This document shows, piece by piece, positions 1 to 59,077 of a stretch of DNA of 59,077 nt. How positions within the stretch are numbered: position 1 is the first letter of the stretch; every line of letters begins with the position of its first letter. The position numbers and the translations under genes are program-made. Location of the stretch: IMG/VR virus record IMGVR_UViG_3300032236_001008, positions 1 to 59,077 of that record; one strand, 5' to 3'. Under the pieces are notes generated by a model. That model saw only the letters and a list, made by a program, of their open reading frames with translations, was not told the origin of the DNA and made no database searches. This stretch comes from a virus (taxonomy: Duplodnaviria; Caudoviricetes).

Positions 1-64
1 ATTACGCAGGATAAAACAAAGTCAACAACCGCCGGCGAATCTGGCGACATAATTATATAAGACT

Positions 65-2770
65 ATGGCCGATCAAAGTATATCACAACTACCAGTAGCC
101 GCTACCATAACAGGTAACGAGCTCGCTGTTGTTGTACAAAATGGCATTACAAAACAAGCACAAGTTTCACAACTTGCTAATGCCATATCGCCGGGCAAGT
201 TAATTAACTATTTGTACTTTAACGGTGCTAGTAATTTAATTGTAGTTTATACTGATTCAACAACACAAAATCTAGGTCCAATACCTGGTTTTATTGCGGC
301 AACAATTGCACCAAACGGTCACTTAATTTTAACCAATTCGACTGGCGGTACAACCGACGCTGGTTCTGTGTTTGCTTCTTTATCGCAAACCTTTTTAACT
401 GCTAACAACGAATCTGCTACATTACCAAACAGCCAGCAACTTATTGCTGGTGCAAACATTACATTAACCCCTGGCACCAATAGTTTAACGATTTCAACAT
501 CGGGTGCGGCGGGTAGTTTAAACGGTGTTGGCACTGGTATTATCGTAAAGAATACTAGCAACTCGGTTATTAACCGTACGCTTACCAGCACTGCTGGTAT
601 TTTGATTACCAATCCAGATGGAATTTCTGGTAATCCAATTATCTCCCCAGCATCTAAGTTGGCGGATATTCAGAATTTAGGAACCACTAGCATCCTTGCT
701 ATGGTTAGTGGCACTACAGTAGTGGGTCGTAACATCCTTGGTACAGCTAGTCAAATTACCGTAACTGGTGGTGATGGCTCTGCTAACCCAACGATTAGCA
801 TTACACCAAACCCTATTTTGCCTGGTAATGCGTCTGTAGTTTTACCAACGGGTACTACAGCACAACGCCCTGGTAACTTGGCTGGTCAGCTTCGTTTTAA
901 TACATCACTAAACGTATTTGAAGGACAAGATAGTTCTGGCGTATGGCAGACTATTGCACTAGGTGGTGGTGTTACTTCTGTTGGTACTGGCACTGGTTTA
1001 ACTGGTGGTCCAATCACATCAACTGGCACAATTAGTATTGCCAACACTGGCGTATCCGCGGCTACTTACGGTAGTGCATCAACAGTACCACAGATTGCAG
1101 TTAATGCTCAAGGTCAAATTACTTCTGCATCTAACATAACTATTACACCAAGTTCTATTGGTGCAATTAGCTCTGTAAGCGGTACTGCAAACGAAATTAC
1201 AGCAACAACAGTTGGTACAGCAGTTACTGTTAGCTTGCCAACTGCACTGACATTTACTGGTAAGACTGTAACAAACGGTACATTTAATATGGCTGCCGCT
1301 ACAGTCGGTAGCGACACTGTTACAACCAACACAGCAACACAGACACTTACTAACAAAACTATTAGTGGTTCGAGCAACACATTAAGTAACATTGGTAATA
1401 GCAGCTTAACAAACAGCTCATTGACAATTGGTACAACAAACATTGCACTGGGCGCAACAAGCCTTACATTAGGCGGCTTGACAACAGTAACGTTGACCCA
1501 AAACCCAGCTAATGCTTTAGATGCGGCAACTAAACAATATGTTGACGCAGCAGTTTCTAACGTTAACTATCACGCAGCGTGTAACTATGCTACAACCGCA
1601 GACTTAGGCACCGTACTTTATAATAACGGCGCATCTGGTATTGGTGCAACAATTACCAAGCTAACCCCATTTGCTACATTAGCAATTGACGGCGGTAGTC
1701 CAACAGTTGGTCAGCGTATCTTAGTTAAGAACGAGACCAGCGGCCAGTACAATGGTATTTATACCGTAACTAGCGTTGGCTCTGGGGCAACAGGATGGGT
1801 ATTAACCCGTGCAACGGACTATGACCAAACCGGTACGGGGCAAAATGAAATTGCGCCGGGTGATACAACATACATCATTAGTGGTACTGTAAATAACGGA
1901 ACTCAGTGGGTTCAAACCACAGATCTACCAATTACAATTGGTACAACACCGCTTGTATTTGCTCAAATCGCTGGTCCGGGTGCATACACAGCTGGTACAG
2001 GATTAAGTCTCACTGGAACACAGTTTAGCATTGCCAATACAGCAGTAACAGCAAATTCTTACGGCTCTGCAAGCTCTGTACCAACATTTACAGTAAACGC
2101 TCAAGGTCAATTAACTGCAGCGTCTAATACCAGTATTGCTATTGCTGGCTCACAAATTACATCTGGTGCGGTGCCAGTTGCTTATTGTGGTACTGGAGCA
2201 ACATCAACAACTGGCTCTGGTGCAAACGTATTAGCTACAAGCCCAACACTGGTAACTCCAGTATTAGGTACACCGACTTCTGTAACGCTGACTAACGCAA
2301 CTGGTTTGCCTTTGACAACTGGTGTGACAGGCACATTAGCTGTAACAAACGGTGGTACTGGTGTAACAAGTAGCACAGGTTCTGGTAGCAATGTATTAAA
2401 CACATCGCCAACATTGGTAACCCCCGTGCTAGGCACACCAACATCTGTAACGCTTACTAATGCAACTGGTTTGCCTTTGTCAACAGGCGTGACTGGCACA
2501 CTGGGCGTAGCTAACGGTGGTTCTGGTGCCGCAACATTTACAGCCGGTTATTTAAAAGCCAGCGGAACAACAGCATTTACTACAGTATCAAGCATTCCAA
2601 GTTCAGACATTACTGGTCTTGGCACAATGGCATCACAAAATGCTAACTCAGTCGCAATTACTGGTGGCAGCATTAACGGAACAACAATCGGTGCAAGTAC
2701 GGCAGCGGCTATCACTGGCACAACTATAACAGCAACAACATACGTCGGTATATCCGGAGGTACATTCTAA
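65..2770 (+). CDS. Long tail fibre / Gly-Thr-Ser-rich virion fibre protein
   Basis: 901 aa, G/T/S/A-rich; fibre-type motifs DAATKQYVD, GQRILVKNET..NGIY, YGSASxVP; internal ~55-aa repeat at about 2240-2500; ends GGTF like the 13986 protein. Confidence 0.8.
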   Translation: MADQSISQLPVAATITGNELAVVVQNGITKQAQVSQLANAISPGKLINYLYFNGASNLIVVYTDSTTQNLGPIPGFIAATIAPNGHLILTNSTGGTTDAGSVFASLSQTFLTANNESATLPNSQQLIAGANITLTPGTNSLTISTSGAAGSLNGVGTGIIVKNTSNSVINRTLTSTAGILITNPDGISGNPIISPASKLADIQNLGTTSILAMVSGTTVVGRNILGTASQITVTGGDGSANPTISITPNPILPGNASVVLPTGTTAQRPGNLAGQLRFNTSLNVFEGQDSSGVWQTIALGGGVTSVGTGTGLTGGPITSTGTISIANTGVSAATYGSASTVPQIAVNAQGQITSASNITITPSSIGAISSVSGTANEITATTVGTAVTVSLPTALTFTGKTVTNGTFNMAAATVGSDTVTTNTATQTLTNKTISGSSNTLSNIGNSSLTNSSLTIGTTNIALGATSLTLGGLTTVTLTQNPANALDAATKQYVDAAVSNVNYHAACNYATTADLGTVLYNNGASGIGATITKLTPFATLAIDGGSPTVGQRILVKNETSGQYNGIYTVTSVGSGATGWVLTRATDYDQTGTGQNEIAPGDTTYIISGTVNNGTQWVQTTDLPITIGTTPLVFAQIAGPGAYTAGTGLSLTGTQFSIANTAVTANSYGSASSVPTFTVNAQGQLTAASNTSIAIAGSQITSGAVPVAYCGTGATSTTGSGANVLATSPTLVTPVLGTPTSVTLTNATGLPLTTGVTGTLAVTNGGTGVTSSTGSGSNVLNTSPTLVTPVLGTPTSVTLTNATGLPLSTGVTGTLGVANGGSGAATFTAGYLKASGTTAFTTVSSIPSSDITGLGTMASQNANSVAITGGSINGTTIGASTAAAITGTTITATTYVGISGGTF

Positions 2771-2771
2771 C

Positions 2772-3140
2772 ATGGCAGCTACAGGCTACACACCCATATC
2801 GCTGTATTACTCTACTACTGCATCAGCAGCGCCGACTAATACAAACTTAGTCAACGGTGAGTTGGCAATCAACATTACTGATGGTAAACTGTATTATAAA
2901 GATAATACTGGTACTGTTAAGTTGTTGGCTTCAAACTCAGCAAGCTCGCCAGTTACATCGTTTCAGACATCACTTAGCGGTTTAACACCAAGCACCAGCA
3001 CGACAGGCGCAATTACGCTTGCTGGTACATTGGGCTTGACATCAGGTGGTACAGGAGCTACTACAGTTAGTGGCGCACAGACAAATTTACAAGTTGACCC
3101 TGCAGGTACTGCGGTGGCAATGGCAATCGCATTAGGATAA
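2772..3140 (+). CDS. Short tail-fibre-associated protein
   Basis: GELAINITDGKLYYK motif typical of phage fibre N-terminal/baseplate modules. Confidence 0.6.
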   Translation: MAATGYTPISLYYSTTASAAPTNTNLVNGELAINITDGKLYYKDNTGTVKLLASNSASSPVTSFQTSLSGLTPSTSTTGAITLAGTLGLTSGGTGATTVSGAQTNLQVDPAGTAVAMAIALG

Positions 3141-3149
3141 GGAAACCAA

Positions 3150-3479
3150 ATGGCAACTAATACATTTACACGATACGTAGCTAAAAACGTCGGCACAACT
3201 CCCGTTGTGTTAGTTACTGCTGCTTCTTCAACACAGACAACCGTGATCGGTTTGACTGCGGCTAACACAACCACAGCCCCAATTACTGTTGATGCTTATG
3301 TGACAGCATCAGCGACTAACTATTATGTAGTTAAGGGTGCTACAGTGCCTGTCGGTAGCTCACTGGCATTGTTCGGTGCTGACGGTAAGATCGTTCTGAA
3401 CACAGGCGATGCGTTTACTGTCGTGGCATCAAGCGCATCTGCTGCAGACGTAATTTTATCTTGCCTACAAATTAGCTAA
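3150..3479 (+). CDS. Small beta-rich virion structural protein
   Basis: 109 aa ORF with RBS (AAGGA) in the tail operon. Confidence 0.5.
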   Translation: MATNTFTRYVAKNVGTTPVVLVTAASSTQTTVIGLTAANTTTAPITVDAYVTASATNYYVVKGATVPVGSSLALFGADGKIVLNTGDAFTVVASSASAADVILSCLQIS

Positions 3480-3487
3480 GGATTAAC

Positions 3488-4861
3488 ATGTCCTACATTG
3501 GATCAACCCCAACTACTCAGAGCTTTATCGCTGGGACTGACTACTTCAATGGCGATGGATCTACTACTGCGTTTACCTTATCACGCTCTGTAGTATCAAC
3601 CAACGACATTCAAGCCACAGTCAACAACGTGGTGCAACAACCCAACACGGCATACACCGTGTCTGGCACGACTATTACGTTCACCTCTGCTCCATCAGCT
3701 GGCACAAGCAACATCTACGTTCGCTACCTGTCCACAACTACTCAGTCAATCACACCGAGCCAAAACACTGTCTCGTATAGCACGCTGAACAGCGACAACC
3801 AGAGCAAGCTGGGTATTAGCTTTAAGAACCGCATTATCAACGGTGCGATGGTTATTGCACAAAGAGGCACAAGTAGCCTTGCAACTAATAATATTACTAG
3901 TTTTCCAGTTGATAGAACATACGCAACAAGTAACTCAGCAACTAACAGGTTCAATGTACAACAAAATGCTGGTTCTGTAACTCCACCAGCTGGATTTACT
4001 AATTATTTTGGATGTACATCTGTTGGCGCATATTCCTTAACATCAGGAGAGCAGTTTATATTGCGCCATAATATTGAAGGATATAACTCTGCTGATTTAG
4101 CATGGGGAACTGCTAACGCTAAAACAGTTACTTTATCTTTTTGGGCTTATAGTTCACTAACTGGTTCCTTTGGTGGTTCACTATATAACTCAGATGGTAG
4201 CCGTTCATACCCATTTAGCTACACAATTAACTCTGCAAACACTTGGACTCAAATTGCGATTACCATTCCGGGTGACACAACTGGTACATGGGGAACAACC
4301 AACGGCGTGGGTATTACCATAGGATTTTCAGTTGGTGCGGGCTCAACATTTAGTGCTGCCGCAAATGCTTGGGCAGCTGGATACTATGTACAACCAACTG
4401 GCTCTGTTTCAGTAGTCGGTACATCTGGTGCAACGCTTTATCTTACAGGTCTACAATTTGAGGTAGGCACACAGGCAACGACTTTTGATTACCGCTCCTA
4501 TGGTACCGAATTGGCTCTTTGTCAGCGTTATTATTGGCAGTGGAGTGCTTCAACAAATAGTGCTTCTTATATTCAAAATATATTTGGATACACCTCAACA
4601 CTTTCTATTGGCATCGTTACAATGCCCATATACATGAGGGCAAATCCAACTCTTGTAACTACAGGTGTAGCAAGTAACTACAAAGTTGTGTTGGGTGGCT
4701 CATATTCTCAAAGTTCATCGTCTGTACCTTCTATAGACCAAAGCAATCCACAAGCAATTAATATGATTTACTACTCAACATCAGTCCCCGTTGGAACTCC
4801 CGGTATTGCAGGATCTAGTAACACAACAGCAACATATTTAGGCTTTAGTGCGGAGTTATAA
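3488..4861 (+). CDS. Tail adhesin/receptor-binding protein (type A)
   Basis: N-terminal FNGDGSTTAFTL anchor, then [10 protein letters not shown]...FDYRSYGTELALCQRYY carbohydrate-binding-like module. Confidence 0.65.
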   Translation: MSYIGSTPTTQSFIAGTDYFNGDGSTTAFTLSRSVVSTNDIQATVNNVVQQPNTAYTVSGTTITFTSAPSAGTSNIYVRYLSTTTQSITPSQNTVSYSTLNSDNQSKLGISFKNRIINGAMVIAQRGTSSLATNNITSFPVDRTYATSNSATNRFNVQQNAGSVTPPAGFTNYFGCTSVGAYSLTSGEQFILRHNIEGYNSADLAWGTANAKTVTLSFWAYSSLTGSFGGSLYNSDGSRSYPFSYTINSANTWTQIAITIPGDTTGTWGTTNGVGITIGFSVGAGSTFSAAANAWAAGYYVQPTGSVSVVGTSGATLYLTGLQFEVGTQATTFDYRSYGTELALCQRYYWQWSASTNSASYIQNIFGYTSTLSIGIVTMPIYMRANPTLVTTGVASNYKVVLGGSYSQSSSSVPSIDQSNPQAINMIYYSTSVPVGTPGIAGSSNTTATYLGFSAEL

Positions 4862-5023
4862 ATGACAACATATAAACTATACAAAAGTATTGATGGTGAA
4901 ATTCGTAATGTTTTGCGTGACAATAAAGACAGCATCCCATTCGACCCAGACAACACCGACTACCAAGCCTACCTTAAGTGGCTGGCTGACGGCAACACCC
5001 CCTTACCAGCGGAGAACGCATAA
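4862..5023 (+). CDS. Small tail-fibre chaperone (IPFDPDNTDYQAYLKW family)
   Basis: 53 aa, translated by hand (absent from ORF track); stop overlaps next ATG; paralog at 7813. Confidence 0.65.
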   Translation: MTTYKLYKSIDGEIRNVLRDNKDSIPFDPDNTDYQAYLKWLADGNTPLPAENA

Positions 5024-5538
5024 TGGCTATTAGTCAAATCAACTCAAACAGTTTGGCTAGTGGAGTACCAGCAAGCTCTAATATGCCGACTGGTAGTGTT
5101 ATTCAAACTGTAAATTATTCAACAACATCAGCGGCTGTTTATGCTTCTACATCAAATAACTCTTTTACAACAACAGGGTTTGGTGTAAGCATTACTCCAC
5201 AATTTTCTAATAGCAAAATTCTTGTTACTGTTTGTGCTAATGGTGGAACAGCCGCATCAGGTTCAGCATATTGGACTATATACAGAAATAACTCTACAAA
5301 TTTAGCAACTGGAACAGCACCTTCAGCTTTAAGTTCTACCAGAAATAATTTAAGTGGTGCATCTCCAATATTGCCTTTGTCTATGATGTTTTTAGATTCA
5401 CCAGCAACCACCAGTTCTACCACTTATACTGTTTATCAATTTACAAATGCTGGTGGAAATTCTGTTTATTTTGGTGCTCCTAATTCAGATTTACAATCAA
5501 TAGCTTTATCCATCACTGCTCAGGAAATTAAAGTATGA
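5023..5538 (+). CDS. Tail adhesin module (type B)
   Basis: GSVIQ..SITP..SNSKILV..LDSPATTSSTTY motifs; paralog at 7980. Confidence 0.6.
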   Translation: MAISQINSNSLASGVPASSNMPTGSVIQTVNYSTTSAAVYASTSNNSFTTTGFGVSITPQFSNSKILVTVCANGGTAASGSAYWTIYRNNSTNLATGTAPSALSSTRNNLSGASPILPLSMMFLDSPATTSSTTYTVYQFTNAGGNSVYFGAPNSDLQSIALSITAQEIKV

Positions 5539-5762
5539 TTACTATGTTTGAAGCTATTCGTGCGCTTAATCCTACAATTACAACTCTTATTCAAGAGGAT
5601 GCTTTTGATGTAGACCACAACCCAGTTAAATATGATAAAGCAGCAGCAGAAGCTAAATTAGCAGAATTACAAGCCGCTGAAGATGCCAAAAAAACTGCAG
5701 CATTGGCTAAACTAACTGCTCTTGGTTTAACCACCGCAGACTTAACTGCCCTAGGACTTTAA
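5535..5762 (+). CDS. Small fibre chaperone (type b)
   Basis: ALAKLTALGLT C-terminus; paralog at 8471. Confidence 0.55.
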   Translation: MITMFEAIRALNPTITTLIQEDAFDVDHNPVKYDKAAAEAKLAELQAAEDAKKTAALAKLTALGLTTADLTALGL

Positions 5763-5763
5763 T

Positions 5764-6750
5764 ATGAGCTATATTGGTAATCAACCCGTCTATCAGGCGT
5801 TTGTAACCGACCAGTTTTCTGGCAACGGTTCCACGACTGCGTTCACCATGTCGGTGGCCCCAGCCAATACGGCATCGGTTCTAGTTGCCGTATCGGGTGT
5901 CCTCCAAGACCCATCCACCTACTCGGTCTCTGGCACAACGCTAACCTTCTCCGCCGCTCCTCCATCCGGTACTGGCAACATCTCAGCTCGCTACCTTGGC
6001 ATCCCAGCTTCTGGCATCACCAACACAGCGTACAGCACCAAGACCGAGTTCACCGCCACTGCCGGCCAGACTACTTTCACAGTGCCTTCTTACACTGTCA
6101 ACTTCATCCAAGTCTACCGCAACGGCGTGCTCCTTGGCAACGCAGACTACACCGCCACTAACGGCACCACAGTGGTACTGACAACTGGTGCTACGGCTGG
6201 TGACATAGTAACCACTATTAGCTTTTTTGTAAGCTCAGTGTTAAATGCTATTCCAGCAACTAACGGCGCAGTAACAACACCATACATTTTAGATGGTGCT
6301 GTAACTCAATCTAAGTTGGCTTCCAATGTGGTTGGTACCGGCCCAGCGTTTTCTGTTTCTGCTAACGCATCACAGTCTGTACCAAACGCTACTGGTACAA
6401 AACTAACTTTTGACACTAAGCAATTTGATACTGCGAATATTTTTAATACAAGTACATCTAGGTTAACCCCCAACATCGCTGGATATTATCAGCTAAATAT
6501 TAATGCGGGAGTATCGTCTTATGCGTTTGTGACCCAGCTATATAAAAATGGCGCTGTATATTTTGGAGCTCAATTTGCTAGTCCATATTTAACTGGTATT
6601 GGCACAGGAGCTAACGCATCTTTGTGTGTATATGCAAACGGAACTACGGACTATTTTGAAGTTTATGTTTACCAAAATGGTGGCGCCAGTACAACTACTT
6701 ATAGCGGCAACGCTAATATATTTTCTGGCTTTTTAGTAAGGGCTGCGTAA
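5764..6750 (+). CDS. Tail adhesin with C1q-like C-terminal domain (type C)
   Basis: Same N-terminal anchor as 3488; GPAFS..FDT..FNTSTSRLTPNIAGYY..FSGFLV is C1q/TNF-like. Confidence 0.6.
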   Translation: MSYIGNQPVYQAFVTDQFSGNGSTTAFTMSVAPANTASVLVAVSGVLQDPSTYSVSGTTLTFSAAPPSGTGNISARYLGIPASGITNTAYSTKTEFTATAGQTTFTVPSYTVNFIQVYRNGVLLGNADYTATNGTTVVLTTGATAGDIVTTISFFVSSVLNAIPATNGAVTTPYILDGAVTQSKLASNVVGTGPAFSVSANASQSVPNATGTKLTFDTKQFDTANIFNTSTSRLTPNIAGYYQLNINAGVSSYAFVTQLYKNGAVYFGAQFASPYLTGIGTGANASLCVYANGTTDYFEVYVYQNGGASTTTYSGNANIFSGFLVRAA

Positions 6751-6917
6751 TGTTATACGAAAAAATTAAATCTATATATCCTAGTTTAACAAACGAAGAT
6801 TTTAGTCCTATTCGTGGAACTATTTATCTTCAAAACGACTCTGACGGCAAGGGTGACTACATTGCCAAGTGGGAACACCCAACTCTTGCCAAACCAACTG
6901 AGGATCAACTCAAATGA
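6750..6917 (+). CDS. XkdW-like small tail chaperone
   Basis: 55 aa hand-translated MLYEKIKSIYP..LQNDSDGKGDYIAKWEHPTLAKPT; coupled start/stop on both sides. Confidence 0.6.
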   Translation: MLYEKIKSIYPSLTNEDFSPIRGTIYLQNDSDGKGDYIAKWEHPTLAKPTEDQLK

Positions 6918-7810
6918 CACAAGCAGCAATATTAGCCGCATCAGGCTCCCCCGGCACCACGACAGGCTTCAAGAACCGCATCATCAACGGCGCGATGATA
7001 ATTTGGCAAAGAGGAACAAGTTTTTCTTCAACAGGTTATACCGCTGACCGTTGGTCTTTTTATGCAGGAACATCTCCAGTTGTAACTCAATCTACTGATG
7101 TTCCATCAGGTTTTAGATATTCTGCAGCTTTAAGCGGAACTGGTAGCACTGGTTTTACTCAAAAAATTGAATCAAACAATGTTTCTGATTTATCTGGTCA
7201 ATCCGTTACTGTATCTTTTTGGTTAAAACAATCTACAGGTGCAGGTTCTAATGCCATATCAATTTCTTTATCTTATGCAACAGCACAAGATAACTTTGGT
7301 TCAACCACATCAATTGGTTCCACAAATATCACTACAACCGCATCGTGGGCTTATTACACAGCAACATTTAATAGCTTACCAAGTGGTGTAACAAATGGTT
7401 TGCAATGCACCATTGTCACTAACAGCGGTTCTGCTGTTGCGTTCCAGCTTACTGGTGTCCAGCTCGAGGTTGGCACCACAGCAACAAACTTCGACTACCG
7501 TTCTATTGGTACTGAATTTGCACTTTGCCAACGCTATTATCAAGTATATTCGGATGCTGCAAATAGTAACTATACATTTATTTGGTCTGGATCTATTTCT
7601 GGGGCAACGTCATCCCAATACTTAAGTTCAATTTTAATTCCAATGCGAGCCGCACCTACAGGCACGGTTATTAATACTAATTCTTCATCAATGGGAACTC
7701 CGGGAATAGCTACAACTACTCCTAGTTTTGCAAGAATGACGGCTAGTGGTAATAGTTCGGATAGTAGGGCATATTTTCAACTTAACGCTTCGTTTTCAGC
7801 GGAACTTTAA
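6914..7810 (+). CDS. Tail adhesin (type A paralog)
   Basis: [10 protein letters not shown]...[17 protein letters not shown]...FSAEL, as in the 3488 ORF. Confidence 0.65.
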
Positions 7811-7812
7811 TC

Positions 7813-7980
7813 ATGTACAAATTAACCCCATTAGATTTAGACGGCAAACAAAAAATGGTTCAGCGACTATCTGACGGTGCATATATACCTTTTGCACCAG
7901 ACAACACAGACTACCAACAATACCTCAAATGGGTCGAGGAAGGCAACACACCACTACCCGCAGATGAAGGAGCAGCATAA
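7813..7980 (+). CDS. Small fibre chaperone (paralog of 4862)
   Basis: 55 aa hand-translated, [26 protein letters not shown]. Confidence 0.65.
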
Positions 7981-8474
7981 TGGCGTTAACACAAGTACAA
8001 GGCGGGATGATTCTTGCCAGTGGTCAGTCAATACCTAAAGCTGCTTTGCCTACGGGTTCAGTGTTGCAAGTTGTTAATAGCACCTATACAAACGCATCGG
8101 CTCAAAGTACAACTAGTAGCACTTATGTACAAACACCTATTCAAGTAACCATTACTCCTACAAGCTCTACAAGCAAAATTTTAGTAAGAATGAATGTGTC
8201 TCAATCTTACGCTTCTACCAATTCTGGAAACATGGTATTAACTTTGTATAGAAATAATACTACAGAATTATCTAGCGGAAACCAATACGGTTTAAGTGCA
8301 GCTTACGCACAAGTTGCTGCTTTTGGAATGTATATTGAGTTTTTAGATTCACCAGCCACAACATCTGCTACAACATATACCGTTTATGCAAAATTTGTTG
8401 ATGCCAGTGGAACTTTTTATTATTTTAGAGACCATTGCTGGGCCACTATGACTGCTATGGAGATTGCCGCATGA
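7980..8474 (+). CDS. Tail adhesin (type B paralog)
   Basis: GSVLQVV..ITPTSSTSKILV..LDSPATTSATTY. Confidence 0.6.
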   Translation: MALTQVQGGMILASGQSIPKAALPTGSVLQVVNSTYTNASAQSTTSSTYVQTPIQVTITPTSSTSKILVRMNVSQSYASTNSGNMVLTLYRNNTTELSSGNQYGLSAAYAQVAAFGMYIEFLDSPATTSATTYTVYAKFVDASGTFYYFRDHCWATMTAMEIAA

Positions 8475-8698
8475 TTACTATTCACGAAGCTATTTATAAA
8501 TTAAATCCAACTGTTGTTCAAATTGAAGGCGATATTGCTTACGATAAAGATCGTAACGTTGTTGAATATGACAAACTAGCAGCACAAGCAGAGTTTGAAA
8601 AAACAACTAACGAAATTGCTACAACAAAAACAGCAGCACTAGCTAAACTGACTGCAATAGGATTAACTACTGACGAAATAAAGGCGTTGATAGGCTAA
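8471..8698 (+). CDS. Small fibre chaperone (paralog of 5535)
   Basis: MITIHEAI..ALAKLTAIGLT; ATGA overlap at 8471 preferred over the ORF-track start. Confidence 0.55.
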   Translation: MITIHEAIYKLNPTVVQIEGDIAYDKDRNVVEYDKLAAQAEFEKTTNEIATTKTAALAKLTAIGLTTDEIKALIG

Positions 8699-8699
8699 T

Positions 8700-8933
8700 A
8701 TGGACATCCAATTTATTATCAACACCATACTGCCACTCATCTGCGTCGTTATCGGCTGGTTCTGTAAAGAGCTTTGGACTGCCGTCCAGTCTCTGAAAGA
8801 AGATGTTTCCGACTTACGAAATCACCTTGCCGATAACTACATGCGCAAAGATGATTTCTCCAGTCGTTGGGAAGAAGTTCTCAAAGCTGTCCATCGTATT
8901 GAGGACAAGCTGGACGCAATGCGGGATAAGTAA
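8700..8933 (+). CDS. Small membrane protein with coiled coil (holin/XhlA-like lysis region protein)
   Basis: N-terminal TM helix followed by heptad repeat; precedes lysis genes. Confidence 0.45.
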   Translation: MDIQFIINTILPLICVVIGWFCKELWTAVQSLKEDVSDLRNHLADNYMRKDDFSSRWEEVLKAVHRIEDKLDAMRDK

Positions 8934-8939
8934 TGAATA

Positions 8940-9389
8940 ATGACAGACCCATTCGGAATAACAGAGGGCACGAAAGCCCTTGCACAGAGCATAGACTCTG
9001 CCCGGCAAGGATCTAAACAACTTAGCAAGTCTATCGAGGGTGTCCAAAAAGATGCCGTTGATCTAGCAAACCAAAGAGCCAACGAGCGCATCCGCGCCAG
9101 ACTTGAGGCAGAGTTCAAAAAGCAAAACGCTCTCATCAAAGCACTCGATGAGTGGAAGCGTAAAAAACAAATCTCCGAAGAAGAGGCCAGACTTAAAATC
9201 GACTTTGTCAAAAAATACGGAGCCAAGGAGTGGGAGGCACTTTTGAAAATTAAATTGGATATAGAAAACCTTGAACGAAAGAATAACGAAGAATTTCAAC
9301 ATGACCTTAAAGAGGTTAGAAAAGTGCAGTTCTACTGTTTTGCAGTGGCTGCGCTCATTGCTTGGTATCTTACGTGGGGTATTAAATAA
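8940..9389 (+). CDS. Coiled-coil protein with C-terminal TM anchor
   Basis: 149 aa; hydrophobic C-terminus FYCFAVAALIAWYLTW. Confidence 0.45.
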   Translation: MTDPFGITEGTKALAQSIDSARQGSKQLSKSIEGVQKDAVDLANQRANERIRARLEAEFKKQNALIKALDEWKRKKQISEEEARLKIDFVKKYGAKEWEALLKIKLDIENLERKNNEEFQHDLKEVRKVQFYCFAVAALIAWYLTWGIK

Positions 9390-9620
9390 ATGAACAGTAT
9401 TTTAACCCACATTCTTACCGGCAAAGACAACCAAACCCATGACATAGCCCGCTGGGCGTGGATGTTGGGCTTTCTCTTAGTTGGCGCTTGTGCCATCTAT
9501 CTAATCTATGCCGGCAAAGAGATCAGCCTAACAGAACTAGCTGGTGCCTTGGGCATTGTCTCTGGATCTGGTGCTGCCTCTGTTGCTGGTAAACAAATGT
9601 CTGGTGCGGAACCACAATAA
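9390..9620 (+). CDS. Putative holin
   Basis: 76 aa with two hydrophobic segments, upstream of spanins and endolysin. Confidence 0.55.
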   Translation: MNSILTHILTGKDNQTHDIARWAWMLGFLLVGACAIYLIYAGKEISLTELAGALGIVSGSGAASVAGKQMSGAEPQ

Positions 9621-10030
9621 TGTTCCCCCTTGGAATCATTACTTATGTCAAAATTGGATTATTTGCTCTGGCTATTCTTGGGGCTGGCTATACTGGCTAT
9701 AGTATTGAGGCTAGTCGTTTTGAACGTTACAAAGCGCAACAACTTGCAGAAACGCAAAAGGCTCAAGAACTACATCAAACAGCCACGGACCAAATAAGAA
9801 AAGAAAAAGATGATCAAATCGCTTCTATTAACAATCAGTTGCTCGATGCTGTTAGCCAGCTGCGTAGCCGTCCCAATCGCACCCAAAGCTCCAGCAATGG
9901 ACAAGACGGAACTGGGCGATCCCTTTCTGCCGAGGATGCAGAATTTCTTGTTAGGGAAGCTGCCAGAGCCGACCAGCTCAGAACAGGCCTCCAAGCCTGC
10001 TACGCCCAATACGACGCACTAAGTAAGTGA
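9620..10030 (+). CDS. Rz: i-spanin (Rz-like)
   Basis: N-terminal TM, coiled coil, C-terminal ADQLRTGLQACY. Confidence 0.7.
   Translation: MFPLGIITYVKIGLFALAILGAGYTGYSIEASRFERYKAQQLAETQKAQELHQTATDQIRKEKDDQIASINNQLLDAVSQLRSRPNRTQSSSNGQDGTGRSLSAEDAEFLVREAARADQLRTGLQACYAQYDALSK
9810..10022 (+). CDS. Rz1: Embedded o-spanin lipoprotein (Rz1-like)
   Basis: +1 frame inside Rz; lipobox LLAS-C, Pro-rich mature part. Confidence 0.65.
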   Translation: MIKSLLLTISCSMLLASCVAVPIAPKAPAMDKTELGDPFLPRMQNFLLGKLPEPTSSEQASKPATPNTTH

Positions 10031-10071
10031 CCCCACCATTCACGCTATAATGGCGTGGAGAAGGAGCCCAA

Positions 10072-10590
10072 ATGAAAAGAATTATCCCGATCCTTTTATG
10101 GATCCTAGGTAGTATTGCAGTAATCCACTACACAAACCGATATACCCAAATTGAAGAAAACATTATGGCAATTGCAAAATCCACATTAGACTTCATCACC
10201 AAAGAGGAAGGCGCCCGCAACAAGGCATACAAGGACTCTAAGGGTCTGTGGACTATTGGAGTAGGTCACCTCATCAAAGCCGATGAGCAACACCTCATCA
10301 CCGCAACCCTAACAGACGAACAGGTAGAAGACCTCCTTAAAAGCGATTTAAAGTGGTGTAGCCAGGCCGTAGAGAGCTCGGTAAAGGTACCCCTTGCCCA
10401 GCACCAATTTGACGCTCTATACAGCCTATGCTTCAATATTGGAGGCACTAACTTTGCCAAGTCTACTGTTGTTAAAAAAATCAACGAAAATGATATGCAG
10501 GGCGCGGCAGATGCCATTTTGATGTGGAATAAGCCAGAAGTGCTAGTAAACCGCAGAAAACGCGAAAGAGCACTATTTTTAGGGGCGTAA
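10072..10590 (+). CDS. Endolysin, GH24 lysozyme with N-terminal hydrophobic (SAR-like) segment
   Basis: E-x8-D-x5-T catalytic triad (EGARNKAYKDSKGLWT), WTIGVGH, QFDALYSLCFNIG, RRKRE. Confidence 0.9.
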   Translation: MKRIIPILLWILGSIAVIHYTNRYTQIEENIMAIAKSTLDFITKEEGARNKAYKDSKGLWTIGVGHLIKADEQHLITATLTDEQVEDLLKSDLKWCSQAVESSVKVPLAQHQFDALYSLCFNIGGTNFAKSTVVKKINENDMQGAADAILMWNKPEVLVNRRKRERALFLGA

Positions 10591-10613
10591 AACCCCATTT
10601 TTGTGCATTAGTA
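10583..10613 (+). promoter_or_regulatory. Phage promoter GGGCG-N16-TGCATTAGTA
   Basis: One of six exact intergenic copies with identical spacing. Confidence 0.75.
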
Positions 10614-10663
10614 GATATAAGGACTGATCATCCTTTATTCACCCACAACCTATAGGAAACCAA

Positions 10664-12115
10664 ATGGACGGCTTTAAATCACTGCCAAAAATGCAATGCT
10701 TCAGAGAAGGCGGCTCTGTAAAATCTAAACCAATGGCAAAATGCGTTGGCGGCAAAATGAAAGAAGGCGGAAAAGCCGATATTGCCCAAGATAAAGCTAT
10801 CGTTAAAAAAGCATTTGCTATGCACGATAAGCAAGAGCACGGTGGCGAAAAGACAGATTTGTCCAAGCTCAAAAAAGGTGGCCGTTCTAAAAAGGCTGTT
10901 GGCTCTGTTAAAAAATTTAAAACAGGCGGAAGCGTAACTAACGTTTATGAAGCCAAAAAATCTTCTGGTGATAAAGACAATATCCGTAAGACCAAACAGA
11001 TCAAACCAGCTACTGCTGCTGCTCCTTCTAAAGCAGCCACCAAGCCCAATTTTAAAGGCAGTGATGTTGCAAAAGAAAAGAATAAACCGGCGGCCGAGAA
11101 GGACCTTATCAAAAAGGTAAAGCCAACTGGTAACAAGAAAGCTGCTGCTCCATCTGGCGCTGGTGGCCCAGACGCTTTCAAAAAAGGTGGCAAGGTAAAA
11201 AAGTATAACGAGGGCAAATTAGTTGCCCCCGCTGCTGCCGGTCCTGCAGCAAAAGCTCCATCTGCAGCAACAGGCCAAGGACAAATTAGTGATTACGAGC
11301 GTAATCGTATGTCCAACATCAGCAAATTAGATCCAGCCCAACAAGCCGAGTTTGCTAAACAGCAAGCTGAAGCTACTGCTAAATACGGCAAGAAAAAAGG
11401 CGGTAAGATTAAGAAGTTTGCTGACGGTGGTTTGACTGCTGAGGAAAAAGATTGGTTGGGTGGCGCTGACGCCACTGACCCATTTATCCAAGCTCGCATG
11501 CGCGCAGCCCTTGGTCCTAAAAAAGCTGCCCCAGCACCACAGGGTTCATACATCTCTTCTGATGTAGATAACCGTGACGTTGGTCAAACTGGTGGTTCTA
11601 TTGATGACGAAAGCAAATGGGGCAACGTAAGCCCAGCTGCCGCAGCATTTAATAAGAACATCCCTGGCGCAGGTCCTGTAGCTGCTGCTCCTGTTCGTAC
11701 AGCCCCAGCTCCTGCAATGCCAGCTGGTCCAAGCGCTGATGATCGTCTACGTGCTAAGTATGGTCGCCCTGTTCAAGCTCCTAACGTTGAGCAAGACTCT
11801 GGTGTAGCATACCCACAAGGTCGTGGAAATGTTGACGCTTTACGTAGCGCAGTTCTGCCTTCCTTTGGTGGCTCTATGCCTTCTGCTTTCCCAGCACAAA
11901 ATGTAGCTCCACGTCCTGCACAAACTATTCCTAGTGCTAACGTAAGCATGCCTTCTGCATTCCCCGCAGCTAAAGTAGTTCCACGTCCAGCACCGGTTAT
12001 CCCAAGTGCAAACCTTGGTGCTCCAACAAGTTTTGACTCAGCACTATCACGTGTTAAGCGTCGTCCTGTAGTAGCACAAAAACGTGGTGGTAAAGCTGGT
12101 AAGAAAGGCTGCTAA
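10664..12115 (+). CDS. Lys/Ala/Pro-rich low-complexity virion (internal/core) protein
   Basis: 483 aa, many [FMK]xxGGxV-type motifs. Confidence 0.5.
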
Positions 12116-12282
12116 TGCCAATCAAATCTAAAGCACAGCTAGGTGCAATGTATGCCGCAGCTGAGGGTAAGTCTACCCTCGGCATTCCTAAAAAAGTTGG
12201 TAAAGAGTTTGTCAAAGCTGGTAAAGCTAAACCAAACTTGCCACAAAAAGTACAAAAGCGAGCCGCTGGCCGCGGGAGATAA
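12115..12282 (+). CDS. Small basic protein
   Basis: 55 aa hand-translated [35 protein letters not shown]; TAATG coupling. Confidence 0.6.
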
Positions 12283-12285
12283 TCT

Positions 12286-13365
12286 GTGGCATATTCTGGC
12301 ACATACAACCAAACTAAGGTTAACGTTGATGAGTTAATTTCCTACGCCTACCGTGACGCAGGAAAAACCTCAGAAGAGATGACGCCTGAGTATGTACAAG
12401 CTGGCAAACAGGCTTTGTTCTACATACTCCAAAACTCTGTAAACCGTGGTATTAATATCTGGTTGCAAGAGGTTGTAGTTTTGGGCGCTCAAACAAACCA
12501 GCAAGTTTTACCAATGCCAGCCAACTGCGTTGACGTATTGGAAGCTAACTGGATCTACATTGTAAATCCAACTTTCTCCGCTACACTCCCTACAGACAAT
12601 CCAAACGTATACACCCTATTTGATCAGTCTGGAAATGCTGATCTAAACCAACACGTCACTACAACGCTTTCTAAAAATTACTTTGGTGCAGCTTACTCTC
12701 AGGCTACGAGGTTATACTATGTTGGCTTTAACGCTTATGCTCCTGGTGGCAGTGCTATTTACGATTTGGATTTTCAAGTAAGCACTGACGGTGTTACATG
12801 GACTACTTGGGAATCCTTTCCGTCAGTAACATTAGCTGATAGACAATGGCAATACTATGGAATCAATACCACCCAAGCTTTTAATTATTATCGTTTATCT
12901 AATCGCAATAGCGGTAGCACCTATTCTCTACGCGCTATACAATTTGCACAATCGCAACAAGTAATTCCTATGGCACGACTCAATCGTACCGATTACTTCT
13001 CGTTGCCAAACAAACAATTCCCAAGCCAACGCACACTACAGTACTGGTTTAATCGTCAGGTTGATCCAGAGATGTATCTATGGCCTGTGCCTAACAACAA
13101 CTTCCAAGCATTCTCGATGATCCTGGAATGCCAACCACAAGACGTTGGTTCGTTGACTAATACCTTGTACATGCCTGATCGTGCGTTAAACTATTTCCAA
13201 ATGGCTCTATCGCATAGATTATCTATGCAGTTACCAAACATTGATTCAACTCGTATTAGCTATTTGGAACAACAAGCGTTGCAAGCACGTCAAGACTTTG
13301 AAGATGAAGATCGTGATAAGTCACCGATCTACTTCCAACCTAATATCAGTTACTATACACGATGA
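12286..13365 (+). CDS. Head-tail adaptor / tail tubular A-like protein with inserted discoidin-like domain
   Basis: N- and C-terminal adaptor-like segments (YLWPVP) flanking FQVSTDGVTW..YYRL beta-sandwich. Confidence 0.55.
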   Translation: MAYSGTYNQTKVNVDELISYAYRDAGKTSEEMTPEYVQAGKQALFYILQNSVNRGINIWLQEVVVLGAQTNQQVLPMPANCVDVLEANWIYIVNPTFSATLPTDNPNVYTLFDQSGNADLNQHVTTTLSKNYFGAAYSQATRLYYVGFNAYAPGGSAIYDLDFQVSTDGVTWTTWESFPSVTLADRQWQYYGINTTQAFNYYRLSNRNSGSTYSLRAIQFAQSQQVIPMARLNRTDYFSLPNKQFPSQRTLQYWFNRQVDPEMYLWPVPNNNFQAFSMILECQPQDVGSLTNTLYMPDRALNYFQMALSHRLSMQLPNIDSTRISYLEQQALQARQDFEDEDRDKSPIYFQPNISYYTR

Positions 13366-13982
13366 CTACAGCATACGTTCAAACCTATGACAACTTGGTT
13401 GCAGATGTCATCACCTATATGGAGCGTGATGACGCTGGCTTTATAGCGCAAATTCCAAGCCTAATTGGTTTGGCGGAATCTGCTATTGCTGCCGAGTTAA
13501 AGTCTTTGTTGCAGTTGGTAGTTGTTGAAACTACACTAACTGCAACTAACCCTGTGCTTACCAAACCTACTCGTTGGAGAAAAACAATCTCCATGAAGAT
13601 CAATGGTAAGCCCGTGGTAATGCGTTCACAAGACTATATTGCACAATATAACTCTGAATCATCTACAGGTCAGCCACAGTACTATGCTGAGTATGATTAC
13701 AACAACTGGAACTTTGCTCCTATTCCAGATCAAAATTACCCAGTAGAAATCATTTATTACAGTTTGGTTCAGCCATTGGATTCAACAAACCAAACCAATC
13801 TATTCACACAAGTTGCCCCACAGGCAATGTTGTTTGGCACTTTATTGCAAGCTCAAGGCTATTTAAAAGCACTGGACAAATTACCAGTGTGGAAACAATA
13901 CTACACAGATTGTATTGATGCCCTCAAGAAAGAAGACGATTCACGTCGTATTGATCGCAATACAACAGTACAGGAACCTTAA
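13362..13982 (+). CDS. Head-tail adaptor protein
   Basis: TYDNLVADV..GQPQYYA..FAPIPDQNY..LFGTL motifs. Confidence 0.55.
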   Translation: MTTAYVQTYDNLVADVITYMERDDAGFIAQIPSLIGLAESAIAAELKSLLQLVVVETTLTATNPVLTKPTRWRKTISMKINGKPVVMRSQDYIAQYNSESSTGQPQYYAEYDYNNWNFAPIPDQNYPVEIIYYSLVQPLDSTNQTNLFTQVAPQAMLFGTLLQAQGYLKALDKLPVWKQYYTDCIDALKKEDDSRRIDRNTTVQEP

Positions 13983-13985
13983 TCC

Positions 13986-15269
13986 ATGCCGTCCTACGTA
14001 TCGCCATTTACCGGTGACGTTGTCCAGCAAACGGACGTTACATACTATGCGTTAGCCTTTAGTGCCAATACACAGCTGTATTGGCCTTTAGTGCTTAATG
14101 GTGCACAAGTACCTGCTTCACGCATTATGGATTGTACGCCATCTACCAGCGGCTTAACAGTGTTTTTACCAGACGCCTCACAAGGCTCAACTGGTATTGA
14201 CATTTTGTTCCGTAACTTTGGCTCACAGACATTTTACGTTGCGCAGTACGGTGGGTCTGGCTCTGTAGCAATTCCAGCTGGCGTATCTAAGTATTTTTAC
14301 TTGTCAGACAATACCACTCAAGCTGGTGTATGGCAAAACGTAACCTTTGGTACCGGTACATCTTCTGCTGATGCAGCCACTTTGGCTGGCGCTGGTCTTG
14401 CTGCTATCTCAGGCCAACTGGCAGTTACTCAAAGCGTACAAGTTTCTTCCTCATCCCCAACCATTAATGACGCAAGCCGTGCTAAGACTTATGTTTGGAG
14501 CGGTGGTAATGGCACATTTACTTTACCAAATCCAACAGGCTTATCAGCTGGTTGGTGGATTGGATTTAGAAATAGTGGCACAGGCACATTAAATTTAGTG
14601 ACTGTTGGCGGAGCTTTAATTAACGGTGCTGCTAACGTTACAGCAAACCCCGGCAACTCTGGTTTTATTTTTTACCAAGAGTCCACTGGTAATTTTTATA
14701 CCATTGGTTTACAAACACCAACCAACGTAACCTTTACCTCTGCGGTATATGACGTTGACAATATCATTGGGCCAACATTAAGCCTTGTTAGCTTTGCCCC
14801 AATTATTCAGACTTATGTGTCGTTGTCTGGCACACGTACTACTCCGCTAGAAGTTATCCTACCAGCAACCACAGCGTTGTACATTTTGATTAATGATACA
14901 ACCACAACGCTGTATGACATCTCGTTTGCTATTTCTGGATCTAGTGCAACTCCTACCGTATTGGCTCCTGGTCAAATTATTACTGCGTTATCTGATGGCA
15001 ATCAGTTAATTATTTTATCGCAAAATTCATCTACATATTACTACGGCGCTGATGGTTCTGCTGCATTACCAACATTCTCATTTTTATCAGACACCACAAC
15101 GGGCATGTATTTATTATCTGCTGGTGTATTAGGATTGACAGCAAACGGCGCCAACATATTAACATTAGACGGATCTACCCCAAGTACCCCAGCTATTTCA
15201 TCTGTGGCCTCAATTTCAACTAGCAAAACAGTTACCGCAGAAGGCGGTGTTTTAGGCGGAACATTCTAA
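13986..15269 (+). CDS. Tail/fibre attachment protein
   Basis: 427 aa beta-rich; DGSAALPTFSFLSDTTTGMY motif; ends GGTF. Confidence 0.55.
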   Translation: MPSYVSPFTGDVVQQTDVTYYALAFSANTQLYWPLVLNGAQVPASRIMDCTPSTSGLTVFLPDASQGSTGIDILFRNFGSQTFYVAQYGGSGSVAIPAGVSKYFYLSDNTTQAGVWQNVTFGTGTSSADAATLAGAGLAAISGQLAVTQSVQVSSSSPTINDASRAKTYVWSGGNGTFTLPNPTGLSAGWWIGFRNSGTGTLNLVTVGGALINGAANVTANPGNSGFIFYQESTGNFYTIGLQTPTNVTFTSAVYDVDNIIGPTLSLVSFAPIIQTYVSLSGTRTTPLEVILPATTALYILINDTTTTLYDISFAISGSSATPTVLAPGQIITALSDGNQLIILSQNSSTYYYGADGSAALPTFSFLSDTTTGMYLLSAGVLGLTANGANILTLDGSTPSTPAISSVASISTSKTVTAEGGVLGGTF

Positions 15270-17413
15270 TGGCAGCACAACAAGATTCCGGCACATCACA
15301 AGAACAGTATAATTTAGTTTATACCCTTGGCGTACAGCCAGGTATCAAGCGTGACGGTACTAACTTTGAGTCACGTGAATACCAAGACGGCGTATGGTGC
15401 CGTTTCCAACGTGGCACACCTAAAAAAATGGGTGGCTATCGTGAAATCTTTGGTACGTTTACTGGCATACCACGTGGTATGATTGTTAGCCCATATAACG
15501 GTGTTAACTACATTTTTGCTGGTAACGCTACTGGTATTGATGTGTTTATTACTGGTAACACGATTGGTGTTGGCTCTGGTCCGTACATTGCTAATATATT
15601 GCCAGGCTACTCTGAGTTTGCTGTAGCGTCAAACACAGCACACACTTTTACTATTTATGGTGGTGCAACCACACCAAAAGATTACACATCTGTATTTCCA
15701 GCTGGCACTAAGGTTATATTTGCTCAGACAAACCCAGCTACTGTATACAACGTAACTGGTTCTGTTTTTACAACACCAAATACCGTTGTAACCGTTACAG
15801 AAACCATTACAGGTACTAAATCAAACGTATGGCTTTATAATACACACTATTCGCCAGATGCTCGTAACTTGTGGCAGTTTGATTTACAATACTCTCCTGT
15901 TGGCGCAGCTCTAAAAGTATTGGCTCACCCGGGTTTAAACTTACTTAACATTGACAACGCTGAAGATACTCAAGTATTAGTAGGTGACATTTTGCCAGCT
16001 AGCGCTGGCGTATGGAACTTTTATGGTTTGGCTGACTCAACTGGCCAACAACCAACATACAAACCTATTAGCGTTAACGGTGGTGTGTGCGTATTGTATC
16101 CGTACATATTTGTGTACGGCGATAATGGTTACATCGCAAATAACCACGTTGAGACAACCTACGGAACTCAGACGCTAACCGATTGGAACGGCGCAACCGC
16201 CAACCAGATCAACATGTCGTCTTCCAAAATTGTTAAAGGTATTCCAGTGCGTGGTGGTACAAACTCACCATCTGGTTTGTTCTGGGCTACTGACTCACTA
16301 ATTCGTGTGTCTTTTGTTGGTACCGCACCGCTATATTGGCGTTACGATATTATTTCCAGCCAGATCTCAACCATGTCATCATCTTGTTTTGTGGAGATGG
16401 ACGGCGTGTACTATTGGCTTGGCGTTGACCGTTTCTATCTATACAACGGTGTTGTTAACGTTTTAGCTAATGATAAAAACGTAAACTGGCTATTTGACAA
16501 CATTAACTTCTCAGCACGTCAAAAAGTATGGGCTACCAAAGTCCCACGCTATAACGAGATCTGGTTCTTTTATCCTAGAGGTTCTTCTACCGAAGTAACC
16601 GATGCTATTATCTACAACGTTAAAGATAAGATTTGGTATGATGCTGGCCAAGCAGATGGCGCTCGCCGTTCTTGTGGATACACCACAGAAATTTTCCCAA
16701 CTCCTATTTGGGCTGGTTGGGACTATGATGTTACTTACAGTAACCCATTAACTTTGATTGCTACACCATCCGGTGAGCCAGCGCCTACAGCTAAACAGTT
16801 TTATTTAGCTGGCGACCAAACTCCATCGTTCTCTCCAGGTGACCACTTTTCATTCTCAAACGCCGGTAACCCAGCTACTCCAGTTTATACGGTAGATAAC
16901 AGTCAATTAATTATTGATAGTTTTGTGCCGGCACCTGGTGTTACATTAGTTACAGCAACAACCAACTTTGTACCTGGTGTAACGGCTGGTGATGTGGTAT
17001 ACTACATGGAAGGTGGATATGGAATTTGGCAACAAGAATATGGTTACAATAAAGTGTCTTTATCTTCAGAGACAGCTATTACTTCTAGCTTTACAACTTG
17101 TGATATTAGCTGGGTTGGTGGGACACCTTCCCAAGACACAACCTCAGGACCAAACCGCCGTATGCACTTGCGACGTGTAGAGCCAGACTTTGTACAAAAT
17201 GGCCAAATGACTATGGAAGTAAACGGTCGTAAGTTTGCTAGAGGCAATGTGGAAAACTCTGGGCCATTTTATTTTGACCCAGATACTGGCAAAATTGACT
17301 TGCGTGTAGAGCATCGTGAACTTACCCTCACATTTACCTCCAATATTATTGACGGTAACTATGAAATGGGTCGTTTGCTAATTACCGCAGAATACGGTGA
17401 CGAGCGCCCATAA
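15269..17413 (+). CDS. Tail nozzle / packaged-DNA stabilisation protein (P22 gp10 / T7 gp12-like)
   Basis: 714 aa beta-propeller-like; VYYWLG.DRFYLYNG, NEIWFFYP, YNVKDKIWY. Confidence 0.65.
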   Translation: MAAQQDSGTSQEQYNLVYTLGVQPGIKRDGTNFESREYQDGVWCRFQRGTPKKMGGYREIFGTFTGIPRGMIVSPYNGVNYIFAGNATGIDVFITGNTIGVGSGPYIANILPGYSEFAVASNTAHTFTIYGGATTPKDYTSVFPAGTKVIFAQTNPATVYNVTGSVFTTPNTVVTVTETITGTKSNVWLYNTHYSPDARNLWQFDLQYSPVGAALKVLAHPGLNLLNIDNAEDTQVLVGDILPASAGVWNFYGLADSTGQQPTYKPISVNGGVCVLYPYIFVYGDNGYIANNHVETTYGTQTLTDWNGATANQINMSSSKIVKGIPVRGGTNSPSGLFWATDSLIRVSFVGTAPLYWRYDIISSQISTMSSSCFVEMDGVYYWLGVDRFYLYNGVVNVLANDKNVNWLFDNINFSARQKVWATKVPRYNEIWFFYPRGSSTEVTDAIIYNVKDKIWYDAGQADGARRSCGYTTEIFPTPIWAGWDYDVTYSNPLTLIATPSGEPAPTAKQFYLAGDQTPSFSPGDHFSFSNAGNPATPVYTVDNSQLIIDSFVPAPGVTLVTATTNFVPGVTAGDVVYYMEGGYGIWQQEYGYNKVSLSSETAITSSFTTCDISWVGGTPSQDTTSGPNRRMHLRRVEPDFVQNGQMTMEVNGRKFARGNVENSGPFYFDPDTGKIDLRVEHRELTLTFTSNIIDGNYEMGRLLITAEYGDERP

Positions 17414-17664
17414 TGGCATTACAAGACTTTTTTCCTTGTATCCCAGAACATATGACCTGGGAAGACTGGAACTGTAACGTAGTACTATATTTTGGGGCAC
17501 AACCGATTGCCCATGGTAAGGAAGAAGACTGGCAAACCATAGCTAAAAACATTTGCCAGTTACCATTTTTTGAAGTATACCCAATTGCCGATCCAACGCT
17601 ATTTGATAAATGGCAGGATTGGGCAAACAATTTTACCTTAATTATCAACGGCCCATCTCGTTAA
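17413..17664 (+). CDS. Hypothetical virion protein
   Basis: 83 aa, Trp-rich, coupled to upstream gene. Confidence 0.5.
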   Translation: MALQDFFPCIPEHMTWEDWNCNVVLYFGAQPIAHGKEEDWQTIAKNICQLPFFEVYPIADPTLFDKWQDWANNFTLIINGPSR

Positions 17665-17667
17665 TTA

Positions 17668-17698
17668 GGGCGAAAAACACATTTTCTTTGCATTAGTA
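17668..17698 (+). promoter_or_regulatory. Phage promoter GGGCG-N16-TGCATTAGTA
   Basis: Exact motif, intergenic. Confidence 0.75.
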
Positions 17699-17731
17699 TA
17701 TGTAAGGGATATAGATTAAATAGGATTAAAT

Positions 17732-18193
17732 ATGACCCAAATGGTCGACAGCCATCAGCAAAAACTAAGCACAGACCAGATCGTTCAGATTGCGTCTGAA
17801 AACACTCGCGCCCCCTATCCATTCAAAAAAGTGTATATGCTGTTCGTTGCCGAAATGGGCATGCCAAATACTAAACTATATAAAATAGGCAATACTTTGT
17901 TTATTATCCACCCTTCTGACAATGATCCAACATACGGCATCTTCCGTGCGCTAAACGCCGACACCGCTAGAAACTTTGTTGAGAATGGTAAAGAGTTTGT
18001 TGACCGTGCAGTATCTGATGGTTTTAAAGCATTAAAAACCCAGTTTTCAGATCCAAGTATATTACAAATATTTAATATCATTGGGCGTGAAGAACAGGAA
18101 CTACAAAACCCAAATTTGGGTTACGCTGTAGGACGTGCCAAAAATGGCGACTATAGCGTTTCATTGATGCTCGGTGAAAGAAGGGGTCAATAA
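17732..18193 (+). CDS. Hypothetical protein (possible GNAT-fold, T7 gp13 position)
   Basis: 153 aa preceding ejection proteins; fold is a positional inference. Confidence 0.35.
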   Translation: MTQMVDSHQQKLSTDQIVQIASENTRAPYPFKKVYMLFVAEMGMPNTKLYKIGNTLFIIHPSDNDPTYGIFRALNADTARNFVENGKEFVDRAVSDGFKALKTQFSDPSILQIFNIIGREEQELQNPNLGYAVGRAKNGDYSVSLMLGERRGQ

Positions 18194-20196
18194 TGGGTGC
18201 CGTAGCAGAAGTAGTATCAGACGTAGTTGATCCGGTAGCACAGGTTGTTGGCCAAGTAGAAGATACTGTTGTACATGCTGCTGAACAAGTTGGTAAAGCA
18301 GTAGAGCAAGTTGGTCAGCAAGTTGGTAAAACTGTTGAAGCTATGGCTCAAGACCCAGCTAAAGCGTTACCGCTTATTGCTGTTGCTGTCTTAGCCCCAG
18401 AAGTTGCCCCGTTGTTGTGGGAAGGCGCTACTACTGCTGAAGCAGCTATGGTGCTTAACACTGGTATGCAATTAGCGCAAGGCGCAGATCCAGTTCAAGT
18501 TGCTGAGAATCTTGCTACCAGTGCAGCAACCATGGGCGTAACCCAAAACCTAGGCATATCTACAGGATTTAATCCTCTTGATAAAGCGATAGGAAGTGCA
18601 GCCAGTGCTGCAATCCAAGGTCAAGATGTAAACAAAGCAATTGGTTCTTCTATTGGTAACCAATTAATTGGTGGTGCAATTAACCAAGGTGTAGATGCTG
18701 GTAAAGGTGCAATTGCTGATAACAGCAGTAGCAGCCAAGATAATGCTCCAGCACAGTCATACAGCGATTTAAGCCATGATATGACAGCACCTGCTCCAGA
18801 TACATCAACTGCGAGCAATGATACTGCGTTACCTAACGACGCCATTTCAACATCCCAAACATTTAGAGATGCTATTGCAAATGGCTTCTCGCCACAAGAA
18901 GCATACGCTATCGCTCAAGGACAAAACGATGCTACCACATCTGGTCCATCACCATATGCTCCTACAGCAAGTAACACAACTAGCGATCAACCAGATGCAA
19001 GCGTCACTGTAAGCGGTGCTCCTGACACTGGCGCCGCAGTTACAAACTTACCACAGCAAACTAAAGAAGAGTTAGATCAAGAGTTGGCAGATGGTAAGAT
19101 CACACAAGAAGAATACGATAGAGCTTTACCAAATGCTTCTACTGTTTCTAAATCAGAACAAGACTATGTAGACCCACAGGGGGCTCTTAGCCAAGTTGGT
19201 GGTGACTCTTCAACAGCTAAAGAGCCTTCTCCAACCGATGGTGTAGTTGATGCCAACAAAACTGGCGACAATATTAAATATACCTATGATGATGGTTCTA
19301 CATTAACTGTTAGCTCAAAAGGCGAAGTTATTGATGTAACAGAAGCCACCGATACAGGTACGCCAGATGATTATCAAGAAACCCCTGATGAAAAATCGGG
19401 TTCTGGTTTCTCTTTAAAACTAGGCTCTGGTGCAAAACAATCCAATGCTGCTGCGGCTCGTTCAAGACTAATTAAAGGTTCTGGGTCTGGAACATCTGGT
19501 GGCGCCACATCAAGCGCACCTGTTACAAGTGGTTCTTCTTCGGGTTTAAGTTTCTTAGGTGATACACAAACCGGTACTTCATTAACACAAGGTTCTTCTT
19601 CTGGCAACCCAGATTATAGCCTTATTGGTGAAACAAGCCAGCAAGACGAAAACATGGCAACAGGTGGTTATGTTCAGCACATGGCTGCTGGTAGTACACC
19701 AACTTCAACACCTGGTGTTTATGATTTAAGTTCTAGTGTATCCTCTCCATTCTTAGGTGGCGGCGGTGACATTATGAAATTAAGCCCAGGTGTTATTAAA
19801 GGCAAAACAAATTACGCATTACCTGGTTATCCATTTGGTCAAGAATGGAAATTGGCTTCTGTTGGTGGCGCCATTGAGAATGCACCAGAAGGACACAACC
19901 CAGAGTTCTTTAGTGAAGGTGGTTTAAACTCAATGCAGCACACCTATTTAAAAGGTGGTGGTGATGGCACAAGCGACAGTATTCCAGCTATGTTGGCTAA
20001 TGGTGAGTTTGTCATTCCAGCTGACGTTGTCTCTAGTCTTGGGAATGGTAGCAGCGACAGTGGTGCTAAAGTACTTGATGAATTTTTAAAAACTATTCGC
20101 GCCCACAAGCGCAAGGCAGATCCTAAAAAACTGCCACCAGATAGTAAGGGCCCGTTGGGTTATTTGAAAGACGCTAAGAAAAAAGTGAAGAAATAA
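18193..20196 (+). CDS. Internal virion/ejection protein
   Basis: 667 aa acidic/G-S-rich; C-terminal GDGTSDSIPAMLANGEFVIPADVV motif. Confidence 0.55.
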   Translation: MGAVAEVVSDVVDPVAQVVGQVEDTVVHAAEQVGKAVEQVGQQVGKTVEAMAQDPAKALPLIAVAVLAPEVAPLLWEGATTAEAAMVLNTGMQLAQGADPVQVAENLATSAATMGVTQNLGISTGFNPLDKAIGSAASAAIQGQDVNKAIGSSIGNQLIGGAINQGVDAGKGAIADNSSSSQDNAPAQSYSDLSHDMTAPAPDTSTASNDTALPNDAISTSQTFRDAIANGFSPQEAYAIAQGQNDATTSGPSPYAPTASNTTSDQPDASVTVSGAPDTGAAVTNLPQQTKEELDQELADGKITQEEYDRALPNASTVSKSEQDYVDPQGALSQVGGDSSTAKEPSPTDGVVDANKTGDNIKYTYDDGSTLTVSSKGEVIDVTEATDTGTPDDYQETPDEKSGSGFSLKLGSGAKQSNAAAARSRLIKGSGSGTSGGATSSAPVTSGSSSGLSFLGDTQTGTSLTQGSSSGNPDYSLIGETSQQDENMATGGYVQHMAAGSTPTSTPGVYDLSSSVSSPFLGGGGDIMKLSPGVIKGKTNYALPGYPFGQEWKLASVGGAIENAPEGHNPEFFSEGGLNSMQHTYLKGGGDGTSDSIPAMLANGEFVIPADVVSSLGNGSSDSGAKVLDEFLKTIRAHKRKADPKKLPPDSKGPLGYLKDAKKKVKK

Positions 20197-20197
20197 T

Positions 20198-21361
20198 ATG
20201 GCCGGACTAAGTAATGTAATTGCTAATACAGCAACCCAATCAACAACGATGCCAGCGTGGTATGATACCGCGCAACAAAACGTTGTTAACCAAGCCACTC
20301 AAGGCGCCGGAAATGTACCAACGCTAGCTAATACTGTTGCTGGTGGTGCAATTAACCAATTAAGCAACCCGGCTACTAACCCATTTACTCAAGCACAAGG
20401 CACTCTAGGTCAAATTGCCAGTGGTGCTGCTAACCCTTGGATTACTGATGCTTCTGGCAACGTAACACCAAACACCAACACCGCTATGGGCGGCCTATTC
20501 CAAGCCCAAAATCAAGAACTCAATCAATTGATGCCACAGTACACAGCACCAGTTGATGCTGCTTCTATTGCCTCTGGTAACTTTGGTGGTTTACGTGGTC
20601 AAACAGCATACAACAAAGCAATAGCAGATGCTTATGCTCAGTTGTTGCCTGCTCAGATGCAAGCTGCATTACAAAACCAATCAACAGGCGTACAAGCTGC
20701 AACTGGTCAAGGTAACGTTGGTTCACAAGGTGTAACCTCAATGACCAACTTGGGTCAAGCTCAACAAGCTGATCCGTTGCTCGCTGCTTCTGCACTTGGT
20801 AAGATTGTTGGTGGTATCAACACCCCAACAACAGTATCCAATACAACACAGCTATCTCCACTCAACCAAATTGGTTCTATTGCTTCTGCTCTTGGTGGTT
20901 CAGTATCTGGTACAGATGCGTTGCTGAAGCAATTGTTCCCAGCTGTTGGTAACCCAACATTACCTAACGGTCAGCCTAATCCAAATTACAAACCAGCTGG
21001 TGGCTTAGGCACATTCTTTAAGAGCATTGGTATTGGCGGTGGTAGCAGTGGTAGTGGTTTAACATCTGATCTTACCGCTGGTAAATACCCATTGGCTGAT
21101 GGTGGCAATATGGTTATTAACTCAGATGGTTCAAGAACCATTACGGCTGGTGACGGTACAGTTAGTTACTTTGATAAAGACGGTAACCCTACTACTGCTC
21201 CTTCAACACCGCCTGCTGATAATACTCCACCTGCAGATAACACACCGCCTGCTGATAACACACCGCCTGCAGATAACACACCGCCTGCTGACAATACCCC
21301 ACCTGCGGATAACACGCCTCCTGCGGACAATACTCCGCCTGCTGATAATACAGAAGGTTAA
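20198..21361 (+). CDS. Internal virion/ejection protein
   Basis: Q/G/A-rich, FGGLR motif, C-terminal (TPPADN)8. Confidence 0.55.
   Translation: MAGLSNVIANTATQSTTMPAWYDTAQQNVVNQATQGAGNVPTLANTVAGGAINQLSNPATNPFTQAQGTLGQIASGAANPWITDASGNVTPNTNTAMGGLFQAQNQELNQLMPQYTAPVDAASIASGNFGGLRGQTAYNKAIADAYAQLLPAQMQAALQNQSTGVQAATGQGNVGSQGVTSMTNLGQAQQADPLLAASALGKIVGGINTPTTVSNTTQLSPLNQIGSIASALGGSVSGTDALLKQLFPAVGNPTLPNGQPNPNYKPAGGLGTFFKSIGIGGGSSGSGLTSDLTAGKYPLADGGNMVINSDGSRTITAGDGTVSYFDKDGNPTTAPSTPPADNTPPADNTPPADNTPPADNTPPADNTPPADNTPPADNTPPADNTEG
21206..21349 (+). repeat. 8 x 18-bp coding tandem repeat (TPPADN)
   Basis: Direct reading; units differ at synonymous positions. Confidence 0.95.
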
Positions 21362-21363
21362 TT

Positions 21364-23331
21364 ATGCCACGTGATTCTCAAACCGGACTAGAGGTCCTTG
21401 AAACTGCAGCACCAGAAGAAGCCGTTAACGAAACAGCTAGCGGCGGCCAAAGTGGCGCTATTGTAAAAGCAACAGGCAAAGGTCTTTCTCCTGTTGGTAA
21501 TATTGCTATGGATCCAACTCAAACTGCTGAGTTGTTAGCCAACATGCAACAAATGGTGGATGATCGTTCTGGCGCTGGTTCTCAATTTATGCGTGGTTTA
21601 GAACGTGCATCTGCTTGGGGATCTGGCGGTGCTGAAGGCCCAGCTAGAGCGCTAACTGCAGTTAATGCACAACAACAAGCTGAAGATACATCTTTGTTTA
21701 ACATGCGCCAACAAATGGCTGCGTTAAAATCTGCTGCTGCCCAGCAACAAGCATACAACGAAGAACAAGCTCGTATCTTTGGGCCTGGTGGTACAGGTAT
21801 GGCTGGTGGCACTGGTGGCGCTGGCGCTTCGGGCCAAGCAATGTACAAAGGTGTTCCAATAGATGATGAAATTAAAGTCGCTATGGCCCAAGCTAGAACA
21901 CGTGAAGAACGTGATAAGATATTTAATGATTTTGCTTCTAAGCGTTCACAAGCCAAAGGTAGCTTTGCATATGGTGCCCCAACATATCAAACAACTATTA
22001 AGTTTGTTGATCCTAAAACTGGCAGACTTGAATATATTGATGCAGCAACTGCTAAAAAATATAAAGATATGGGTTACGGGGATTACGTTGTTAATCCACC
22101 AACAGCTGTTGCCCCTGGCAGAGTGCCACCAGAAGCTATTAAACAAGTTGAAAGCGGTGGTCGCCCAGGTTTAGTAAGTTCAGCTGGTGCAGAAGGCACC
22201 ATGCAAGTTATGCCTAACACACAGAAAAACCCAGGATATGGTGTAACTCCAGCCCGTGATAATTCACAACAAGAGTTAGAGCGTGTAGGTCGTGACTATT
22301 ATGCTGCAATGCAAAAACAATATGGTAACGATACCTTAGCTTCTATTGCTTACAACATGGGCCCAGGTGCAACAGATTCTTGGCTCAAAAAAGGTGGTAA
22401 CTTTAGAGACTTGCCACAAGAAACCCGTGACTACATTGGTCAGGTTCATTTAGCAACTGCTAAGTTAAATCGTGCTCCAGCTGAAACAGCAACAATGCAA
22501 CCTACTGCCGCTGCCGTAGCTCCAAGACAGCGTATGACTATTCCAGAAGCTGAAATTGCAATGGAAGCACAAAAGCAACAAGGAATATCTGCAGCAACTG
22601 CCGAAGGTAAATACATTGGTAATCAAGCTGCAACTGTACGTGAAGCTGGTAATACATCCGGTGAGCGTTTGTCCTCAATTGAATACTTAGATGGTTTGAT
22701 TAACAATCCAGAAACATCGCGTGTATTTGGTGTATTCCAAAAACCTGGCTTTATGAATGGTATTGGTAACGTAATCCAAAAAGGTGTTAACCTTGGTCGT
22801 CTAGGCGACGTCGGTATTAAAGAATTGGATTCTTTAGTTGTTGCCAACATGAAGAACGCCACACAAACTGAAATTGATGCAGCACAAAAAGCAACACGAG
22901 AGTTTGCTAAGATTAAGCTCAACGAAGCTAAGATCTTGTTGGCTGGTCAAGGTGCTGTGTCTGACGCAGAACGTGGTCTGATCCAAGAGTTGTCTGGTAG
23001 CAGAATGAACTCTCCAGGTGCGTTAAGAGACTACCTTGCTTGGGGTAGAATGCGCGCTGAGTATGACCGTGATGTTGGTAAAGCCTACCAAACATACAGA
23101 CGTCAAAACCCAAATGCAGGATTTCAAAACTTTTTGGACACTGGTGTTGCAGATGACTTGCGTGATGCCTACAACCAAAAACTTATGGACTTTGGTTCCA
23201 AGACTGGTATTAATATGGACAAAGCTGCAGCAGCTGGTGGTCAACAACCAGAGCAGCCAAAAGCAGCACCGCAGTGGAAATACAGTGATGACGATTACGC
23301 AGCATGGAAGAAGAGCAGAGGGCTTAAATAA
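21364..23331 (+). CDS. Ejection protein with lytic transglycosylase (SLT) domain
   Basis: QVESGG..SSAGAEGTMQVMP..AYNMGPG..ETRDYI motifs. Confidence 0.75.
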   Translation: MPRDSQTGLEVLETAAPEEAVNETASGGQSGAIVKATGKGLSPVGNIAMDPTQTAELLANMQQMVDDRSGAGSQFMRGLERASAWGSGGAEGPARALTAVNAQQQAEDTSLFNMRQQMAALKSAAAQQQAYNEEQARIFGPGGTGMAGGTGGAGASGQAMYKGVPIDDEIKVAMAQARTREERDKIFNDFASKRSQAKGSFAYGAPTYQTTIKFVDPKTGRLEYIDAATAKKYKDMGYGDYVVNPPTAVAPGRVPPEAIKQVESGGRPGLVSSAGAEGTMQVMPNTQKNPGYGVTPARDNSQQELERVGRDYYAAMQKQYGNDTLASIAYNMGPGATDSWLKKGGNFRDLPQETRDYIGQVHLATAKLNRAPAETATMQPTAAAVAPRQRMTIPEAEIAMEAQKQQGISAATAEGKYIGNQAATVREAGNTSGERLSSIEYLDGLINNPETSRVFGVFQKPGFMNGIGNVIQKGVNLGRLGDVGIKELDSLVVANMKNATQTEIDAAQKATREFAKIKLNEAKILLAGQGAVSDAERGLIQELSGSRMNSPGALRDYLAWGRMRAEYDRDVGKAYQTYRRQNPNAGFQNFLDTGVADDLRDAYNQKLMDFGSKTGINMDKAAAAGGQQPEQPKAAPQWKYSDDDYAAWKKSRGLK

Positions 23332-24092
23332 TGGCTGAATTTACTCCAGAACAAGAAAAAGAATTTGAGTTCCGGGCTCGCTACGAACAAGAACAAGCTA
23401 CCGCTAAAGAACCTAAAGAACAAGCAGGAAGCCCAGATGCGACAACTGAATCCGCTAATCAAGTTTTGGCTGGTGGCTTGGGTGCTGCCGCTGGCGCTAT
23501 GGCTGGTAAGTTACCAGAACGCCTTGGTAATATGGTTCGTGATCCTATTACTGGTAAGTGGATGGCAGTGGAGAACTACGCTCGCCAAATGGCCCAAGGC
23601 AAGTATTACGGCGGCCAAAACTACAATCAAGTCTGGGACAAAATTCGTGAGTTTAATCTTGACCCTACTCAAGGCCCACGTCTTGAACAAGAAGCTCTAG
23701 CCAATAGAACTGCTGCACAAAAATTTGTTTCTAAAATTCCTAAACCATTACAGGGCATAGCCACTGCACCTATGGGTGTTGTTGGTCGTGGTATTGTTGG
23801 CCTAGGAGCTGGTATGCAAGGCGCTGATGCCATGAACCGTTGGGATCAGGGCGATACCACAGGCGCAGTCATTAGCGGCCTTGGAGCGCTTGGTACAGCC
23901 GCTGCAATGATTCCTCATCCGATTGCTAGGGTAGTTGGAACTGGTGTTGGTTTGGGTGCAGAAGGTTTAAACATGTTCTTAGACAGCCTCAAAAAGAAAA
24001 AGGCCACACCACAAGCACAGTATGCTCATGGGGGCCATGTTCAACATCTATCAAAAGCACAGAGAGCTGCGCTTTTGATTATGGATCACTAA
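23331..24092 (+). CDS. Ejection/internal protein with Gly-rich hydrophobic helices
   Basis: 253 aa; last gene of the + operon. Confidence 0.45.
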   Translation: MAEFTPEQEKEFEFRARYEQEQATAKEPKEQAGSPDATTESANQVLAGGLGAAAGAMAGKLPERLGNMVRDPITGKWMAVENYARQMAQGKYYGGQNYNQVWDKIREFNLDPTQGPRLEQEALANRTAAQKFVSKIPKPLQGIATAPMGVVGRGIVGLGAGMQGADAMNRWDQGDTTGAVISGLGALGTAAAMIPHPIARVVGTGVGLGAEGLNMFLDSLKKKKATPQAQYAHGGHVQHLSKAQRAALLIMDH

Positions 24093-26087
24093 TTACTTTC
24101 TGTAACGGTTGCCGTACCATCCCTCCGCAGCAAGAGGAAAATCGGGCGCCCATGATGGCGGTGTAGTCATAATCTTGATTGCATCAGCTAATGCGGACTC
24201 CCCGTTTTGTTCTTCAACAAGGAGTAGTACCTCGTCATGGATGGAGTTAATAACCTCATAGCCAGCTCGCTCGAGAGCTATCATAGCAAACGCCAAGAAA
24301 TCGCGAGCCGTTCCTTGAACAGCCGATTGGAAGATACTACTACCAATCAAAGTATTACGAGTCCACTGCCGAGTGTAGGTATTTTGGGAGTGGACAGTAA
24401 CTCCCCACTTTTGGTCACCCCATGGTGTGGTGAGCAACTCGAGCTGTGGCCTCTTCCAGCAAATCAAACGCCCTGACGGCAATATCATCCACAAAGCATT
24501 TTTGTCGTATTTCATTCGCAGTTTGATATCTGCTTGTAAAACAGGCATGCCGTTTAAATCCCAGTTTTCATCACTTTCTCTATTGCAGGAATTAGGGCTA
24601 AACACTGTGCCTGGTTGTCGAATTGCATGTATTGCTGCAGACTCACAACCATACCACAATGCTTTTACTTTTTGGTATGACGCTCGGTAATTATCTACTG
24701 CGCCCTTTGCCTGAGTCTCAGTAAGTTTTACTCCCATCCCCTCAGCGTATTTGACAAGTCCTTTAGCCCCTTGTCCGAACATCGCTCCAAGAACTGCCGA
24801 TTTGGAAACTTGCCGTTGATCTTTCGTAACTTGATCATAAGGTATGTGATATAGATTTTCCGACGCAAACACTTTGTATTCATCTAGTCCCTTTCTGAAC
24901 AATTCCACTTTATCTTTTTGCCCAGCCAAGTAGACGCCAACTCGGTTTTCAATTGAGCTAAAATCCACGTCAACGAAGGTTTTTCCATCTGGGGCAACGA
25001 TACTCGACCTGACAAGGGACGAGAGCTCAGTGAGCGTTCCCACTCCCTGTCCAAATACTCTTGGTATTGCTTGTTCAATCTCTTCATCGGAGATTGTAGG
25101 TCTTGCAATATTTTGTAAGTTAAGGCCACCACGGCTCGCCCAGCGGCCAGTACTAGCGCCATGATATACCAATGTATTCCTAATCCGTCCTTCACGTTGT
25201 ATCTCCATCATCTTAGCGTACTTAGCCACGCTAGTTTGGCTTCCTTCTTGGCGCAACTCTAGCGCCCTCTTTACATCTTCTGCCGCAAATAAATTATCAA
25301 AGTTAGTGTTTACTAACTTATTTAAAACGGTCTCGGCGGTCATGTCAAGCATATCAGCTCCCTGCTGATTTAACCAAGCCAGTAATTTAGCCCTCTCAGA
25401 AGGCTTACAACCGGTCAAGGCAAGGAGTTCGTTGTCAATGGCATCCTGGGCCCTTACCACAGCCAGGACAGCGTTGTGGAGCTCATTAGGGTCCACAGGA
25501 ACGCCTCTTAGGTTGATCCGCTGGGTGAGCTCCCAGACAGCCTGTTCGGAGGCGTCTAGGGGCCTTAAAACGGCTGCTATGGCCATTTCTGTGCGTACGT
25601 CCTGTGCGCAGTATTCAAACAACTGAGCCATTAATTCTGGGTCTTCATTAAAGACGCCTTTGATATTTGGTTTACATAGCTTTTGTATGAGGCGTTTACC
25701 CACTGGATCTTTTTGGTAACTAGACTTTAAAAATAGGCCAGCATCATCCAATCCCTGAGGTATGTTATTGGCTGCGGCTATGGCCATCGAGTCAATGCAC
25801 TGGGATAGTTTTAGTGGTGGCCAGCCGTACTTAGGCACACAGACGCAGTTCCAGATGGCGTACTCAAACATGGCGTTCCATGCTTGGATTTTGCCACCGT
25901 TCTCTACGTGAGAAAGAACTGGATTGTATAAAAACTTATTGTTGGGATCTAAAACGTCCACATCTTGTGGGTTGATACCAAAGGCCATACACAACACTTC
26001 TGTTGTGGGGTCGTTGGCGTAGATGTCAAGACCTTGGTCTTTTAATTCGATGGTGCTACGTGTTTCAAAGTCAATGCTGTAAATCAT
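24093..26087 (-). CDS. polA: Family A DNA polymerase with 3'-5' exonuclease
   Basis: IDFET exo I, AWNAMFE, motif A DFSSIENR, motif B KSAVLGAMFG, motif C IHDE. Confidence 0.93.
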   Translation of the reverse strand: MIYSIDFETRSTIELKDQGLDIYANDPTTEVLCMAFGINPQDVDVLDPNNKFLYNPVLSHVENGGKIQAWNAMFEYAIWNCVCVPKYGWPPLKLSQCIDSMAIAAANNIPQGLDDAGLFLKSSYQKDPVGKRLIQKLCKPNIKGVFNEDPELMAQLFEYCAQDVRTEMAIAAVLRPLDASEQAVWELTQRINLRGVPVDPNELHNAVLAVVRAQDAIDNELLALTGCKPSERAKLLAWLNQQGADMLDMTAETVLNKLVNTNFDNLFAAEDVKRALELRQEGSQTSVAKYAKMMEIQREGRIRNTLVYHGASTGRWASRGGLNLQNIARPTISDEEIEQAIPRVFGQGVGTLTELSSLVRSSIVAPDGKTFVDVDFSSIENRVGVYLAGQKDKVELFRKGLDEYKVFASENLYHIPYDQVTKDQRQVSKSAVLGAMFGQGAKGLVKYAEGMGVKLTETQAKGAVDNYRASYQKVKALWYGCESAAIHAIRQPGTVFSPNSCNRESDENWDLNGMPVLQADIKLRMKYDKNALWMILPSGRLICWKRPQLELLTTPWGDQKWGVTVHSQNTYTRQWTRNTLIGSSIFQSAVQGTARDFLAFAMIALERAGYEVINSIHDEVLLLVEEQNGESALADAIKIMTTPPSWAPDFPLAAEGWYGNRYRK

Positions 26088-26136
26088 AATATGCTCCTAA
26101 GGCAAGCCGACGTATCGGCGGAATAAATATTATACA

Positions 26137-26166
26137 TAAAAAAGGGGGCCTGTGCAAGCGCCCCCA
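26137..26166 (-). terminator. Rho-independent terminator after RNR
   Basis: GGGGGC..GCCCCC stem followed by U-run on the minus strand. Confidence 0.55.
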
Positions 26167-26188
26167 ACCTCACCACCACGTGAATCTT

Positions 26189-28063
26189 TTAAATCTCGCA
26201 ACTTCCTGCAGAACAGGCTAACATTTGCGCGCCCTCTACGTTGTCTGTGTTTTCTTTGAGCTGCGCCCAGTCGACGACTGGGATGCTGGCTTTGAGTTTG
26301 TTGTACTCTTCTTCTGTGCACTCTTCGTAGGGGGCTTGTCTGTAAGTTCCACCGTCGTAAGGGAGGTAGGAGACTCCACTGATTTCTCCGAAGTGATCCC
26401 ATGTCCATGCTCCGACACTTGGCCAGTCTCGCTCAGAGACAGAGATAGTGACACTTGGCTTGTGCTCACACCAGAAGCGCTGGTAAGTGAGCCAGAGCTC
26501 AAGGTGACTGATTGGGGTAACGTCGTCTCTGACGAGTCCGTCTGGGGCTCTTTGAGGAAAACTGAAGACGGTAGTTTGGGTTGGCTTGTAAACACAGTCT
26601 TCAGCTGGTACTCCTTGTCCAACAAGAAATTGGGTGAGAGGATCTTTTTTATCTCCTCGCACTCTTCGGATATAGAATTTAGAATGGCGAGGGTGGATGC
26701 CACTCGCCGAATCAACGAGCTGGGATACTGTTCCACTTGGCTTGACGCATGTGATAGAAGCGCTCTCAGGGATTCCGAGAGCTGTTGCCCATTCTTTATT
26801 TGTTGCTCGAGCGCATTCTCTAAGCTCTGTAAGTAGTGCATTTAACTCTTCTCCTTGCGTGGTAAGTAATGGGTTGTCGTAAATTCCGGTGAGGGAAACT
26901 CCAAGTAATCGTTCTTCCTCGGTATTGCGTTGCCACACTTTGCGCAGATAAGGGAATTTTGTGAAGGTAGATTGGATTGTACCAAGGATGGAGGCAAGCC
27001 GCACTTTACGCAATAGGGTTTCTTTGGTGTCGTCATGGCGTACTACACATTCAGATAGATTACAGAATTGGTATGGTCGGAGAACGATCTCACTGCACGG
27101 ATTTGTTCCGAATTCATAATTTGAATCTCTATGCCCGTATTTTTCAACCGTCTTTTTAGCAGCCTCCCGATTAAAAATGCCTCGTTCACCGCTATGGGAG
27201 TTGTAAAGTGATAGCCATTCTTCCATGAACTTTCCGACAGTAGGTGTTTCATTATACACCGCACTGTTGTTCGCAAGAGCCCTGTGCGGAGCGGTGTCCC
27301 ACCATGGTCCAGCTTTTGCATGTCTAATCCTTTCATCATCAAGGTCAGATAACGAGATCATTGCAGAGCGACGTACGCCACCCACTACTACAACCTCACC
27401 AATTTTACACATCAAGTCGTGGCACTCTAAACTATGTAGCTTACGACCTTTAGCGTGTTTAAATGTAGCTACTGCAAATTCAAATAAATCAATTAGTGGT
27501 TGCGGCCCGGAAGCTCTTCCGCCAAATGTTTTGAGTCGTGCTCCGGCAGGTCTAACATTGCTGACGTCCCACTTTGGAATTTCACCGGCCCAAAGATGGG
27601 CGAGAAGCAAGCGCAAAGATTTTGCCCATCCTTCTTTGCTGTCATGGACGGCGATGGTATGCTCCGAATCAAATAGCTGGTCTGGCACTTCGGGCAGCTG
27701 GTTAATATACTTTGATTCGACTGAGAAACCAACCCCAGTACCACAGAGCAAGATGAACATGGCTTCGTCGAAGCTCTTGGGGTCATCCACTGGGAGATAG
27801 CTGCAATTATAGACGCAAGTATTGTCACGATCAGCACTCTTTCCTGCCGTCATCATGGCTCGCATGGAAGGCATCAATTCAAGGTTAACGATAGAGTTAT
27901 ACAACTCGGTTTTTAATTCATTGTTACCAGTAATAGCTGGGGTACGACTAAAAATATAATCAACAAAACGTGTTACTGTTTCTGGCCAAGTTTCACGACG
28001 ACCCTTGTCATCTTGATATCTGGCGTAACGGCTGGCGGCAATGTATTCTTGATACTGATCCAT
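26189..28063 (-). CDS. nrdJ: Class II (adenosylcobalamin-dependent) ribonucleotide reductase
   Basis: YNCS, GTNPCSEI, FCNLSE, TCVKPSGT, C-terminal CxxxxC; no beta subunit nearby. Confidence 0.92.
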   Translation of the reverse strand: MDQYQEYIAASRYARYQDDKGRRETWPETVTRFVDYIFSRTPAITGNNELKTELYNSIVNLELMPSMRAMMTAGKSADRDNTCVYNCSYLPVDDPKSFDEAMFILLCGTGVGFSVESKYINQLPEVPDQLFDSEHTIAVHDSKEGWAKSLRLLLAHLWAGEIPKWDVSNVRPAGARLKTFGGRASGPQPLIDLFEFAVATFKHAKGRKLHSLECHDLMCKIGEVVVVGGVRRSAMISLSDLDDERIRHAKAGPWWDTAPHRALANNSAVYNETPTVGKFMEEWLSLYNSHSGERGIFNREAAKKTVEKYGHRDSNYEFGTNPCSEIVLRPYQFCNLSECVVRHDDTKETLLRKVRLASILGTIQSTFTKFPYLRKVWQRNTEEERLLGVSLTGIYDNPLLTTQGEELNALLTELRECARATNKEWATALGIPESASITCVKPSGTVSQLVDSASGIHPRHSKFYIRRVRGDKKDPLTQFLVGQGVPAEDCVYKPTQTTVFSFPQRAPDGLVRDDVTPISHLELWLTYQRFWCEHKPSVTISVSERDWPSVGAWTWDHFGEISGVSYLPYDGGTYRQAPYEECTEEEYNKLKASIPVVDWAQLKENTDNVEGAQMLACSAGSCEI

Positions 28064-28143
28064 TTATTATTCTCTATGTTATGTGGTTGATGAAAAAGGG
28101 AGGCCGCAGTTTCTACGGACACTCCCTTGTACTACTAAACTAC

Positions 28144-28662
28144 TTATACTGCGAAATCTGCTGCAGCGGATGTTGCACCGCCTAACTTCTCACCATCTTC
28201 CAACTTCTGGACATTGTTTAAACCACAAGCAATGCCTTTGGAACCACTTGTGTCGTATGGATACAATGTTACTGATGCACGGCCATAGCAACCACTGTAG
28301 AACTCTGATGCATCCAAGATTGGATTTAGATCAGCATCTACAACACCTGGCTTCTCGTTAGAGTTTGCATTGAAGAAATAATGACCAGCGTATACTGGAT
28401 CGCTTTTCTCTTCGTCACCGTCACGTAAACCACCTTTTAACATCTTAGGAACTGCACCACCAAAGAATGAAGCATTAGATGCTTTGGTGTCCTCAAACGC
28501 TTTAGTAAAACGTTTTACTGTATCAGTATCAGACTTAGGAATCAAAATGGATACGGAATACTTGAGCGTACCATTTGGAGTCTCAGCTGGCTGAAATACG
28601 TGAGCATATGAGAAACGTACTTTACCGGTTACAAACTTAGTTTTTGTGCTATTTTTAGCCAT
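28144..28662 (-). CDS. Single-stranded DNA-binding protein (DUF2815 / gp2.5-like)
   Basis: VRFSYAHVF, KYSVSILIPK, LRDGD, FYSGCYGRA, GLNNVQK, acidic-aromatic tail. Confidence 0.85.
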   Translation of the reverse strand: MAKNSTKTKFVTGKVRFSYAHVFQPAETPNGTLKYSVSILIPKSDTDTVKRFTKAFEDTKASNASFFGGAVPKMLKGGLRDGDEEKSDPVYAGHYFFNANSNEKPGVVDADLNPILDASEFYSGCYGRASVTLYPYDTSGSKGIACGLNNVQKLEDGEKLGGATSAAADFAV

Positions 28663-28744
28663 GATGATATTACCTTTTTAACGTAAAGATTGGACTTCAA
28701 TAGGGGCCAATCTGTCTACCCTTACAACTATTGTACAACAACTT

Positions 28745-28888
28745 TTATTTTACCACAAGTAAAATTCCAACATTACCTATGGCATAACCTAAAAACATTA
28801 TGCCCTGTCCTGTGGCACCTTTAAAAAACTGGTCTATTGCTACGACCAGATATGTAAGGCCCATCAGGCCTACAAGCCATGAACTCAT
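28745..28888 (-). CDS. Small two-TM membrane protein
   Basis: 47 aa hand-translated MSSWLVGLMGLTYLVVAIDQFFKG..GYAIGNVGILLVVK; ATGA coupling. Confidence 0.5.
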   Translation of the reverse strand: MSSWLVGLMGLTYLVVAIDQFFKGATGQGIMFLGYAIGNVGILLVVK

Positions 28889-30018
28889 TTGAAATCATCC
28901 TTTGCGGTTTCTTTAACACGTACCAGTTTTGGTGAACCTTCTGGACGTTGAATCAAACCACCAAGCCATGATTCCACTTGGCCCTTACCACCTAACTTAA
29001 TTAAAGATGGCACAGACTTCATCTTCTTTGGTTCCCAAATTTGTTCTTCTGGCAAACCTTTTTCTACTAAAACTTTTGCTGCTAATTCTTGATCTGTTAC
29101 TTTGCGATGCGTTACTGTTGTTCCAAGTTTAAATCCTTTTGGAATAACTTGCTCAGTAATTGCTTTGTTCAACGCATAGTCTTCTACATCTGTTGCCCAC
29201 TGTCTTAAGTCTTGCGCTTTTGCAAGGACTTCGACGAGCTCTTCTTCGCTGAGGAGGGGCGGCTCTTTGAACTCTTGCTTGGCGAGCTCTTGGTTGTAGT
29301 CGCTGCGCGCTCTGCAGGTTGCTTTTGCACGGCAGAACTGGCACCAATCGCCCGGGAGGAACTCGCCTGCGCCGCTCCACGCTTTCTTGGCTTTTGGTTT
29401 GACGAAGTAGTTGGCCCAGTCGACCAGTTTACTGATGGTGGTACCATCGGTACTGATACTGTCAAGTCGGGGCTGATGTATCGTGTAACTGACTTCTTTA
29501 ATATCGGGGTATTCTTCTTTGAACTTGCTCCACGCACCGAGGGCGTAGAGCCTGAGCTGCGTGTTGTCTTGGGCTGAGATTGGGATTCCTTTTCCAAACT
29601 TGAGGTCAATAACCCGAATGGAGTGCTTAGAAAGTATAACCACATCGGCTGTACCAAATCCGTCAGGAACCCAGTCAGAGAAGTCCACACGTTGTTCAAA
29701 GAGTGGCGTGTCACCTTCACCGATTTGAGAACGTACGTATAAAACGTAGCTATCGACGTGAGCCTCGAAATCGTCGTTGTAGTAGGGTGTTGCTTTGATA
29801 ATTGCTTCTTCATGTTGATACTCCTCTATGCCAATTTGTCCAAAATGGTGTCTAAGTTTTGCTTCTGCTAGGGAATGCGCCATAGTGCCTTCTTGACTAA
29901 AGTCAAAGGCGCCAGGGGCACGTTTTTGTTCGGGGAGGGTTGCTTCTAGTTTGGCACTAGGGGTGCAAGAAAGCCACCGTTTTGAGCCAGAAGCAGAGAG
30001 TAGTGCATGCGCAGTCAT
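28885..30018 (-). CDS. DUF2800 Cas4-like PD-(D/E)xK exonuclease
   Basis: HALLSASGSKRWLSC, FGTAD, IDLKFGKG, QLRLYALG, WCQFC..C. Confidence 0.85.
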   Translation of the reverse strand: MTAHALLSASGSKRWLSCTPSAKLEATLPEQKRAPGAFDFSQEGTMAHSLAEAKLRHHFGQIGIEEYQHEEAIIKATPYYNDDFEAHVDSYVLYVRSQIGEGDTPLFEQRVDFSDWVPDGFGTADVVILSKHSIRVIDLKFGKGIPISAQDNTQLRLYALGAWSKFKEEYPDIKEVSYTIHQPRLDSISTDGTTISKLVDWANYFVKPKAKKAWSGAGEFLPGDWCQFCRAKATCRARSDYNQELAKQEFKEPPLLSEEELVEVLAKAQDLRQWATDVEDYALNKAITEQVIPKGFKLGTTVTHRKVTDQELAAKVLVEKGLPEEQIWEPKKMKSVPSLIKLGGKGQVESWLGGLIQRPEGSPKLVRVKETAKDDFK

Positions 30019-30050
30019 ATTAGCCTTATTAGTCTGTTTAGAAGTATATA

Positions 30051-30060
30051 TACTAATGCA
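30051..30060 (-). promoter_or_regulatory. TGCATTAGTA -10 element without GGGCG
   Basis: Exact 10-mer upstream of the DUF2800-SSB-RNR-PolA operon. Confidence 0.6.
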
Positions 30061-30088
30061 AAAAAGGGACTTTGTAAAGTCCCTTTTT
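30061..30088. terminator. Bidirectional terminator hairpin
   Basis: AAAAAGGGACTTT-GT-AAAGTCCCTTTTT perfect inverted repeat. Confidence 0.75.
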
Positions 30089-30103
30089 GAAAATATATTT
30101 TTC

Positions 30104-30490
30104 TTACGACTTTAGGGCGGAAATGAGGTTTGCTATCTCTTTATTAAAATCTACTGTTACTTCCGCTTTGAGATCTATTTTGGTATCTCTGGTCTCACGG
30201 TAGTCTTCTTGGAATTGGCCACGTAATGCAATCTCGGCCAAGCGGCTGTTAAAGCCTTTGTTGTTTACGTTAGCCAAAATCTCACGTTCCCAATAGGCTT
30301 GGCTATGGGTCTTTGCAGTTTCTAGGGCATCAGCAAATTCTTCATGGTTTTTCTTCCATGTCTCTGCAACGTTTTTATTGATGCCAATTTCGGCGAACAT
30401 CATTTTTTGGGATGCGCCTTCTTTACCCAATGCGATCATACGTTCGCACATCTCGGGTTTGTATACGTATCTTGGTTTTTTAGCTGCCAC
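30104..30490 (-). CDS. Putative terminase small subunit (P22 gp3-like HTH)
   Basis: YKPEMCE..GKEGAS..IGI..TW..HEEFADAL..QAYWE..FNSRL pattern. Confidence 0.6.
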   Translation of the reverse strand: MAAKKPRYVYKPEMCERMIALGKEGASQKMMFAEIGINKNVAETWKKNHEEFADALETAKTHSQAYWEREILANVNNKGFNSRLAEIALRGQFQEDYRETRDTKIDLKAEVTVDFNKEIANLISALKS

Positions 30491-30770
30491 ACTTCCACCT
30501 TCTTAGACTTGCTGCTTTGCGGGTTGGTTTGCCGTTTTCATCTTTCATAGGGCCTGGCATACCAGACATCCTAGCACAAAACGACTTCTTACGAGGGCCA
30601 CCCTCTGGTTGAGGGGCTTTCAAATGGGAACCTGTTTCCCTGTTGTATTTCTCTCGACCTTTGGCTGTAAGCCCAGCGCCCTTGGATACTGGTAACTTTT
30701 CACCACGACCTATTGCCAATGATACGTTGCCACCGGTTTTCATTTTAGGTAGTTTTTTAAAGTCGTTCAT
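30480..30770 (-). CDS. Basic phage protein (DUF6321-like)
   Basis: GLTAKGR..LKAPQ..RKKSFCARMSG..SLRRWKC. Confidence 0.65.
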   Translation of the reverse strand: MNDFKKLPKMKTGGNVSLAIGRGEKLPVSKGAGLTAKGREKYNRETGSHLKAPQPEGGPRKKSFCARMSGMPGPMKDENGKPTRKAASLRRWKCGS

Positions 30771-30916
30771 TTCTTTGCAGTCTTAGCTGATTGTTTAAAC
30801 GATTTGGCTGTAGGGGCGCCTTTGGTTCCTGGCTTGCGCATCTTCTCGCCAGAGCCAGCCTTGATGCGCTCTTGTTTAGCATGAATGTTTGCGTAGAGTC
30901 CTGGTTTACTTGGCAT
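30767..30916 (-). CDS. Small basic protein
   Basis: MPSKPGLYANIHAKQERIKAGSGEKMRKPG; internal Met start preferred. Confidence 0.55.
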   Translation of the reverse strand: MPSKPGLYANIHAKQERIKAGSGEKMRKPGTKGAPTAKSFKQSAKTAKK

Positions 30917-31298
30917 TCCTTTTAGCCCTTCTGTTTTGATTATATTTTGAATCGCTGCCACGTCTTCTGGCTGCTGCTTTAATTCTTGTAGCTTCAGCCG
31001 CTTGTTCTGGCGTGTCGTAAATTCTGTTTTTTCTTGAAGCATCTACATTACAAGATAGATGGCTGTATGCTATGTTGTTGATATTAAAGAATATTCCAGC
31101 TGGATCCACGCTATCTAACCATGGGACTATATGCTCAATAGAAAAGTTCTCTCTTAGCATTTGTTTGCCACAATGGTGGCATTTGTTCATTCCATTCTTA
31201 CCAACAAAATCAAAAATAATGTCTTTAATCAATCGGTTAGATGCTGTGCTTGGGTTCATACCAAGCTGGTCGTGCTTCTTTCTTACATGGTTTTTCAT
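30906..31298 (-). CDS. HNH endonuclease
   Basis: CHHC..SIEHIVP..NIAYSHLSCN. Confidence 0.75.
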   Translation of the reverse strand: MKNHVRKKHDQLGMNPSTASNRLIKDIIFDFVGKNGMNKCHHCGKQMLRENFSIEHIVPWLDSVDPAGIFFNINNIAYSHLSCNVDASRKNRIYDTPEQAAEATRIKAAARRRGSDSKYNQNRRAKRNAK

Positions 31299-31323
31299 TG
31301 ACTATCCCAAGATGTCTAATTTG

Positions 31324-31341
31324 AAAAGCCCCCGAAGGGGC
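31324..31341 (-). terminator. Terminator with UUCG loop
   Basis: GCCCC-TTCG-GGGGC-TTTT on the minus strand. Confidence 0.6.
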
Positions 31342-31348
31342 GTACTGC

Positions 31349-31606
31349 TTAGAATAATACAGTAGTGCCTGTAAAACGTTTGGCAATTTTACCAAACTCG
31401 TTTACTTGCGTCTCACTAATAAACTTGTTGATTTCAATTGCTTTTTCAACAATTTCTTCAACGGTAGGAAACTTTGGTGCTGCGTCTTCTACTTTTTTAG
31501 ACGCCTTGCTAAGAACTTCCCATGCGGCTAAATTAGCTTCATGTTGTCTAACCAAGATGTCCTTGGCGGTGTTGAAAATAGAAAAGCGTAGTTCAAATGG
31601 ATTCAT
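31349..31606 (-). CDS. Conserved-type phage hypothetical protein
   Basis: MNPFELR..FPTVEEIVEKA; strong AGGAG RBS. Confidence 0.6.
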   Translation of the reverse strand: MNPFELRFSIFNTAKDILVRQHEANLAAWEVLSKASKKVEDAAPKFPTVEEIVEKAIEINKFISETQVNEFGKIAKRFTGTTVLF

Positions 31607-31737
31607 GTAATTCTCCTGTGTGTTTGTGTGTAAAAGATGCCCGTCTTTCCGGGCTGTCCGACCGAGGATCCCCAGTCCAAAGCAAAGTGGCGTTTTAAGT
31701 CACTTGCAGAAGGCGTCTCACGACGAGCTCCTATATC

Positions 31738-31768
31738 TACTAATGCAAAAAACCGGCTGAATCCGCCC
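31738..31768 (-). promoter_or_regulatory. Phage promoter GGGCG-N16-TGCATTAGTA
   Basis: Exact motif on the minus strand. Confidence 0.75.
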
Positions 31769-31999
31769 CTACATGTCCTCTGGGACAATAATAGTCTTTT
31801 TTGGCTTAGAAGGGGGTGTTTTGTTCAAGGCGCTATGCAAATGCGGCATAACATCATTGAGCATCATTTTAGCCATTGCTGCGGCTTTTTCCTGATGCTC
31901 AATCTCCTGCTGGGCCGTAGTCATCTTAGCCTTACGTTCTACTTCGGCTATGATGTTGTTACTAACGCCAGCACGTTTAAGAAGCTGCTTGAGATTCAT
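31769..31999 (-). CDS. Hypothetical protein
   Basis: 76 aa in coupled minus-strand run. Confidence 0.5.
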   Translation of the reverse strand: MNLKQLLKRAGVSNNIIAEVERKAKMTTAQQEIEHQEKAAAMAKMMLNDVMPHLHSALNKTPPSKPKKTIIVPEDM

Positions 32000-32207
32000 C
32001 TTGCGCCTTTGCTACAGCATCCAAACCTTCTTGAGCTTTTTTAACCTGAGGGGCTGCTTGTTGTTGGATTAGATTTATAAATGCCACCAATGTTGTAGAT
32101 GGTACTTGATTTGGCATGTTTAGAATGTTTAATAGCACATTGATTTCACGCACCGGCATCTCTAATTGAACTACAAAATCATCTAACGGGTTTACTGTTT
32201 CAGTCAT
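31977..32207 (-). CDS. Hypothetical protein
   Basis: MTETVNPLDDF.. in coupled run. Confidence 0.45.
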   Translation of the reverse strand: MTETVNPLDDFVVQLEMPVREINVLLNILNMPNQVPSTTLVAFINLIQQQAAPQVKKAQEGLDAVAKAQDESQAAS

Positions 32208-32490
32208 TTTTGTTACCTTTCTTTTTTCCAAATAATTTTTCTCTTGCTGCTAATTTTTCTGGATCAGTACAATACTGATTCAGTTCAAACACCCTACAAT
32301 GCATATCCTGCGCATACCAAATGCGCATATCGTGCAACATTTTTAAACCCAACAAAGTATTTGCCACTTCATCTTCTGTCATTGGTGTTTCAGCGTCACC
32401 GTGATACTTAAAAAATAATTCTAAGTCATCACTTGTTTGCCACACTTGTTGAATTGCGCTTTCTAAATCGCCTGCGGTATATTTTTTCAT
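32200..32490 (-). CDS. Hypothetical protein
   Basis: 96 aa, DLESAI..MTEDEVANTLLG. Confidence 0.5.
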   Translation of the reverse strand: MKKYTAGDLESAIQQVWQTSDDLELFFKYHGDAETPMTEDEVANTLLGLKMLHDMRIWYAQDMHCRVFELNQYCTDPEKLAAREKLFGKKKGNKND

Positions 32491-32708
32491 TTCTTTTTCT
32501 TCTTTGCTTTTTTAATTTCTGCGTCAACATCAGTACTATACCAGCCAAGAACTAACTTGATGGCCGGTAAAAGCTCTTTCCAAGCAGCCACATCATCTTC
32601 ATGCCAATGATCTGCGTTCTTTAACATGCCTGATAAAGACACATAACTTTCTGCCAAATTGGCAACAGTAATTTCATCCGCAAAATCATAATCTAATTCT
32701 AATTTCAT
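32487..32708 (-). CDS. Hypothetical protein
   Basis: MKLELDYDFADEITV.. Confidence 0.5.
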   Translation of the reverse strand: MKLELDYDFADEITVANLAESYVSLSGMLKNADHWHEDDVAAWKELLPAIKLVLGWYSTDVDAEIKKAKKKKK

Positions 32709-32893
32709 ACTTTTTCTCCAGTATCCATACGCATACACTGCGCAGCAGCTAATGTTACTTCCGGTTTAAACGGTAAATTTAAAAACTCTTTTTTAATGCT
32801 TTGACATCTTTCATATGATATTGGTTGGTTGCTAACCATAAAGTCACAACTTTGACCAATACACATAACCGATACAAATATGAACTCAATCAT
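32705..32893 (-). CDS. Small Cys-containing exported-type protein
   Basis: Hydrophobic N-terminus, 4 Cys. Confidence 0.45.
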   Translation of the reverse strand: MIEFIFVSVMCIGQSCDFMVSNQPISYERCQSIKKEFLNLPFKPEVTLAAAQCMRMDTGEKV

Positions 32894-33153
32894 TTTCCAC
32901 ACTCCGGGTCGGGCATATGGTTGTTGTAATCCACAATACCAAATGGGCCAGGTCTTGTACGCTTGGTAATCTCACGTTCAATATACCAGCGGGCTTTGCG
33001 TAAATCTTCCATGGCATCGTTTTTTAGATCAGCTCGCCAAATATATTTAATAGCGTTGCCAAGATTAAAACCCATATGCTCGGTGATTTGAATACAATCA
33101 ATCCCTGATGGATGGCTGGTGTAATGCTTAGGCTTGTTGACTGGATCGTGCAT
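32890..33153 (-). CDS. DUF3310 (T7 gp1.7-like nucleotide kinase family)
   Basis: DPVNKPKHY..GIDCI..FNLGNAIKYIWRA..EDLRKARWY. Confidence 0.85.
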   Translation of the reverse strand: MHDPVNKPKHYTSHPSGIDCIQITEHMGFNLGNAIKYIWRADLKNDAMEDLRKARWYIEREITKRTRPGPFGIVDYNNHMPDPECGK

Positions 33154-33322
33154 GTCTCATCTTTCTAAGTTCTTCTTCCATAGTTTGTAACTCCTCGAAG
33201 CTGTCACAAACCCAGATTCCCAATAAATTTTCGTAGCGGCTAGTGTCGATATCTTCCACACCAGTAAGCGTTTCCATAACATAATTGCCCTTGTATCTAT
33301 GTTCAACAATAAAATGACTCAT
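33128..33322 (-). CDS. Hypothetical protein
   Basis: 64 aa, coupled. Confidence 0.5.
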   Translation of the reverse strand: MSHFIVEHRYKGNYVMETLTGVEDIDTSRYENLLGIWVCDSFEELQTMEEELRKMRHARSSQQA

Positions 33323-33615
33323 AGTTTTAGCTCCTGTTTAATGAACTCAACACCTTTTTCAAAATGATAGCGCCAATACTTTTCGGTCACATGGATATCA
33401 TTATAACTCTGTCCGTTGAGAAACGCCAGTAAAACTTCTTGGGGTTTTGGTGGCATGCGATATTCTATAAGATACCGAATGTCAAGCATGTCTTCTGGAT
33501 CCCATGGAAACCAGCCCTCAATCAGTTGTGTAGATGTCCCCTCCACATCATCTTGCTCTAACGGATCTGGATCCTCATCCGATAGTCTTGGAGTAGTTGC
33601 TTTTATTTTTTTCAT
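33319..33615 (-). CDS. Sigma-70 region 4-like small protein
   Basis: Acidic linker then MPPKPQEVLLAFLNGQSYNDI..YWRYHFEKGVEFIKQEL resembling sigma4. Confidence 0.5.
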   Translation of the reverse strand: MKKIKATTPRLSDEDPDPLEQDDVEGTSTQLIEGWFPWDPEDMLDIRYLIEYRMPPKPQEVLLAFLNGQSYNDIHVTEKYWRYHFEKGVEFIKQELKL

Positions 33616-34721
33616 ACTCTTGTGTCAAAAATTGATGCTGCGTAAATATTTCCCATGCCTGCTGCCAAACTTAAAATCTTTGGCGAACGTTTCATTATAA
33701 ACGGTTCTGATAAGAACACTGTATCGCTTTCAGTTCTGTTTAGAATAGCTGGTACTAGACCAGATTGCAAACTGTCTAGTAACAAGCAAGTCTCTAATAA
33801 ACCTGATGCGCCCATGGTGTGACCTATCCGTTGTTTAAACGACGTCGCAATAAACGGCGTATGAAACAGCGTTTGAAGAGCGGCCTTCTCAGCCATGTTA
33901 TTTGACTTAGTGCCTGTACCGTGCGTCTTAACAATCTGTATCTCCTCTGATCCCATGTTAGCAGTTTTAAATGCGTTCTCTACTGCACGAACAAAACCTT
34001 GTCCATCTTCACGCTGACCGATAGCGTTGGTGCTTTGCTCACCGGCTACACCAGCGCCAAGCAACTTAGCTTTTGGTTTGTTTGACAGGGCTGCCTCAGA
34101 TTCAAACACAGCAAACACTGCGCCCTGACCAACGTAGAACCCGCCGTTGTGTTTATCAAATGCAGATGGCTTTACACCGGCTTGTTCATCTTTGTGAGTT
34201 AAGCAAGCACCAGACTGCCCAAAGAAGTGCAATACCTTGTCGTTTATGGTATCTTCTAAACCAAGTACGCACACACGATCAAAGCCTTTGTATGTTATCA
34301 GATCATATACATCAGTCATAACTTTAAGACTAGATGCGCATGCGCTGGCATCTGTATAAACCAAATCATCTGCACCACACATCTGCGCTATACGTCCGGC
34401 ATATACCTGTGTTAGTGTAAGCGGTAGTATTTTGTAATCGTAAGTCAAACGGCTTTTCTTAATTGCAAATGGGTTGATGCCAGCAAAGTGAGCATTACCA
34501 GAGGCTAAGATAAATGCAGTCTTACCTTTGCGTTCTCTGAGCGAGCGTAACAAATCAACATCTAACACACGTTCTGCTAACTTGTGTGGCACATATACTA
34601 AACCAGTTTCTTTGCGAGCAAACAGTTCTGGAAACCAATGGATGCGTTGTGGAAAATCTAATTCATCCAGTAAGTCCGTATGGGTTGCAGCAACTGTTCG
34701 GTAATCTGATAGATAAATCAT
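33612..34721 (-). CDS. Beta-ketoacyl-ACP synthase (FabB/FabF-like ketosynthase)
   Basis: SACASS (Cys), THGTGT (His), KQRIGHTMGASG (His), AFD..GFYVGQGA. Confidence 0.88.
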   Translation of the reverse strand: MIYLSDYRTVAATHTDLLDELDFPQRIHWFPELFARKETGLVYVPHKLAERVLDVDLLRSLRERKGKTAFILASGNAHFAGINPFAIKKSRLTYDYKILPLTLTQVYAGRIAQMCGADDLVYTDASACASSLKVMTDVYDLITYKGFDRVCVLGLEDTINDKVLHFFGQSGACLTHKDEQAGVKPSAFDKHNGGFYVGQGAVFAVFESEAALSNKPKAKLLGAGVAGEQSTNAIGQREDGQGFVRAVENAFKTANMGSEEIQIVKTHGTGTKSNNMAEKAALQTLFHTPFIATSFKQRIGHTMGASGLLETCLLLDSLQSGLVPAILNRTESDTVFLSEPFIMKRSPKILSLAAGMGNIYAASIFDTRV

Positions 34722-35017
34722 TCAATACTTTCTAACGCTTCTTTAACTGTTGCTGGATGTTTGGTTGCATGGTCTTGCATGTACTTAAAGAAATCACGAA
34801 TGGTACTTGTCTCATTCATTTCCATGAGTTTAACATCTTCCTCCGATACGCCATAGACATCTGACAGATAAATACCTACCATCAAGAAGTCTAAGCTATC
34901 TAACCCTGTGTCTTTAAGTAAGGTATCCAAACTATCAACGACCATTTCATCTGCGCTAACTGGTCTGGCTAACTTAACTACATGCTTAATAATTTCTAAT
35001 AGTTCTTGGTCTGTCAT
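34718..35017 (-). CDS. Acyl carrier protein
   Basis: 99 aa acidic, GLDSLD phosphopantetheine attachment motif. Confidence 0.85.
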   Translation of the reverse strand: MTDQELLEIIKHVVKLARPVSADEMVVDSLDTLLKDTGLDSLDFLMVGIYLSDVYGVSEEDVKLMEMNETSTIRDFFKYMQDHATKHPATVKEALESIE

Positions 35018-36360
35018 TTAGGTTGTTCCATGTTAAGCGATTCTAATAATGCTTCTTGCAAATTTATCTTTCCTTCTAGTACACGCACTACTTGTTCGTC
35101 AATACTATTATACACATTTAGGTGATGTATAATAACCGGCTTTTCTTGCCCTTGGCGATAGATGCGGGCATTTGCCTGGATATAGTTCTCAGACGACCAG
35201 GGCAAATCGTACCAGACTGTTTGTGCTGTTTCGCCAACGTTGCACTGTAAATTGAGCCCAATGCCTCCTGATTGAGGATGGGCCAAGAGCATACGAATCT
35301 TGCCACGACGCCACGCTTCAATGTTGTCATCGTCCAGCACCACAGCTTCTGGGAACGTAGCACGTATTCTTTGGAGGCTGTGTTTGAAGTGATAGAATAC
35401 GAGCGTCGGGGAAGTAGATTCCTCCATGATCGACTCAAGATATTCCAACTTACTGCTGTGTACTTCTTGTGCTTCTCCCTCTTCGTTGTAAACTGCTCCA
35501 GACGTGAATTGCAAGAGCTTGTTCGCCAGTGCGGCTGCTGTTGGAGCTGTGATTTGTTCCCCACTGATCTCAGTGACCATGTCTTTTCTAAGGGCATCAT
35601 ACTTTTTCCTATCTGTTGGTTCTAGTTCAATCTTATGGTATAGCTTGGTTAACTGCGGTAATTGAAGGTAATCCTCCGCCCGCAGCGAGAAACATATATC
35701 GCTTATTTTATCCTGTATCAGTTTGTCAGCGCCTTTTTGTAATTCCCATTTATACACTACATGGGTATGGTGGTTTACCTGACCCGGTCTTAGGTATTTA
35801 GCTCTGAACGATGTTAGACTGGTCTCCAGACGGGCTCCTAAGTCCAATATACCCACCTGTGACCAGAGATCAGACATGCCCTGAGGGGTGGGTGTACCAG
35901 TGAGTATGATACGCCGTGAGAAGCCCTTTAAATGCTTCCTGATAGCCTTAAAACGCTTGGTGCTTGGATCCTTAAATCGTGAGGATTCATCTATTACTAA
36001 GTTAGTAAACACTAACTTAGGCTGAACGTCTGTAAGCCACACTAAGTTTTCCAGATTGATGAGATAGATATCTGCATCCGCATTGAGTCCAGCCATCCTT
36101 TGTGTTGGGTTGCCCATAATTTTGGAGACTTTAAGATGACTTAGGTGTTCCCACTTTTTTACCTCTGTGTCCCACACTGTTTCCGCTACCCTCTTTGGCG
36201 CTATGATAAGTGTTTTCCCCTTGAGTTGCTCTGCGATAATCGTCAGCGTTGTCGTCGTCTTCCCAAGTCCAGGGGGTAGAAATAGACCCAAGTTCGGCAC
36301 CGACTGCGCCTTGGATATAATCTCCAGTTGATAAGGATGTAGCTTGTTGCGAGGTAGCAT
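35014..36360 (-). CDS. SNF2-family helicase
   Basis: LHPYQ, PGLGKT, VIDES, LTGTP, GIGLNLQ, QANARIYRQGQ. Confidence 0.9.
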   Translation of the reverse strand: MLPRNKLHPYQLEIISKAQSVPNLGLFLPPGLGKTTTTLTIIAEQLKGKTLIIAPKRVAETVWDTEVKKWEHLSHLKVSKIMGNPTQRMAGLNADADIYLINLENLVWLTDVQPKLVFTNLVIDESSRFKDPSTKRFKAIRKHLKGFSRRIILTGTPTPQGMSDLWSQVGILDLGARLETSLTSFRAKYLRPGQVNHHTHVVYKWELQKGADKLIQDKISDICFSLRAEDYLQLPQLTKLYHKIELEPTDRKKYDALRKDMVTEISGEQITAPTAAALANKLLQFTSGAVYNEEGEAQEVHSSKLEYLESIMEESTSPTLVFYHFKHSLQRIRATFPEAVVLDDDNIEAWRRGKIRMLLAHPQSGGIGLNLQCNVGETAQTVWYDLPWSSENYIQANARIYRQGQEKPVIIHHLNVYNSIDEQVVRVLEGKINLQEALLESLNMEQPK

Positions 36361-36625
36361 ATTTTATAAAATCTTCAACGTCTTCTTTGCTGTGTAAGAT
36401 ATGAACAGGAAAACCCTGCTCACCCAAATCATCAAAAACCAGTTCTTGTCTCGGGCTCAGTTTCCCCGTTGCTGTCTTTAGTTCCACTAGATGCACTTGA
36501 TTTTGTAGAAATACTATCCGATCCGGGACCCCTGTTACGGTGCTTATCCATTTGTAACTTAGACCCTTTGATTTCTTCACCAAGTTGTTTAAATGCTTCT
36601 CTATCTCTTTTTCCAGCACGTTCAC
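36131..36625 (-). CDS. VRR-NUC domain nuclease
   Basis: LEKEIE..GVPDRI..VELKT..GKLSPRQ; GTG start with GGAGG RBS. Confidence 0.8.
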   Translation of the reverse strand: MNVLEKEIEKHLNNLVKKSKGLSYKWISTVTGVPDRIVFLQNQVHLVELKTATGKLSPRQELVFDDLGEQGFPVHILHSKEDVEDFIKYATSQQATSLSTGDYIQGAVGAELGSISTPWTWEDDDNADDYRRATQGENTYHSAKEGSGNSVGHRGKKVGTPKSS

Positions 36626-37103
36626 GCTTATCTTCCTCCGTTGCGTAAATACTAAACACTTGTTTAAAAATATGTTCACCTAAATAAGAGCGTGATTCAT
36701 CACCTATTTTAGCATCGTCTTCGCCAATATATTCAAACACGTGAGTGACAGTGTGACTTACCTCATGGTAGATAACACCCATACGTTCTAAGGCATCGCA
36801 TTTAGCCATGTCCTCGTAATTAAACACGATAGCAAGCATGGCATTTTGTGTGCCTTCTTGCTCAATGAAGTGTGACTCTGCCAGCCCAACATCAAGGGCT
36901 GTGTGGCGGGTTGTAATTTTGGAATCTTTGACAGCCTGCTGAAAAGACGCATCACTAAAGCATACTTTAATTGGGATACCAAAATGACCAGTATCTGCCA
37001 AGTAGTATGGTCGTTTAGTGTCTTGTGTTTTTGCGGTTGATCTGTTCCAAAATCTCTTGCTGCTCTTCTTCCGACATTTGGTCGATTGGGGTTGCGTCTT
37101 CAA
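36432..37103 (-). CDS. Zincin-like HExxH protein
   Basis: YHEVSHTVTH..DESRSY; TTG start with GGAG RBS. Confidence 0.55.
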   Translation of the reverse strand: MKTQPQSTKCRKKSSKRFWNRSTAKTQDTKRPYYLADTGHFGIPIKVCFSDASFQQAVKDSKITTRHTALDVGLAESHFIEQEGTQNAMLAIVFNYEDMAKCDALERMGVIYHEVSHTVTHVFEYIGEDDAKIGDESRSYLGEHIFKQVFSIYATEEDKRERAGKRDREAFKQLGEEIKGSKLQMDKHRNRGPGSDSISTKSSASSGTKDSNGETEPETRTGF

Positions 37104-37224
37104 AGATTTCTCCTGTGGTAACTAATTCGGTAATGCCTCTAACTAAAGCATCAAGCTCTTCTTGGGTTAGGTCAAGTTCATCCGCCCATCCTTCTTCAAA
37201 TTCAACTGTCTTTTTTGTTGTCAT
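37015..37224 (-). CDS. Small acidic protein
   Basis: 69 aa, E/D-rich. Confidence 0.5.
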   Translation of the reverse strand: MTTKKTVEFEEGWADELDLTQEELDALVRGITELVTTGEIFEDATPIDQMSEEEQQEILEQINRKNTRH

Positions 37225-37499
37225 ACTTTTGCTTTCTTAATTTTAAGAGCTTGCCGTAGTTCATGGCTGTGTAGCTTTTTACCCGGTTTCTTAACTTCAC
37301 CGGCCTCTTTAGCTATTTTAGCAGCTTTTTCACGATCTGCAAACTCACCAGTAGAGAGCAAAAATCCTCGTTTGTCTTGGTTCTTTTTTCTGCCAGCTTT
37401 CTTTTCAATTTCTTCATGCGAGTAAGCAGGTGTGTCTTTCAAAATCTTACCTGACTTTTCTTTTACTGCGGGTTCAACTACTTTAATTTTTTTAGTCAT
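37221..37499 (-). CDS. Basic hypothetical protein
   Basis: GFLLSTGEFADREKA..LHSHEL. Confidence 0.55.
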   Translation of the reverse strand: MTKKIKVVEPAVKEKSGKILKDTPAYSHEEIEKKAGRKKNQDKRGFLLSTGEFADREKAAKIAKEAGEVKKPGKKLHSHELRQALKIKKAKV

Positions 37500-38120
37500 T
37501 CTTTTTATCCCTTTTTTTAATTTTTAATGCTAACTCAATCGAATACACCAATGCTTTCCACTGCTCTCGTTGCATAATGACAGGGACTAACTCCATTCCT
37601 TCATCTATTTCTGCAAACTTTTCAACGAGGTACTTTGACATTGCCTCTTCGTACTCTTTACTACGCTTTTTATCTTTGCTCATTTCTGTGATATCTATCG
37701 TGTGGGTTACGTAACATACTGGCAATGAGCTCGTCTACTGTCCAAAACCACTGAATGACTTTGAGTCCGTCTGCTTGGTAGATGGTGAAGCTCATTCTTT
37801 TGCACAAATAAATTTAGCGGTGTAGGTTTTATTGTTTGCCATATTAACAAACGCTTTACCTGCTTCCATACAACGCTCTTGGGTTACAAATGCAATATGG
37901 TCAACTGATACGGCTCTACTGTCCATAACGCCGACCTGGTAAACAAAAGTAATTAAAATCCACATAACCTATTCTCCTATTCCGTGGGCGCGTTCGATGG
38001 CGCGGGCGAACTCTAATAACCTAGGATTGAATGAGTAAAATTCACTCATTATCTCTTTTATTTGTTCTTCGGTCAACGGGGTACGTTGCGCATCTTGCCG
38101 GTCTTGTGTGGTGAAGGTCG

Positions 38121-38318
38121 TCATACCTTTTCTACCTCTGTCCATGCTGCAAAGTAGTAACGCTCGCCGTCTGTGCCTTCGCATGGTGCGTACATGCCAT
38201 CGACGTGGGTGTACTTGTACGTTACGTTATCGGCAGGCTGTGGGGCCGCTGGTGGCACCTTGGTCTCTTGATCAATCACTTTAAAGTTGTCGCCACGTTG
38301 TAATTTATAAAGTTCCAT
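38121..38318 (-). CDS. Hypothetical protein
   Basis: 65 aa with GGAG RBS. Confidence 0.5.
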   Translation of the reverse strand: MELYKLQRGDNFKVIDQETKVPPAAPQPADNVTYKYTHVDGMYAPCEGTDGERYYFAAWTEVEKV

Positions 38319-38319
38319 G

Positions 38320-38574
38320 TTATCTCCTAAACTGTGCTATTGGTTTGCGCCTGCCGTACGCACGGCGGATCTTTAGTGCGTGGACGCTACCAAACGTTCT
38401 GTTCTGCCAGCCTTGGTGTGCCCTGCGAATCTGTACCATCTTAAACCGAATCCAGCGCAAACGAAAGCGCTTCTTGCCGGCATACTGTAGCAACGTACGG
38501 CGCTTACCGACCCCACCAAAGATGTTGGTAAAGTCGTTGCGCTTAATGCGTTTGCGAAAGTTAAACTGTTTCAA
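38320..38574 (-). CDS. Arg/Lys-rich small protein
   Basis: 84 aa, coupled to primase stop. Confidence 0.35.
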   Translation of the reverse strand: MKQFNFRKRIKRNDFTNIFGGVGKRRTLLQYAGKKRFRLRWIRFKMVQIRRAHQGWQNRTFGSVHALKIRRAYGRRKPIAQFRR

Positions 38575-40898
38575 AACACGCCTTCTTCATCAATCACATG
38601 CTCATCCACATACTTTTGTGCCTTTTGATTGAGCTTGACACCACGATAGATATGTTTGCGTTGACCATTGGTTCTGACCAAGTCTGACTCTACCATATGT
38701 TCTTGGGTTGATGCAAGGAAGCGTCGTTTAAACGATTGCTCTGTACCAAACGGCATGTTCTTTTTAATTGCCCAGTGTTTAAAGCAAGCAAACACCTCGT
38801 CTTTGCCGACTGTTCCTTCAGGGTCAAACTCAAGGGCTTCATCAACAAACGCACCAAGGGGGTTACCAAGTTCTGCCATAACCTCAAGCAAGTCCTTACC
38901 GCTGTCAGGTTGCAAGAAGTATCCGCCACGTGCTATCCTGCGTTGTAGTCCTTCCATCGCCCAGTTAAATATGCCTGATAGTTCACTGGTTAGTTTGTGT
39001 GCCAGATCTGTATCTTCCTTGTTGTAGAAAGACTTAGTCATCTTTAACACAATCATACGACCAGTGAGTGCGTTGGAGTTCTCGGTTAGTTGAAGAACCT
39101 CGTTAGAATAAATAACAATCCGAGTAGGGAGATAGCCATTCCAAGCCTCTTTGTTTTTTCGGTTGACAGTAATGGTATCCCCGCCCACAATACGGAGCAG
39201 TTGAGATACAACAGAAGATCGATTGCGCTCAGGTGCTCTTGCATCAGTAAAAGAAGCGAGGAGCTTACCCAGCCAAGGCTGCAGACCAAAGGTATCACAT
39301 AATTCTCCTAATTCAGGTGCTACTGTGTTGTGTTGACCAAGCAGGCTGACTAGCACTTTGTTGATTGTGCCTTTGCCTGATCTGCGTGGGCCGATAATAT
39401 TAAAAAACTTCTGCTGGCGAGTGTCGCCCGACAAAATGTACCCAAACATCTCTTGCAAAGTATCTTGTGACTGTTTGTCTTCCGGCCAGACAGACTGCAA
39501 GAACGCATCCCATGTTGGGCAAGTAGCATTTGGGTCATAAGAGAACGGCAAAGAGTTCTGTGTATAAAAACCTAGTGAGTGTGGAATCATAACTTGGTCT
39601 TCTAAATGGAATAGACCATTCTCAAGGCTAATAAGTTTAGACGCATCAGGTTTGTTCAGCTTATACGAATCAAACCAAATAGGTGGTCTAGTGTTGGCAT
39701 GGTTGGGTAAGTGGACAATAGACTTGATCGCATCTAATGCACCTGATACGCTAGCTGGTGCTGGGTTAAATGGGATAAGTTCGCCCTTCTTGCCTGACTT
39801 CTTGCACTTGTCTAAAAACAGGTAAGTTTCAGAGCGAATGGTTGCTTCTTCAATAATCTCGTAGTGAGTGCCAACATACGCATAAAAGTCGTCTGAGTAG
39901 TGAACAAGGCGATAGCCTTCCTCGGTGACAAAATGATTCTCAAGAAATGTTCTAGCGTGGTTCATTGCTCCGTTGTCTAGTATGATCTCGCCACGTGCTA
40001 GGGCTTGCTTCCTCTCAACTTGGTTGATCTTAAATAACAGGGAACGCAAGGTTGCCCCTGAGCCTTTGAAGGTTGACCACTTCTTGTCACAAGCGTTGGG
40101 TGTGTAGTTAGGCACTGAGCCATCACCATATGACCACCTATCCCACAACTCTAAGGCTTCCATATCGCCTGAAAACTGGTGGTGTAGGGCAAATCCTACA
40201 TTGAGCCAGTTTGTGTAGCCTTCTGATGGGTCAAGGTTGGCAAGCACTTCTGTTTCTACACGATGCAGATCATACCCCTCGACAGGCGGTGAGTAGTCTG
40301 CAAAGGAATCGCCTGTGTTGCGTATTTCCCGATCGGGAATAACGCCACTTAAGTCTTGTAGGTCGTTGGGAACTACGCCACTGATGTGATGCCCTGTGAC
40401 TGTGAAATACCTACCTTTTGGATAAAACTCAAAACCTTTGTCGTGGTCGACATGGGAGTTATGGGTGTCCGCCCTTGTAAATATCTTCACTCCTGTGCCA
40501 GAAGGCGAAACCTCCATATATCCTTGCACAGATTGTGCAATTTGCTGCAGTGCAGCATCAGTGAAACTTTCAGTCTGATGGTCGTAGCAATCATCCAAAT
40601 CGATGCCTACTAGATTATCATCCCCGCTAAATACGAATCCTACGCCATCAAAGCGGTTTGGCTGATTGATATATGCATTTTGGACTGTCAGGAAGTCTGC
40701 CCATGTGTTTGGGTTGGTTGATGATGCTGATTGCCCTGATGCCTGTGTAGGCAGTTTAGACCATCTTTTGGTGGTTTCATCGCCAATTTCTACATATCGC
40801 CATAAAACCCATCTAGGAATCATCTTCAATTCCATGGGTATGTTGTCAAATTGGACTGGTAGTGTGTGTGGTTTTGTGTTCATAATCTTCATATGCAT
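38571..40898 (-). CDS. Primase-polymerase / PriCT-2 / D5-type SF3 helicase (P4 alpha-like)
   Basis: VGIDLDDC, EVSPSGTG, YFTVTG, WLNVGFALH..WDRWS, GPRRSGKGT Walker A. Confidence 0.88.
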   Translation of the reverse strand: MHMKIMNTKPHTLPVQFDNIPMELKMIPRWVLWRYVEIGDETTKRWSKLPTQASGQSASSTNPNTWADFLTVQNAYINQPNRFDGVGFVFSGDDNLVGIDLDDCYDHQTESFTDAALQQIAQSVQGYMEVSPSGTGVKIFTRADTHNSHVDHDKGFEFYPKGRYFTVTGHHISGVVPNDLQDLSGVIPDREIRNTGDSFADYSPPVEGYDLHRVETEVLANLDPSEGYTNWLNVGFALHHQFSGDMEALELWDRWSYGDGSVPNYTPNACDKKWSTFKGSGATLRSLLFKINQVERKQALARGEIILDNGAMNHARTFLENHFVTEEGYRLVHYSDDFYAYVGTHYEIIEEATIRSETYLFLDKCKKSGKKGELIPFNPAPASVSGALDAIKSIVHLPNHANTRPPIWFDSYKLNKPDASKLISLENGLFHLEDQVMIPHSLGFYTQNSLPFSYDPNATCPTWDAFLQSVWPEDKQSQDTLQEMFGYILSGDTRQQKFFNIIGPRRSGKGTINKVLVSLLGQHNTVAPELGELCDTFGLQPWLGKLLASFTDARAPERNRSSVVSQLLRIVGGDTITVNRKNKEAWNGYLPTRIVIYSNEVLQLTENSNALTGRMIVLKMTKSFYNKEDTDLAHKLTSELSGIFNWAMEGLQRRIARGGYFLQPDSGKDLLEVMAELGNPLGAFVDEALEFDPEGTVGKDEVFACFKHWAIKKNMPFGTEQSFKRRFLASTQEHMVESDLVRTNGQRKHIYRGVKLNQKAQKYVDEHVIDEEGVF

Positions 40899-40899
40899 A

Positions 40900-40909
40900 T
40901 ACTAATGCA
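40900..40909 (-). promoter_or_regulatory. TGCATTAGTA -10 element without GGGCG
   Basis: Exact 10-mer immediately upstream of the primase start. Confidence 0.6.
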
Positions 40910-40947
40910 AAAATGGTGGTTTTGTCATTTCACAATGTGAAATAAAT

Positions 40948-41166
40948 TTGTCAGGGTAGTATGGGTTGTCAGGGTTTGATTTTTGTTCATTTTTCCATTT
41001 TTTCCTTTGCTTGACTCCAATAAAATCAACAACTTACTGATAAAATTGTCAGGGTAGTATGGGTAGTACCCCTCTAAATGACTTTTTTTTAGATTTTTTA
41101 AAAATAAAAATAAAATATTCTGAATGGACTTGACTTAGACCCTGACAACCCATACTACCCTGACAA
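40948..41166. repeat. Origin-like element 1: inverted TGTCAGGG/TAGTATGGG iteron arrays around an AT-rich core, plus IHF site
   Basis: 9-bp-period repeats facing each other; AATCAACAACTTA (41024-41036) matches WATCAANNNNTTR. Confidence 0.7.
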
Positions 41167-41176
41167 ATGATAACTT

Positions 41177-41371
41177 TTAGTTATATAGACTGTACCCTTT
41201 CCTAGCAATATGGTTATAAGCCCATTTTCTGAACTCTACCCGCTTTTCGGAGGTTTGCTCATCGTTTTCATCCCATTGGGCATCGATGATATGCTCCCCG
41301 TTGCCGTCGTGAAATTCAATCCGTAGCAAATTGCCGTCTTTGTCATAGACATCGGTTGGAATTGCCTTCAT
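41177..41371 (-). CDS. Hypothetical protein
   Basis: 64 aa, GGAG RBS. Confidence 0.5.
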   Translation of the reverse strand: MKAIPTDVYDKDGNLLRIEFHDGNGEHIIDAQWDENDEQTSEKRVEFRKWAYNHIARKGYSLYN

Positions 41372-41373
41372 AT

Positions 41374-41694
41374 TTACTCCTTTATCTTTGAATAACTGTC
41401 AACTACCCAACTAGACTTGTCTTCCCATGAGTCCTGTGTGCCATAATCACCCCTACTCATACGCATACGATCACGCTCTCTTTGTGGGGGTTCAATTGCC
41501 AGCCAGGCAGAGAACGCATCTTTATATTCCTGCCAATCGGGATTTGCTTCGTAAAATGGATGGTTAAATCCAGCCAAATCCACAGTAGATAGCACATCTG
41601 CCTGTCTAATCCACTTTTTTGCTCTTTTAACTATGCCCATCTTATTCCTTGCGGTTATATAGCGGTCATATGCTTTTTTCTGTTCTTCAGTCAT
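41374..41694 (-). CDS. Hypothetical protein
   Basis: 106 aa, GGAGG RBS. Confidence 0.5.
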   Translation of the reverse strand: MTEEQKKAYDRYITARNKMGIVKRAKKWIRQADVLSTVDLAGFNHPFYEANPDWQEYKDAFSAWLAIEPPQRERDRMRMSRGDYGTQDSWEDKSSWVVDSYSKIKE

Positions 41695-42274
41695 CGTTGC
41701 CTTCCTCCAAAAATTTCTCTTGTTTTAAATTGCTAAGTGATATCGGTTCTTTGCCGATATGTCCTTGTAATTGGCTTATCTTTGCTTCAGATATGCCCAT
41801 GATGGTGGCTAACTCTGACACTTTGGGTTCTCGCCCAAGTATTTGGGACAGATTACGCTTATTGTAGTTTAGCTTTTTAATCTGTTCCATGATGTTGATT
41901 GGTAAACGAATGATGTTTGCGGTATTGTCTAAATCCCTACGCACCCCTTTCTCGATGAACGACTTTGCGTATGTGGCAAATCTTGCGTTATTCGTAGGCT
42001 TCCATCTTTTGGCTGCCATAAACAATGCCTCATTACCCATCGCAAGGATATCCTCGACAGGCACTTTACTGTGATGCCAAGCAGTCATCTTACGCACGAC
42101 ATAAACCACAAAGCGTAAGTTATGGGTGATGAGTTTGTCTAACGCATCGTCATCACCCTTTTGTATCTGCTTGGCTAACTGATGTTCTTCCTCTATGGGT
42201 AAAGGTTCAACTCCATAGAGGGATTGTAAGTAATCGCTTAATAAATCATTTTCTTTCACCCGCGTTTCCTTCAA
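41687..42274 (-). CDS. Sigma-70 family factor with regions 1.2, 2 and 3 only (no region 4)
   Basis: DYLQSL..EEEHQLA..LITHNLRFVV..EDI..RFATYA..IIRLP..LGREPKVSELA..PISL then stop. Confidence 0.85.
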   Translation of the reverse strand: MKETRVKENDLLSDYLQSLYGVEPLPIEEEHQLAKQIQKGDDDALDKLITHNLRFVVYVVRKMTAWHHSKVPVEDILAMGNEALFMAAKRWKPTNNARFATYAKSFIEKGVRRDLDNTANIIRLPINIMEQIKKLNYNKRNLSQILGREPKVSELATIMGISEAKISQLQGHIGKEPISLSNLKQEKFLEEGNDD

Positions 42275-42406
42275 ATATTAACTGCAACAACTGTGGGAAA
42301 ACACATAATAGACCCCCAACAATCATAGCAATCAAGCCAAAAGTGATACCGCCCCCTGTTTCTATTGCACAAAAAGCGATAACAATAAATACGATTCCTA
42401 ACATTT

Positions 42407-42586
42407 TCATAGTGGTGATTCCTCTAAAAGTAATTTTGCCATTTCATACTGATTTGGCTGTGGTGGTAGTTTGACCAATTTTGCCCCATTGGTCAGGTAG
42501 GGTGTTGCTTCTGTTTTGCTTGCAAATTTCCTGATCGAATCTCCAAATTCGTCAATAAGTATAAATTTGTAGGCGGACTTTTTCAT
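42407..42586 (-). CDS. Small hypothetical protein
   Basis: 59 aa hand-translated, just downstream of TGGTATAAT. Confidence 0.45.
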   Translation of the reverse strand: MKKSAYKFILIDEFGDSIRKFASKTEATPYLTNGAKLVKLPPQPNQYEMAKLLLEESPL

Positions 42587-42592
42587 TTTTTA

Positions 42593-42601
42593 ATTATACC
42601 A
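42593..42601 (-). promoter_or_regulatory. Extended -10 host sigma70 promoter for the sigma-factor operon
   Basis: TGnTATAAT. Confidence 0.55.
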
Positions 42602-42744
42602 TAAAAGGTCAATTTGCCGAGTAAAATCAAAATGGGATAAGTCCTTTAAGGCGGAAAAAATTTTTTTATGCGTTCCCCCACCCTGTTTAAACTTACTGTG
42701 CATAGATACATATGTGTTTAAACGAGGTCGTAGGGTTAAAAAAA

Positions 42745-43095
42745 TTATTCAATGACATAGTAGGCACTATCTGATACTTTTTGACCCACACCCTCAATAG
42801 AATCCCCTATTTGACATATCTGCAATACTGCAATTCTCTCTTTAATCCACTTGGGCATATCCCCTATGTTTAAACGCGTTTTGCTGACTAAATTTTTTTC
42901 GTGGGCGGGCATGGCAAAACTATACAATGCGACTGTGCCATCATCATGGAATCTAACCCGCCACACCTGTTCAATGGTGCGGTGTAAATCCTCTGCAATC
43001 ATGCACAGATAATCTTCGGGTAGTAAGACAGGGCTATTGCCCTCCATGACGATATCGTCTATGCGGGCTATTGATACATTACTAATTATTGCCAT
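42745..43095 (-). CDS. Early hypothetical protein
   Basis: 116 aa; C-terminal domain similar to the 43508 ORF. Confidence 0.55.
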   Translation of the reverse strand: MAIISNVSIARIDDIVMEGNSPVLLPEDYLCMIAEDLHRTIEQVWRVRFHDDGTVALYSFAMPAHEKNLVSKTRLNIGDMPKWIKERIAVLQICQIGDSIEGVGQKVSDSAYYVIE

Positions 43096-43097
43096 GT

Positions 43098-43301
43098 TTA
43101 AACTGATCTCATTATGTCTGCTACTTCTTTGGTGATCTCTACATACGATTCAGTAGATACATTCAGCATTTTGTGGTGGTTATAACTCCACATATCAAAA
43201 CTGCGTGGCGGTTGTTCGTTGAAATCTAGCCAATCAGGTAGATCAGCAACTCCCACATCACCAAACTTCTTTCCCATCAGATATCTATACCTTGTGGACA
43301 T
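43098..43301 (-). CDS. Early hypothetical protein
   Basis: Ends ITKEVADIMRSV. Confidence 0.55.
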   Translation of the reverse strand: MSTRYRYLMGKKFGDVGVADLPDWLDFNEQPPRSFDMWSYNHHKMLNVSTESYVEITKEVADIMRSV

Positions 43302-43304
43302 TGT

Positions 43305-43523
43305 TTAAACACCTATCATTATATCAGCAACTTCTTTGGTTATCTTAACTATTTTATGATGTTCGGGGCGAATGGATTGATACGAATATGCATCATTATC
43401 AGCATCAACATACCATCGTAGGTCTATGATAAGCGGGTTATCTTGCACAATCTCATCGACCACGCAAAGATAACCCTCGTCATCAACTAATAACCAATCA
43501 CCAACTTTTAGGCGATTATCCAA
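43305..43523 (-). CDS. Early hypothetical protein
   Basis: Ends ITKEVADIMIGV. Confidence 0.55.
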   Translation of the reverse strand: MDNRLKVGDWLLVDDEGYLCVVDEIVQDNPLIIDLRWYVDADNDAYSYQSIRPEHHKIVKITKEVADIMIGV

Positions 43524-44344
43524 TATGCACCATCGTTTTCTTTTAGTCCAATATCTTCGACAAACTCTTGCTTATCGCCAATATCTAGCACAAACAGTTT
43601 ACCTTTGATGTTATCGGGTAATGCATCTTTAGATGGCACTTTAAATGGTTGCTCACCTTTGGTAGAGTTTAAACGATACTGCACTTCATTGTCTTTGACT
43701 AAAACAAAGTAGTGATCGGGGTCATAATTAGAATACTTGGCGATCTTCTCGGTGTTATCTACCAAATATAAGATCATCTTTTCAACTTTAGGATTCTGAA
43801 ACTTATGTCCCTGTTTGTGTAAGCCAATCAAATCTTCTGCAAATAACTGAATGTCATTACAAGTGTTGTTCCTGATCTCCCACCCCATGTTATATCCGAT
43901 TGCCTCCACCTCTTGCCTAAACTTTCGTCTTGCCCTGTCTGCAATCTGATCGAATGTAAATGGTTTAAACACTTTCTTTGCCACTCGCACAATGTTTTTA
44001 CTATGGATAGAGTATTTATACGCACCCTCACCCCCATATGTATGCCTACCATCAACAATATTTATGCTAGTGATGCCATACTTGGGTTTATGGGATTCGC
44101 TATTGTTGTAATAGTTTGATACCTCTAGCACACCAATATGATTGTTTAGATCACTAGAATGGAAAGCATATACCCCATCACAAACACCATTGGGGTATTC
44201 CTCTTTCACTATCCCCCATGTGTTTATGTTTTGGTGTTTAAACGAGATGTCGGGCATTACCTTAGCGATGTCGTTCATTAAGTTTGACAAATACTCTACT
44301 GTGTCAATACCATTGATGTTTACTGTTTTGATTTTGTTTGTCAT
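43508..44344 (-). CDS. Early hypothetical protein
   Basis: 278 aa ORF. Confidence 0.6.
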   Translation of the reverse strand: MTNKIKTVNINGIDTVEYLSNLMNDIAKVMPDISFKHQNINTWGIVKEEYPNGVCDGVYAFHSSDLNNHIGVLEVSNYYNNSESHKPKYGITSINIVDGRHTYGGEGAYKYSIHSKNIVRVAKKVFKPFTFDQIADRARRKFRQEVEAIGYNMGWEIRNNTCNDIQLFAEDLIGLHKQGHKFQNPKVEKMILYLVDNTEKIAKYSNYDPDHYFVLVKDNEVQYRLNSTKGEQPFKVPSKDALPDNIKGKLFVLDIGDKQEFVEDIGLKENDGAYWIIA

Positions 44345-44345
44345 G

Positions 44346-45293
44346 TTATCTATACCAATTCTTATATCTGTCGTGGGTTAATTGTCCAAGTGGCACTTCT
44401 GTTTTCTTACATGGTTTCACAATTCTAAATAGATCATTACAAATCTCTTTCGGCAATTTGTGTCGTTCATGTATTTGCTTTTCACCCGAGCCATAATATC
44501 TGTGGGTAATTTTATGCTTATAGCGTTCTACCATGTTTAACCATGAATCAGGCACATTACCATCTTGGGTTGGTTTAAACAATGCTATTGCCTCGTCTGC
44601 ATAAATCATTCGGTCATCATTACCAACAACTGCTTTATAAATTGGATTACCATACTCCCATTTATTTTCTACAATATCGCACATGATGTCATAGTATGCC
44701 ATGAATGGTTTGATGCTCTCACGCAACTGCTTAGTCTGTGTTCTATCTAGGGTGTGTTTAAACTCTCTGTGGACTACTAGCGGTAGCCAATGGTTTTCGC
44801 CCACCTTGCGTTGGAATGTAATATCCCCCAACTCAATCGAATAAAACTTATTGTCGTAGCGAACATACTTACTAGCACGATGGTTTACCATGCCAAAATC
44901 GGGCGGTAGGTTGAAATTGTAAAACCAAAATGTCGATGATGACGAAAATGCTCTTGGGTATAAATCCATTGATGGTGTTTGACCCCATACATTTTTAGGT
45001 GTATGGATTGTCATAAATTCCATGCCATTGTTTAAACTCCATGTGATCGCTTTGTTGTGGTTGTTGCGGTGTTGGTAATAGTCGAATGTAATGTAATACT
45101 CCGTATCGCTTACCTTTATCATGCGTTCCCATGCCCTATCTCTGCGGTTAATTGGGCGAATGTTTTGATCTTTGCGTTTACCACGCAAGGGTATTGTATC
45201 TTCGTATTGTTTTTGCACTTTGGCAAAATCATATCTACCACCTTGATTTTGTTGCACATCATACGGACTGCACGATTGTCTATAATATCCCAT
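44346..45293 (-). CDS. Early hypothetical protein
   Basis: ~315 aa; IPLRGKRK..IRPINRR N-terminal motif; GAGG RBS before the ATG at 45293. Confidence 0.6.
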   Translation of the reverse strand: MGYYRQSCSPYDVQQNQGGRYDFAKVQKQYEDTIPLRGKRKDQNIRPINRRDRAWERMIKVSDTEYYITFDYYQHRNNHNKAITWSLNNGMEFMTIHTPKNVWGQTPSMDLYPRAFSSSSTFWFYNFNLPPDFGMVNHRASKYVRYDNKFYSIELGDITFQRKVGENHWLPLVVHREFKHTLDRTQTKQLRESIKPFMAYYDIMCDIVENKWEYGNPIYKAVVGNDDRMIYADEAIALFKPTQDGNVPDSWLNMVERYKHKITHRYYGSGEKQIHERHKLPKEICNDLFRIVKPCKKTEVPLGQLTHDRYKNWYR

Positions 45294-45489
45294 CTTAATC
45301 CTCTCTTTCAATATCGTAAATTGCTAACCATTGTTTAAACACTTCGGGGTATGCCCCTTGAATCCAATCATATAAATGTATTGGGGGTGATTCGTTTTTG
45401 TGGAGATTGTGCAATCTTTCCTCGATCTGTTCATTCACCCACCAATCATCTTCGGGTTGATCACAAGGGTTGTCATATTCTCGCATTGT

Positions 45490-46674
45490 TTAAACCTCTA
45501 TCTTTATGGTTTGACCTATGGGCGATTTCACATCGCTACATATTGTCCACAAGGTAGGGCAATTCCATTGTCCACCCCAATCACTTCCTACATAGCCATC
45601 GGTAAGAATGATGGCACAAACAGGGTCAATCTTATGCTTACGCATATAGCGGGTGATACATGATGGGCTTGTGCCACCACCACCTTTGGGCTTGGTGCTA
45701 GATGTCATGCGGTCTGCATCGTTTAAACCATACACCTCATGCCCCGCCACATCACAATCCCAATACAGTAAATCTACCTGTTCAGGATTCATGTTCTGCA
45801 TGACACTTGCCACCTCACTAATGAATCGGTTTAACACCTCGCCATAAATACTGCCTGATGTGTCAATGGCAACAACAACTCTACCCATTGATTCACTTAT
45901 TGTAGATGGCATATAAATATCATGTTGTAGCCATCTGCGGTTAGGTTTTCGCCATGTTGAATCGTCTTTGCCTTGCGATACGCTAGATACAAACTCCCTA
46001 AGTGCCTCTTTCCAATCTACCTTTGCACTCATAAGATCGGTAAAACTGCGGTCAATGTTCCCACCAACTTTACCCGCTAAAATTGCACCTTGACGAATGG
46101 CTTGGTCAATCTCTTTGGCTAACTCGGTTTTCTCGGCATCGTTTAAACCATCTGCCCCCTCCCAATCGTGTTCATCAAATCCACCATCTGCGTTGGGGTT
46201 GTCGCATGGCTCACCACCATTACCTTTGGGTCTTGGCGGTTGTTGGGGTAGTAAAGCAAACACCTCGGCTGAGTTTAAACCACGAAACTTCTCATTGACC
46301 AATGCCCCATCGGGTAAGACTACAAATTTGTTTGACCTTTCCGATTCGTCTTTGATTTCAAGATTGATAACATAATCACAAGCCATGTTAGCCCTTTCGG
46401 GGTCTTGCTTGTGTAGGTGTTTCCATGTGAGTAAATGGCGATACATCTTGTGCTTAGCCTCATGCAAAATCAAGCCACGCAACTGCGGGTCGTTTAAACT
46501 CATTACAAAATCCCTACCAAACTTAACATCTTTACCATTGGTGCAAGCGGTTAGTGTCTTGTCATCTATCTTTGTTTCACCAATCATCAAGATACCCGAA
46601 TAGGCTACAAACTGCGGGGACTTCATTAAATCAATGTGGCATCTTTCAATGCGTTGTTCTGCGGTAAGTGTCAT
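45490..46674 (-). CDS. HExxH metallopeptidase-like plus VWA domain protein (DUF2201-type)
   Basis: TACTNG, LHEAKH, NMACDYVIN, VAIDTSGSI MIDAS, GGGGT, ILTDGY. Confidence 0.85.
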   Translation of the reverse strand: MTLTAEQRIERCHIDLMKSPQFVAYSGILMIGETKIDDKTLTACTNGKDVKFGRDFVMSLNDPQLRGLILHEAKHKMYRHLLTWKHLHKQDPERANMACDYVINLEIKDESERSNKFVVLPDGALVNEKFRGLNSAEVFALLPQQPPRPKGNGGEPCDNPNADGGFDEHDWEGADGLNDAEKTELAKEIDQAIRQGAILAGKVGGNIDRSFTDLMSAKVDWKEALREFVSSVSQGKDDSTWRKPNRRWLQHDIYMPSTISESMGRVVVAIDTSGSIYGEVLNRFISEVASVMQNMNPEQVDLLYWDCDVAGHEVYGLNDADRMTSSTKPKGGGGTSPSCITRYMRKHKIDPVCAIILTDGYVGSDWGGQWNCPTLWTICSDVKSPIGQTIKIEV

Positions 46675-46676
46675 GT

Positions 46677-46853
46677 TTAAACACTCCCCATCTGAAAGAG
46701 TTTAATTGCTTGTAGTGGGTCGGTTGCCATCATGGTAATGGTTTTCGGTTGCCATGATGTATCTACCAACTGCTCAAAACTAACTTCGTGCTTGGCATAT
46801 TCGTCAATGCTTTCCATGTCAATGCACCTTGCCATAATGTTTTTGGTTTCCAT
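46677..46853 (-). CDS. Small early ORF
   Basis: 58 aa hand-translated; stop lies inside GTTTAAAC. Confidence 0.45.
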   Translation of the reverse strand: METKNIMARCIDMESIDEYAKHEVSFEQLVDTSWQPKTITMMATDPLQAIKLFQMGSV

Positions 46854-47012
46854 GATTTATTCCTCGTCATCTTGGGTTAATCGTTCTGCCATGCCACGAA
46901 TAAAATCTTCGGGCAAGTATCTCATAAGTAAATCTACAAGGTAGGCGGTTTCCGAATCATAAAAATAATTTACAACTGCCTCTCTTTGGTTATCGGTTAG
47001 TCGTAGCATTGT

Positions 47013-47183
47013 TTAAACCCCCTCGCTTATCTCGTAGATTTCGCACTCAATCGTATCAACTTCGACACAATCGGGAATTGGGTTTACCATGTAAAGTTTA
47101 TCCAACTCTTGCCATGCTTGTTCCTCTGAATCGGCAACAACTGTGGTATAGATCGTGGCAACTTCTCTAAATGTGAATATCAT
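47013..47183 (-). CDS. Small acidic early ORF
   Basis: 56 aa hand-translated (VVADSEEQA); bounded by GTTTAAAC at both ends. Confidence 0.5.
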   Translation of the reverse strand: MIFTFREVATIYTTVVADSEEQAWQELDKLYMVNPIPDCVEVDTIECEIYEISEGV

Positions 47184-47185
47184 GT

Positions 47186-47374
47186 TTAAACCTCCATCAC
47201 TCTAACTCGATCACCCTCGATCACTACCTTTGCCTTACCCTCGCCAATTAGTTTAAAACCTAACTGTTGAACAATAATTGCCATCTTGTAGTGTTCCCCT
47301 TTGTGCCTGTAAAAAACTGCTAGGACTGTGGCTATCGTAGCCCATACCACTAAAAACAATTCACTCGATTCCAT
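47186..47374 (-). CDS. Small membrane-anchored early protein
   Basis: N-terminal TM; GAGG RBS. Confidence 0.5.
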   Translation of the reverse strand: MESSELFLVVWATIATVLAVFYRHKGEHYKMAIIVQQLGFKLIGEGKAKVVIEGDRVRVMEV

Positions 47375-47572
47375 AATTTTCCTCGTAGGTTAGATATGGT
47401 TTAAACACCTTGCACTTATCACCAAATACATAAAAGAGGGGGTTGGATTCTTTCACCAATTCCCGCTTTTCTTTGGCGGTCTGTGCTTGGGTCATGCGAT
47501 ATTGCAAAGACTGTTTAAACTCTTGCTCAATCTTGTTCACTCGCATTTTTAGACTGTATGTTCCCATTACTT

Positions 47573-48649
47573 TTAATTGCTCTGTGCGAAAAGATAATTG
47601 TTTGCGGTAGCCCATTTAATAAACCCCTGTGATGTGCCTACTGTTGTCTTTTTGCTTGTTCGCATAACGCTAGTAGCGAATAGCCCTTGTGCCTCTTTAC
47701 TTAGTCGGTTCATGTATTCAATCCACTTATTGATGTTGTCCTTTTCTACCTGTTGAATGGCTGAATAGACCAACATACAAACTGCACTAGCACTCTCAGG
47801 CACTTTCGTTTTGGTTGGCTCTTTGATGATCGCCTCCCATGTTGGCAACTCATCTGTTAATTGAATGATAGAGAGCATATCGTAAGTGGCTCGGTTGCCG
47901 ATTGTTCCTTTAAGTGCGTGTGCCATAGTGTCGATGCCTAGTGGCTTTGATTTTTTGATGATATCCGATGCCCTGTTTAAACTGCGTGGTGTGCAAAATG
48001 CGGGGCGGGGTGTTCGTGGGTCGTAGATGTATTCATTGTCTGATGCGTTGGTAAAATCTTCGAATGATGCCAACATCTGCGGAAATTGTTTTACTGTGAG
48101 TAATACTTCGGGGGCGATGTCGTTGTCTAAAGCCCATTCAATCCACTCATCTGCTGATGGTTTACGCACCTTAACCACGCTAATGCGGTTTCGTGCATGG
48201 GGTGGGAGATTATCGCCTATCGCCTCATTCGCTAAGTTTGTGGTAGCGAATACGATACTGCCCTCGGGTAATGAGTAAGTGCCTAGTTTTCTTTCCAACA
48301 TCAATCTAAGGCAAGCATTCATAACTGCCTTACTTGCTTTGCCGATCTCATCAAGCATTAAAACTATGGGCTTATCGTGGTGAAAGCCAAATTCCTCGTT
48401 GGGAATAAAACTACAAACTTCGGTGTCGTTTAAACTGCGTATCTTGGGGACTAAAAAATCCCCTACATCTTTAGTAGTCATATCACCATAACAGAAGTGA
48501 TGATTCGGTAGTTTAGATTTAAGGATAGATAGAATAGAGGACTTACCTATACCCATCTCGCCCTGTGCTAGGACTGTGGTTGTATCGCCAACTGCGAGGA
48601 TAAGGTCGGCGGTTTGTTGAAGTGAAAGCGATTTGTATAAATCAGTCAT
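47573..48649 (-). CDS. MoxR-like AAA+ ATPase
   Basis: GEMGIGKS Walker A, LMLDE Walker B, ATTN, NR, TPRSL. Confidence 0.85.
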   Translation of the reverse strand: MTDLYKSLSLQQTADLILAVGDTTTVLAQGEMGIGKSSILSILKSKLPNHHFCYGDMTTKDVGDFLVPKIRSLNDTEVCSFIPNEEFGFHHDKPIVLMLDEIGKASKAVMNACLRLMLERKLGTYSLPEGSIVFATTNLANEAIGDNLPPHARNRISVVKVRKPSADEWIEWALDNDIAPEVLLTVKQFPQMLASFEDFTNASDNEYIYDPRTPRPAFCTPRSLNRASDIIKKSKPLGIDTMAHALKGTIGNRATYDMLSIIQLTDELPTWEAIIKEPTKTKVPESASAVCMLVYSAIQQVEKDNINKWIEYMNRLSKEAQGLFATSVMRTSKKTTVGTSQGFIKWATANNYLFAQSN

Positions 48650-48766
48650 GTGTTGCCTTTCTTTGGTCGATTGTTTTACTGCTGAAAACTTGGATTATAT
48701 AAATCAGGGGCAAAACAAAATACTAGGAATAACCCCAATAATAAAATGGTGCATAAAATATCGTCT

Positions 48767-48952
48767 TTACTCATGGTGTTTAAACTCCCTTATCCAATCA
48801 ATGTAAACTTTATCAAGATCAAGCCATTGTGCCATTCGTTTTCTGTTGGGTTTATCAATGGGGTAAATCAATAGAATCTCATTACCTACTCGTTTTAAGT
48901 AGTAATAAAATTCGGGCTTGTCGGGCTTGCGATATAACTTAATCACTTGCAT
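48767..48952 (-). CDS. Small early protein
   Basis: 61 aa; start adjacent to GTTTAAAC. Confidence 0.45.
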   Translation of the reverse strand: MQVIKLYRKPDKPEFYYYLKRVGNEILLIYPIDKPNRKRMAQWLDLDKVYIDWIREFKHHE

Positions 48953-49249
48953 TGTTTAAACACCCTCTAAATATTTAATGTTGGTGATTGTGGTGCTATG
49001 CGTATCAGGAAAGCGGATAGTAGCCCACTCCCCTGATATGCTCACGATCTCAACAAGATCAAGCCCGCACCACATGGCTAGATCGCCCCTACTCATGGTT
49101 TTCACCCAATACAAACCCGAGGGTAAAGCAAGCCAACACAAGCCCAACAACTGCCCACAAAGGGGTTTGTTCTATAACTGCCTGAATACATAAAACGGCT
49201 AATGTGATGATAATAGATAAAATGCCTACGAATAAATTGTTCATGTTGT

Positions 49250-49492
49250 TTAAACACTCCCTAAAAGATTGTCAAAATATGTTTGTGGTTGTTCGGTTGC
49301 CTTTGCACCATCTAGCCATTTATTGATATGGCGGGAGGTTGTCATACTCCATTTTTTAGCGGTGCGGTTAAATGAATAAGTGCCTTTATCAAAACTTGCG
49401 ACAGGTGTTGCATAGCTAAACAATACAATGTGTTTAGGGGTTTCTAATAGGGTCATATTAGAGGCGATAGGTTTTACTGATAAGTTTGTCAT
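49250..49492 (-). CDS. Early phage protein
   Basis: VLFSYATPVA..KWSMTTSRHINKWL motif. Confidence 0.6.
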   Translation of the reverse strand: MTNLSVKPIASNMTLLETPKHIVLFSYATPVASFDKGTYSFNRTAKKWSMTTSRHINKWLDGAKATEQPQTYFDNLLGSV

Positions 49493-49540
49493 AATGTTTT
49501 TTCCTTGTTTAAACAAGGGGGCGGGATTGCCCCCTTATGG

Positions 49541-49744
49541 TTAGATTGTTGGTTTGCCTAGCATCTGTGCCAATTCATTGTAAACAGATTCTCTAGTGCC
49601 TTTCAAGCCCAATTCCTTTTTGATTAGGCTATACATGGTCATGCCCCGAGATACTTTTAAGCCCTTAATTTCAAGCCCTAAGCCCCGCAAAATGGTCATG
49701 TAGCGGAATTGGTTTATCTGTGTTGGGTTGGTGATCATTGTCAT
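49541..49744 (-). CDS. Early phage protein
   Basis: LGLEIKGLKVSRG..YSLIKKELGLKG. Confidence 0.55.
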   Translation of the reverse strand: MTMITNPTQINQFRYMTILRGLGLEIKGLKVSRGMTMYSLIKKELGLKGTRESVYNELAQMLGKPTI

Positions 49745-49746
49745 GT

Positions 49747-50103
49747 TTAAACACTCCATTCGTTGATTGGGTATTGATCGGGATTGGCGAGGGTTAGCCC
49801 CTCAATGGCGGGTATGTTAGTGCCGATATGGTTATCATAAAACGAACCCCTCGGGGATTGATACACAATGGCATCACGATACACAATGCCCTTACTATCA
49901 CCTAGCACAAATCGCCCTGATAGTTTGCCTTTGCTTGCTTGGGTGTCGCTAGATGTTGCACCCGATCTAAAGTGCATCTTTGCATTGGCTTTGTCGCTAT
50001 CAAAATGCCAATATGGTTTGTAGGCAAACATCGCAACATTGGCGGGCTTGCCATCGCTACACAATACAGTCTTAGCGGTGATTCTATATACATATGTTCC
50101 CAT
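49747..50103 (-). CDS. Early hypothetical protein
   Basis: 118 aa, AAGGA RBS. Confidence 0.55.
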   Translation of the reverse strand: MGTYVYRITAKTVLCSDGKPANVAMFAYKPYWHFDSDKANAKMHFRSGATSSDTQASKGKLSGRFVLGDSKGIVYRDAIVYQSPRGSFYDNHIGTNIPAIEGLTLANPDQYPINEWSV

Positions 50104-50157
50104 TGTTCTATTTCCTTTGTAGGTTAGTGATCAATTAAGTGGAATATCCACACTCAA

Positions 50158-50186
50158 ATTAGATCAAATTCGGGTGGGTGTGTAAA
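50158..50186 (-). promoter_or_regulatory. Host sigma70-type early promoter
   Basis: TTTACA-17-TCTAAT with TG extension, followed by GTGGA-TAT-TCCAC palindrome. Confidence 0.55.
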
Positions 50187-50397
50187 GCGATTCTTTATAT
50201 CTATTAGTAATAAAACAACGGGCTTTTATACTAAGGGTTTACCCTCGAAAATCGAGATCGTGTATGGTCTAACCCTAACCCACACACTCGCCACGAAAGA
50301 GGCTAAAAAGGGGCTTAAAATGGCTCTAAATTGATTGGGGTATTATGGCGGGTTGGTGGATTTTGGCGGGGTGGTTGTTTAAACATATGAGAGGGGC

Positions 50398-50427
50398 AAA
50401 AAAAAAATCGGGGCATAAAGCCCCGAT
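50398..50427 (-). terminator. Rho-independent terminator
   Basis: ATCGGGGC-TTTAT-GCCCCGAT followed by a long U-run on the minus strand. Confidence 0.7.
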
Positions 50428-50684
50428 CTGTTTAACCCTTGCGGGCTAGATTCGCACTTGTGCGATTATGGTCATACCCTCTAGGTATTGAGCAAACTCT
50501 TTAGCACTCTTTAGAGTTTTAAACTCATAAACTTTATGGGCGGTTTTGATTGTGTATTTATATTTAGGTTTCGCCCTTGCCTTGAGGGTTTTAGCACTTG
50601 GGAACATATCGGTATGTTTTAACATGGTTTATTTTCCTTTGGTAGTTTAAACATGGGGGCGGTTTGCCCCCTTGCGGGGTTGGC

Positions 50685-51311
50685 TTATTCCTCGCCCTCA
50701 TCTTTGCCCTCGAGGGGTAGAAAATCGTGGGTCATATCGCCATGACCTAGCGGGCATCGTGGTGTTGCAAGTTTTAGCCACTTGCTAGATATCCGCATGG
50801 TGTAGCCACAAGCATAGCAATCACACTTGTGTAAGCGGGTGGATTGCTTTCTCATGTTTACCTGTAATGATTCATGGGGATATTCACCCGCCTCGCTAAC
50901 CCATTGGGCTAGTAATACTTTGAGGGATTCACTAGCATTGGTGCTAGTGGGTTTGCCCTCTAATCCAACAGCATAGGCACAATTCTCAAATACCTTGCCA
51001 TGACCCTCGTTTAAACCTACTGTCGCATGGCATAGCTCATGGATAAGGGTGTCTAATACTTCGATACTATTGGATTCGTTAGGCACGATCACGATTTCAA
51101 AATTGCGGTGATTGCCTTGTGAATCGGTATTGCTCATACATTGACCCGCTACGAATCGTTTTTGACCCTTGCGTTTAAATGCCCCTTTAGTGCTAAATGA
51201 ACATGAGAATTTAATATCCTCGGGGATTGTGTAGCCCTTAGATTCAAACATGGGCTTAATGAATTGCTCAGTCATATGGTTGAGCCATGATTCTCTATTA
51301 AGTAATTGCAT
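50685..51311 (-). CDS. SprT-like zinc metalloprotease with C-terminal Zn ribbon
   Basis: LIHELCH..GHGKVF; CxCxxC..CPxGH. Confidence 0.75.
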   Translation of the reverse strand: MQLLNRESWLNHMTEQFIKPMFESKGYTIPEDIKFSCSFSTKGAFKRKGQKRFVAGQCMSNTDSQGNHRNFEIVIVPNESNSIEVLDTLIHELCHATVGLNEGHGKVFENCAYAVGLEGKPTSTNASESLKVLLAQWVSEAGEYPHESLQVNMRKQSTRLHKCDCYACGYTMRISSKWLKLATPRCPLGHGDMTHDFLPLEGKDEGEE

Positions 51312-51627
51312 GGTGTTCTATTCCTATCTATTAGTGGTTAGTAATCATGTGGAAAATCCACACCTAATACTCTCATGGTTTAAACAACATTAGGATAGGG
51401 ATATACCCTTAAGGGTTTACCCTATTAGGGTTTACCCTCGAAAATCGAGATCGCAACCCCTCCGATACCTATACCCCATCGGGGGCGAAAACGGCTAAAA
51501 AGCCCCTTAAAACGATTCCTATTGGATTCTCATAATGTGGAATGGCTAGGGGTGCGGGCTTGCGTAATAACCCTATAAACTAAAGGGATAAACCCTCACA
51601 CCCTCGCACCCGCATAGCCCTATCACC

Positions 51628-51822
51628 TATGTTGCACCGCACCATATAACCACATTGGCATTATGGTTATGTTGCACCGCACCATATTGCCCGCCCTGTT
51701 TAAACACCCACCCATATAACCATATTGGCATTGTGGTTATTATGTTGCACCGCACAATGGCGTATCGGATATGTTGCACCGCACAAAGACCTTACTGCCA
51801 TTGTGGTTATGTTGCACCGCAC
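51628..51822. repeat. 5 x TATGTTGCACCGCAC direct repeats
   Basis: Copies at 51628, 51668, 51741, 51770 and 51808; irregular spacers. Confidence 0.9.
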
Positions 51823-51982
51823 CATGCGTTTCACATTATGAGATTAGATTCCACAATGCGGAATAGGGGGCTTAACTTGTGAGGCGATACCCCTTTATGC
51901 AGACCCCCACCCCCCTCGGCCCGGGGGCCCCACAAAGCTCAAGTTTTTATAAAACCGCATTTTTAAAATTTTTTTGTAAAAA

Positions 51983-52368
51983 TTGTCAGGGTTGTCAGGG
52001 TTTGCTTTTTAAATTGTCAGGGTTTAATTTTTGCATTTTGTAAAATTTTTTTGTAAATTTTTTAAATAAATCAATAACTTACAAGCGCAATTAACCTACA
52101 CCCCTGATTCCGCCGTGAAAGTGTTTGATCTTATTAGATAAAGTGTTAAAATTGTCAGGGTAGTATGGGTAGTACCCCTCTATATCACTTTATTTTAAAA
52201 TTTTAAAAAATAAAAAATAAATATTATGGAGTAAGTACGTTTAGACCCTGACAACCCATACTACCCTGACAATTGGTTGCTAAGTTGTTGATTCATATAG
52301 GGCCAAATAAGAATTATTCTCAATAAAGTGCTAAAACCAAACCCTGACAACCCATACTACCCTGACAA
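51983..52368. repeat. Origin-like element 2 (iterons, AT core, two IHF sites)
   Basis: 36-bp and 32-bp blocks identical to element 1 with the same 94-bp offset; IHF consensus at 52069-52081 and 52281-52293. Confidence 0.7.
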
Positions 52369-52380
52369 TTTTGGGTCATG

Positions 52381-52411
52381 GGGCGTAAAACCCCCAGTTT
52401 TTGCATTAGTA
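52381..52411 (+). promoter_or_regulatory. Phage promoter GGGCG-N16-TGCATTAGTA
   Basis: Exact motif; ATG 5 nt downstream. Confidence 0.75.
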
Positions 52412-52416
52412 AGTCT

Positions 52417-52722
52417 ATGAATGATTACGCATATCAAATCAAAGGAGCGTTGGAAAACGCTCAGGGCCAATTCATTGGTCTGCGAGTATTGGTTTGTGAC
52501 ATCAATAACTTTGAAATCGTGGATGTACCGGTGGAAGTCTTGGATAAAGAGACCACCAAGTATTTGCAATACCGCCTCAAAGTTACAGACGTGATAGATA
52601 TCCAGCGCTTACCTATCCCTGTTCAGAACAGAATACGCGCTCCGTTAGGGAGATGGCTCGACTACTGGGTCGTAAAAAACTTTTATGGCAATTCTATCGA
52701 ACGAAAAAGTACTAACTCTTGA
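52417..52722 (+). CDS. Hypothetical protein (probably leaderless)
   Basis: MNDYAYQIKG..; ATG directly after the promoter. Confidence 0.55.
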   Translation: MNDYAYQIKGALENAQGQFIGLRVLVCDINNFEIVDVPVEVLDKETTKYLQYRLKVTDVIDIQRLPIPVQNRIRAPLGRWLDYWVVKNFYGNSIERKSTNS

Positions 52723-53629
52723 TTATTGGAAACCTGCATCTAAACTGCAAGTAGGCGATTACGTATTTGACCAGTCCGGCACCCCGGTCCAAATTAAACT
52801 GGTTCAAGAGTATCGCGCCCAATCTTGCTATGAGGTAACGTTTAATGATCACCTGCGCATATCAGGAGACGATAAGCTGGGTTTTCTTATGGAAACTCCA
52901 AAGTATCGCAAAAGAACATACGAATATAAACGTGTCCAGCCATTTAGGCGCCCGTTAAAACCATTTACTGTATCCCAGTTAGACTTACTGGAACTTAGGG
53001 ACCACAGAAAAAGGTTAATATTTTCCATACCCACTGCTAAACCATTAGCACTCCCCCACCAAGATTTACCGATACCACCATTTATCTTTGGTCTTTGGTT
53101 TTTTAATAGAAAACCATTAAACCAATCTGACTTTATTGTTGATAAGTTTAAAGATTATGGGTATAAGATTGACAAGAATGGCAATATAACGCCATCTATT
53201 ACCCAGCAGCTGGCACCCAATATCCCAACAACCATTCCGTCAAACTATTTACTAGCTTCCCCGGAGCAACGTACGGAATTATTGTCTGGCATACTGCATT
53301 CTAAGTCACGCCAATATCATGCCAAAGACGATAGATTTAGATTTTCTTCTAGCCACTATGGTACAATACTACAGATACAAGGATTAGTTGAATCATTAGG
53401 ACACAGATCAAGATTATCGTTTGATGAAACGTACAAGTATTACACCATTTCGTTTAAATCACGTACCAAATTAATGGAAGAGCAAAAGTCTCCGCCAATT
53501 AAGGTACACCAAGCTCGCCGATACGTAACCAAGATTGATTCCATACCAAATCAATCTTGCATACACATTGAAACTAATGGCAAAGACAACACGATTCTTG
53601 TAGGAGAAGGATTTATAGCATGCCGTTAA
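52685..53629 (+). CDS. Free-standing intein-like protein (Hint plus degenerate LAGLIDADG)
   Basis: Block A-like AILSNEKVLT..LQVGDYVFDQSG; IPSNYLLASPEQRTELLSGIL; block F/G-like CIHIE..LVGEGFIACR. Confidence 0.7.
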   Translation: MAILSNEKVLTLDYWKPASKLQVGDYVFDQSGTPVQIKLVQEYRAQSCYEVTFNDHLRISGDDKLGFLMETPKYRKRTYEYKRVQPFRRPLKPFTVSQLDLLELRDHRKRLIFSIPTAKPLALPHQDLPIPPFIFGLWFFNRKPLNQSDFIVDKFKDYGYKIDKNGNITPSITQQLAPNIPTTIPSNYLLASPEQRTELLSGILHSKSRQYHAKDDRFRFSSSHYGTILQIQGLVESLGHRSRLSFDETYKYYTISFKSRTKLMEEQKSPPIKVHQARRYVTKIDSIPNQSCIHIETNGKDNTILVGEGFIACR

Positions 53630-55065
53630 CAGATAAACAACAAGCAACATTAGAAAAATTTGCTGCTGTCAACAAACATTGGCCTAAACAACAACTAGAA
53701 GCCGCAATATGGCAAGTAAAATGGGCGCTACAAGCCCTACCACACCAACAGGAGCCAGAAGATGGCGAATATGATACCTTTCTTATGCTTGCCGGTCGTG
53801 GATCGGGTAAGACGCATACTGCCAGCCATTGGATTGGCATTCGCGCTTGGCGTTATGACAATACCCGCTGGCTCGTCACTGCCCCCACTTCCAACGACAT
53901 ACGAGCAACTTGTTTTGAAGGAGACTCTGGACTCCTTAACATCATCCCAAAGTCCCTTATTAGGGATTACAACAAATCCTTATTTGAAATCACCCTTACA
54001 AACGGCTCCCTCATCCAAGGAATCCCAGGCTCAGAGCCAGAACGTTACCGCGGTAAACAATACCACGGCGCATGGTTCGACGAGCTGTGCGCTTTTGACT
54101 ACATCGATGATGCGTATGATGGTGTTCAGTTCACGTTGCGTCTTAGAGACCCTAGAATCCCAAGAGTCCAACAGATTATTACAACAACGCCAAAGCCAAA
54201 AGAGCTCATCGTCGACCTTAACGAAGGAAAAATCGGCGGGGACGTCTATGTGGCCAATGCGTCCTCCTACGACAACCGTGCCAACCTCTCAGAAACGTTT
54301 TTCAAACAATTAGAAACGTACGATGGCACCGACATTGGTAGGCAGGAGATCTATGGCGAGATTCTTGACCCAGAGCAAGCTGGTATTATCAAGCGTAAGC
54401 AGTTTCGTTTATGGCCGGCCAATAAGCCAACGCCAAATCTAGAATACATTATTGCCTCGTACGACCCCGCTACCTCAGAAAAAACCATGAACGACCCAAC
54501 GGCATGCACAATATGGGGCGTGTTTGAACAAACCGACGCTGGTACAGCCATTATCCTTTTGGATGCATGGGACGCGCATTTGTCATACCCAGAGCTACGC
54601 CGCAAAGTTATTGAAGATTTTAAAGAAGTTGTGTACGGCGCCGATAATGACTTTGGTAAAGGCCGTAAAGCAGACCTAATTCTCATGGAAGATAAGTCTG
54701 CTGGTATTTCTCTCATACAAGAGCTGCAAGGTGCTGGTGTACCGGTGCGTGGGTACAACCCAGGGCGCGCAGATAAGGTCCAGCGTTTAAACATTGTGGC
54801 ACCATTAGTTGCTAAAGGTAAAGTATGGATACCAGAAGATAGCAAAATAAAAGGTGAGTTTGCCGATTGGGCAAAAAGGTTCCTAAGACAAGTATGTTCG
54901 TTTCCAGAAGCCGGAGGGCATGATGATTATGTAGACTCTTTGTCACAAGCGCTACGTGTTTTGCGTGATTCTGGATGGATACAGCTTGATTATCTGCCAG
55001 CAAGGGATTATAGTTATGCAGATGATGATTATGGCAAGAAGTTTACCAATCCGTACGCCCAGTAG
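53620..55065 (+). CDS. terL: Terminase large subunit
   Basis: AGRGSGKT Walker A, AWFDE Walker B, TTTP, SYDPA and HDDYVDS nuclease motifs. Confidence 0.93.
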   Translation: MPLTDKQQATLEKFAAVNKHWPKQQLEAAIWQVKWALQALPHQQEPEDGEYDTFLMLAGRGSGKTHTASHWIGIRAWRYDNTRWLVTAPTSNDIRATCFEGDSGLLNIIPKSLIRDYNKSLFEITLTNGSLIQGIPGSEPERYRGKQYHGAWFDELCAFDYIDDAYDGVQFTLRLRDPRIPRVQQIITTTPKPKELIVDLNEGKIGGDVYVANASSYDNRANLSETFFKQLETYDGTDIGRQEIYGEILDPEQAGIIKRKQFRLWPANKPTPNLEYIIASYDPATSEKTMNDPTACTIWGVFEQTDAGTAIILLDAWDAHLSYPELRRKVIEDFKEVVYGADNDFGKGRKADLILMEDKSAGISLIQELQGAGVPVRGYNPGRADKVQRLNIVAPLVAKGKVWIPEDSKIKGEFADWAKRFLRQVCSFPEAGGHDDYVDSLSQALRVLRDSGWIQLDYLPARDYSYADDDYGKKFTNPYAQ

Positions 55066-55095
55066 GGCGGAATGTCTTATATTTGTGCATTAGTA
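55065..55095 (+). promoter_or_regulatory. Phage promoter GGGCG-N16-TGCATTAGTA
   Basis: Exact motif; ATG 5 nt downstream. Confidence 0.75.
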
Positions 55096-55100
55096 GTATT

Positions 55101-55367
55101 ATGGACTTATTAAAAACTCCCCATCAAATGCTGTTAGAAGAGGCAGGCGCAACCCCTCAATCTGACGGCCTGCTAAAAACTCCTAAACAAATGCTGTTTG
55201 AGGAGTCTGGTATGTTACCGCACTATGCAGCCGGCCATACTGTAAAACAACTTAGCCCAAAAGAAATGCAAGCGGCGCTAGTTGCGCATGAATTAAGACA
55301 AAAATATGCCCAAGGGGGCGAGGTTCACCCAACCCTAGCAGCGGCTTTCAACAAAATTTTCAGTTAA
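55101..55367 (+). CDS. Small protein with internal LLKTPxQML repeat
   Basis: 88 aa from the ATG at 55101; YAQGGEV motif. Confidence 0.5.
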   Translation: MDLLKTPHQMLLEEAGATPQSDGLLKTPKQMLFEESGMLPHYAAGHTVKQLSPKEMQAALVAHELRQKYAQGGEVHPTLAAAFNKIFS

Positions 55368-55371
55368 AAAT

Positions 55372-58239
55372 ATGGCACAACCACAAATCCCAATGCAAAT
55401 GGGGCAAAACCTGCCCGGCCTTGACACAGAAGAAAATCTGGCACAAGCTCAAGAGCAAGATGCAGAGATGGATATGTACGAGGAAGCTCTTGGATTAGAT
55501 CCAGGGGAAGCCGAGGGTGAAGTCATTGAATTGGAAGATGGTTCGGTTGTAGTTAATTTCCAACCAACCGAAGGCCCACGTAAAAACCCAGAGTTTTACG
55601 CCAACTTGGCCGAAGAGCTTGATGAAGATGTTCTTCAAGCATTAGCTAACGAATATTTAGACTTTATTGACGTTGACAAAGAGTCTCGTAAACAAAGGGA
55701 CAAGCAATATGAAGAAGGATTACGCCGGACAGGACTTGGCAAGGATGCACCTGGCGGTGCAACGTTCGATGGTGCTTCTAAAGTTGTACACCCAGTTATG
55801 GCTGAGGCGTGTGTTGACTTTGCTGCGTCAGCCGCAAAGGAATTACTCCCGCCTGATGGTTTGGTTAAATCAAGCATTAAAGGCGAAGCCGACAGAATAA
55901 AAGAAGAAACTGCAGAACGTAAAGTAAACTTTATGAACTGGCAGTTAACTGAACAAATTCCCGAGTATCGTGATGAGATGGAGCAATTGCTTACTCAATT
56001 ACCACTCGGTGGTTCACAATTTCTTAAATGGCGTTTTGATGAAGAGCAAGCGCGCCCAATGTGCGAGTGGGTGCCGATTGATAACATCTTCTTGCCATAC
56101 TCATCTACAAACTTTTACACATCGCCACGTGTAACTGAACAACAAGACATTACAGAAGATACATTTTTACAGCGTATTGAAGCCGGTATATACCGTGACA
56201 TTAATAGCACGTACTCTTCTGACTCTCCACTGACAGATCAAACTCGTAGCCAAGAAGCTAACGACAAAATCGAAGGTAAACAAGAGCCAACCAAAAATAT
56301 TGACGGACTACGTCGTATTTATGAGATTACTTGTTTCATGCGCCTTGATGATGATCCAGAAACAGGTGGACGTCGTGCCCCATACATTATGACAATTGAC
56401 GAGACAACCGGCGATGTGTTGTCTTTGTATAGAAACTGGGAAGCAAACGATGAGAAACTCACGAAACTGGATTGGTACGTCGAATACAAATTCATTCCTT
56501 GGCGTGGCGCTTACGCTATTGGCCTCCCCCATCTTATTGGCGGCCTGTCTGCTGCTCTCACTGGTTCTCTTCGGGCTCTCCTTGACGCTGCTCATATCAA
56601 CAACAGCCAGACGATGCTTAAGCTCAAGGGTGGACGCATTGGTGGCCAGTCTGACAGAATAGAACCCACCCAGGTTATTGAAATTGAAGGCGCCCCTGGC
56701 GTCGATGATGTACGTAAGATTGCAATGGCCATGCCATTTAACCCGCCATCAAGCGTATTGTTTGATTTGTTGGGTTGGTTAACAGAAGCTGCTAAAGGTG
56801 TTGTAACTACATCTGAAGAAAAAATTGCTGACGCTAACAGTCAGATGCCAGTTGGCACAACCCAAGCTCTAATTGAGCAAGGTGCTAAAGTGTTCTCAAG
56901 CATCCATGCTCGTATGCACCGCAGTCAAGCCAAATCATTGGCAATTGTATCTCGCATTAACCATTGGTTCCTTCCAGACATGGATAACCAGTCTGGCGAA
57001 GAGATTGAAGTACGTGATTTTGCTAACAACAACGACGTACGCCCAGTTTCAGACCCTAATATTTTCTCTGAGACACAACGTTTGGCTCAGAACCAAGCTG
57101 TATTGCAAATGGCACAGGCCGCCAACGCAACAGCACCCAATATGTTTGACATGCGCGCAGTATATCGCCGTATGTTAGAGCAAATGAAAGTTCCTGGCAT
57201 TGAAGAAATTCTACCAAACCCAATGGGTGCTAAAGAATCTAACCCAGCGCTTGAAAACGTGTCCATGACTATGGGCAGACCGGCAGCTGCGTACCCAGAT
57301 CAAGACCACATTGCTCACATTAAGATCCATTTGCAGTATGCGATGGATCCAGCGTATGGTGGCAACCCAGTTATTGGCCCATCATTCTCCCCACATGCAT
57401 TAGAGCACTTAAAACAACATTTAACACTGCACTATTTGCAATCTATGCGTAACTATGTAGCGCATGCCGCCGGTGGTAAAGATACACTCGAGTTGCATCA
57501 AGAAAAACCGCTTGACCAAGACGCACAGCAAGCTCTTGCATTGGCTTCACAAATGGTTTCTCAGGATTCACAACAAACCATGCAGCCATTTGTACAACAA
57601 ATTCAACAATTGGCCCAAAAAGTACAACAAGCCCAACAAGCGCAACAACAAAATATTGCAGCGCAAGATCCAACTGCACAAGTTCTGCTTAAAACACAAA
57701 TGGCAGAGACACAACGCAAACAAGCTGAGTCTCAAGCACGTATGCAAATGGAACAATCTAAAACTGAGCAAGATTACCAGCTTAAAATTGCTGAACTTAA
57801 ACGTCAAGTGCTCGATTTACAAGCTAAATACGAAACACAGACAACTGTTGACAACCAAAGAAATGCTACACAGATTGCTTTGGCTGATATTAACAATTCT
57901 TCACGTGAACGTATTGCAGAAATTAACGCCAAAATGGCTTTAAATGCTGATCAGGTAAATATGCAGCACGAACAAGATATGTTGTCTCGTCAAGCCACTA
58001 TGGAAGCCGAACAAAGCATCCGTGACCATGGAATTGAGATTCAACAACAACAAATGCAACACGCATCACAAATGGTTCAACAACAGGCTGATAATGCAGC
58101 CCAGCAACAGCAATCTGCTTTAGAAGCTCAACAACAATCTGGTTTACAGCAGCAACAAGCTCAACAGCAAGCAGGTTTACAACAGCAACAAGCAGATTTA
58201 CAACCACCAACACCCCCAACAGGAGCAACAAATGGCTAA
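55372..58239 (+). CDS. Portal protein with Gln-rich C-terminal barrel
   Basis: 955 aa after TerL; GASKVVHPVMAEACVDF, PVGTTQALIEQG, PVSDPNIFS, Q-rich coiled coil. Confidence 0.85.
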   Translation: MAQPQIPMQMGQNLPGLDTEENLAQAQEQDAEMDMYEEALGLDPGEAEGEVIELEDGSVVVNFQPTEGPRKNPEFYANLAEELDEDVLQALANEYLDFIDVDKESRKQRDKQYEEGLRRTGLGKDAPGGATFDGASKVVHPVMAEACVDFAASAAKELLPPDGLVKSSIKGEADRIKEETAERKVNFMNWQLTEQIPEYRDEMEQLLTQLPLGGSQFLKWRFDEEQARPMCEWVPIDNIFLPYSSTNFYTSPRVTEQQDITEDTFLQRIEAGIYRDINSTYSSDSPLTDQTRSQEANDKIEGKQEPTKNIDGLRRIYEITCFMRLDDDPETGGRRAPYIMTIDETTGDVLSLYRNWEANDEKLTKLDWYVEYKFIPWRGAYAIGLPHLIGGLSAALTGSLRALLDAAHINNSQTMLKLKGGRIGGQSDRIEPTQVIEIEGAPGVDDVRKIAMAMPFNPPSSVLFDLLGWLTEAAKGVVTTSEEKIADANSQMPVGTTQALIEQGAKVFSSIHARMHRSQAKSLAIVSRINHWFLPDMDNQSGEEIEVRDFANNNDVRPVSDPNIFSETQRLAQNQAVLQMAQAANATAPNMFDMRAVYRRMLEQMKVPGIEEILPNPMGAKESNPALENVSMTMGRPAAAYPDQDHIAHIKIHLQYAMDPAYGGNPVIGPSFSPHALEHLKQHLTLHYLQSMRNYVAHAAGGKDTLELHQEKPLDQDAQQALALASQMVSQDSQQTMQPFVQQIQQLAQKVQQAQQAQQQNIAAQDPTAQVLLKTQMAETQRKQAESQARMQMEQSKTEQDYQLKIAELKRQVLDLQAKYETQTTVDNQRNATQIALADINNSSRERIAEINAKMALNADQVNMQHEQDMLSRQATMEAEQSIRDHGIEIQQQQMQHASQMVQQQADNAAQQQQSALEAQQQSGLQQQQAQQQAGLQQQQADLQPPTPPTGATNG

Positions 58240-58450
58240 AAACCCACAAGACGGCGGCGAATTAGGCTTTCGTAAAACTTACAAAATGACTGGTACACCA
58301 GGAAACGCTGGCGGCCCAGGCGCTAAAGTAGATAATGGACCATCTGGTTCTTTGCGCGCTAACAATGCCGTAAAAGGCAAACCAGCACGTTCATCTAAAG
58401 TTGGCCCAGATAAAAATCTTAAAGATATTGGCGGCGGCAACTTTTATTAA
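58232..58450 (+). CDS. Small Gly/Lys-rich protein
   Basis: 72 aa, GGAG RBS. Confidence 0.5.
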   Translation: MAKNPQDGGELGFRKTYKMTGTPGNAGGPGAKVDNGPSGSLRANNAVKGKPARSSKVGPDKNLKDIGGGNFY

Positions 58451-58458
58451 TAGTTTTA

Positions 58459-58489
58459 GGGCGGAATTCTTCATAGTCTTGCATTAGTA
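58459..58489 (+). promoter_or_regulatory. Phage promoter GGGCG-N16-TGCATTAGTA
   Basis: Exact motif; ATG 5 nt downstream. Confidence 0.75.
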
Positions 58490-58494
58490 AGATT

Positions 58495-58686
58495 ATGAAG
58501 GACTTTATTTCTGAAGTAATTCGTCGCGTACGCGATGAGAAAAAGAATCTAGCAGAAGCTGTCACTGCGGGTACAAATGTTAATTCATTTGATGATTATC
58601 AACGGTTAATTGGCACAATCGATGGGTTAAACCTGACATTAGCCATAGTTGATGAAATTTTGACAGAGGACGAAGAAGCTGAATAG
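58495..58686 (+). CDS. Small helical head-module protein
   Basis: SFDDYQRLIGTIDGL, a type commonly found before phage GroES. Confidence 0.6.
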   Translation: MKDFISEVIRRVRDEKKNLAEAVTAGTNVNSFDDYQRLIGTIDGLNLTLAIVDEILTEDEEAE

Positions 58687-58705
58687 CTTATAGGAGCACT
58701 GGATA

Positions 58706-59077
58706 GTGTTTGATTTAAAAGGCAATGACGAACCGGATTTGCGATCAGAAGAAGAATGTTTTCCCAAGATTGACACTGGTATCGAAGTAGCTGGAGACAG
58801 AGTGTTGGTGCAGTTGCGACGCGAAAAGTCAACCAGTAAAGGTGGAATCATCCTAGTGGATGAAACCAGACAGACGTTACGATTCAATGAGACAGTAGCC
58901 AAAGTGATCCAAGTGGGTCCCTTAGCATACCGTAACCTAGATGCAGATTTAACCCCTTGGCCAGAAGGCCCTTGGTGTAAAGAAGGTGATCTAGTGCGTA
59001 CGATTAAGTATGGTGGTGATCGTTTTGTTGTTAGCCCTGATGACGAAGGCGCCCCAGTGGTGTTTATTACGTTACAG
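58706..59077 (+). CDS. groES: GroES-like co-chaperonin (runs off window)
   Basis: Hand-translated from GTG with AGGAG RBS: GDRVLVQ..SKGGIILVDE..AKVIQVGPLAY..WCKEGDLV..YGG. Confidence 0.8.
   Translation, partial: MFDLKGNDEPDLRSEEECFPKIDTGIEVAGDRVLVQLRREKSTSKGGIILVDETRQTLRFNETVAKVIQVGPLAYRNLDADLTPWPEGPWCKEGDLVRTIKYGGDRFVVSPDDEGAPVVFITLQ

Follow-up and report, generated by a model that had tools for sequence, protein, structure and literature searches.

An early-gene block of about 10 kb in the genome of an uncultured tailed phage has been purged of a whole set of short, mostly palindromic words. We consider it reasonably probable (about 0.6), by analogy with T5, BF23 and Murciavirus, that this reflects restriction-site avoidance limited to the DNA that enters, or acts, first. 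The purge is directly visible in the 59-kb virus record analyzed here (the window), as are its codon-level mechanism and its sharp start and graded end; related loci display lineage-specific sets of missing words and a link between the purge and one type of early module.

A set of 13 words (CCAG/CTGG, ACGT, GTAC, GCGC, GGCC, CCGG, AGCT, GTNAC, GCNGC, GGNCC, ACSGT and CASTG) occurs only twice in 42013–51917, compared with 21–81 times per kb elsewhere in the window, where those of them noted earlier had been described as frequent. A preliminary description, made by eye, had placed a CCAG/CTGG void between about 41575 and 52390, and this void is real: the flanking CCAG sites lie at 41570 and 52394, and CTGG is absent from 41000–52500. 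The void claimed for GGCC, CCGG, GCGC, GTAC and ACGT at about 41.2–51.9 kb exists as well, and for four of these words it is wider than claimed; the ACGT, GCGC, GGCC and CCGG gaps extend left to 39993, 39225, 39484 and 39482, respectively, within the primase gene. GTAC is flanked by sites at 41192 and 52172, and on the right side GGCC first reappears at 51918, CCGG at 51921, GCGC at 52085 and ACGT at 52237. AGCT, thought to occur about three times, was found at exactly three positions around the block (41871, 49414 and 51034), and GATC does persist there, with 34 copies between 42533 and 51449. The abrupt end proposed at 51918 is borne out by the first GGCC at that position and by the density of target words, which falls from 37 per kb at 52–53 kb to 0 across the block and climbs to 6, 12 and 21 per kb further left. 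Sites for GGCC, CCGG, GTAC and ACGT remain in the non-coding stretch at 51.9–52.3 kb.

We compared the counts in 41575–51915 with those predicted by each word's rate in the remainder of the window. CCAG/CTGG was absent where 115.6 occurrences were expected, as were ACGT (36.5 expected), GTAC (36.9), GCGC (32.7), GGCC (21.4) and CCGG (16.6). AGCT occurred 3 times (51.3 expected), CAGC/GCTG 12 times (119.9) and ACGG/CCGT 5 times (46.0). Normal frequencies are thus ruled out, and the depletion is stronger than first claimed. It is restricted to the early block; in the structural, replication and packaging blocks, observed word counts are near Markov expectation.

The words were removed through the arrangement of synonymous codons, and composition is not the cause. 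Maximal-order Markov expectations computed within the region itself still range from 10 to 34 for the purged words. In 300 synonymous-codon shuffles of 23 early ORFs, the mean (minimum) counts were 38.6 (23) for CCAG, 23.8 (12) for GTAC, 17.6 (9) for GCGC, 17.3 (6) for GGCC and 13.4 (6) for ACGT, with none observed in any case. Interrupted words behaved similarly: GTNAC was observed 0 times (44 predicted by the remainder of the window and 17.5 by the shuffle), GCNGC once (50 and 9.7), ACSGT 0 times (16 and 13) and CASTG 0 times (20 and 10), and ACWGT, CAWTG and GAWTC showed no depletion in the early block. Word counts far below composition, Markov and codon-preserving nulls are what restriction-site avoidance predicts. 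The earlier suggestion that the segment had been cleaned of restriction targets therefore stands in part: the pattern resembles selection against restriction-type words (mostly palindromes of 4–5 bp, removed at the codon level, in sets that vary between lineages). Its extension to BREX/DISARM targets is not supported, with no sign of 6-bp asymmetric sites among the avoided words, and the CCWGG-type system invoked for CCAG fails to explain a loss of all CCAG and CTGG, beyond CCWGG.

Table 1. Features of the purged block and its surroundings, in window coordinates.
Feature	Coordinates	Strand	Evidence or content
Purged early-gene block, ~25 ORFs, read leftwards from 51.3 kb	41200–51917	-	word counts, shuffles
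D5/P4-type primase-helicase	38571–40898	-	Pfam/PHROG matches
Left bracketing element	41039–41172		inverted arms of TTGTCAGGGT-type units flanking an A/T-rich spacer
Phage sigma-70-family factor, 195 aa, last sizeable gene of block	41687–42274	-	regions 1.2, 2, 3
Conserved cassette protein, 278 aa	43508–44344	-	predicted fold pLDDT 89
Conserved cassette protein, 321 aa	44346–45311	-	predicted fold pLDDT 81
Metallopeptidase + VWA-like protein, N4 gp25-like, 394 aa	45490–46674	-	DUF2201_N 87 bits, DUF2201 60.6 bits
MoxR-type AAA+ ATPase, N4 gp24-like, 358 aa	47573–48649	-	phrog_1297 E=2.8e-50
Strong intrinsic-terminator-like hairpin within the block	50405–50429	-	10-bp stem, 6 GC pairs, then T run
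SprT-like metalloprotease, first early gene, 208 aa	50685–51311	-	PF10263 25.9 bits (cut-off 25.6); phrog_6361 E=8e-37
Five tandem ~37-nt units upstream of the first early gene	51609–51825		contain TGTTGCACCGCAC
G/C-rich element at the abrupt purge start	51905–51935		holds first GGCC and CCGG sites
Right bracketing element	52145–52278		orientation as the left one
Start of diverging late block, terS-like ORF + large terminase	52378–55065	+	normal word frequencies

The block starts sharply at the conserved G/C-rich element at 51.9 kb, is closed by the sigma-factor gene, and fades gradually into the primase gene, whose first 0.9–1.7 kb still lacks ACGT, GCGC, GGCC and CCGG (Table 1). From 51.9 kb the early genes all read leftwards, and the terminase block, in which the large terminase is split over two overlapping ORFs (52685–53629 and 53620–55065), diverges from the same point. 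The G/C-rich element and an A/T-rich leader are conserved in relatives L003, L015, L019 and L020. The tandem array containing TGTTGCACCGCAC, whose core is likewise repeated in L003 and L011, is a candidate early promoter or operator array; a scan for consensus sigma-70 promoters found no convincing one at this array, at the proposed leading end. Exact TTGTCAGGGT occurs in 13 copies confined to the two bracketing clusters, which have extra arm copies at 40948–40975 (facing the primase gene) on the left and at 51983–52023 and 52341–52370 (the latter facing the terS-like ORF) on the right.

Among the early genes, the sigma factor is assigned by Pfam matches to region 2 (25.9 bits, cut-off 24) and region 3 (34.4 bits, cut-off 25.3), with no Pfam match to region 4, and orthologues are present in all 32 related loci. 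Because AAA_5 scored 20.3 bits on the MoxR-type ATPase, under its cut-off of 22, this assignment derives from phrog_1297 only; the protein is 77–94% identical across 11 distinct relatives that carry the same module. Both DUF2201_N and DUF2201 exceed their cut-offs in the protein encoded beside the AAA+ ATPase, identifying a MoxR and VWA/DUF2201 pair, for which the names gp24 and gp25 were taken from the annotation of phage JWAlpha. A PHROG family label had marked the DUF2201 protein as an HNH endonuclease; the Pfam scan returned DUF2201_N and DUF2201 only. The 321-aa protein matched no Pfam or PHROG family and no PDB fold at E≤0.001. The 278-aa protein likewise matched no Pfam or PHROG family and no PDB fold, and its sole matches in a wider search were uncharacterized proteins of uncultured phages. 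Known anti-restriction families (Ocr, ArdA and similar) had no match among 25 early ORFs searched against Pfam and 19 against PHROGs, and C5, N6/N4 and D12 methylases had none in the window. Thus, the prediction that anti-defense genes lie among these ORFs finds no known family to support it; a conserved cassette does co-occur with the purge.

This cassette defines one of two module types found among relatives. Type A modules contain the SprT-like protease, the N4 gp24/gp25-like ATPase and VWA-peptidase, and the two proteins without a fold match; among relatives, the SprT-like gene is restricted to them. The purge was present in 12 of the 12 distinct assessable type-A loci (the window, L002, L003, L011, L014, L019, L020, L023, L024, L025, L029 and L033). 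The cassette is missing from all six type-B loci, of which five show no purged words and one, L015, shows two; in the type-B lineage L010, a C5 DNA methylase is encoded within the block instead. Type-B modules occupy the identical position between similar bracketing elements and yet are unpurged; therefore, position alone does not force the purge. Even the sigma gene, common to both, differs, holding between 1 and 11 target words per 585 nt in type-A loci (the window has 2) and 6–23 in type-B loci. The association between cassette and purge may nevertheless reflect co-inheritance with the module, possibly without a functional basis.

The purged word sets also vary among close type-A relatives, as restriction-site avoidance with a host-specific repertoire would predict. 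GCGC is retained in L019, L020, L023 and L033, GTAC in L011, L020, L023 and L024, and GATC is purged in the partial locus L032 only. This variation bears on two other explanations. The words could be targets of the phage’s own early nuclease or nucleases, which would attack host DNA while the early DNA is site-free for self-protection and later DNA is protected otherwise; the same logic has been proposed in a preprint for T5 A1 as a nuclease degrading host DNA (10.1101/866236), and several early ORFs have no known function. However, more than ten word families that vary among close relatives would need many shifting nuclease specificities, the early ORFs scanned yielded no nuclease domain, and late DNA is rich in the identical words, making self-protection very improbable.

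The second explanation is that the composition was inherited: the type-A module would have come from another phage lineage with genome-wide avoidance and recombined into these backbones, and the purge would therefore record history with no current selection. Early modules do swap between backbones. The A/B label requires at least four switches on the primase tree, which is a quick tree only; these are module exchanges and do not imply separate origins. The close primase sisters L011 (type A) and L012 (type B) differ in both module and purge. Yet the word sets vary among type-A modules, the shared sigma gene is depleted in type A only, and the depletion reaches the backbone primase gene; in addition, total absence over 10 kb would be expected to erode fast if purifying selection were lacking. 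We therefore regard inheritance as an improbable explanation for the purge.

Complete relatives are approximately 66–68 kb. In one of these, G002 (66,261 bp), gaps of about 10 kb in ACGT, GCGC, GGCC and CCGG coincide at one site, in the same early module beside the terminase genes, and the second-largest gaps are 2.5–4.8 kb. G002 closes to a circle through a 64-bp overlap about 30 kb from the block, which fits a circular assembly; a circularly permuted headful genome would fit too. Contig ends cluster at the block start, within a poly-A tract or repeat, sequence types that break assemblies anyway. The one hint of a host comes from relatives that were assigned to genome bins carrying the labels beta- or gammaproteobacteria and Lishizhenia.

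If avoidance is confined to first-entering or first-acting DNA, as we favor, the block would be a host-polymerase-dependent early module, transcribed leftwards, that is either the first DNA to enter, by way of a genome end near 51.9 kb, or the first that has to stay intact. Its words would have been lost because this stretch probably meets host restriction enzymes unprotected, and the enzymes of the host population would select away a dozen or more short, mostly palindromic words by way of synonymous codons. Early products would then render the remaining genome insensitive to restriction, and late DNA, protected in this way, would therefore need no site avoidance. Candidates for this role are the SprT-like protease, the paired ATPase and VWA-peptidase that resemble N4 gp24/gp25, and the two conserved proteins that lack a fold match. 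Encoded at the distal end of the block, the sigma factor would then turn on the replication and structural genes.

Ordered entry would not be needed if the genome entered whole and the integrity of the early transcription unit were what mattered. A cut in the early unit would be lethal, late cuts would be survivable through repair, recombination or ligation as soon as early proteins are present, and therefore only the early unit would be purged. The purge does coincide with the early gene block, from the upstream repeats through the sigma gene; fragments could be rejoined by a gp2.5-like annealing protein and an exonuclease, both encoded by the phage; and this explanation is compatible with a circular or permuted genome, such as the closure of G002 allows. 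Against it, the four-word purge overruns the block into the primase gene by the distance given above, and late DNA is undepleted, so late cuts would have to be nearly free of cost. A cut anywhere leaves ends open to host exonucleases, which would consume the early unit too. We consider this explanation unlikely, and continue to favor avoidance in the DNA that enters or acts first.

Experiments with T5, BF23 and Murciavirus have shown that only the first-arriving DNA is vulnerable to restriction, and the window would show the evolutionary outcome of such pressure: in a widespread lineage of uncultured phages, about 10 kb that begins at a razor-sharp edge has been all but emptied of more than ten target words. 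Such a block flags a likely leading genome end from sequence alone, and its list of missing words may be a readout of the restriction repertoire met by the phage. A small set of genes emerges as candidates for a general anti-restriction function when purged, cassette-bearing modules are set against unpurged ones, one of which encodes a methylase. We can only speculate, with considerable doubt, that the type-A cassette is a new kind of broad-spectrum anti-restriction machine, one that might act, for instance, by removing or degrading host nucleases bound to DNA, whatever their specificity. If true, this would be a non-T5 lineage with staged genome entry that leaves about 55 kb full of target sites, and the long-unexplained N4 gp24/gp25 pair would gain a function. 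Staged-entry phages and new counter-defense genes could be sought in metagenomic phage genomes by scanning windows for the longest gaps in short palindromes.

In T5 and BF23 (Tequintavirus), restriction acts solely via sites in the first-transferred region, and unidentified early functions shield the remaining genome (PMC10644984; 10.1101/866236). The window’s block resembles that region in being an early-gene block of about 10 kb (beside the genome end in T5/BF23), and its repeat-rich non-coding distal boundary, with direct and inverted repeats, can be likened to the injection stop signal that is annotated in T5 at 9140–10149. The likeness to T5 drawn in the preliminary description does not extend to kinship: none of 16 T5 first-step-transfer (pre-early) proteins, a group that includes A1, A2 and dmp, matched the window (best E 0.12). 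Moreover, every 4-mer occurs at least once in the T5 segment and its palindromes are not purged, in contrast to the window’s block, which, also unlike T5, is closed by a sigma factor.

Murciavirus is restricted solely via sites in its early-injected region, with escape mutants demonstrating single Type I motifs, and its authors predict selection concentrated on the first-injected segment (PMC12455610). As in Murciavirus and T7-like phages (Autographiviridae), in which early genes run co-directionally from the leading end, the window’s early genes are co-directional; however, the window shows wholesale loss of many 4–5 bp words rather than single Type I motifs, and whereas those phages rely on an RNA polymerase of their own, this phage has a sigma factor, no Ocr-like match, and no phage RNA polymerase match among the proteins scanned.

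N4-like phages (Schitoviridae) share the homologous ATPase and VWA-metallopeptidase pair among their early or middle genes, and a single junction from which early genes and a terminase-led late block diverge. They differ in their giant virion RNA polymerase, for which there is no ORF in the window or in G002 (largest ORF 939 aa), and in the N4-like Achromobacter phage JWAlpha, the left 30 kb has no gaps comparable to the window’s. Finally, as in the genome-wide palindrome avoidance of phages, short palindromic targets are depleted through synonymous choices, but here the purge is limited to about one-sixth of the genome, with a sharp edge and the rest at expectation.

The record is classed as linear with an estimated completeness of 91% (IMG/VR record, 59,077 bp), and its gene content, read from a simple ORF map together with PHROG and Pfam scans, falls into two diverging gene blocks. 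The purge of short restriction-type words occupies the initial 10–11 kb of the block of early and replication genes that reads leftward. No tRNAs were found in a scan of the window. The split large terminase consists of overlapping ORFs; in three relatives the frame of the C-terminal part stays open over 493–497 aa. Caulobacter phage RW encodes the parts as two genes, and a methyltransferase gene lies between them. Amid the replication genes lies a beta-ketoacyl synthase-like gene (above Pfam cut-offs) adjoined by a candidate carrier with a weak phosphopantetheine-binding match (18.3 bits; cut-off 20.8), a pair that is uncommon as phage cargo.

Features of the window and their positions
Feature	Position	Strand	Remarks
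terS-like ORF	starts 52378	+	opens plus-strand block; followed by two-ORF large terminase, then portal protein
Large terminase, N-terminal ATPase part	52685-53629		overlaps next ORF
Large terminase, C-terminal nuclease part	53620-55065		
Tail and virion proteins	1 to 24092	+	continuation of plus-strand block
Minus-strand genes	51311 down to 24093	-	~25 mostly small ORFs first
D5/P4-type primase-helicase	38571-40898	-	after small early ORFs
Replication genes after primase-helicase		-	helicase, gp2.5-like single-strand-binding protein, exonuclease, ribonucleotide reductase, family A DNA polymerase
Beta-ketoacyl synthase-like protein	33612-34721		
Candidate carrier	34718-35017		
Five tandem repeats	51609-51825		unit ~37 nt, core TGTTGCACCGCAC; upstream of first early gene
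G/C-rich element	51905-51935		upstream of first gene; conserved at this position in relatives
Left bracketing element	41039-41172		~130 bp; inverted arms of iterated units, A/T-rich spacer
Right bracketing element	52145-52278		~130 bp; same orientation as left copy
Extra arm copies	40948-40975, 51983-52023, 52341-52370		

With the word rate in the remainder of the window as the expectation, the segment 41575–51915 contained no CCAG/CTGG (115.6 expected), ACGT (36.5), GTAC (36.9), GCGC (32.7), GGCC (21.4) or CCGG (16.6), and 3 copies of AGCT where 51.3 were expected. Markov expectations drawn from the block's own sequence were still 10–34. Computed positions confirmed every one of the word counts made by eye in the preliminary description, along with its statements that the purge ends abruptly at 51918 (the initial sites lie at 51918–51936) and that the words are common elsewhere: a set of 13 words (CCAG, CTGG, ACGT, GTAC, GCGC, GGCC, CCGG, AGCT, GTNAC, GCNGC, GGNCC, ACSGT and CASTG) occurs 21–81 times per kb outside the block. 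Its explanation of the CCAG purge by CCWGG-type systems is not supported; every CCAG and CTGG is gone, this is an asymmetric 4-base word, and CCWGG-type enzymes do not account for its complete loss.

We also applied a codon null, in which 23 early ORFs were subjected to 300 synonymous-codon shuffles that preserved both the proteins and the codon usage of the block. Mean counts were 38.6 for CCAG, 23.8 for GTAC, 17.6 for GCGC, 17.3 for GGCC and 13.4 for ACGT, and the minimum was never below 6; the absence of the words therefore resides in the arrangement of codons and not in composition or codon bias. Among longer words, GTNAC was missing from the block (44 expected from the rest-of-window rate, 17.5 from the shuffle), as were ACSGT (16 and 13) and CASTG (20 and 10), and GCNGC occurred once (50 and 9.7). 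Block counts for GGNCC, CCNGG, GASTC and CGNCG were 0, 1, 1 and 2. No depletion in the block was seen for the W-centered words ACWGT, CAWTG and GAWTC, for CATG, TGCA, CTAG, TTAA and AATT, or for GATC, whose persistence had been noted by eye.

In the positional profile, the 13-word set has 2 occurrences in 42013–51917. The right edge is sharp, with 37 target words per kb already at 52–53 kb, and the left edge is graded (6 per kb at 41–42 kb, 12 at 40–41 kb, 21 at 39–40 kb), the gaps of ACGT, GCGC, GGCC and CCGG reaching 0.9–1.7 kb into the primase gene. All purged words are at expectation in the remainder of the genome. Separately, outside the early block (window 1–39000) TCGA and CGCG fall below expectation; TCGA occurs 12 times in the structural block, with 91 (zero-order) or 22 (Markov) expected, and is relatively commoner within the early block.

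Neither near- nor distant-mode DNA searches of the phage collection with the block as query gave a match, and no close cultured phage was found, the best terminase identity being 41–42% (Caulobacter phages) and that of the primase <30%. Using the sigma gene as query, we retrieved 32 loci from IMG/VR and typed their early modules by gap statistics, observed/expected tables and a gene-presence matrix. Near-copies were counted once (L004 with L003, L007–L009 with L010, L013 with L014, L016 and L017 with L015, L022 with L023); L030 stands outside the word tabulation, and L018 and L021 cover too small a part of the block to be counted. Type A modules, 9.7–13 kb in loci with both ends visible, carry the SprT-like gene, a small conserved ORF and the genes for the ATPase, the DUF2201 protein and the 321-aa and 278-aa proteins. 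This cassette is absent from type B modules, which measure 7.1–7.8 kb in the loci with both ends visible (L010, L026–L028) and in L010 and L026 open with a GP88-family (PF17338) gene.

All 12 distinct assessable type A loci, the window included, are purged. ACGT is purged nearly always, GCGC is kept in L019, L020, L023 and L033, GTAC is kept in L011, L020, L023 and L024, and for CCAG the purge is strong in the window, L003 and L024. Among the six distinct type B loci assessed (L010, L012, L015, L026, L027, L028), five have no purged word, the exception being L015 with two (ACGT and ACSGT); GCGC, GGCC and CGCG are commoner in type B blocks than in their flanks. In the L010 lineage the early block includes a gene for a C5 cytosine DNA methylase (L010 10844–12004). 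Four partial loci (L005, L006, L031 and L032, with 2.5–4.8 kb of block) are purged and not typeable as A or B, and GATC is purged only in one of them, L032. The sigma gene is common to both types; its target-word count per 585 nt is 1–11 in type A loci, with 2 for the window, and 6–23 in type B (Mann-Whitney p=0.004, for loci that are related and hence non-independent). In the complete relative G002 (66,261 bp), coincident gaps of ~10 kb occur at one place only, in the same module, adjoining the terminase genes. The 68-kb relative G001 was left out of the gap argument; many unrelated 4-mers have their longest gap at ~46–56 kb of this genome, a segment that contains no N and may be strongly biased or repetitive. 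The metagenome-assembled genomes into which the contigs of four primase relatives (L044–L047) were binned are labeled uncultured betaproteobacterium (two), Gammaproteobacteria (one) and Lishizhenia (one), a weak hint to the host.

A quick tree of the primase needs at least four changes of the A/B label, so early modules are exchanged between backbones; the A/B switches amount to swaps of homologous DNA and do not count as independent origins of the purge. That such a mobile module brings along an inherited composition is an unlikely alternative. The purge is the mark of selection that restriction endonucleases exert on block DNA only, because the words are short, most of them palindromes, they have been removed at synonymous sites, the set varies among close relatives, and the removal stops at the module end. 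The preliminary description had proposed restriction-target selection on the early block, and this part of its interpretation is supported.

We favor staged exposure to restriction as the cause of the confinement to the block, with a probability of roughly 0.6. Early DNA would be exposed first to restriction, making selection local to the block, and an early function would then shield the remainder of the genome; entry order, a physical end and the protective activity are what we infer within this reading. It fits with early genes reading away from a junction common to the terminase block, with the abrupt start and graded end of the purge, with a sigma factor at the distal end, with a purge seen only where the conserved early cassette is present, and with a methylase in one alternative, unpurged module. 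Against it count the target sites remaining in the non-coding 51.9–52.4 kb, the type B modules that occupy the same position without a purge, and the failure to find a consensus promoter at the proposed leading end. Selection for the integrity of the early transcription unit, with no ordered entry, is an unlikely alternative. We give very little credence to the idea that the purge protects the DNA from the phage's own nucleases.

Under staged exposure, confining the purge to early DNA is worthwhile only when some early function protects the rest, so the conserved type A cassette would be the prime candidate for that function. The opening gene of the block encodes a SprT-like metalloprotease, and deeper in the block a MoxR-type AAA+ ATPase is encoded, as is a metallopeptidase-VWA (DUF2201) protein; the latter has homologues that are widespread among N4-like phages, whose annotations call the pair gp24-like and gp25-like. 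Confident folds were predicted for the 321-aa and 278-aa proteins (pLDDT 81 and 89, respectively). Neither model had a PDB match at E≤0.001 in the fold search, the 278-aa model, the sole one searched against the viral library, matched uncharacterized viral proteins only, and a protein atlas search with both proteins gave no usable lead. The final sizeable gene encodes a sigma-70-family factor of 195 aa in which regions 1.2, 2 and 3 were recognized and region 4 gave no match. Anti-defense genes had been predicted among these ORFs: no known anti-restriction family appeared in the early ORFs scanned (Pfam, PHROGs), and no DNA methylase was found in the window scan, but a conserved cassette does accompany the purge.

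The core of the tandem repeats is confined to this array in the window, and L003 and L011 likewise have it repeated at this place; at the repeats, Rfam returned only sub-threshold hairpin matches to microRNA models. The exact 10-mer TTGTCAGGGT has 13 copies in the window, all within the two bracketing clusters. The bracket is kept in relatives with arms made of different, lineage-specific short iterated units. Its elements are doubtful as promoters for the phage sigma factor, which is 57–86% conserved while the arms are lineage-specific. The arms more closely resemble sites recognized by a DNA-binding protein that evolves fast; possible roles of the element are origin, packaging signal, stop signal and regulator binding site.

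Contig ends were rejected as physical termini, the breaks being explained by low-complexity sequence and repeats. A poly-A tract (20–30 nt) in the upstream bracketing element holds both ends of G001 and contig ends of L015, L016, L017, L019 and L023, and these probably represent assembly breaks, not genome ends. L003 begins just ahead of the G/C-rich element and L011 within the tandem repeats. The ends of G002 overlap by 64 bp, which fits a circular assembly and is compatible also with headful packaging.

The likeness to T5 drawn in the preliminary description does not extend to homology; no homology to T5 pre-early proteins was found in the window, and the N4-type virion RNA polymerase is absent here. 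Unlike the block, the first-transferred segment of T5 lacks any zero-count 4-mer, and no comparable coincident gaps were present in the only two controls, T5 (first 50 kb) and the N4-like phage JWAlpha (first 30 kb). We found no comparable block-wide purge in the literature searched; supplementary tables of the cited papers might hold per-region site counts for T5-like phages. The observation is real, strong and conserved, and the principle of region-limited restriction pressure is already known. T5 and BF23 are restricted only via sites in their first-transferred DNA (PMC10644984; preprint 10.1101/866236). For Murciavirus, the motifs that count are those of the early-injected region alone, on which the authors of that study predict that selection concentrates (PMC12455610). 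By analogy with these phages, staged exposure is a known situation that would yield such local selection.

What the first reader, a model, noticed from the sequence alone, without database searches (positions are those of the whole stretch)
42685..51705. Early region tiled with ~34 regularly spaced GTTTAAAC palindromes
Seen: exact GTTTAAAC at 42685, 42716, 42868, 43096, 43303, 43667, 43963, 44236, 44573, 44756, 45030, 45333, 45488, 45721, 46141, 46273, 46492, 46675, 47011, 47184, 47399, 47513, 47975, 48428, 48778, 48954, 49248, 49507, 49745, 50377, 50645, 51009, 51378 and 51698. That is about one per 270 bp (largest gap ~630 bp), against about 10 in the other 50 kb. Copies occur inside genes and between genes, so the DNA word itself appears to be selected. 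Inference: a binding-site lattice on the first-entering DNA for a phage-ejected or host protein, for example to shield it from nucleases, ratchet genome internalisation, tether it, or silence the early block. I know of no described system matching this.
Basis: partly seen in the sequence, partly recalled or inferred. Interest (0 to 1): 0.88.

Follow-up and report, generated by a model that had tools for sequence, protein, structure and literature searches.

The report
Phage DNA word paired with reader protein
The early genes of this phage are studded with an exact 8-letter DNA word that evolution keeps re-creating, and across phages of very different bacteria this word travels with one small, uncharacterised protein that is probably its reader.

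Summary
GTTTAAAC occurs 44 times in the window against 2.05 expected, with 34 copies in 42685-51705. Spacing there is far more even than random. Enrichment survives synonymous-codon shuffling. In relatives, sites inside a conserved gene arise by synonymous change, amino-acid replacement or short insertion. The word itself is therefore selected.

The field coincides with one accessory leftward operon. 58 sister loci share the backbone but lack both this operon and the word. That argues against a general genome-entry ratchet.

The word co-occurs with the operon's first large gene, an SprT-like protein with a conserved C-terminal zinc-ribbon-like module.
- A module profile hits 37 of 45 lattice loci and 0 of 115 non-lattice loci.
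- All 80 loci fetched only by homology to a distant family branch carry the word.
- Cultured phages of Methylophilales, Dinoroseobacter and Pseudanabaena carry it.
- A Microbacterium phage uses GTGTAAAC instead.

Best reading: a cis lattice read by this phage-encoded protein. Its function is unproven; roadblock/occlusion or DNA-anchored protease are the candidates. I found no description of it in the held paper library.

The parts
42685..51705 (.). GTTTAAAC lattice: 34 exact copies. Effective site is about YGTTTAAACR.
   Evidence: Flank preference, both strands pooled, in 485 clade sites: T 0.52, C 0.20, A 0.17, G 0.12 at position -1.
50685..51311 (-). SprT-like protein (208 aa, HELCH motif). 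It is the first large gene of the operon and the candidate reader of the word.
   Evidence: Pfam SprT-like scores 25.9 bits against a cut-off of 25.6.
50727..50882 (-). C-terminal ~50-aa zinc-ribbon-like module (YPH..KQxTRxxKxxC..R.S.K..P.CP). It is the part conserved in all family branches and also occurs as a stand-alone 55-62 aa protein.
   Evidence: Alignments. Stand-alone forms in L220, L222 and L232 follow ORF-free leaders.
42685..42723 (.). Distal pair of sites 31 nt apart, at the end of the operon. They lie about 100-130 nt upstream of the next operon's TGgTATAAT promoter-like element.
   Evidence: Relatives end the field with 2-3 sites 25-41 nt apart.
47573..48649 (-). MoxR-like AAA ATPase gene with 2 internal sites.
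45490..46674 (-). DUF2201 (metallopeptidase-like plus VWA-like) gene with 4 internal sites. It is the test case for site gain.
   Evidence: Pfam. Codon alignment of 33 homologues.
42745..45311 (-). Three unknown genes (116, 278 and 321 aa) carrying 7 internal sites.
   Evidence: The 321-aa protein models with pLDDT 88.2 and has no PDB fold match at E<=0.001 among 320 listed.
49250..49744 (-). Two small conserved genes: a DUF8033-like one of 80 aa and a 67-aa helical protein.
51991..52367 (.). Divergent control region with ACCCTGACAA repeats (TGACA -35-like) in both orientations. The leftward copies precede the lattice operon.
41177..42586 (-). Next operon: a sigma factor with regions 1.2, 2 and 3 only (41687-42274) plus conserved small genes. 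It carries no site in this window.
516..54792 (.). Ten sparse sites outside the field: 516, 15933, 19922, 23965, 28216, 30793, 32764, 33833, 38726, 54785.
   Evidence: 8 are internal to ORFs against 1.09 expected.

Best explanation
GT(T/G)TAAAC, here the palindromic form GTTTAAAC with a Y..R flank preference, is a cis-acting address word on phage DNA. It is read by a phage-encoded protein.

In this phage the word is kept at about one per 270 nt through one accessory early operon, and at about one per 4 kb elsewhere. It is placed at gene junctions where that costs nothing, and it is forced into coding sequence where genes are long.

It either roadblocks or occludes, giving autoregulation and shut-off of this operon, or it anchors the SprT-type protease domain on phage DNA.

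Shown: selection on the word, its spacing, its turnover, and its co-occurrence with the protein family across phages of three host phyla. Inferred: binding itself, and what binding does.
For: (1) DNA-level selection.
- 19 internal sites against 3.99 expected under synonymous shuffling.
- In the DUF2201 gene of 33 homologues, sites at six alignment columns arise by synonymous change (GGG CTT AAT to GGT TTA AAC), by replacement (E/D-M-T to G/S-L-N, with S and G both keeping xGT), or by a 3-4 codon insertion. This happens in different sublineages.

(2) Even spacing, CV 0.43. Over 46 loci and 539 sites the median gap is 311 nt.

(3) The lattice is tied to the operon, not to the backbone.
- Of 80 sigma-selected loci, 22 carry the lattice.
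- 58 have at most 2 sites and 0 of 58 have any of the operon's genes.
- 57 of those 58 keep sigma and 49 of 58 keep the primase.
- Their early regions show no comparable word.

(4) Word selection leads to the protein.
- I analysed 80 of the 119 stretches found with a two-site pattern. Of these, 23 are lattices.
- The only window protein hit is the SprT-like one: 12 lattice loci with a hit, 11 without, 2 sparse loci with a hit, and 55 background loci without.
- By clustering it is the most widely shared family, in 17 of 23 loci against 9 of 23 for the next family.

(5) Protein selection leads to the word.
- 80 of 80 loci fetched by homology to a branch about 32% identical to the window protein have at least 3 sites.
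- 77 of 80 have at least 0.5 per kb, against about 0.035 per kb by chance.

(6) A profile of the C-terminal module hits 21 of 23 and 16 of 22 lattice loci. It hits 0 of 57 and 0 of 58 non-lattice loci.

(7) Branches that lost HExxH, and stand-alone module proteins, keep the densest lattices: L182 has 37 sites in 12.4 kb and L220 has 24 in 7.3 kb.

(8) Cultured phages that carry a homologue.
- Methylophilales phage Venkman: 34 sites, 24 of them in the first 10 kb against 0.44 expected. The gene is gp1.
- Dinoroseobacter phage R26L: 20 sites.
- Pseudanabaena phage Pan1: 16 sites.
- E. coli phage ep3: 4 sites, one of them 20 nt upstream of the gene.
- Microbacterium phage SuMoo: 0 GTTTAAAC but 16 GTGTAAAC.
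- The reversed-word controls for these counts give 0 in every case.

(9) The site spectrum co-varies with the protein branch. Group 2 has 294 GTGTAAAC/GTTTACAC beside 830 exact sites and prefers C at -1 (0.47). In the window's clade this variant is not among the six commonest, and T is preferred at -1 (0.52).
Against: - No binding was measured or modelled.
- The homodimer job gave no answer.
- Co-occurrence could be linkage: the SprT-like gene may simply mark a kind of early region whose true reader is another, faster-evolving protein.
- No recognised sequence-specific DNA-binding fold is known for SprT zinc ribbons. This statement is recalled, not tested.
- SuMoo keeps every invariant residue of the module yet uses only the variant word, so the specificity determinants are unidentified.
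- E. coli phage ep3 has only 4 sites.
- MAG homologues at 34-37% identity have 0-1 site.
- Roadblocking does not obviously explain the genome-wide ~4 kb lattices of R26L and Pan1.
- A protease role does not explain the protease-dead and stand-alone forms.
Confidence: 0.55

Rival explanations
1. The lattice is read by a different phage protein that is co-inherited with the SprT-like gene. The SprT-like gene would then be only a linked marker, for example an anti-restriction protease that is typically expressed first.
For: Association is not binding. The operon holds many small unannotated proteins. A 67-aa conserved helical protein gave a non-significant profile hit (E=1) to R-M controller HTH proteins.
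Against: No other family is shared as widely: 9 of 23 for the next family against 17 of 23. The 67-aa and DUF8033 proteins are confined to the window's clade. Stand-alone module proteins occur where full-length SprT is absent. Cultured carriers from three host phyla share no other obvious early gene (annotations).
Confidence: 0.17
2. A host protein or host machine reads the word. Candidates are a nucleoid protein, an R-M enzyme, RNA polymerase or a topoisomerase. The SprT-like protease would then act on that bound host protein.
For: SprT/SPRTN-type enzymes are DNA-dependent proteases that remove DNA-bound proteins (abstracts listed). GTTTAAAC has the form of a type II restriction site; the PmeI identity is recalled.
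Against: The hosts span Pseudomonadota, Cyanobacteriota and Actinomycetota. Only a universally conserved factor could serve, and none with this specificity is known to me. Enrichment is the opposite of restriction avoidance. Sister phages lack the word. Protease-dead and module-only forms keep lattices.
Confidence: 0.08
3. The word is a recombination or cassette-boundary signal. A site-specific cut, or microhomology at gene junctions, would drive shuffling of early genes.
For: Ends of blastn similarity between the window and relatives lie within 10 nt of a site in 38 of 177 cases against 17.7 expected (0 of 2000 randomisations). Swapped cassettes are bounded by sites.
Against: The test is confounded. 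Sites sit at gene junctions, where mosaics break anyway, and a conserved 8-mer extends HSPs to itself. It does not explain the 19 intragenic sites gained by substitution or the genome-wide ~4 kb lattices. No recombinase or endonuclease was found in the operon.
Confidence: 0.08
4. The signal acts at the RNA or translation level. The word would be an SD-to-AUG spacer with a built-in stop codon for translational coupling, or an RNase or sRNA target for decay of early mRNA.
For: 15 of the 34 sites are not internal to ORFs. Many of these lie between a GGAG-like Shine-Dalgarno sequence and ATG, and supply the upstream TAA.
Against: Intragenic sites occur in both non-stop frames, so there is no frame rule. 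Sites occur in genes of both strands across whole genomes. Flank preferences are symmetric, Y at -1 and R at +1. SuMoo carries its asymmetric variant in both orientations (13 and 3) although the genes in the stretch examined all read one way.
Confidence: 0.05
5. This is the first reader's version: a lattice on first-entering DNA for an ejected or host protein that ratchets, tethers or shields the genome during entry.
For: The field starts right after the outward-facing early promoters. In Venkman the dense part occupies the first 9 kb of a record that the paper describes as 'linear but complete'. Spacing has an upper bound.
Against: Sister phages with the same backbone do without it. R26L and Pan1 spread the sites over the whole genome. 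The genome ends of the window are unknown. The candidate reader is an early gene product.
Confidence: 0.07

Closest known systems
Mycobacteriophage cluster A stoperators with their immunity repressor (L5, Bxb1). PMC6550527 passages read; PMC9283540 abstract seen.
   Same: Many copies of one short, nearly invariant site are dispersed through transcribed regions and gene junctions. They are read by one phage protein. The site consensus co-varies with the protein between lineages, and most sites are not in promoters.
   Different: Stoperators are 13-bp, asymmetric and oriented with transcription. Their reader is a repressor of temperate phages. Here the word is 8 bp and usually palindromic, and it is much denser (34 in 9 kb). 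It is built into coding sequence by amino-acid change. It is conserved across phages of three host phyla. No integrase or repressor was found in the 60 ORFs scanned. The associated protein is SprT-like.
KorB/OB sites of plasmid RK2 and ParB/parS-type centromere arrays (recalled, not read here).
   Same: Exact short palindromes are scattered over a replicon and bound by one element-encoded protein that silences or organises DNA from those sites.
   Different: No ParB-like domain was found among the 60 ORFs scanned. Copy number and density are far higher here, and sites lie inside genes.
SPRTN/Wss1/SprT DNA-dependent metalloproteases (PMC5127644 and PMC9240642, abstracts in the listings).
   Same: There is an N-terminal SprT-like HExxH domain (Pfam PF10263) followed by a small zinc-binding module. 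For the eukaryotic enzymes, activity on DNA is known.
   Different: Those enzymes are not known to be sequence-specific (recalled). Some members here have lost HExxH, or consist of the C-terminal module alone, yet keep the lattice.
Uptake sequences (DUS/USS) and Chi sites of bacteria (recalled).
   Same: These are exact 8-12-mers, strongly over-represented and evenly spaced. They are tolerated in coding sequence by shaping codons and residues. A spacing of about 4-5 kb resembles the sparse mode seen here.
   Different: They are read by host uptake or RecBCD machinery, are genome-wide and are orientation-dependent. No link to such machinery was found here.
Streptomyces phage phiC31 conserved inverted repeats bound by its repressor (recalled).
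   Same: There are multiple palindromic operators through an early region.
   Different: Those repeats are 17 bp, intergenic, fewer than 20 in number, and belong to a temperate phage.

Membership tests
Stoperator/repressor arrays (mycobacteriophage cluster A) | Many dispersed copies of one site, mostly outside promoters | tested here: met
   34 copies in one operon: 19 inside ORFs, the other 15 at junctions or intergenic.
Stoperator/repressor arrays (mycobacteriophage cluster A) | Asymmetric 13-bp site oriented with transcription | tested here: not met
   The word is an 8-bp palindrome. The feature itself is taken from the PMC6550527 passages.
Stoperator/repressor arrays (mycobacteriophage cluster A) | Cognate immunity repressor in a temperate genome | tested here: not met
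   No HTH repressor or integrase was found in the 60 window ORFs scanned with Pfam, out of about 95 called.
Stoperator/repressor arrays (mycobacteriophage cluster A) | Bound protein blocks transcription elongation | not testable with these tools
   Needs in vitro transcription or RNA-seq. No RNA run was listed.
SprT-like metalloprotease family (PF10263) | Profile match at or above the curated cut-off | tested here: met
   25.9 bits against 25.6 for the window protein, and 29.4 for L005. Several branch members score below the cut-off.
SprT-like metalloprotease family (PF10263) | HExxH zinc-binding motif | tested here: met
   HELCH is present in the window protein. It is absent in L182, L221, L238 and L254.
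SprT-like metalloprotease family (PF10263) | DNA-dependent protease activity | not testable with these tools
   Needs a biochemical assay.
ParB/parS or KorB/OB systems | ParB-type protein encoded by the element | tested here: not met
   No ParB-like domain was found in the 60 ORFs scanned (same calls as above). About 35 small or structural ORFs were not scanned.
Type II restriction-modification target | Cognate endonuclease or methyltransferase gene, and avoidance of the site by the phage | tested here: not met
   No such domain was found in the scanned ORFs. The site is enriched about 20-fold, not avoided.
N4-type hairpin promoters for a virion RNA polymerase | Giant virion RNAP gene and a hairpin-forming inverted repeat | tested here: not met
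   The largest ORF is 955 aa. That an 8-bp palindrome without a spacer cannot form a hairpin is inference. Other lineages sharing the MoxR-VWA genes do have 16-21 bp palindromes and 1850-2180 aa ORFs of unknown function.

The most novel reading that the evidence does not exclude
GT(T/G)TAAAC is a pan-phage 'address code'. A small zinc-ribbon module, usually fused to an SprT-type protease, reads an 8-bp word that phages of at least three bacterial phyla write into their own DNA at controlled spacing. Spacing is about 0.3 kb in early operons and about 4 kb genome-wide. The protein would then be a sequence-addressed, DNA-anchored protease or occluder. It would strip or exclude DNA-bound host proteins (defence nucleases, silencers, polymerases) from phage DNA only. 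That would be a new class of self-marking and counter-defence.
Probability: 0.3. Interest if true: 0.92.

Novelty: new variant of a known kind. Interest (0 to 1): 0.85.

Why it matters
If the pairing is functional, it assigns a first activity to a large uncharacterised phage protein family. That activity would be sequence-specific DNA reading.

The family is large. A profile search found 4348 cluster representatives at E<=0.001 and 1681 at E<=1e-30. All source names seen for it are 'hypothetical protein'.

It would also explain a striking compositional feature of many environmental phages. One example is Venkman, which its paper reports as the third most abundant phage in a coastal virome (PMC8163748 passage).

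It shows that a cis-word can shape protein sequences of unrelated genes.

It is directly testable in cultured pairs: Dinoroseobacter shibae with R26L or R5C, Microbacterium foliorum with SuMoo, and Pseudanabaena with Pan1.

Practically, the word is a cheap marker for this kind of early region in metagenomes. Note also that it is the PmeI cloning site (recalled).

Tried and rejected
Helical phasing of sites. None was found at 10, 10.5 or 11 bp (n*R^2 at most 1.94).

Nearest named relative by terminase, MW202545.1. Its early and replication genes are unrelated, so it gave no information.

Domain searches. Pfam on 60 window ORFs and PHROGs on 20 found no HTH, RHH, ParB, methylase, endonuclease or integrase in or near the field. 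The only nearby hit is an HNH gene at 30906-31298.

PDB profile searches. The 321-aa, 278-aa, DUF8033, 67-aa and SprT-like alignments gave nothing significant.

Structure models. The 321-aa protein folds confidently (pLDDT 88.2), but 0 of 320 Foldseek PDB matches reach E<=0.001. The 67-aa protein gave a poor model (pLDDT 60.6) and I did not search with it.

ESM Atlas. It returned only the proteins' own kind: unnamed viral clusters and DUF8033.

Complex prediction. I sent two copies of the C-terminal module with zinc. The result was 'no answer' and I do not use it as evidence either way.

The look-up of sequencing runs. No RNA holder was listed, and the six DNA rows are Logan contigs. I did not use read laying, because contigs cannot show molecule ends.

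The repeat finder on three distant MAG homologue loci showed no tiled word, but the tool is not suited to 8-mers.

An idea I gave up: that the other lineages' long palindromes prove a dimeric reader here. Those lineages may have other explanations. L080's pairs look like extended -10 promoters, and G003, G004 and G007 have giant ORFs. In addition, the asymmetric variant GTGTAAAC works in group 2 and in SuMoo.

An idea rejected: that the phage sigma factor reads the word. The 58 sister loci keep sigma without the word.

Paper searches. No description of the word as a phage feature was found. No sequence-specific phage SprT-like protein was found. The main text of the Venkman paper has 0 occurrences of 'SprT', 'palindrom', 'motif' or 'repeats'. 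Supplements were closed and may hold more.

Full report
THE OBSERVATION

GTTTAAAC occurs 44 times in the 59077-nt window against 2.05 expected, and 0 of 100 dinucleotide shuffles reach 44.

The window is a whole IMG/VR virus record, linear and 91% complete.

Inside the field the 33 gaps average 273 nt, with CV 0.43 and a largest gap of 632 nt. Random placement gives CV 0.97. None of 20000 simulations is as even.

Recognition looks all-or-none. 34 of the 38 TTTAAA cores in the field carry the G..C flanks, and only 6 one-mismatch variants exist there.

Shuffling synonymous codons within each of 20 field ORFs gives 3.99 internal sites on average against 19 observed (0 of 2000 shuffles). The 41 ORFs outside the field hold 8 against 1.09 (0 of 500). 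So the word is selected genome-wide, about 20 times more densely in the field.

ANATOMY

All genes in the field read leftward on the minus strand. Of the 34 sites, 19 are inside ORFs, in both frames that avoid the stop. The other 15 are intergenic or sit at junctions of the form Shine-Dalgarno, word, (A)ATG, where the word's TAA ends the upstream gene. As a result many proteins end in Val.

The field begins just downstream of a divergent control region at 51991-52367. That region carries ACCCTGACAA repeats that read as TGACA -35 boxes with -10-like elements at about 17 nt.

The field ends with two sites 31 nt apart (42685, 42716). These lie ahead of the next operon, which starts with a TGgTATAAT element and encodes a sigma factor lacking region 4.

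The operon encodes:
- an SprT-like protein (50685-51311);
- small unknown proteins, one of them DUF8033-like;
- a MoxR-like ATPase;
- a DUF2201 metallopeptidase/VWA protein;
- three unknown proteins.

The rest of the genome looks like a lytic podovirus with its own replication genes. It has a T7-type tail-fibre N-terminus, an SU10-type adaptor, family A DNA polymerase, primase, class II RNR and an Enc34-type SSB. No integrase or repressor was seen in the 60 ORFs scanned.

THE WORD IS SELECTED AS DNA

Eighty loci were fetched through the DUF2201 protein. Of these, 23 carry 14-40 copies per 21 kb or less, and the other 57 carry at most 2.

I made a codon alignment of this gene from 33 genomes. 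Sites occupy six different columns in different sublineages, and they arise in three ways:
- by synonymous change (RGLNSA is encoded GGG CTT AAT in some genomes and GGT TTA AAC in others);
- by replacement (E/D-M-T becomes G/S-L-N, with Ser and Gly alternating while the nucleotides xGT stay);
- by a 3-4 codon insertion (VFK, AFKP) in a third frame.

This is site turnover at roughly constant density.

WHAT THE LATTICE IS TIED TO

A profile of the sigma factor fetched 80 loci.
- 22 have the lattice.
- 58 have at most 2 sites.
- 57 of those 58 share sigma, 49 of 58 share the primase, and 31-34 of 58 share the genes on the terminase side, at 50-75% identity.
- 0 of 58 have any gene of the tiled operon.
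- Their early regions are shorter: 3.9-7.8 kb against 8.1-9.6 kb, in the 38 loci that hold both flanking markers.
- Those early regions show no comparable word.

So the lattice belongs to an accessory operon, not to the virion or the backbone. Sister phages enter cells without it. This counts against a general ratchet or entry shield.

THE KEY ASSOCIATION

I scanned IMG/VR for two copies of the word 20-50 nt apart. I analysed 80 of them.
- 23 are lattices, with up to 37 sites in 12.4 kb.
- Their only similarity to window proteins is to the SprT-like one.
- The contingency is: lattice with a hit 12, lattice without 11, sparse with a hit 2, background without 55.
- Clustering their ORFs makes the SprT-like family the most widely shared, in 17 of 23 loci. 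The next family is in 9 of 23.

The family has an N-terminal SprT/WLM-like domain. HExxH is present in the window protein and lost in four members. It also has a conserved C-terminal module of about 50 residues (YPH, KQxTR, K, C, R, P-C). In three lattice contigs the module stands alone as a 55-62 aa protein behind an ORF-free leader of about 700 nt.

A profile of this module hits 21 of 23 and 16 of 22 lattice loci in the two sets that were chosen without regard to it. It hits 0 of 57 and 0 of 58 non-lattice loci. The two lattice loci missed in the first set, L008 and L021, stop short of the operon's start.

In the reverse direction, 80 loci were fetched only by homology to a branch about 32% identical to the window protein. 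All 80 carry the word with at least 3 sites. 77 have at least 0.5 per kb and 48 have at least 1 per kb, against about 0.035 per kb by chance. Sites lie on both sides of the gene.

CULTURED PHAGES

The family occurs in 174 INPHARED records. I tested five.

| Phage | Genome size | Sites | Notes |
|---|---|---|---|
| Methylophilales phage Venkman | 38.6 kb | 34 | 24 in the first 10 kb against 0.44 expected (0 of 200 shuffles). Many sit at annotated gene ends. The SprT-like gene is gp1. |
| Dinoroseobacter phage R26L | 79.5 kb | 20 | Spread over the whole genome at about 4 kb. |
| Pseudanabaena phage Pan1 | 72 kb | 16 | Spread over the whole genome at about 4.5 kb. |
| E. coli phage ep3 | 42.4 kb | 4 | One site is 20 nt upstream of the gene. 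|
| Microbacterium phage SuMoo | 49.2 kb | 0 GTTTAAAC, 16 GTGTAAAC | 13 in one orientation and 3 in the other. One site is about 50 nt upstream of the gene. |

By my hand arithmetic on the positions, circular gap CVs are about 0.37 for R26L and 0.53 for Pan1.

The reversed-word control for the counts above was 0 in every case. For the GTGTAAAC pattern, where ep3 has no site, the reversed word occurs twice in ep3.

The same variant, GTGTAAAC/GTTTACAC, is common in the distant metagenomic branch: 294 beside 830 exact sites in 743 kb. In the window's clade it is not among the six commonest variants. The preferred base at -1 also shifts, from T (0.52) to C (0.47). Purines are disfavoured in all three groups.

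The hosts of the cultured carriers belong to three phyla. This makes a host-specific reader very unlikely.

INTERPRETATION

I commit to the following. The word is a cis address read by a phage protein, most probably the C-terminal module of the SprT-like protein. I give 0.55 for word plus reader together, and about 0.85 for 'protein-recognition lattice' alone.

What binding does is inference. Protease-dead and module-only forms keep the densest lattices, so occupancy itself seems to matter.

In this window the tiling covers exactly one operon whose first large product is the candidate reader. It has an upper bound on gaps and a terminal site cluster next to the following promoter. This fits self-limiting coating or roadblocking of that operon, that is, early shut-off. 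I put this at about 0.35.

A DNA-anchored protease that clears bound host proteins is the bolder alternative, at about 0.3 in the form stated in the section on the most novel reading. It fits the genome-wide ~4 kb lattices better.

The variant GTGTAAAC shows that palindromy is not obligatory. I therefore do not claim a dimer.

RIVALS

The rivals are scored separately above: linked but different reader, host factor, recombination boundary, RNA or translation signal, and entry ratchet. The recombination idea has one positive result, similarity breakpoints near sites (38 of 177 against 17.7 expected), but that test is confounded by gene junctions.

COMPARISON WITH KNOWN SYSTEMS

The nearest described kind is the dispersed operator array. 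The best example is the stoperators of cluster A mycobacteriophages, whose consensus co-varies with the repressor (PMC6550527, passages).

This case differs in several ways:
- word length and symmetry;
- density;
- embedding in coding sequence;
- apparent lytic lifestyle;
- protein family;
- conservation across phyla.

I therefore file it as a new variant of a known kind. A categorically new reading remains open.

I found no paper in the held library describing the word as a phage feature, or a sequence-specific phage SprT-like protein. Supplements were closed.

LIMITS

- No binding evidence was obtained.
- Only 60 of about 95 window ORFs were scanned for domains.
- Only 80 of the 119 motif-selected stretches were analysed.
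- Loci within a set are phylogenetically related, so the counts are not independent events.
- The metagenomic sets may share ancestry that I could not resolve.

Noticed in passing
window 40956-41165 and 51991-52367: The word ACCCTGACAA occurs 13 times, often as ACCCTGACAACCCATACTACCCTGACAA. It is found only in two clusters that bracket the 41-52 kb block, in both orientations. It reads as TGACA -35 boxes with -10-like elements about 17 nt downstream, but it could also be iterons. Relative G001 has its own word, GGTACAGGCACAAC, about 13 times.
   Followed up: partly
window 51312-51940: The leader of the tiled operon is about 600 nt long and ORF-poor. It carries about 5-6 copies of GGTGCGGTGCAACATAAC-like repeats and AGGGTAAACCCT palindromes. 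Module-only relatives (L220, L222, L232) also have ORF-free leaders of about 700 nt. It may be a structured RNA or a binding platform.
   Followed up: no
window 41687-42586: The sigma factor has regions 1.2, 2 and 3 but no region 4. Its operon starts with TGgTATAAT only 5 nt before the first ATG, which suggests a leaderless transcript. The sigma gene, a 106-aa gene and a 64-aa gene are conserved in 49-57 of the 58 sister loci.
   Followed up: partly
window 33612-35017: The phage encodes a beta-ketoacyl synthase-like protein next to a weak acyl-carrier (PP-binding) match. The named relative MW202545.1 also has a 3-oxoacyl-ACP synthase.
   Followed up: no
L037-L084, G003, G004 (loci sharing the MoxR/DUF2201 genes): Other lineages carry their own early-region palindromes. 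ATACTGTCNGACAGTAT occurs 11 times in L054. TAACA[AT]TGTTA occurs 20 times in L068, including inside the MoxR and VWA genes, and with TAA..ATG used at junctions. Others are ATTCGGGACWGTCCCGAAT (G003), TCCCTACGGGTAGGGA (G004) and GTTATAAC pairs (L080). None has the SprT-like module. They may be a parallel phenomenon with other readers.
   Followed up: partly
window 43098-43523: Two adjacent small genes are paralogues with the same C-terminal tail (…ITKEVADIM…V). Each ends in the word.
   Followed up: no
PQ184831.1 (Microbacterium phage SuMoo), whole record: The asymmetric variant GTGTAAAC is strongly strand-biased, 13 forward and 3 reverse. The three reverse copies are at 6787, 28773 and 31674. 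Whether this polarity follows replication or transcription was not examined.
   Followed up: no
L257-L295: 39 further motif-selected stretches were fetched but not analysed for proteins. Several are lattices by count: L284 has 21, L274 has 19, and L262, L266 and L269 have 15 each.
   Followed up: no
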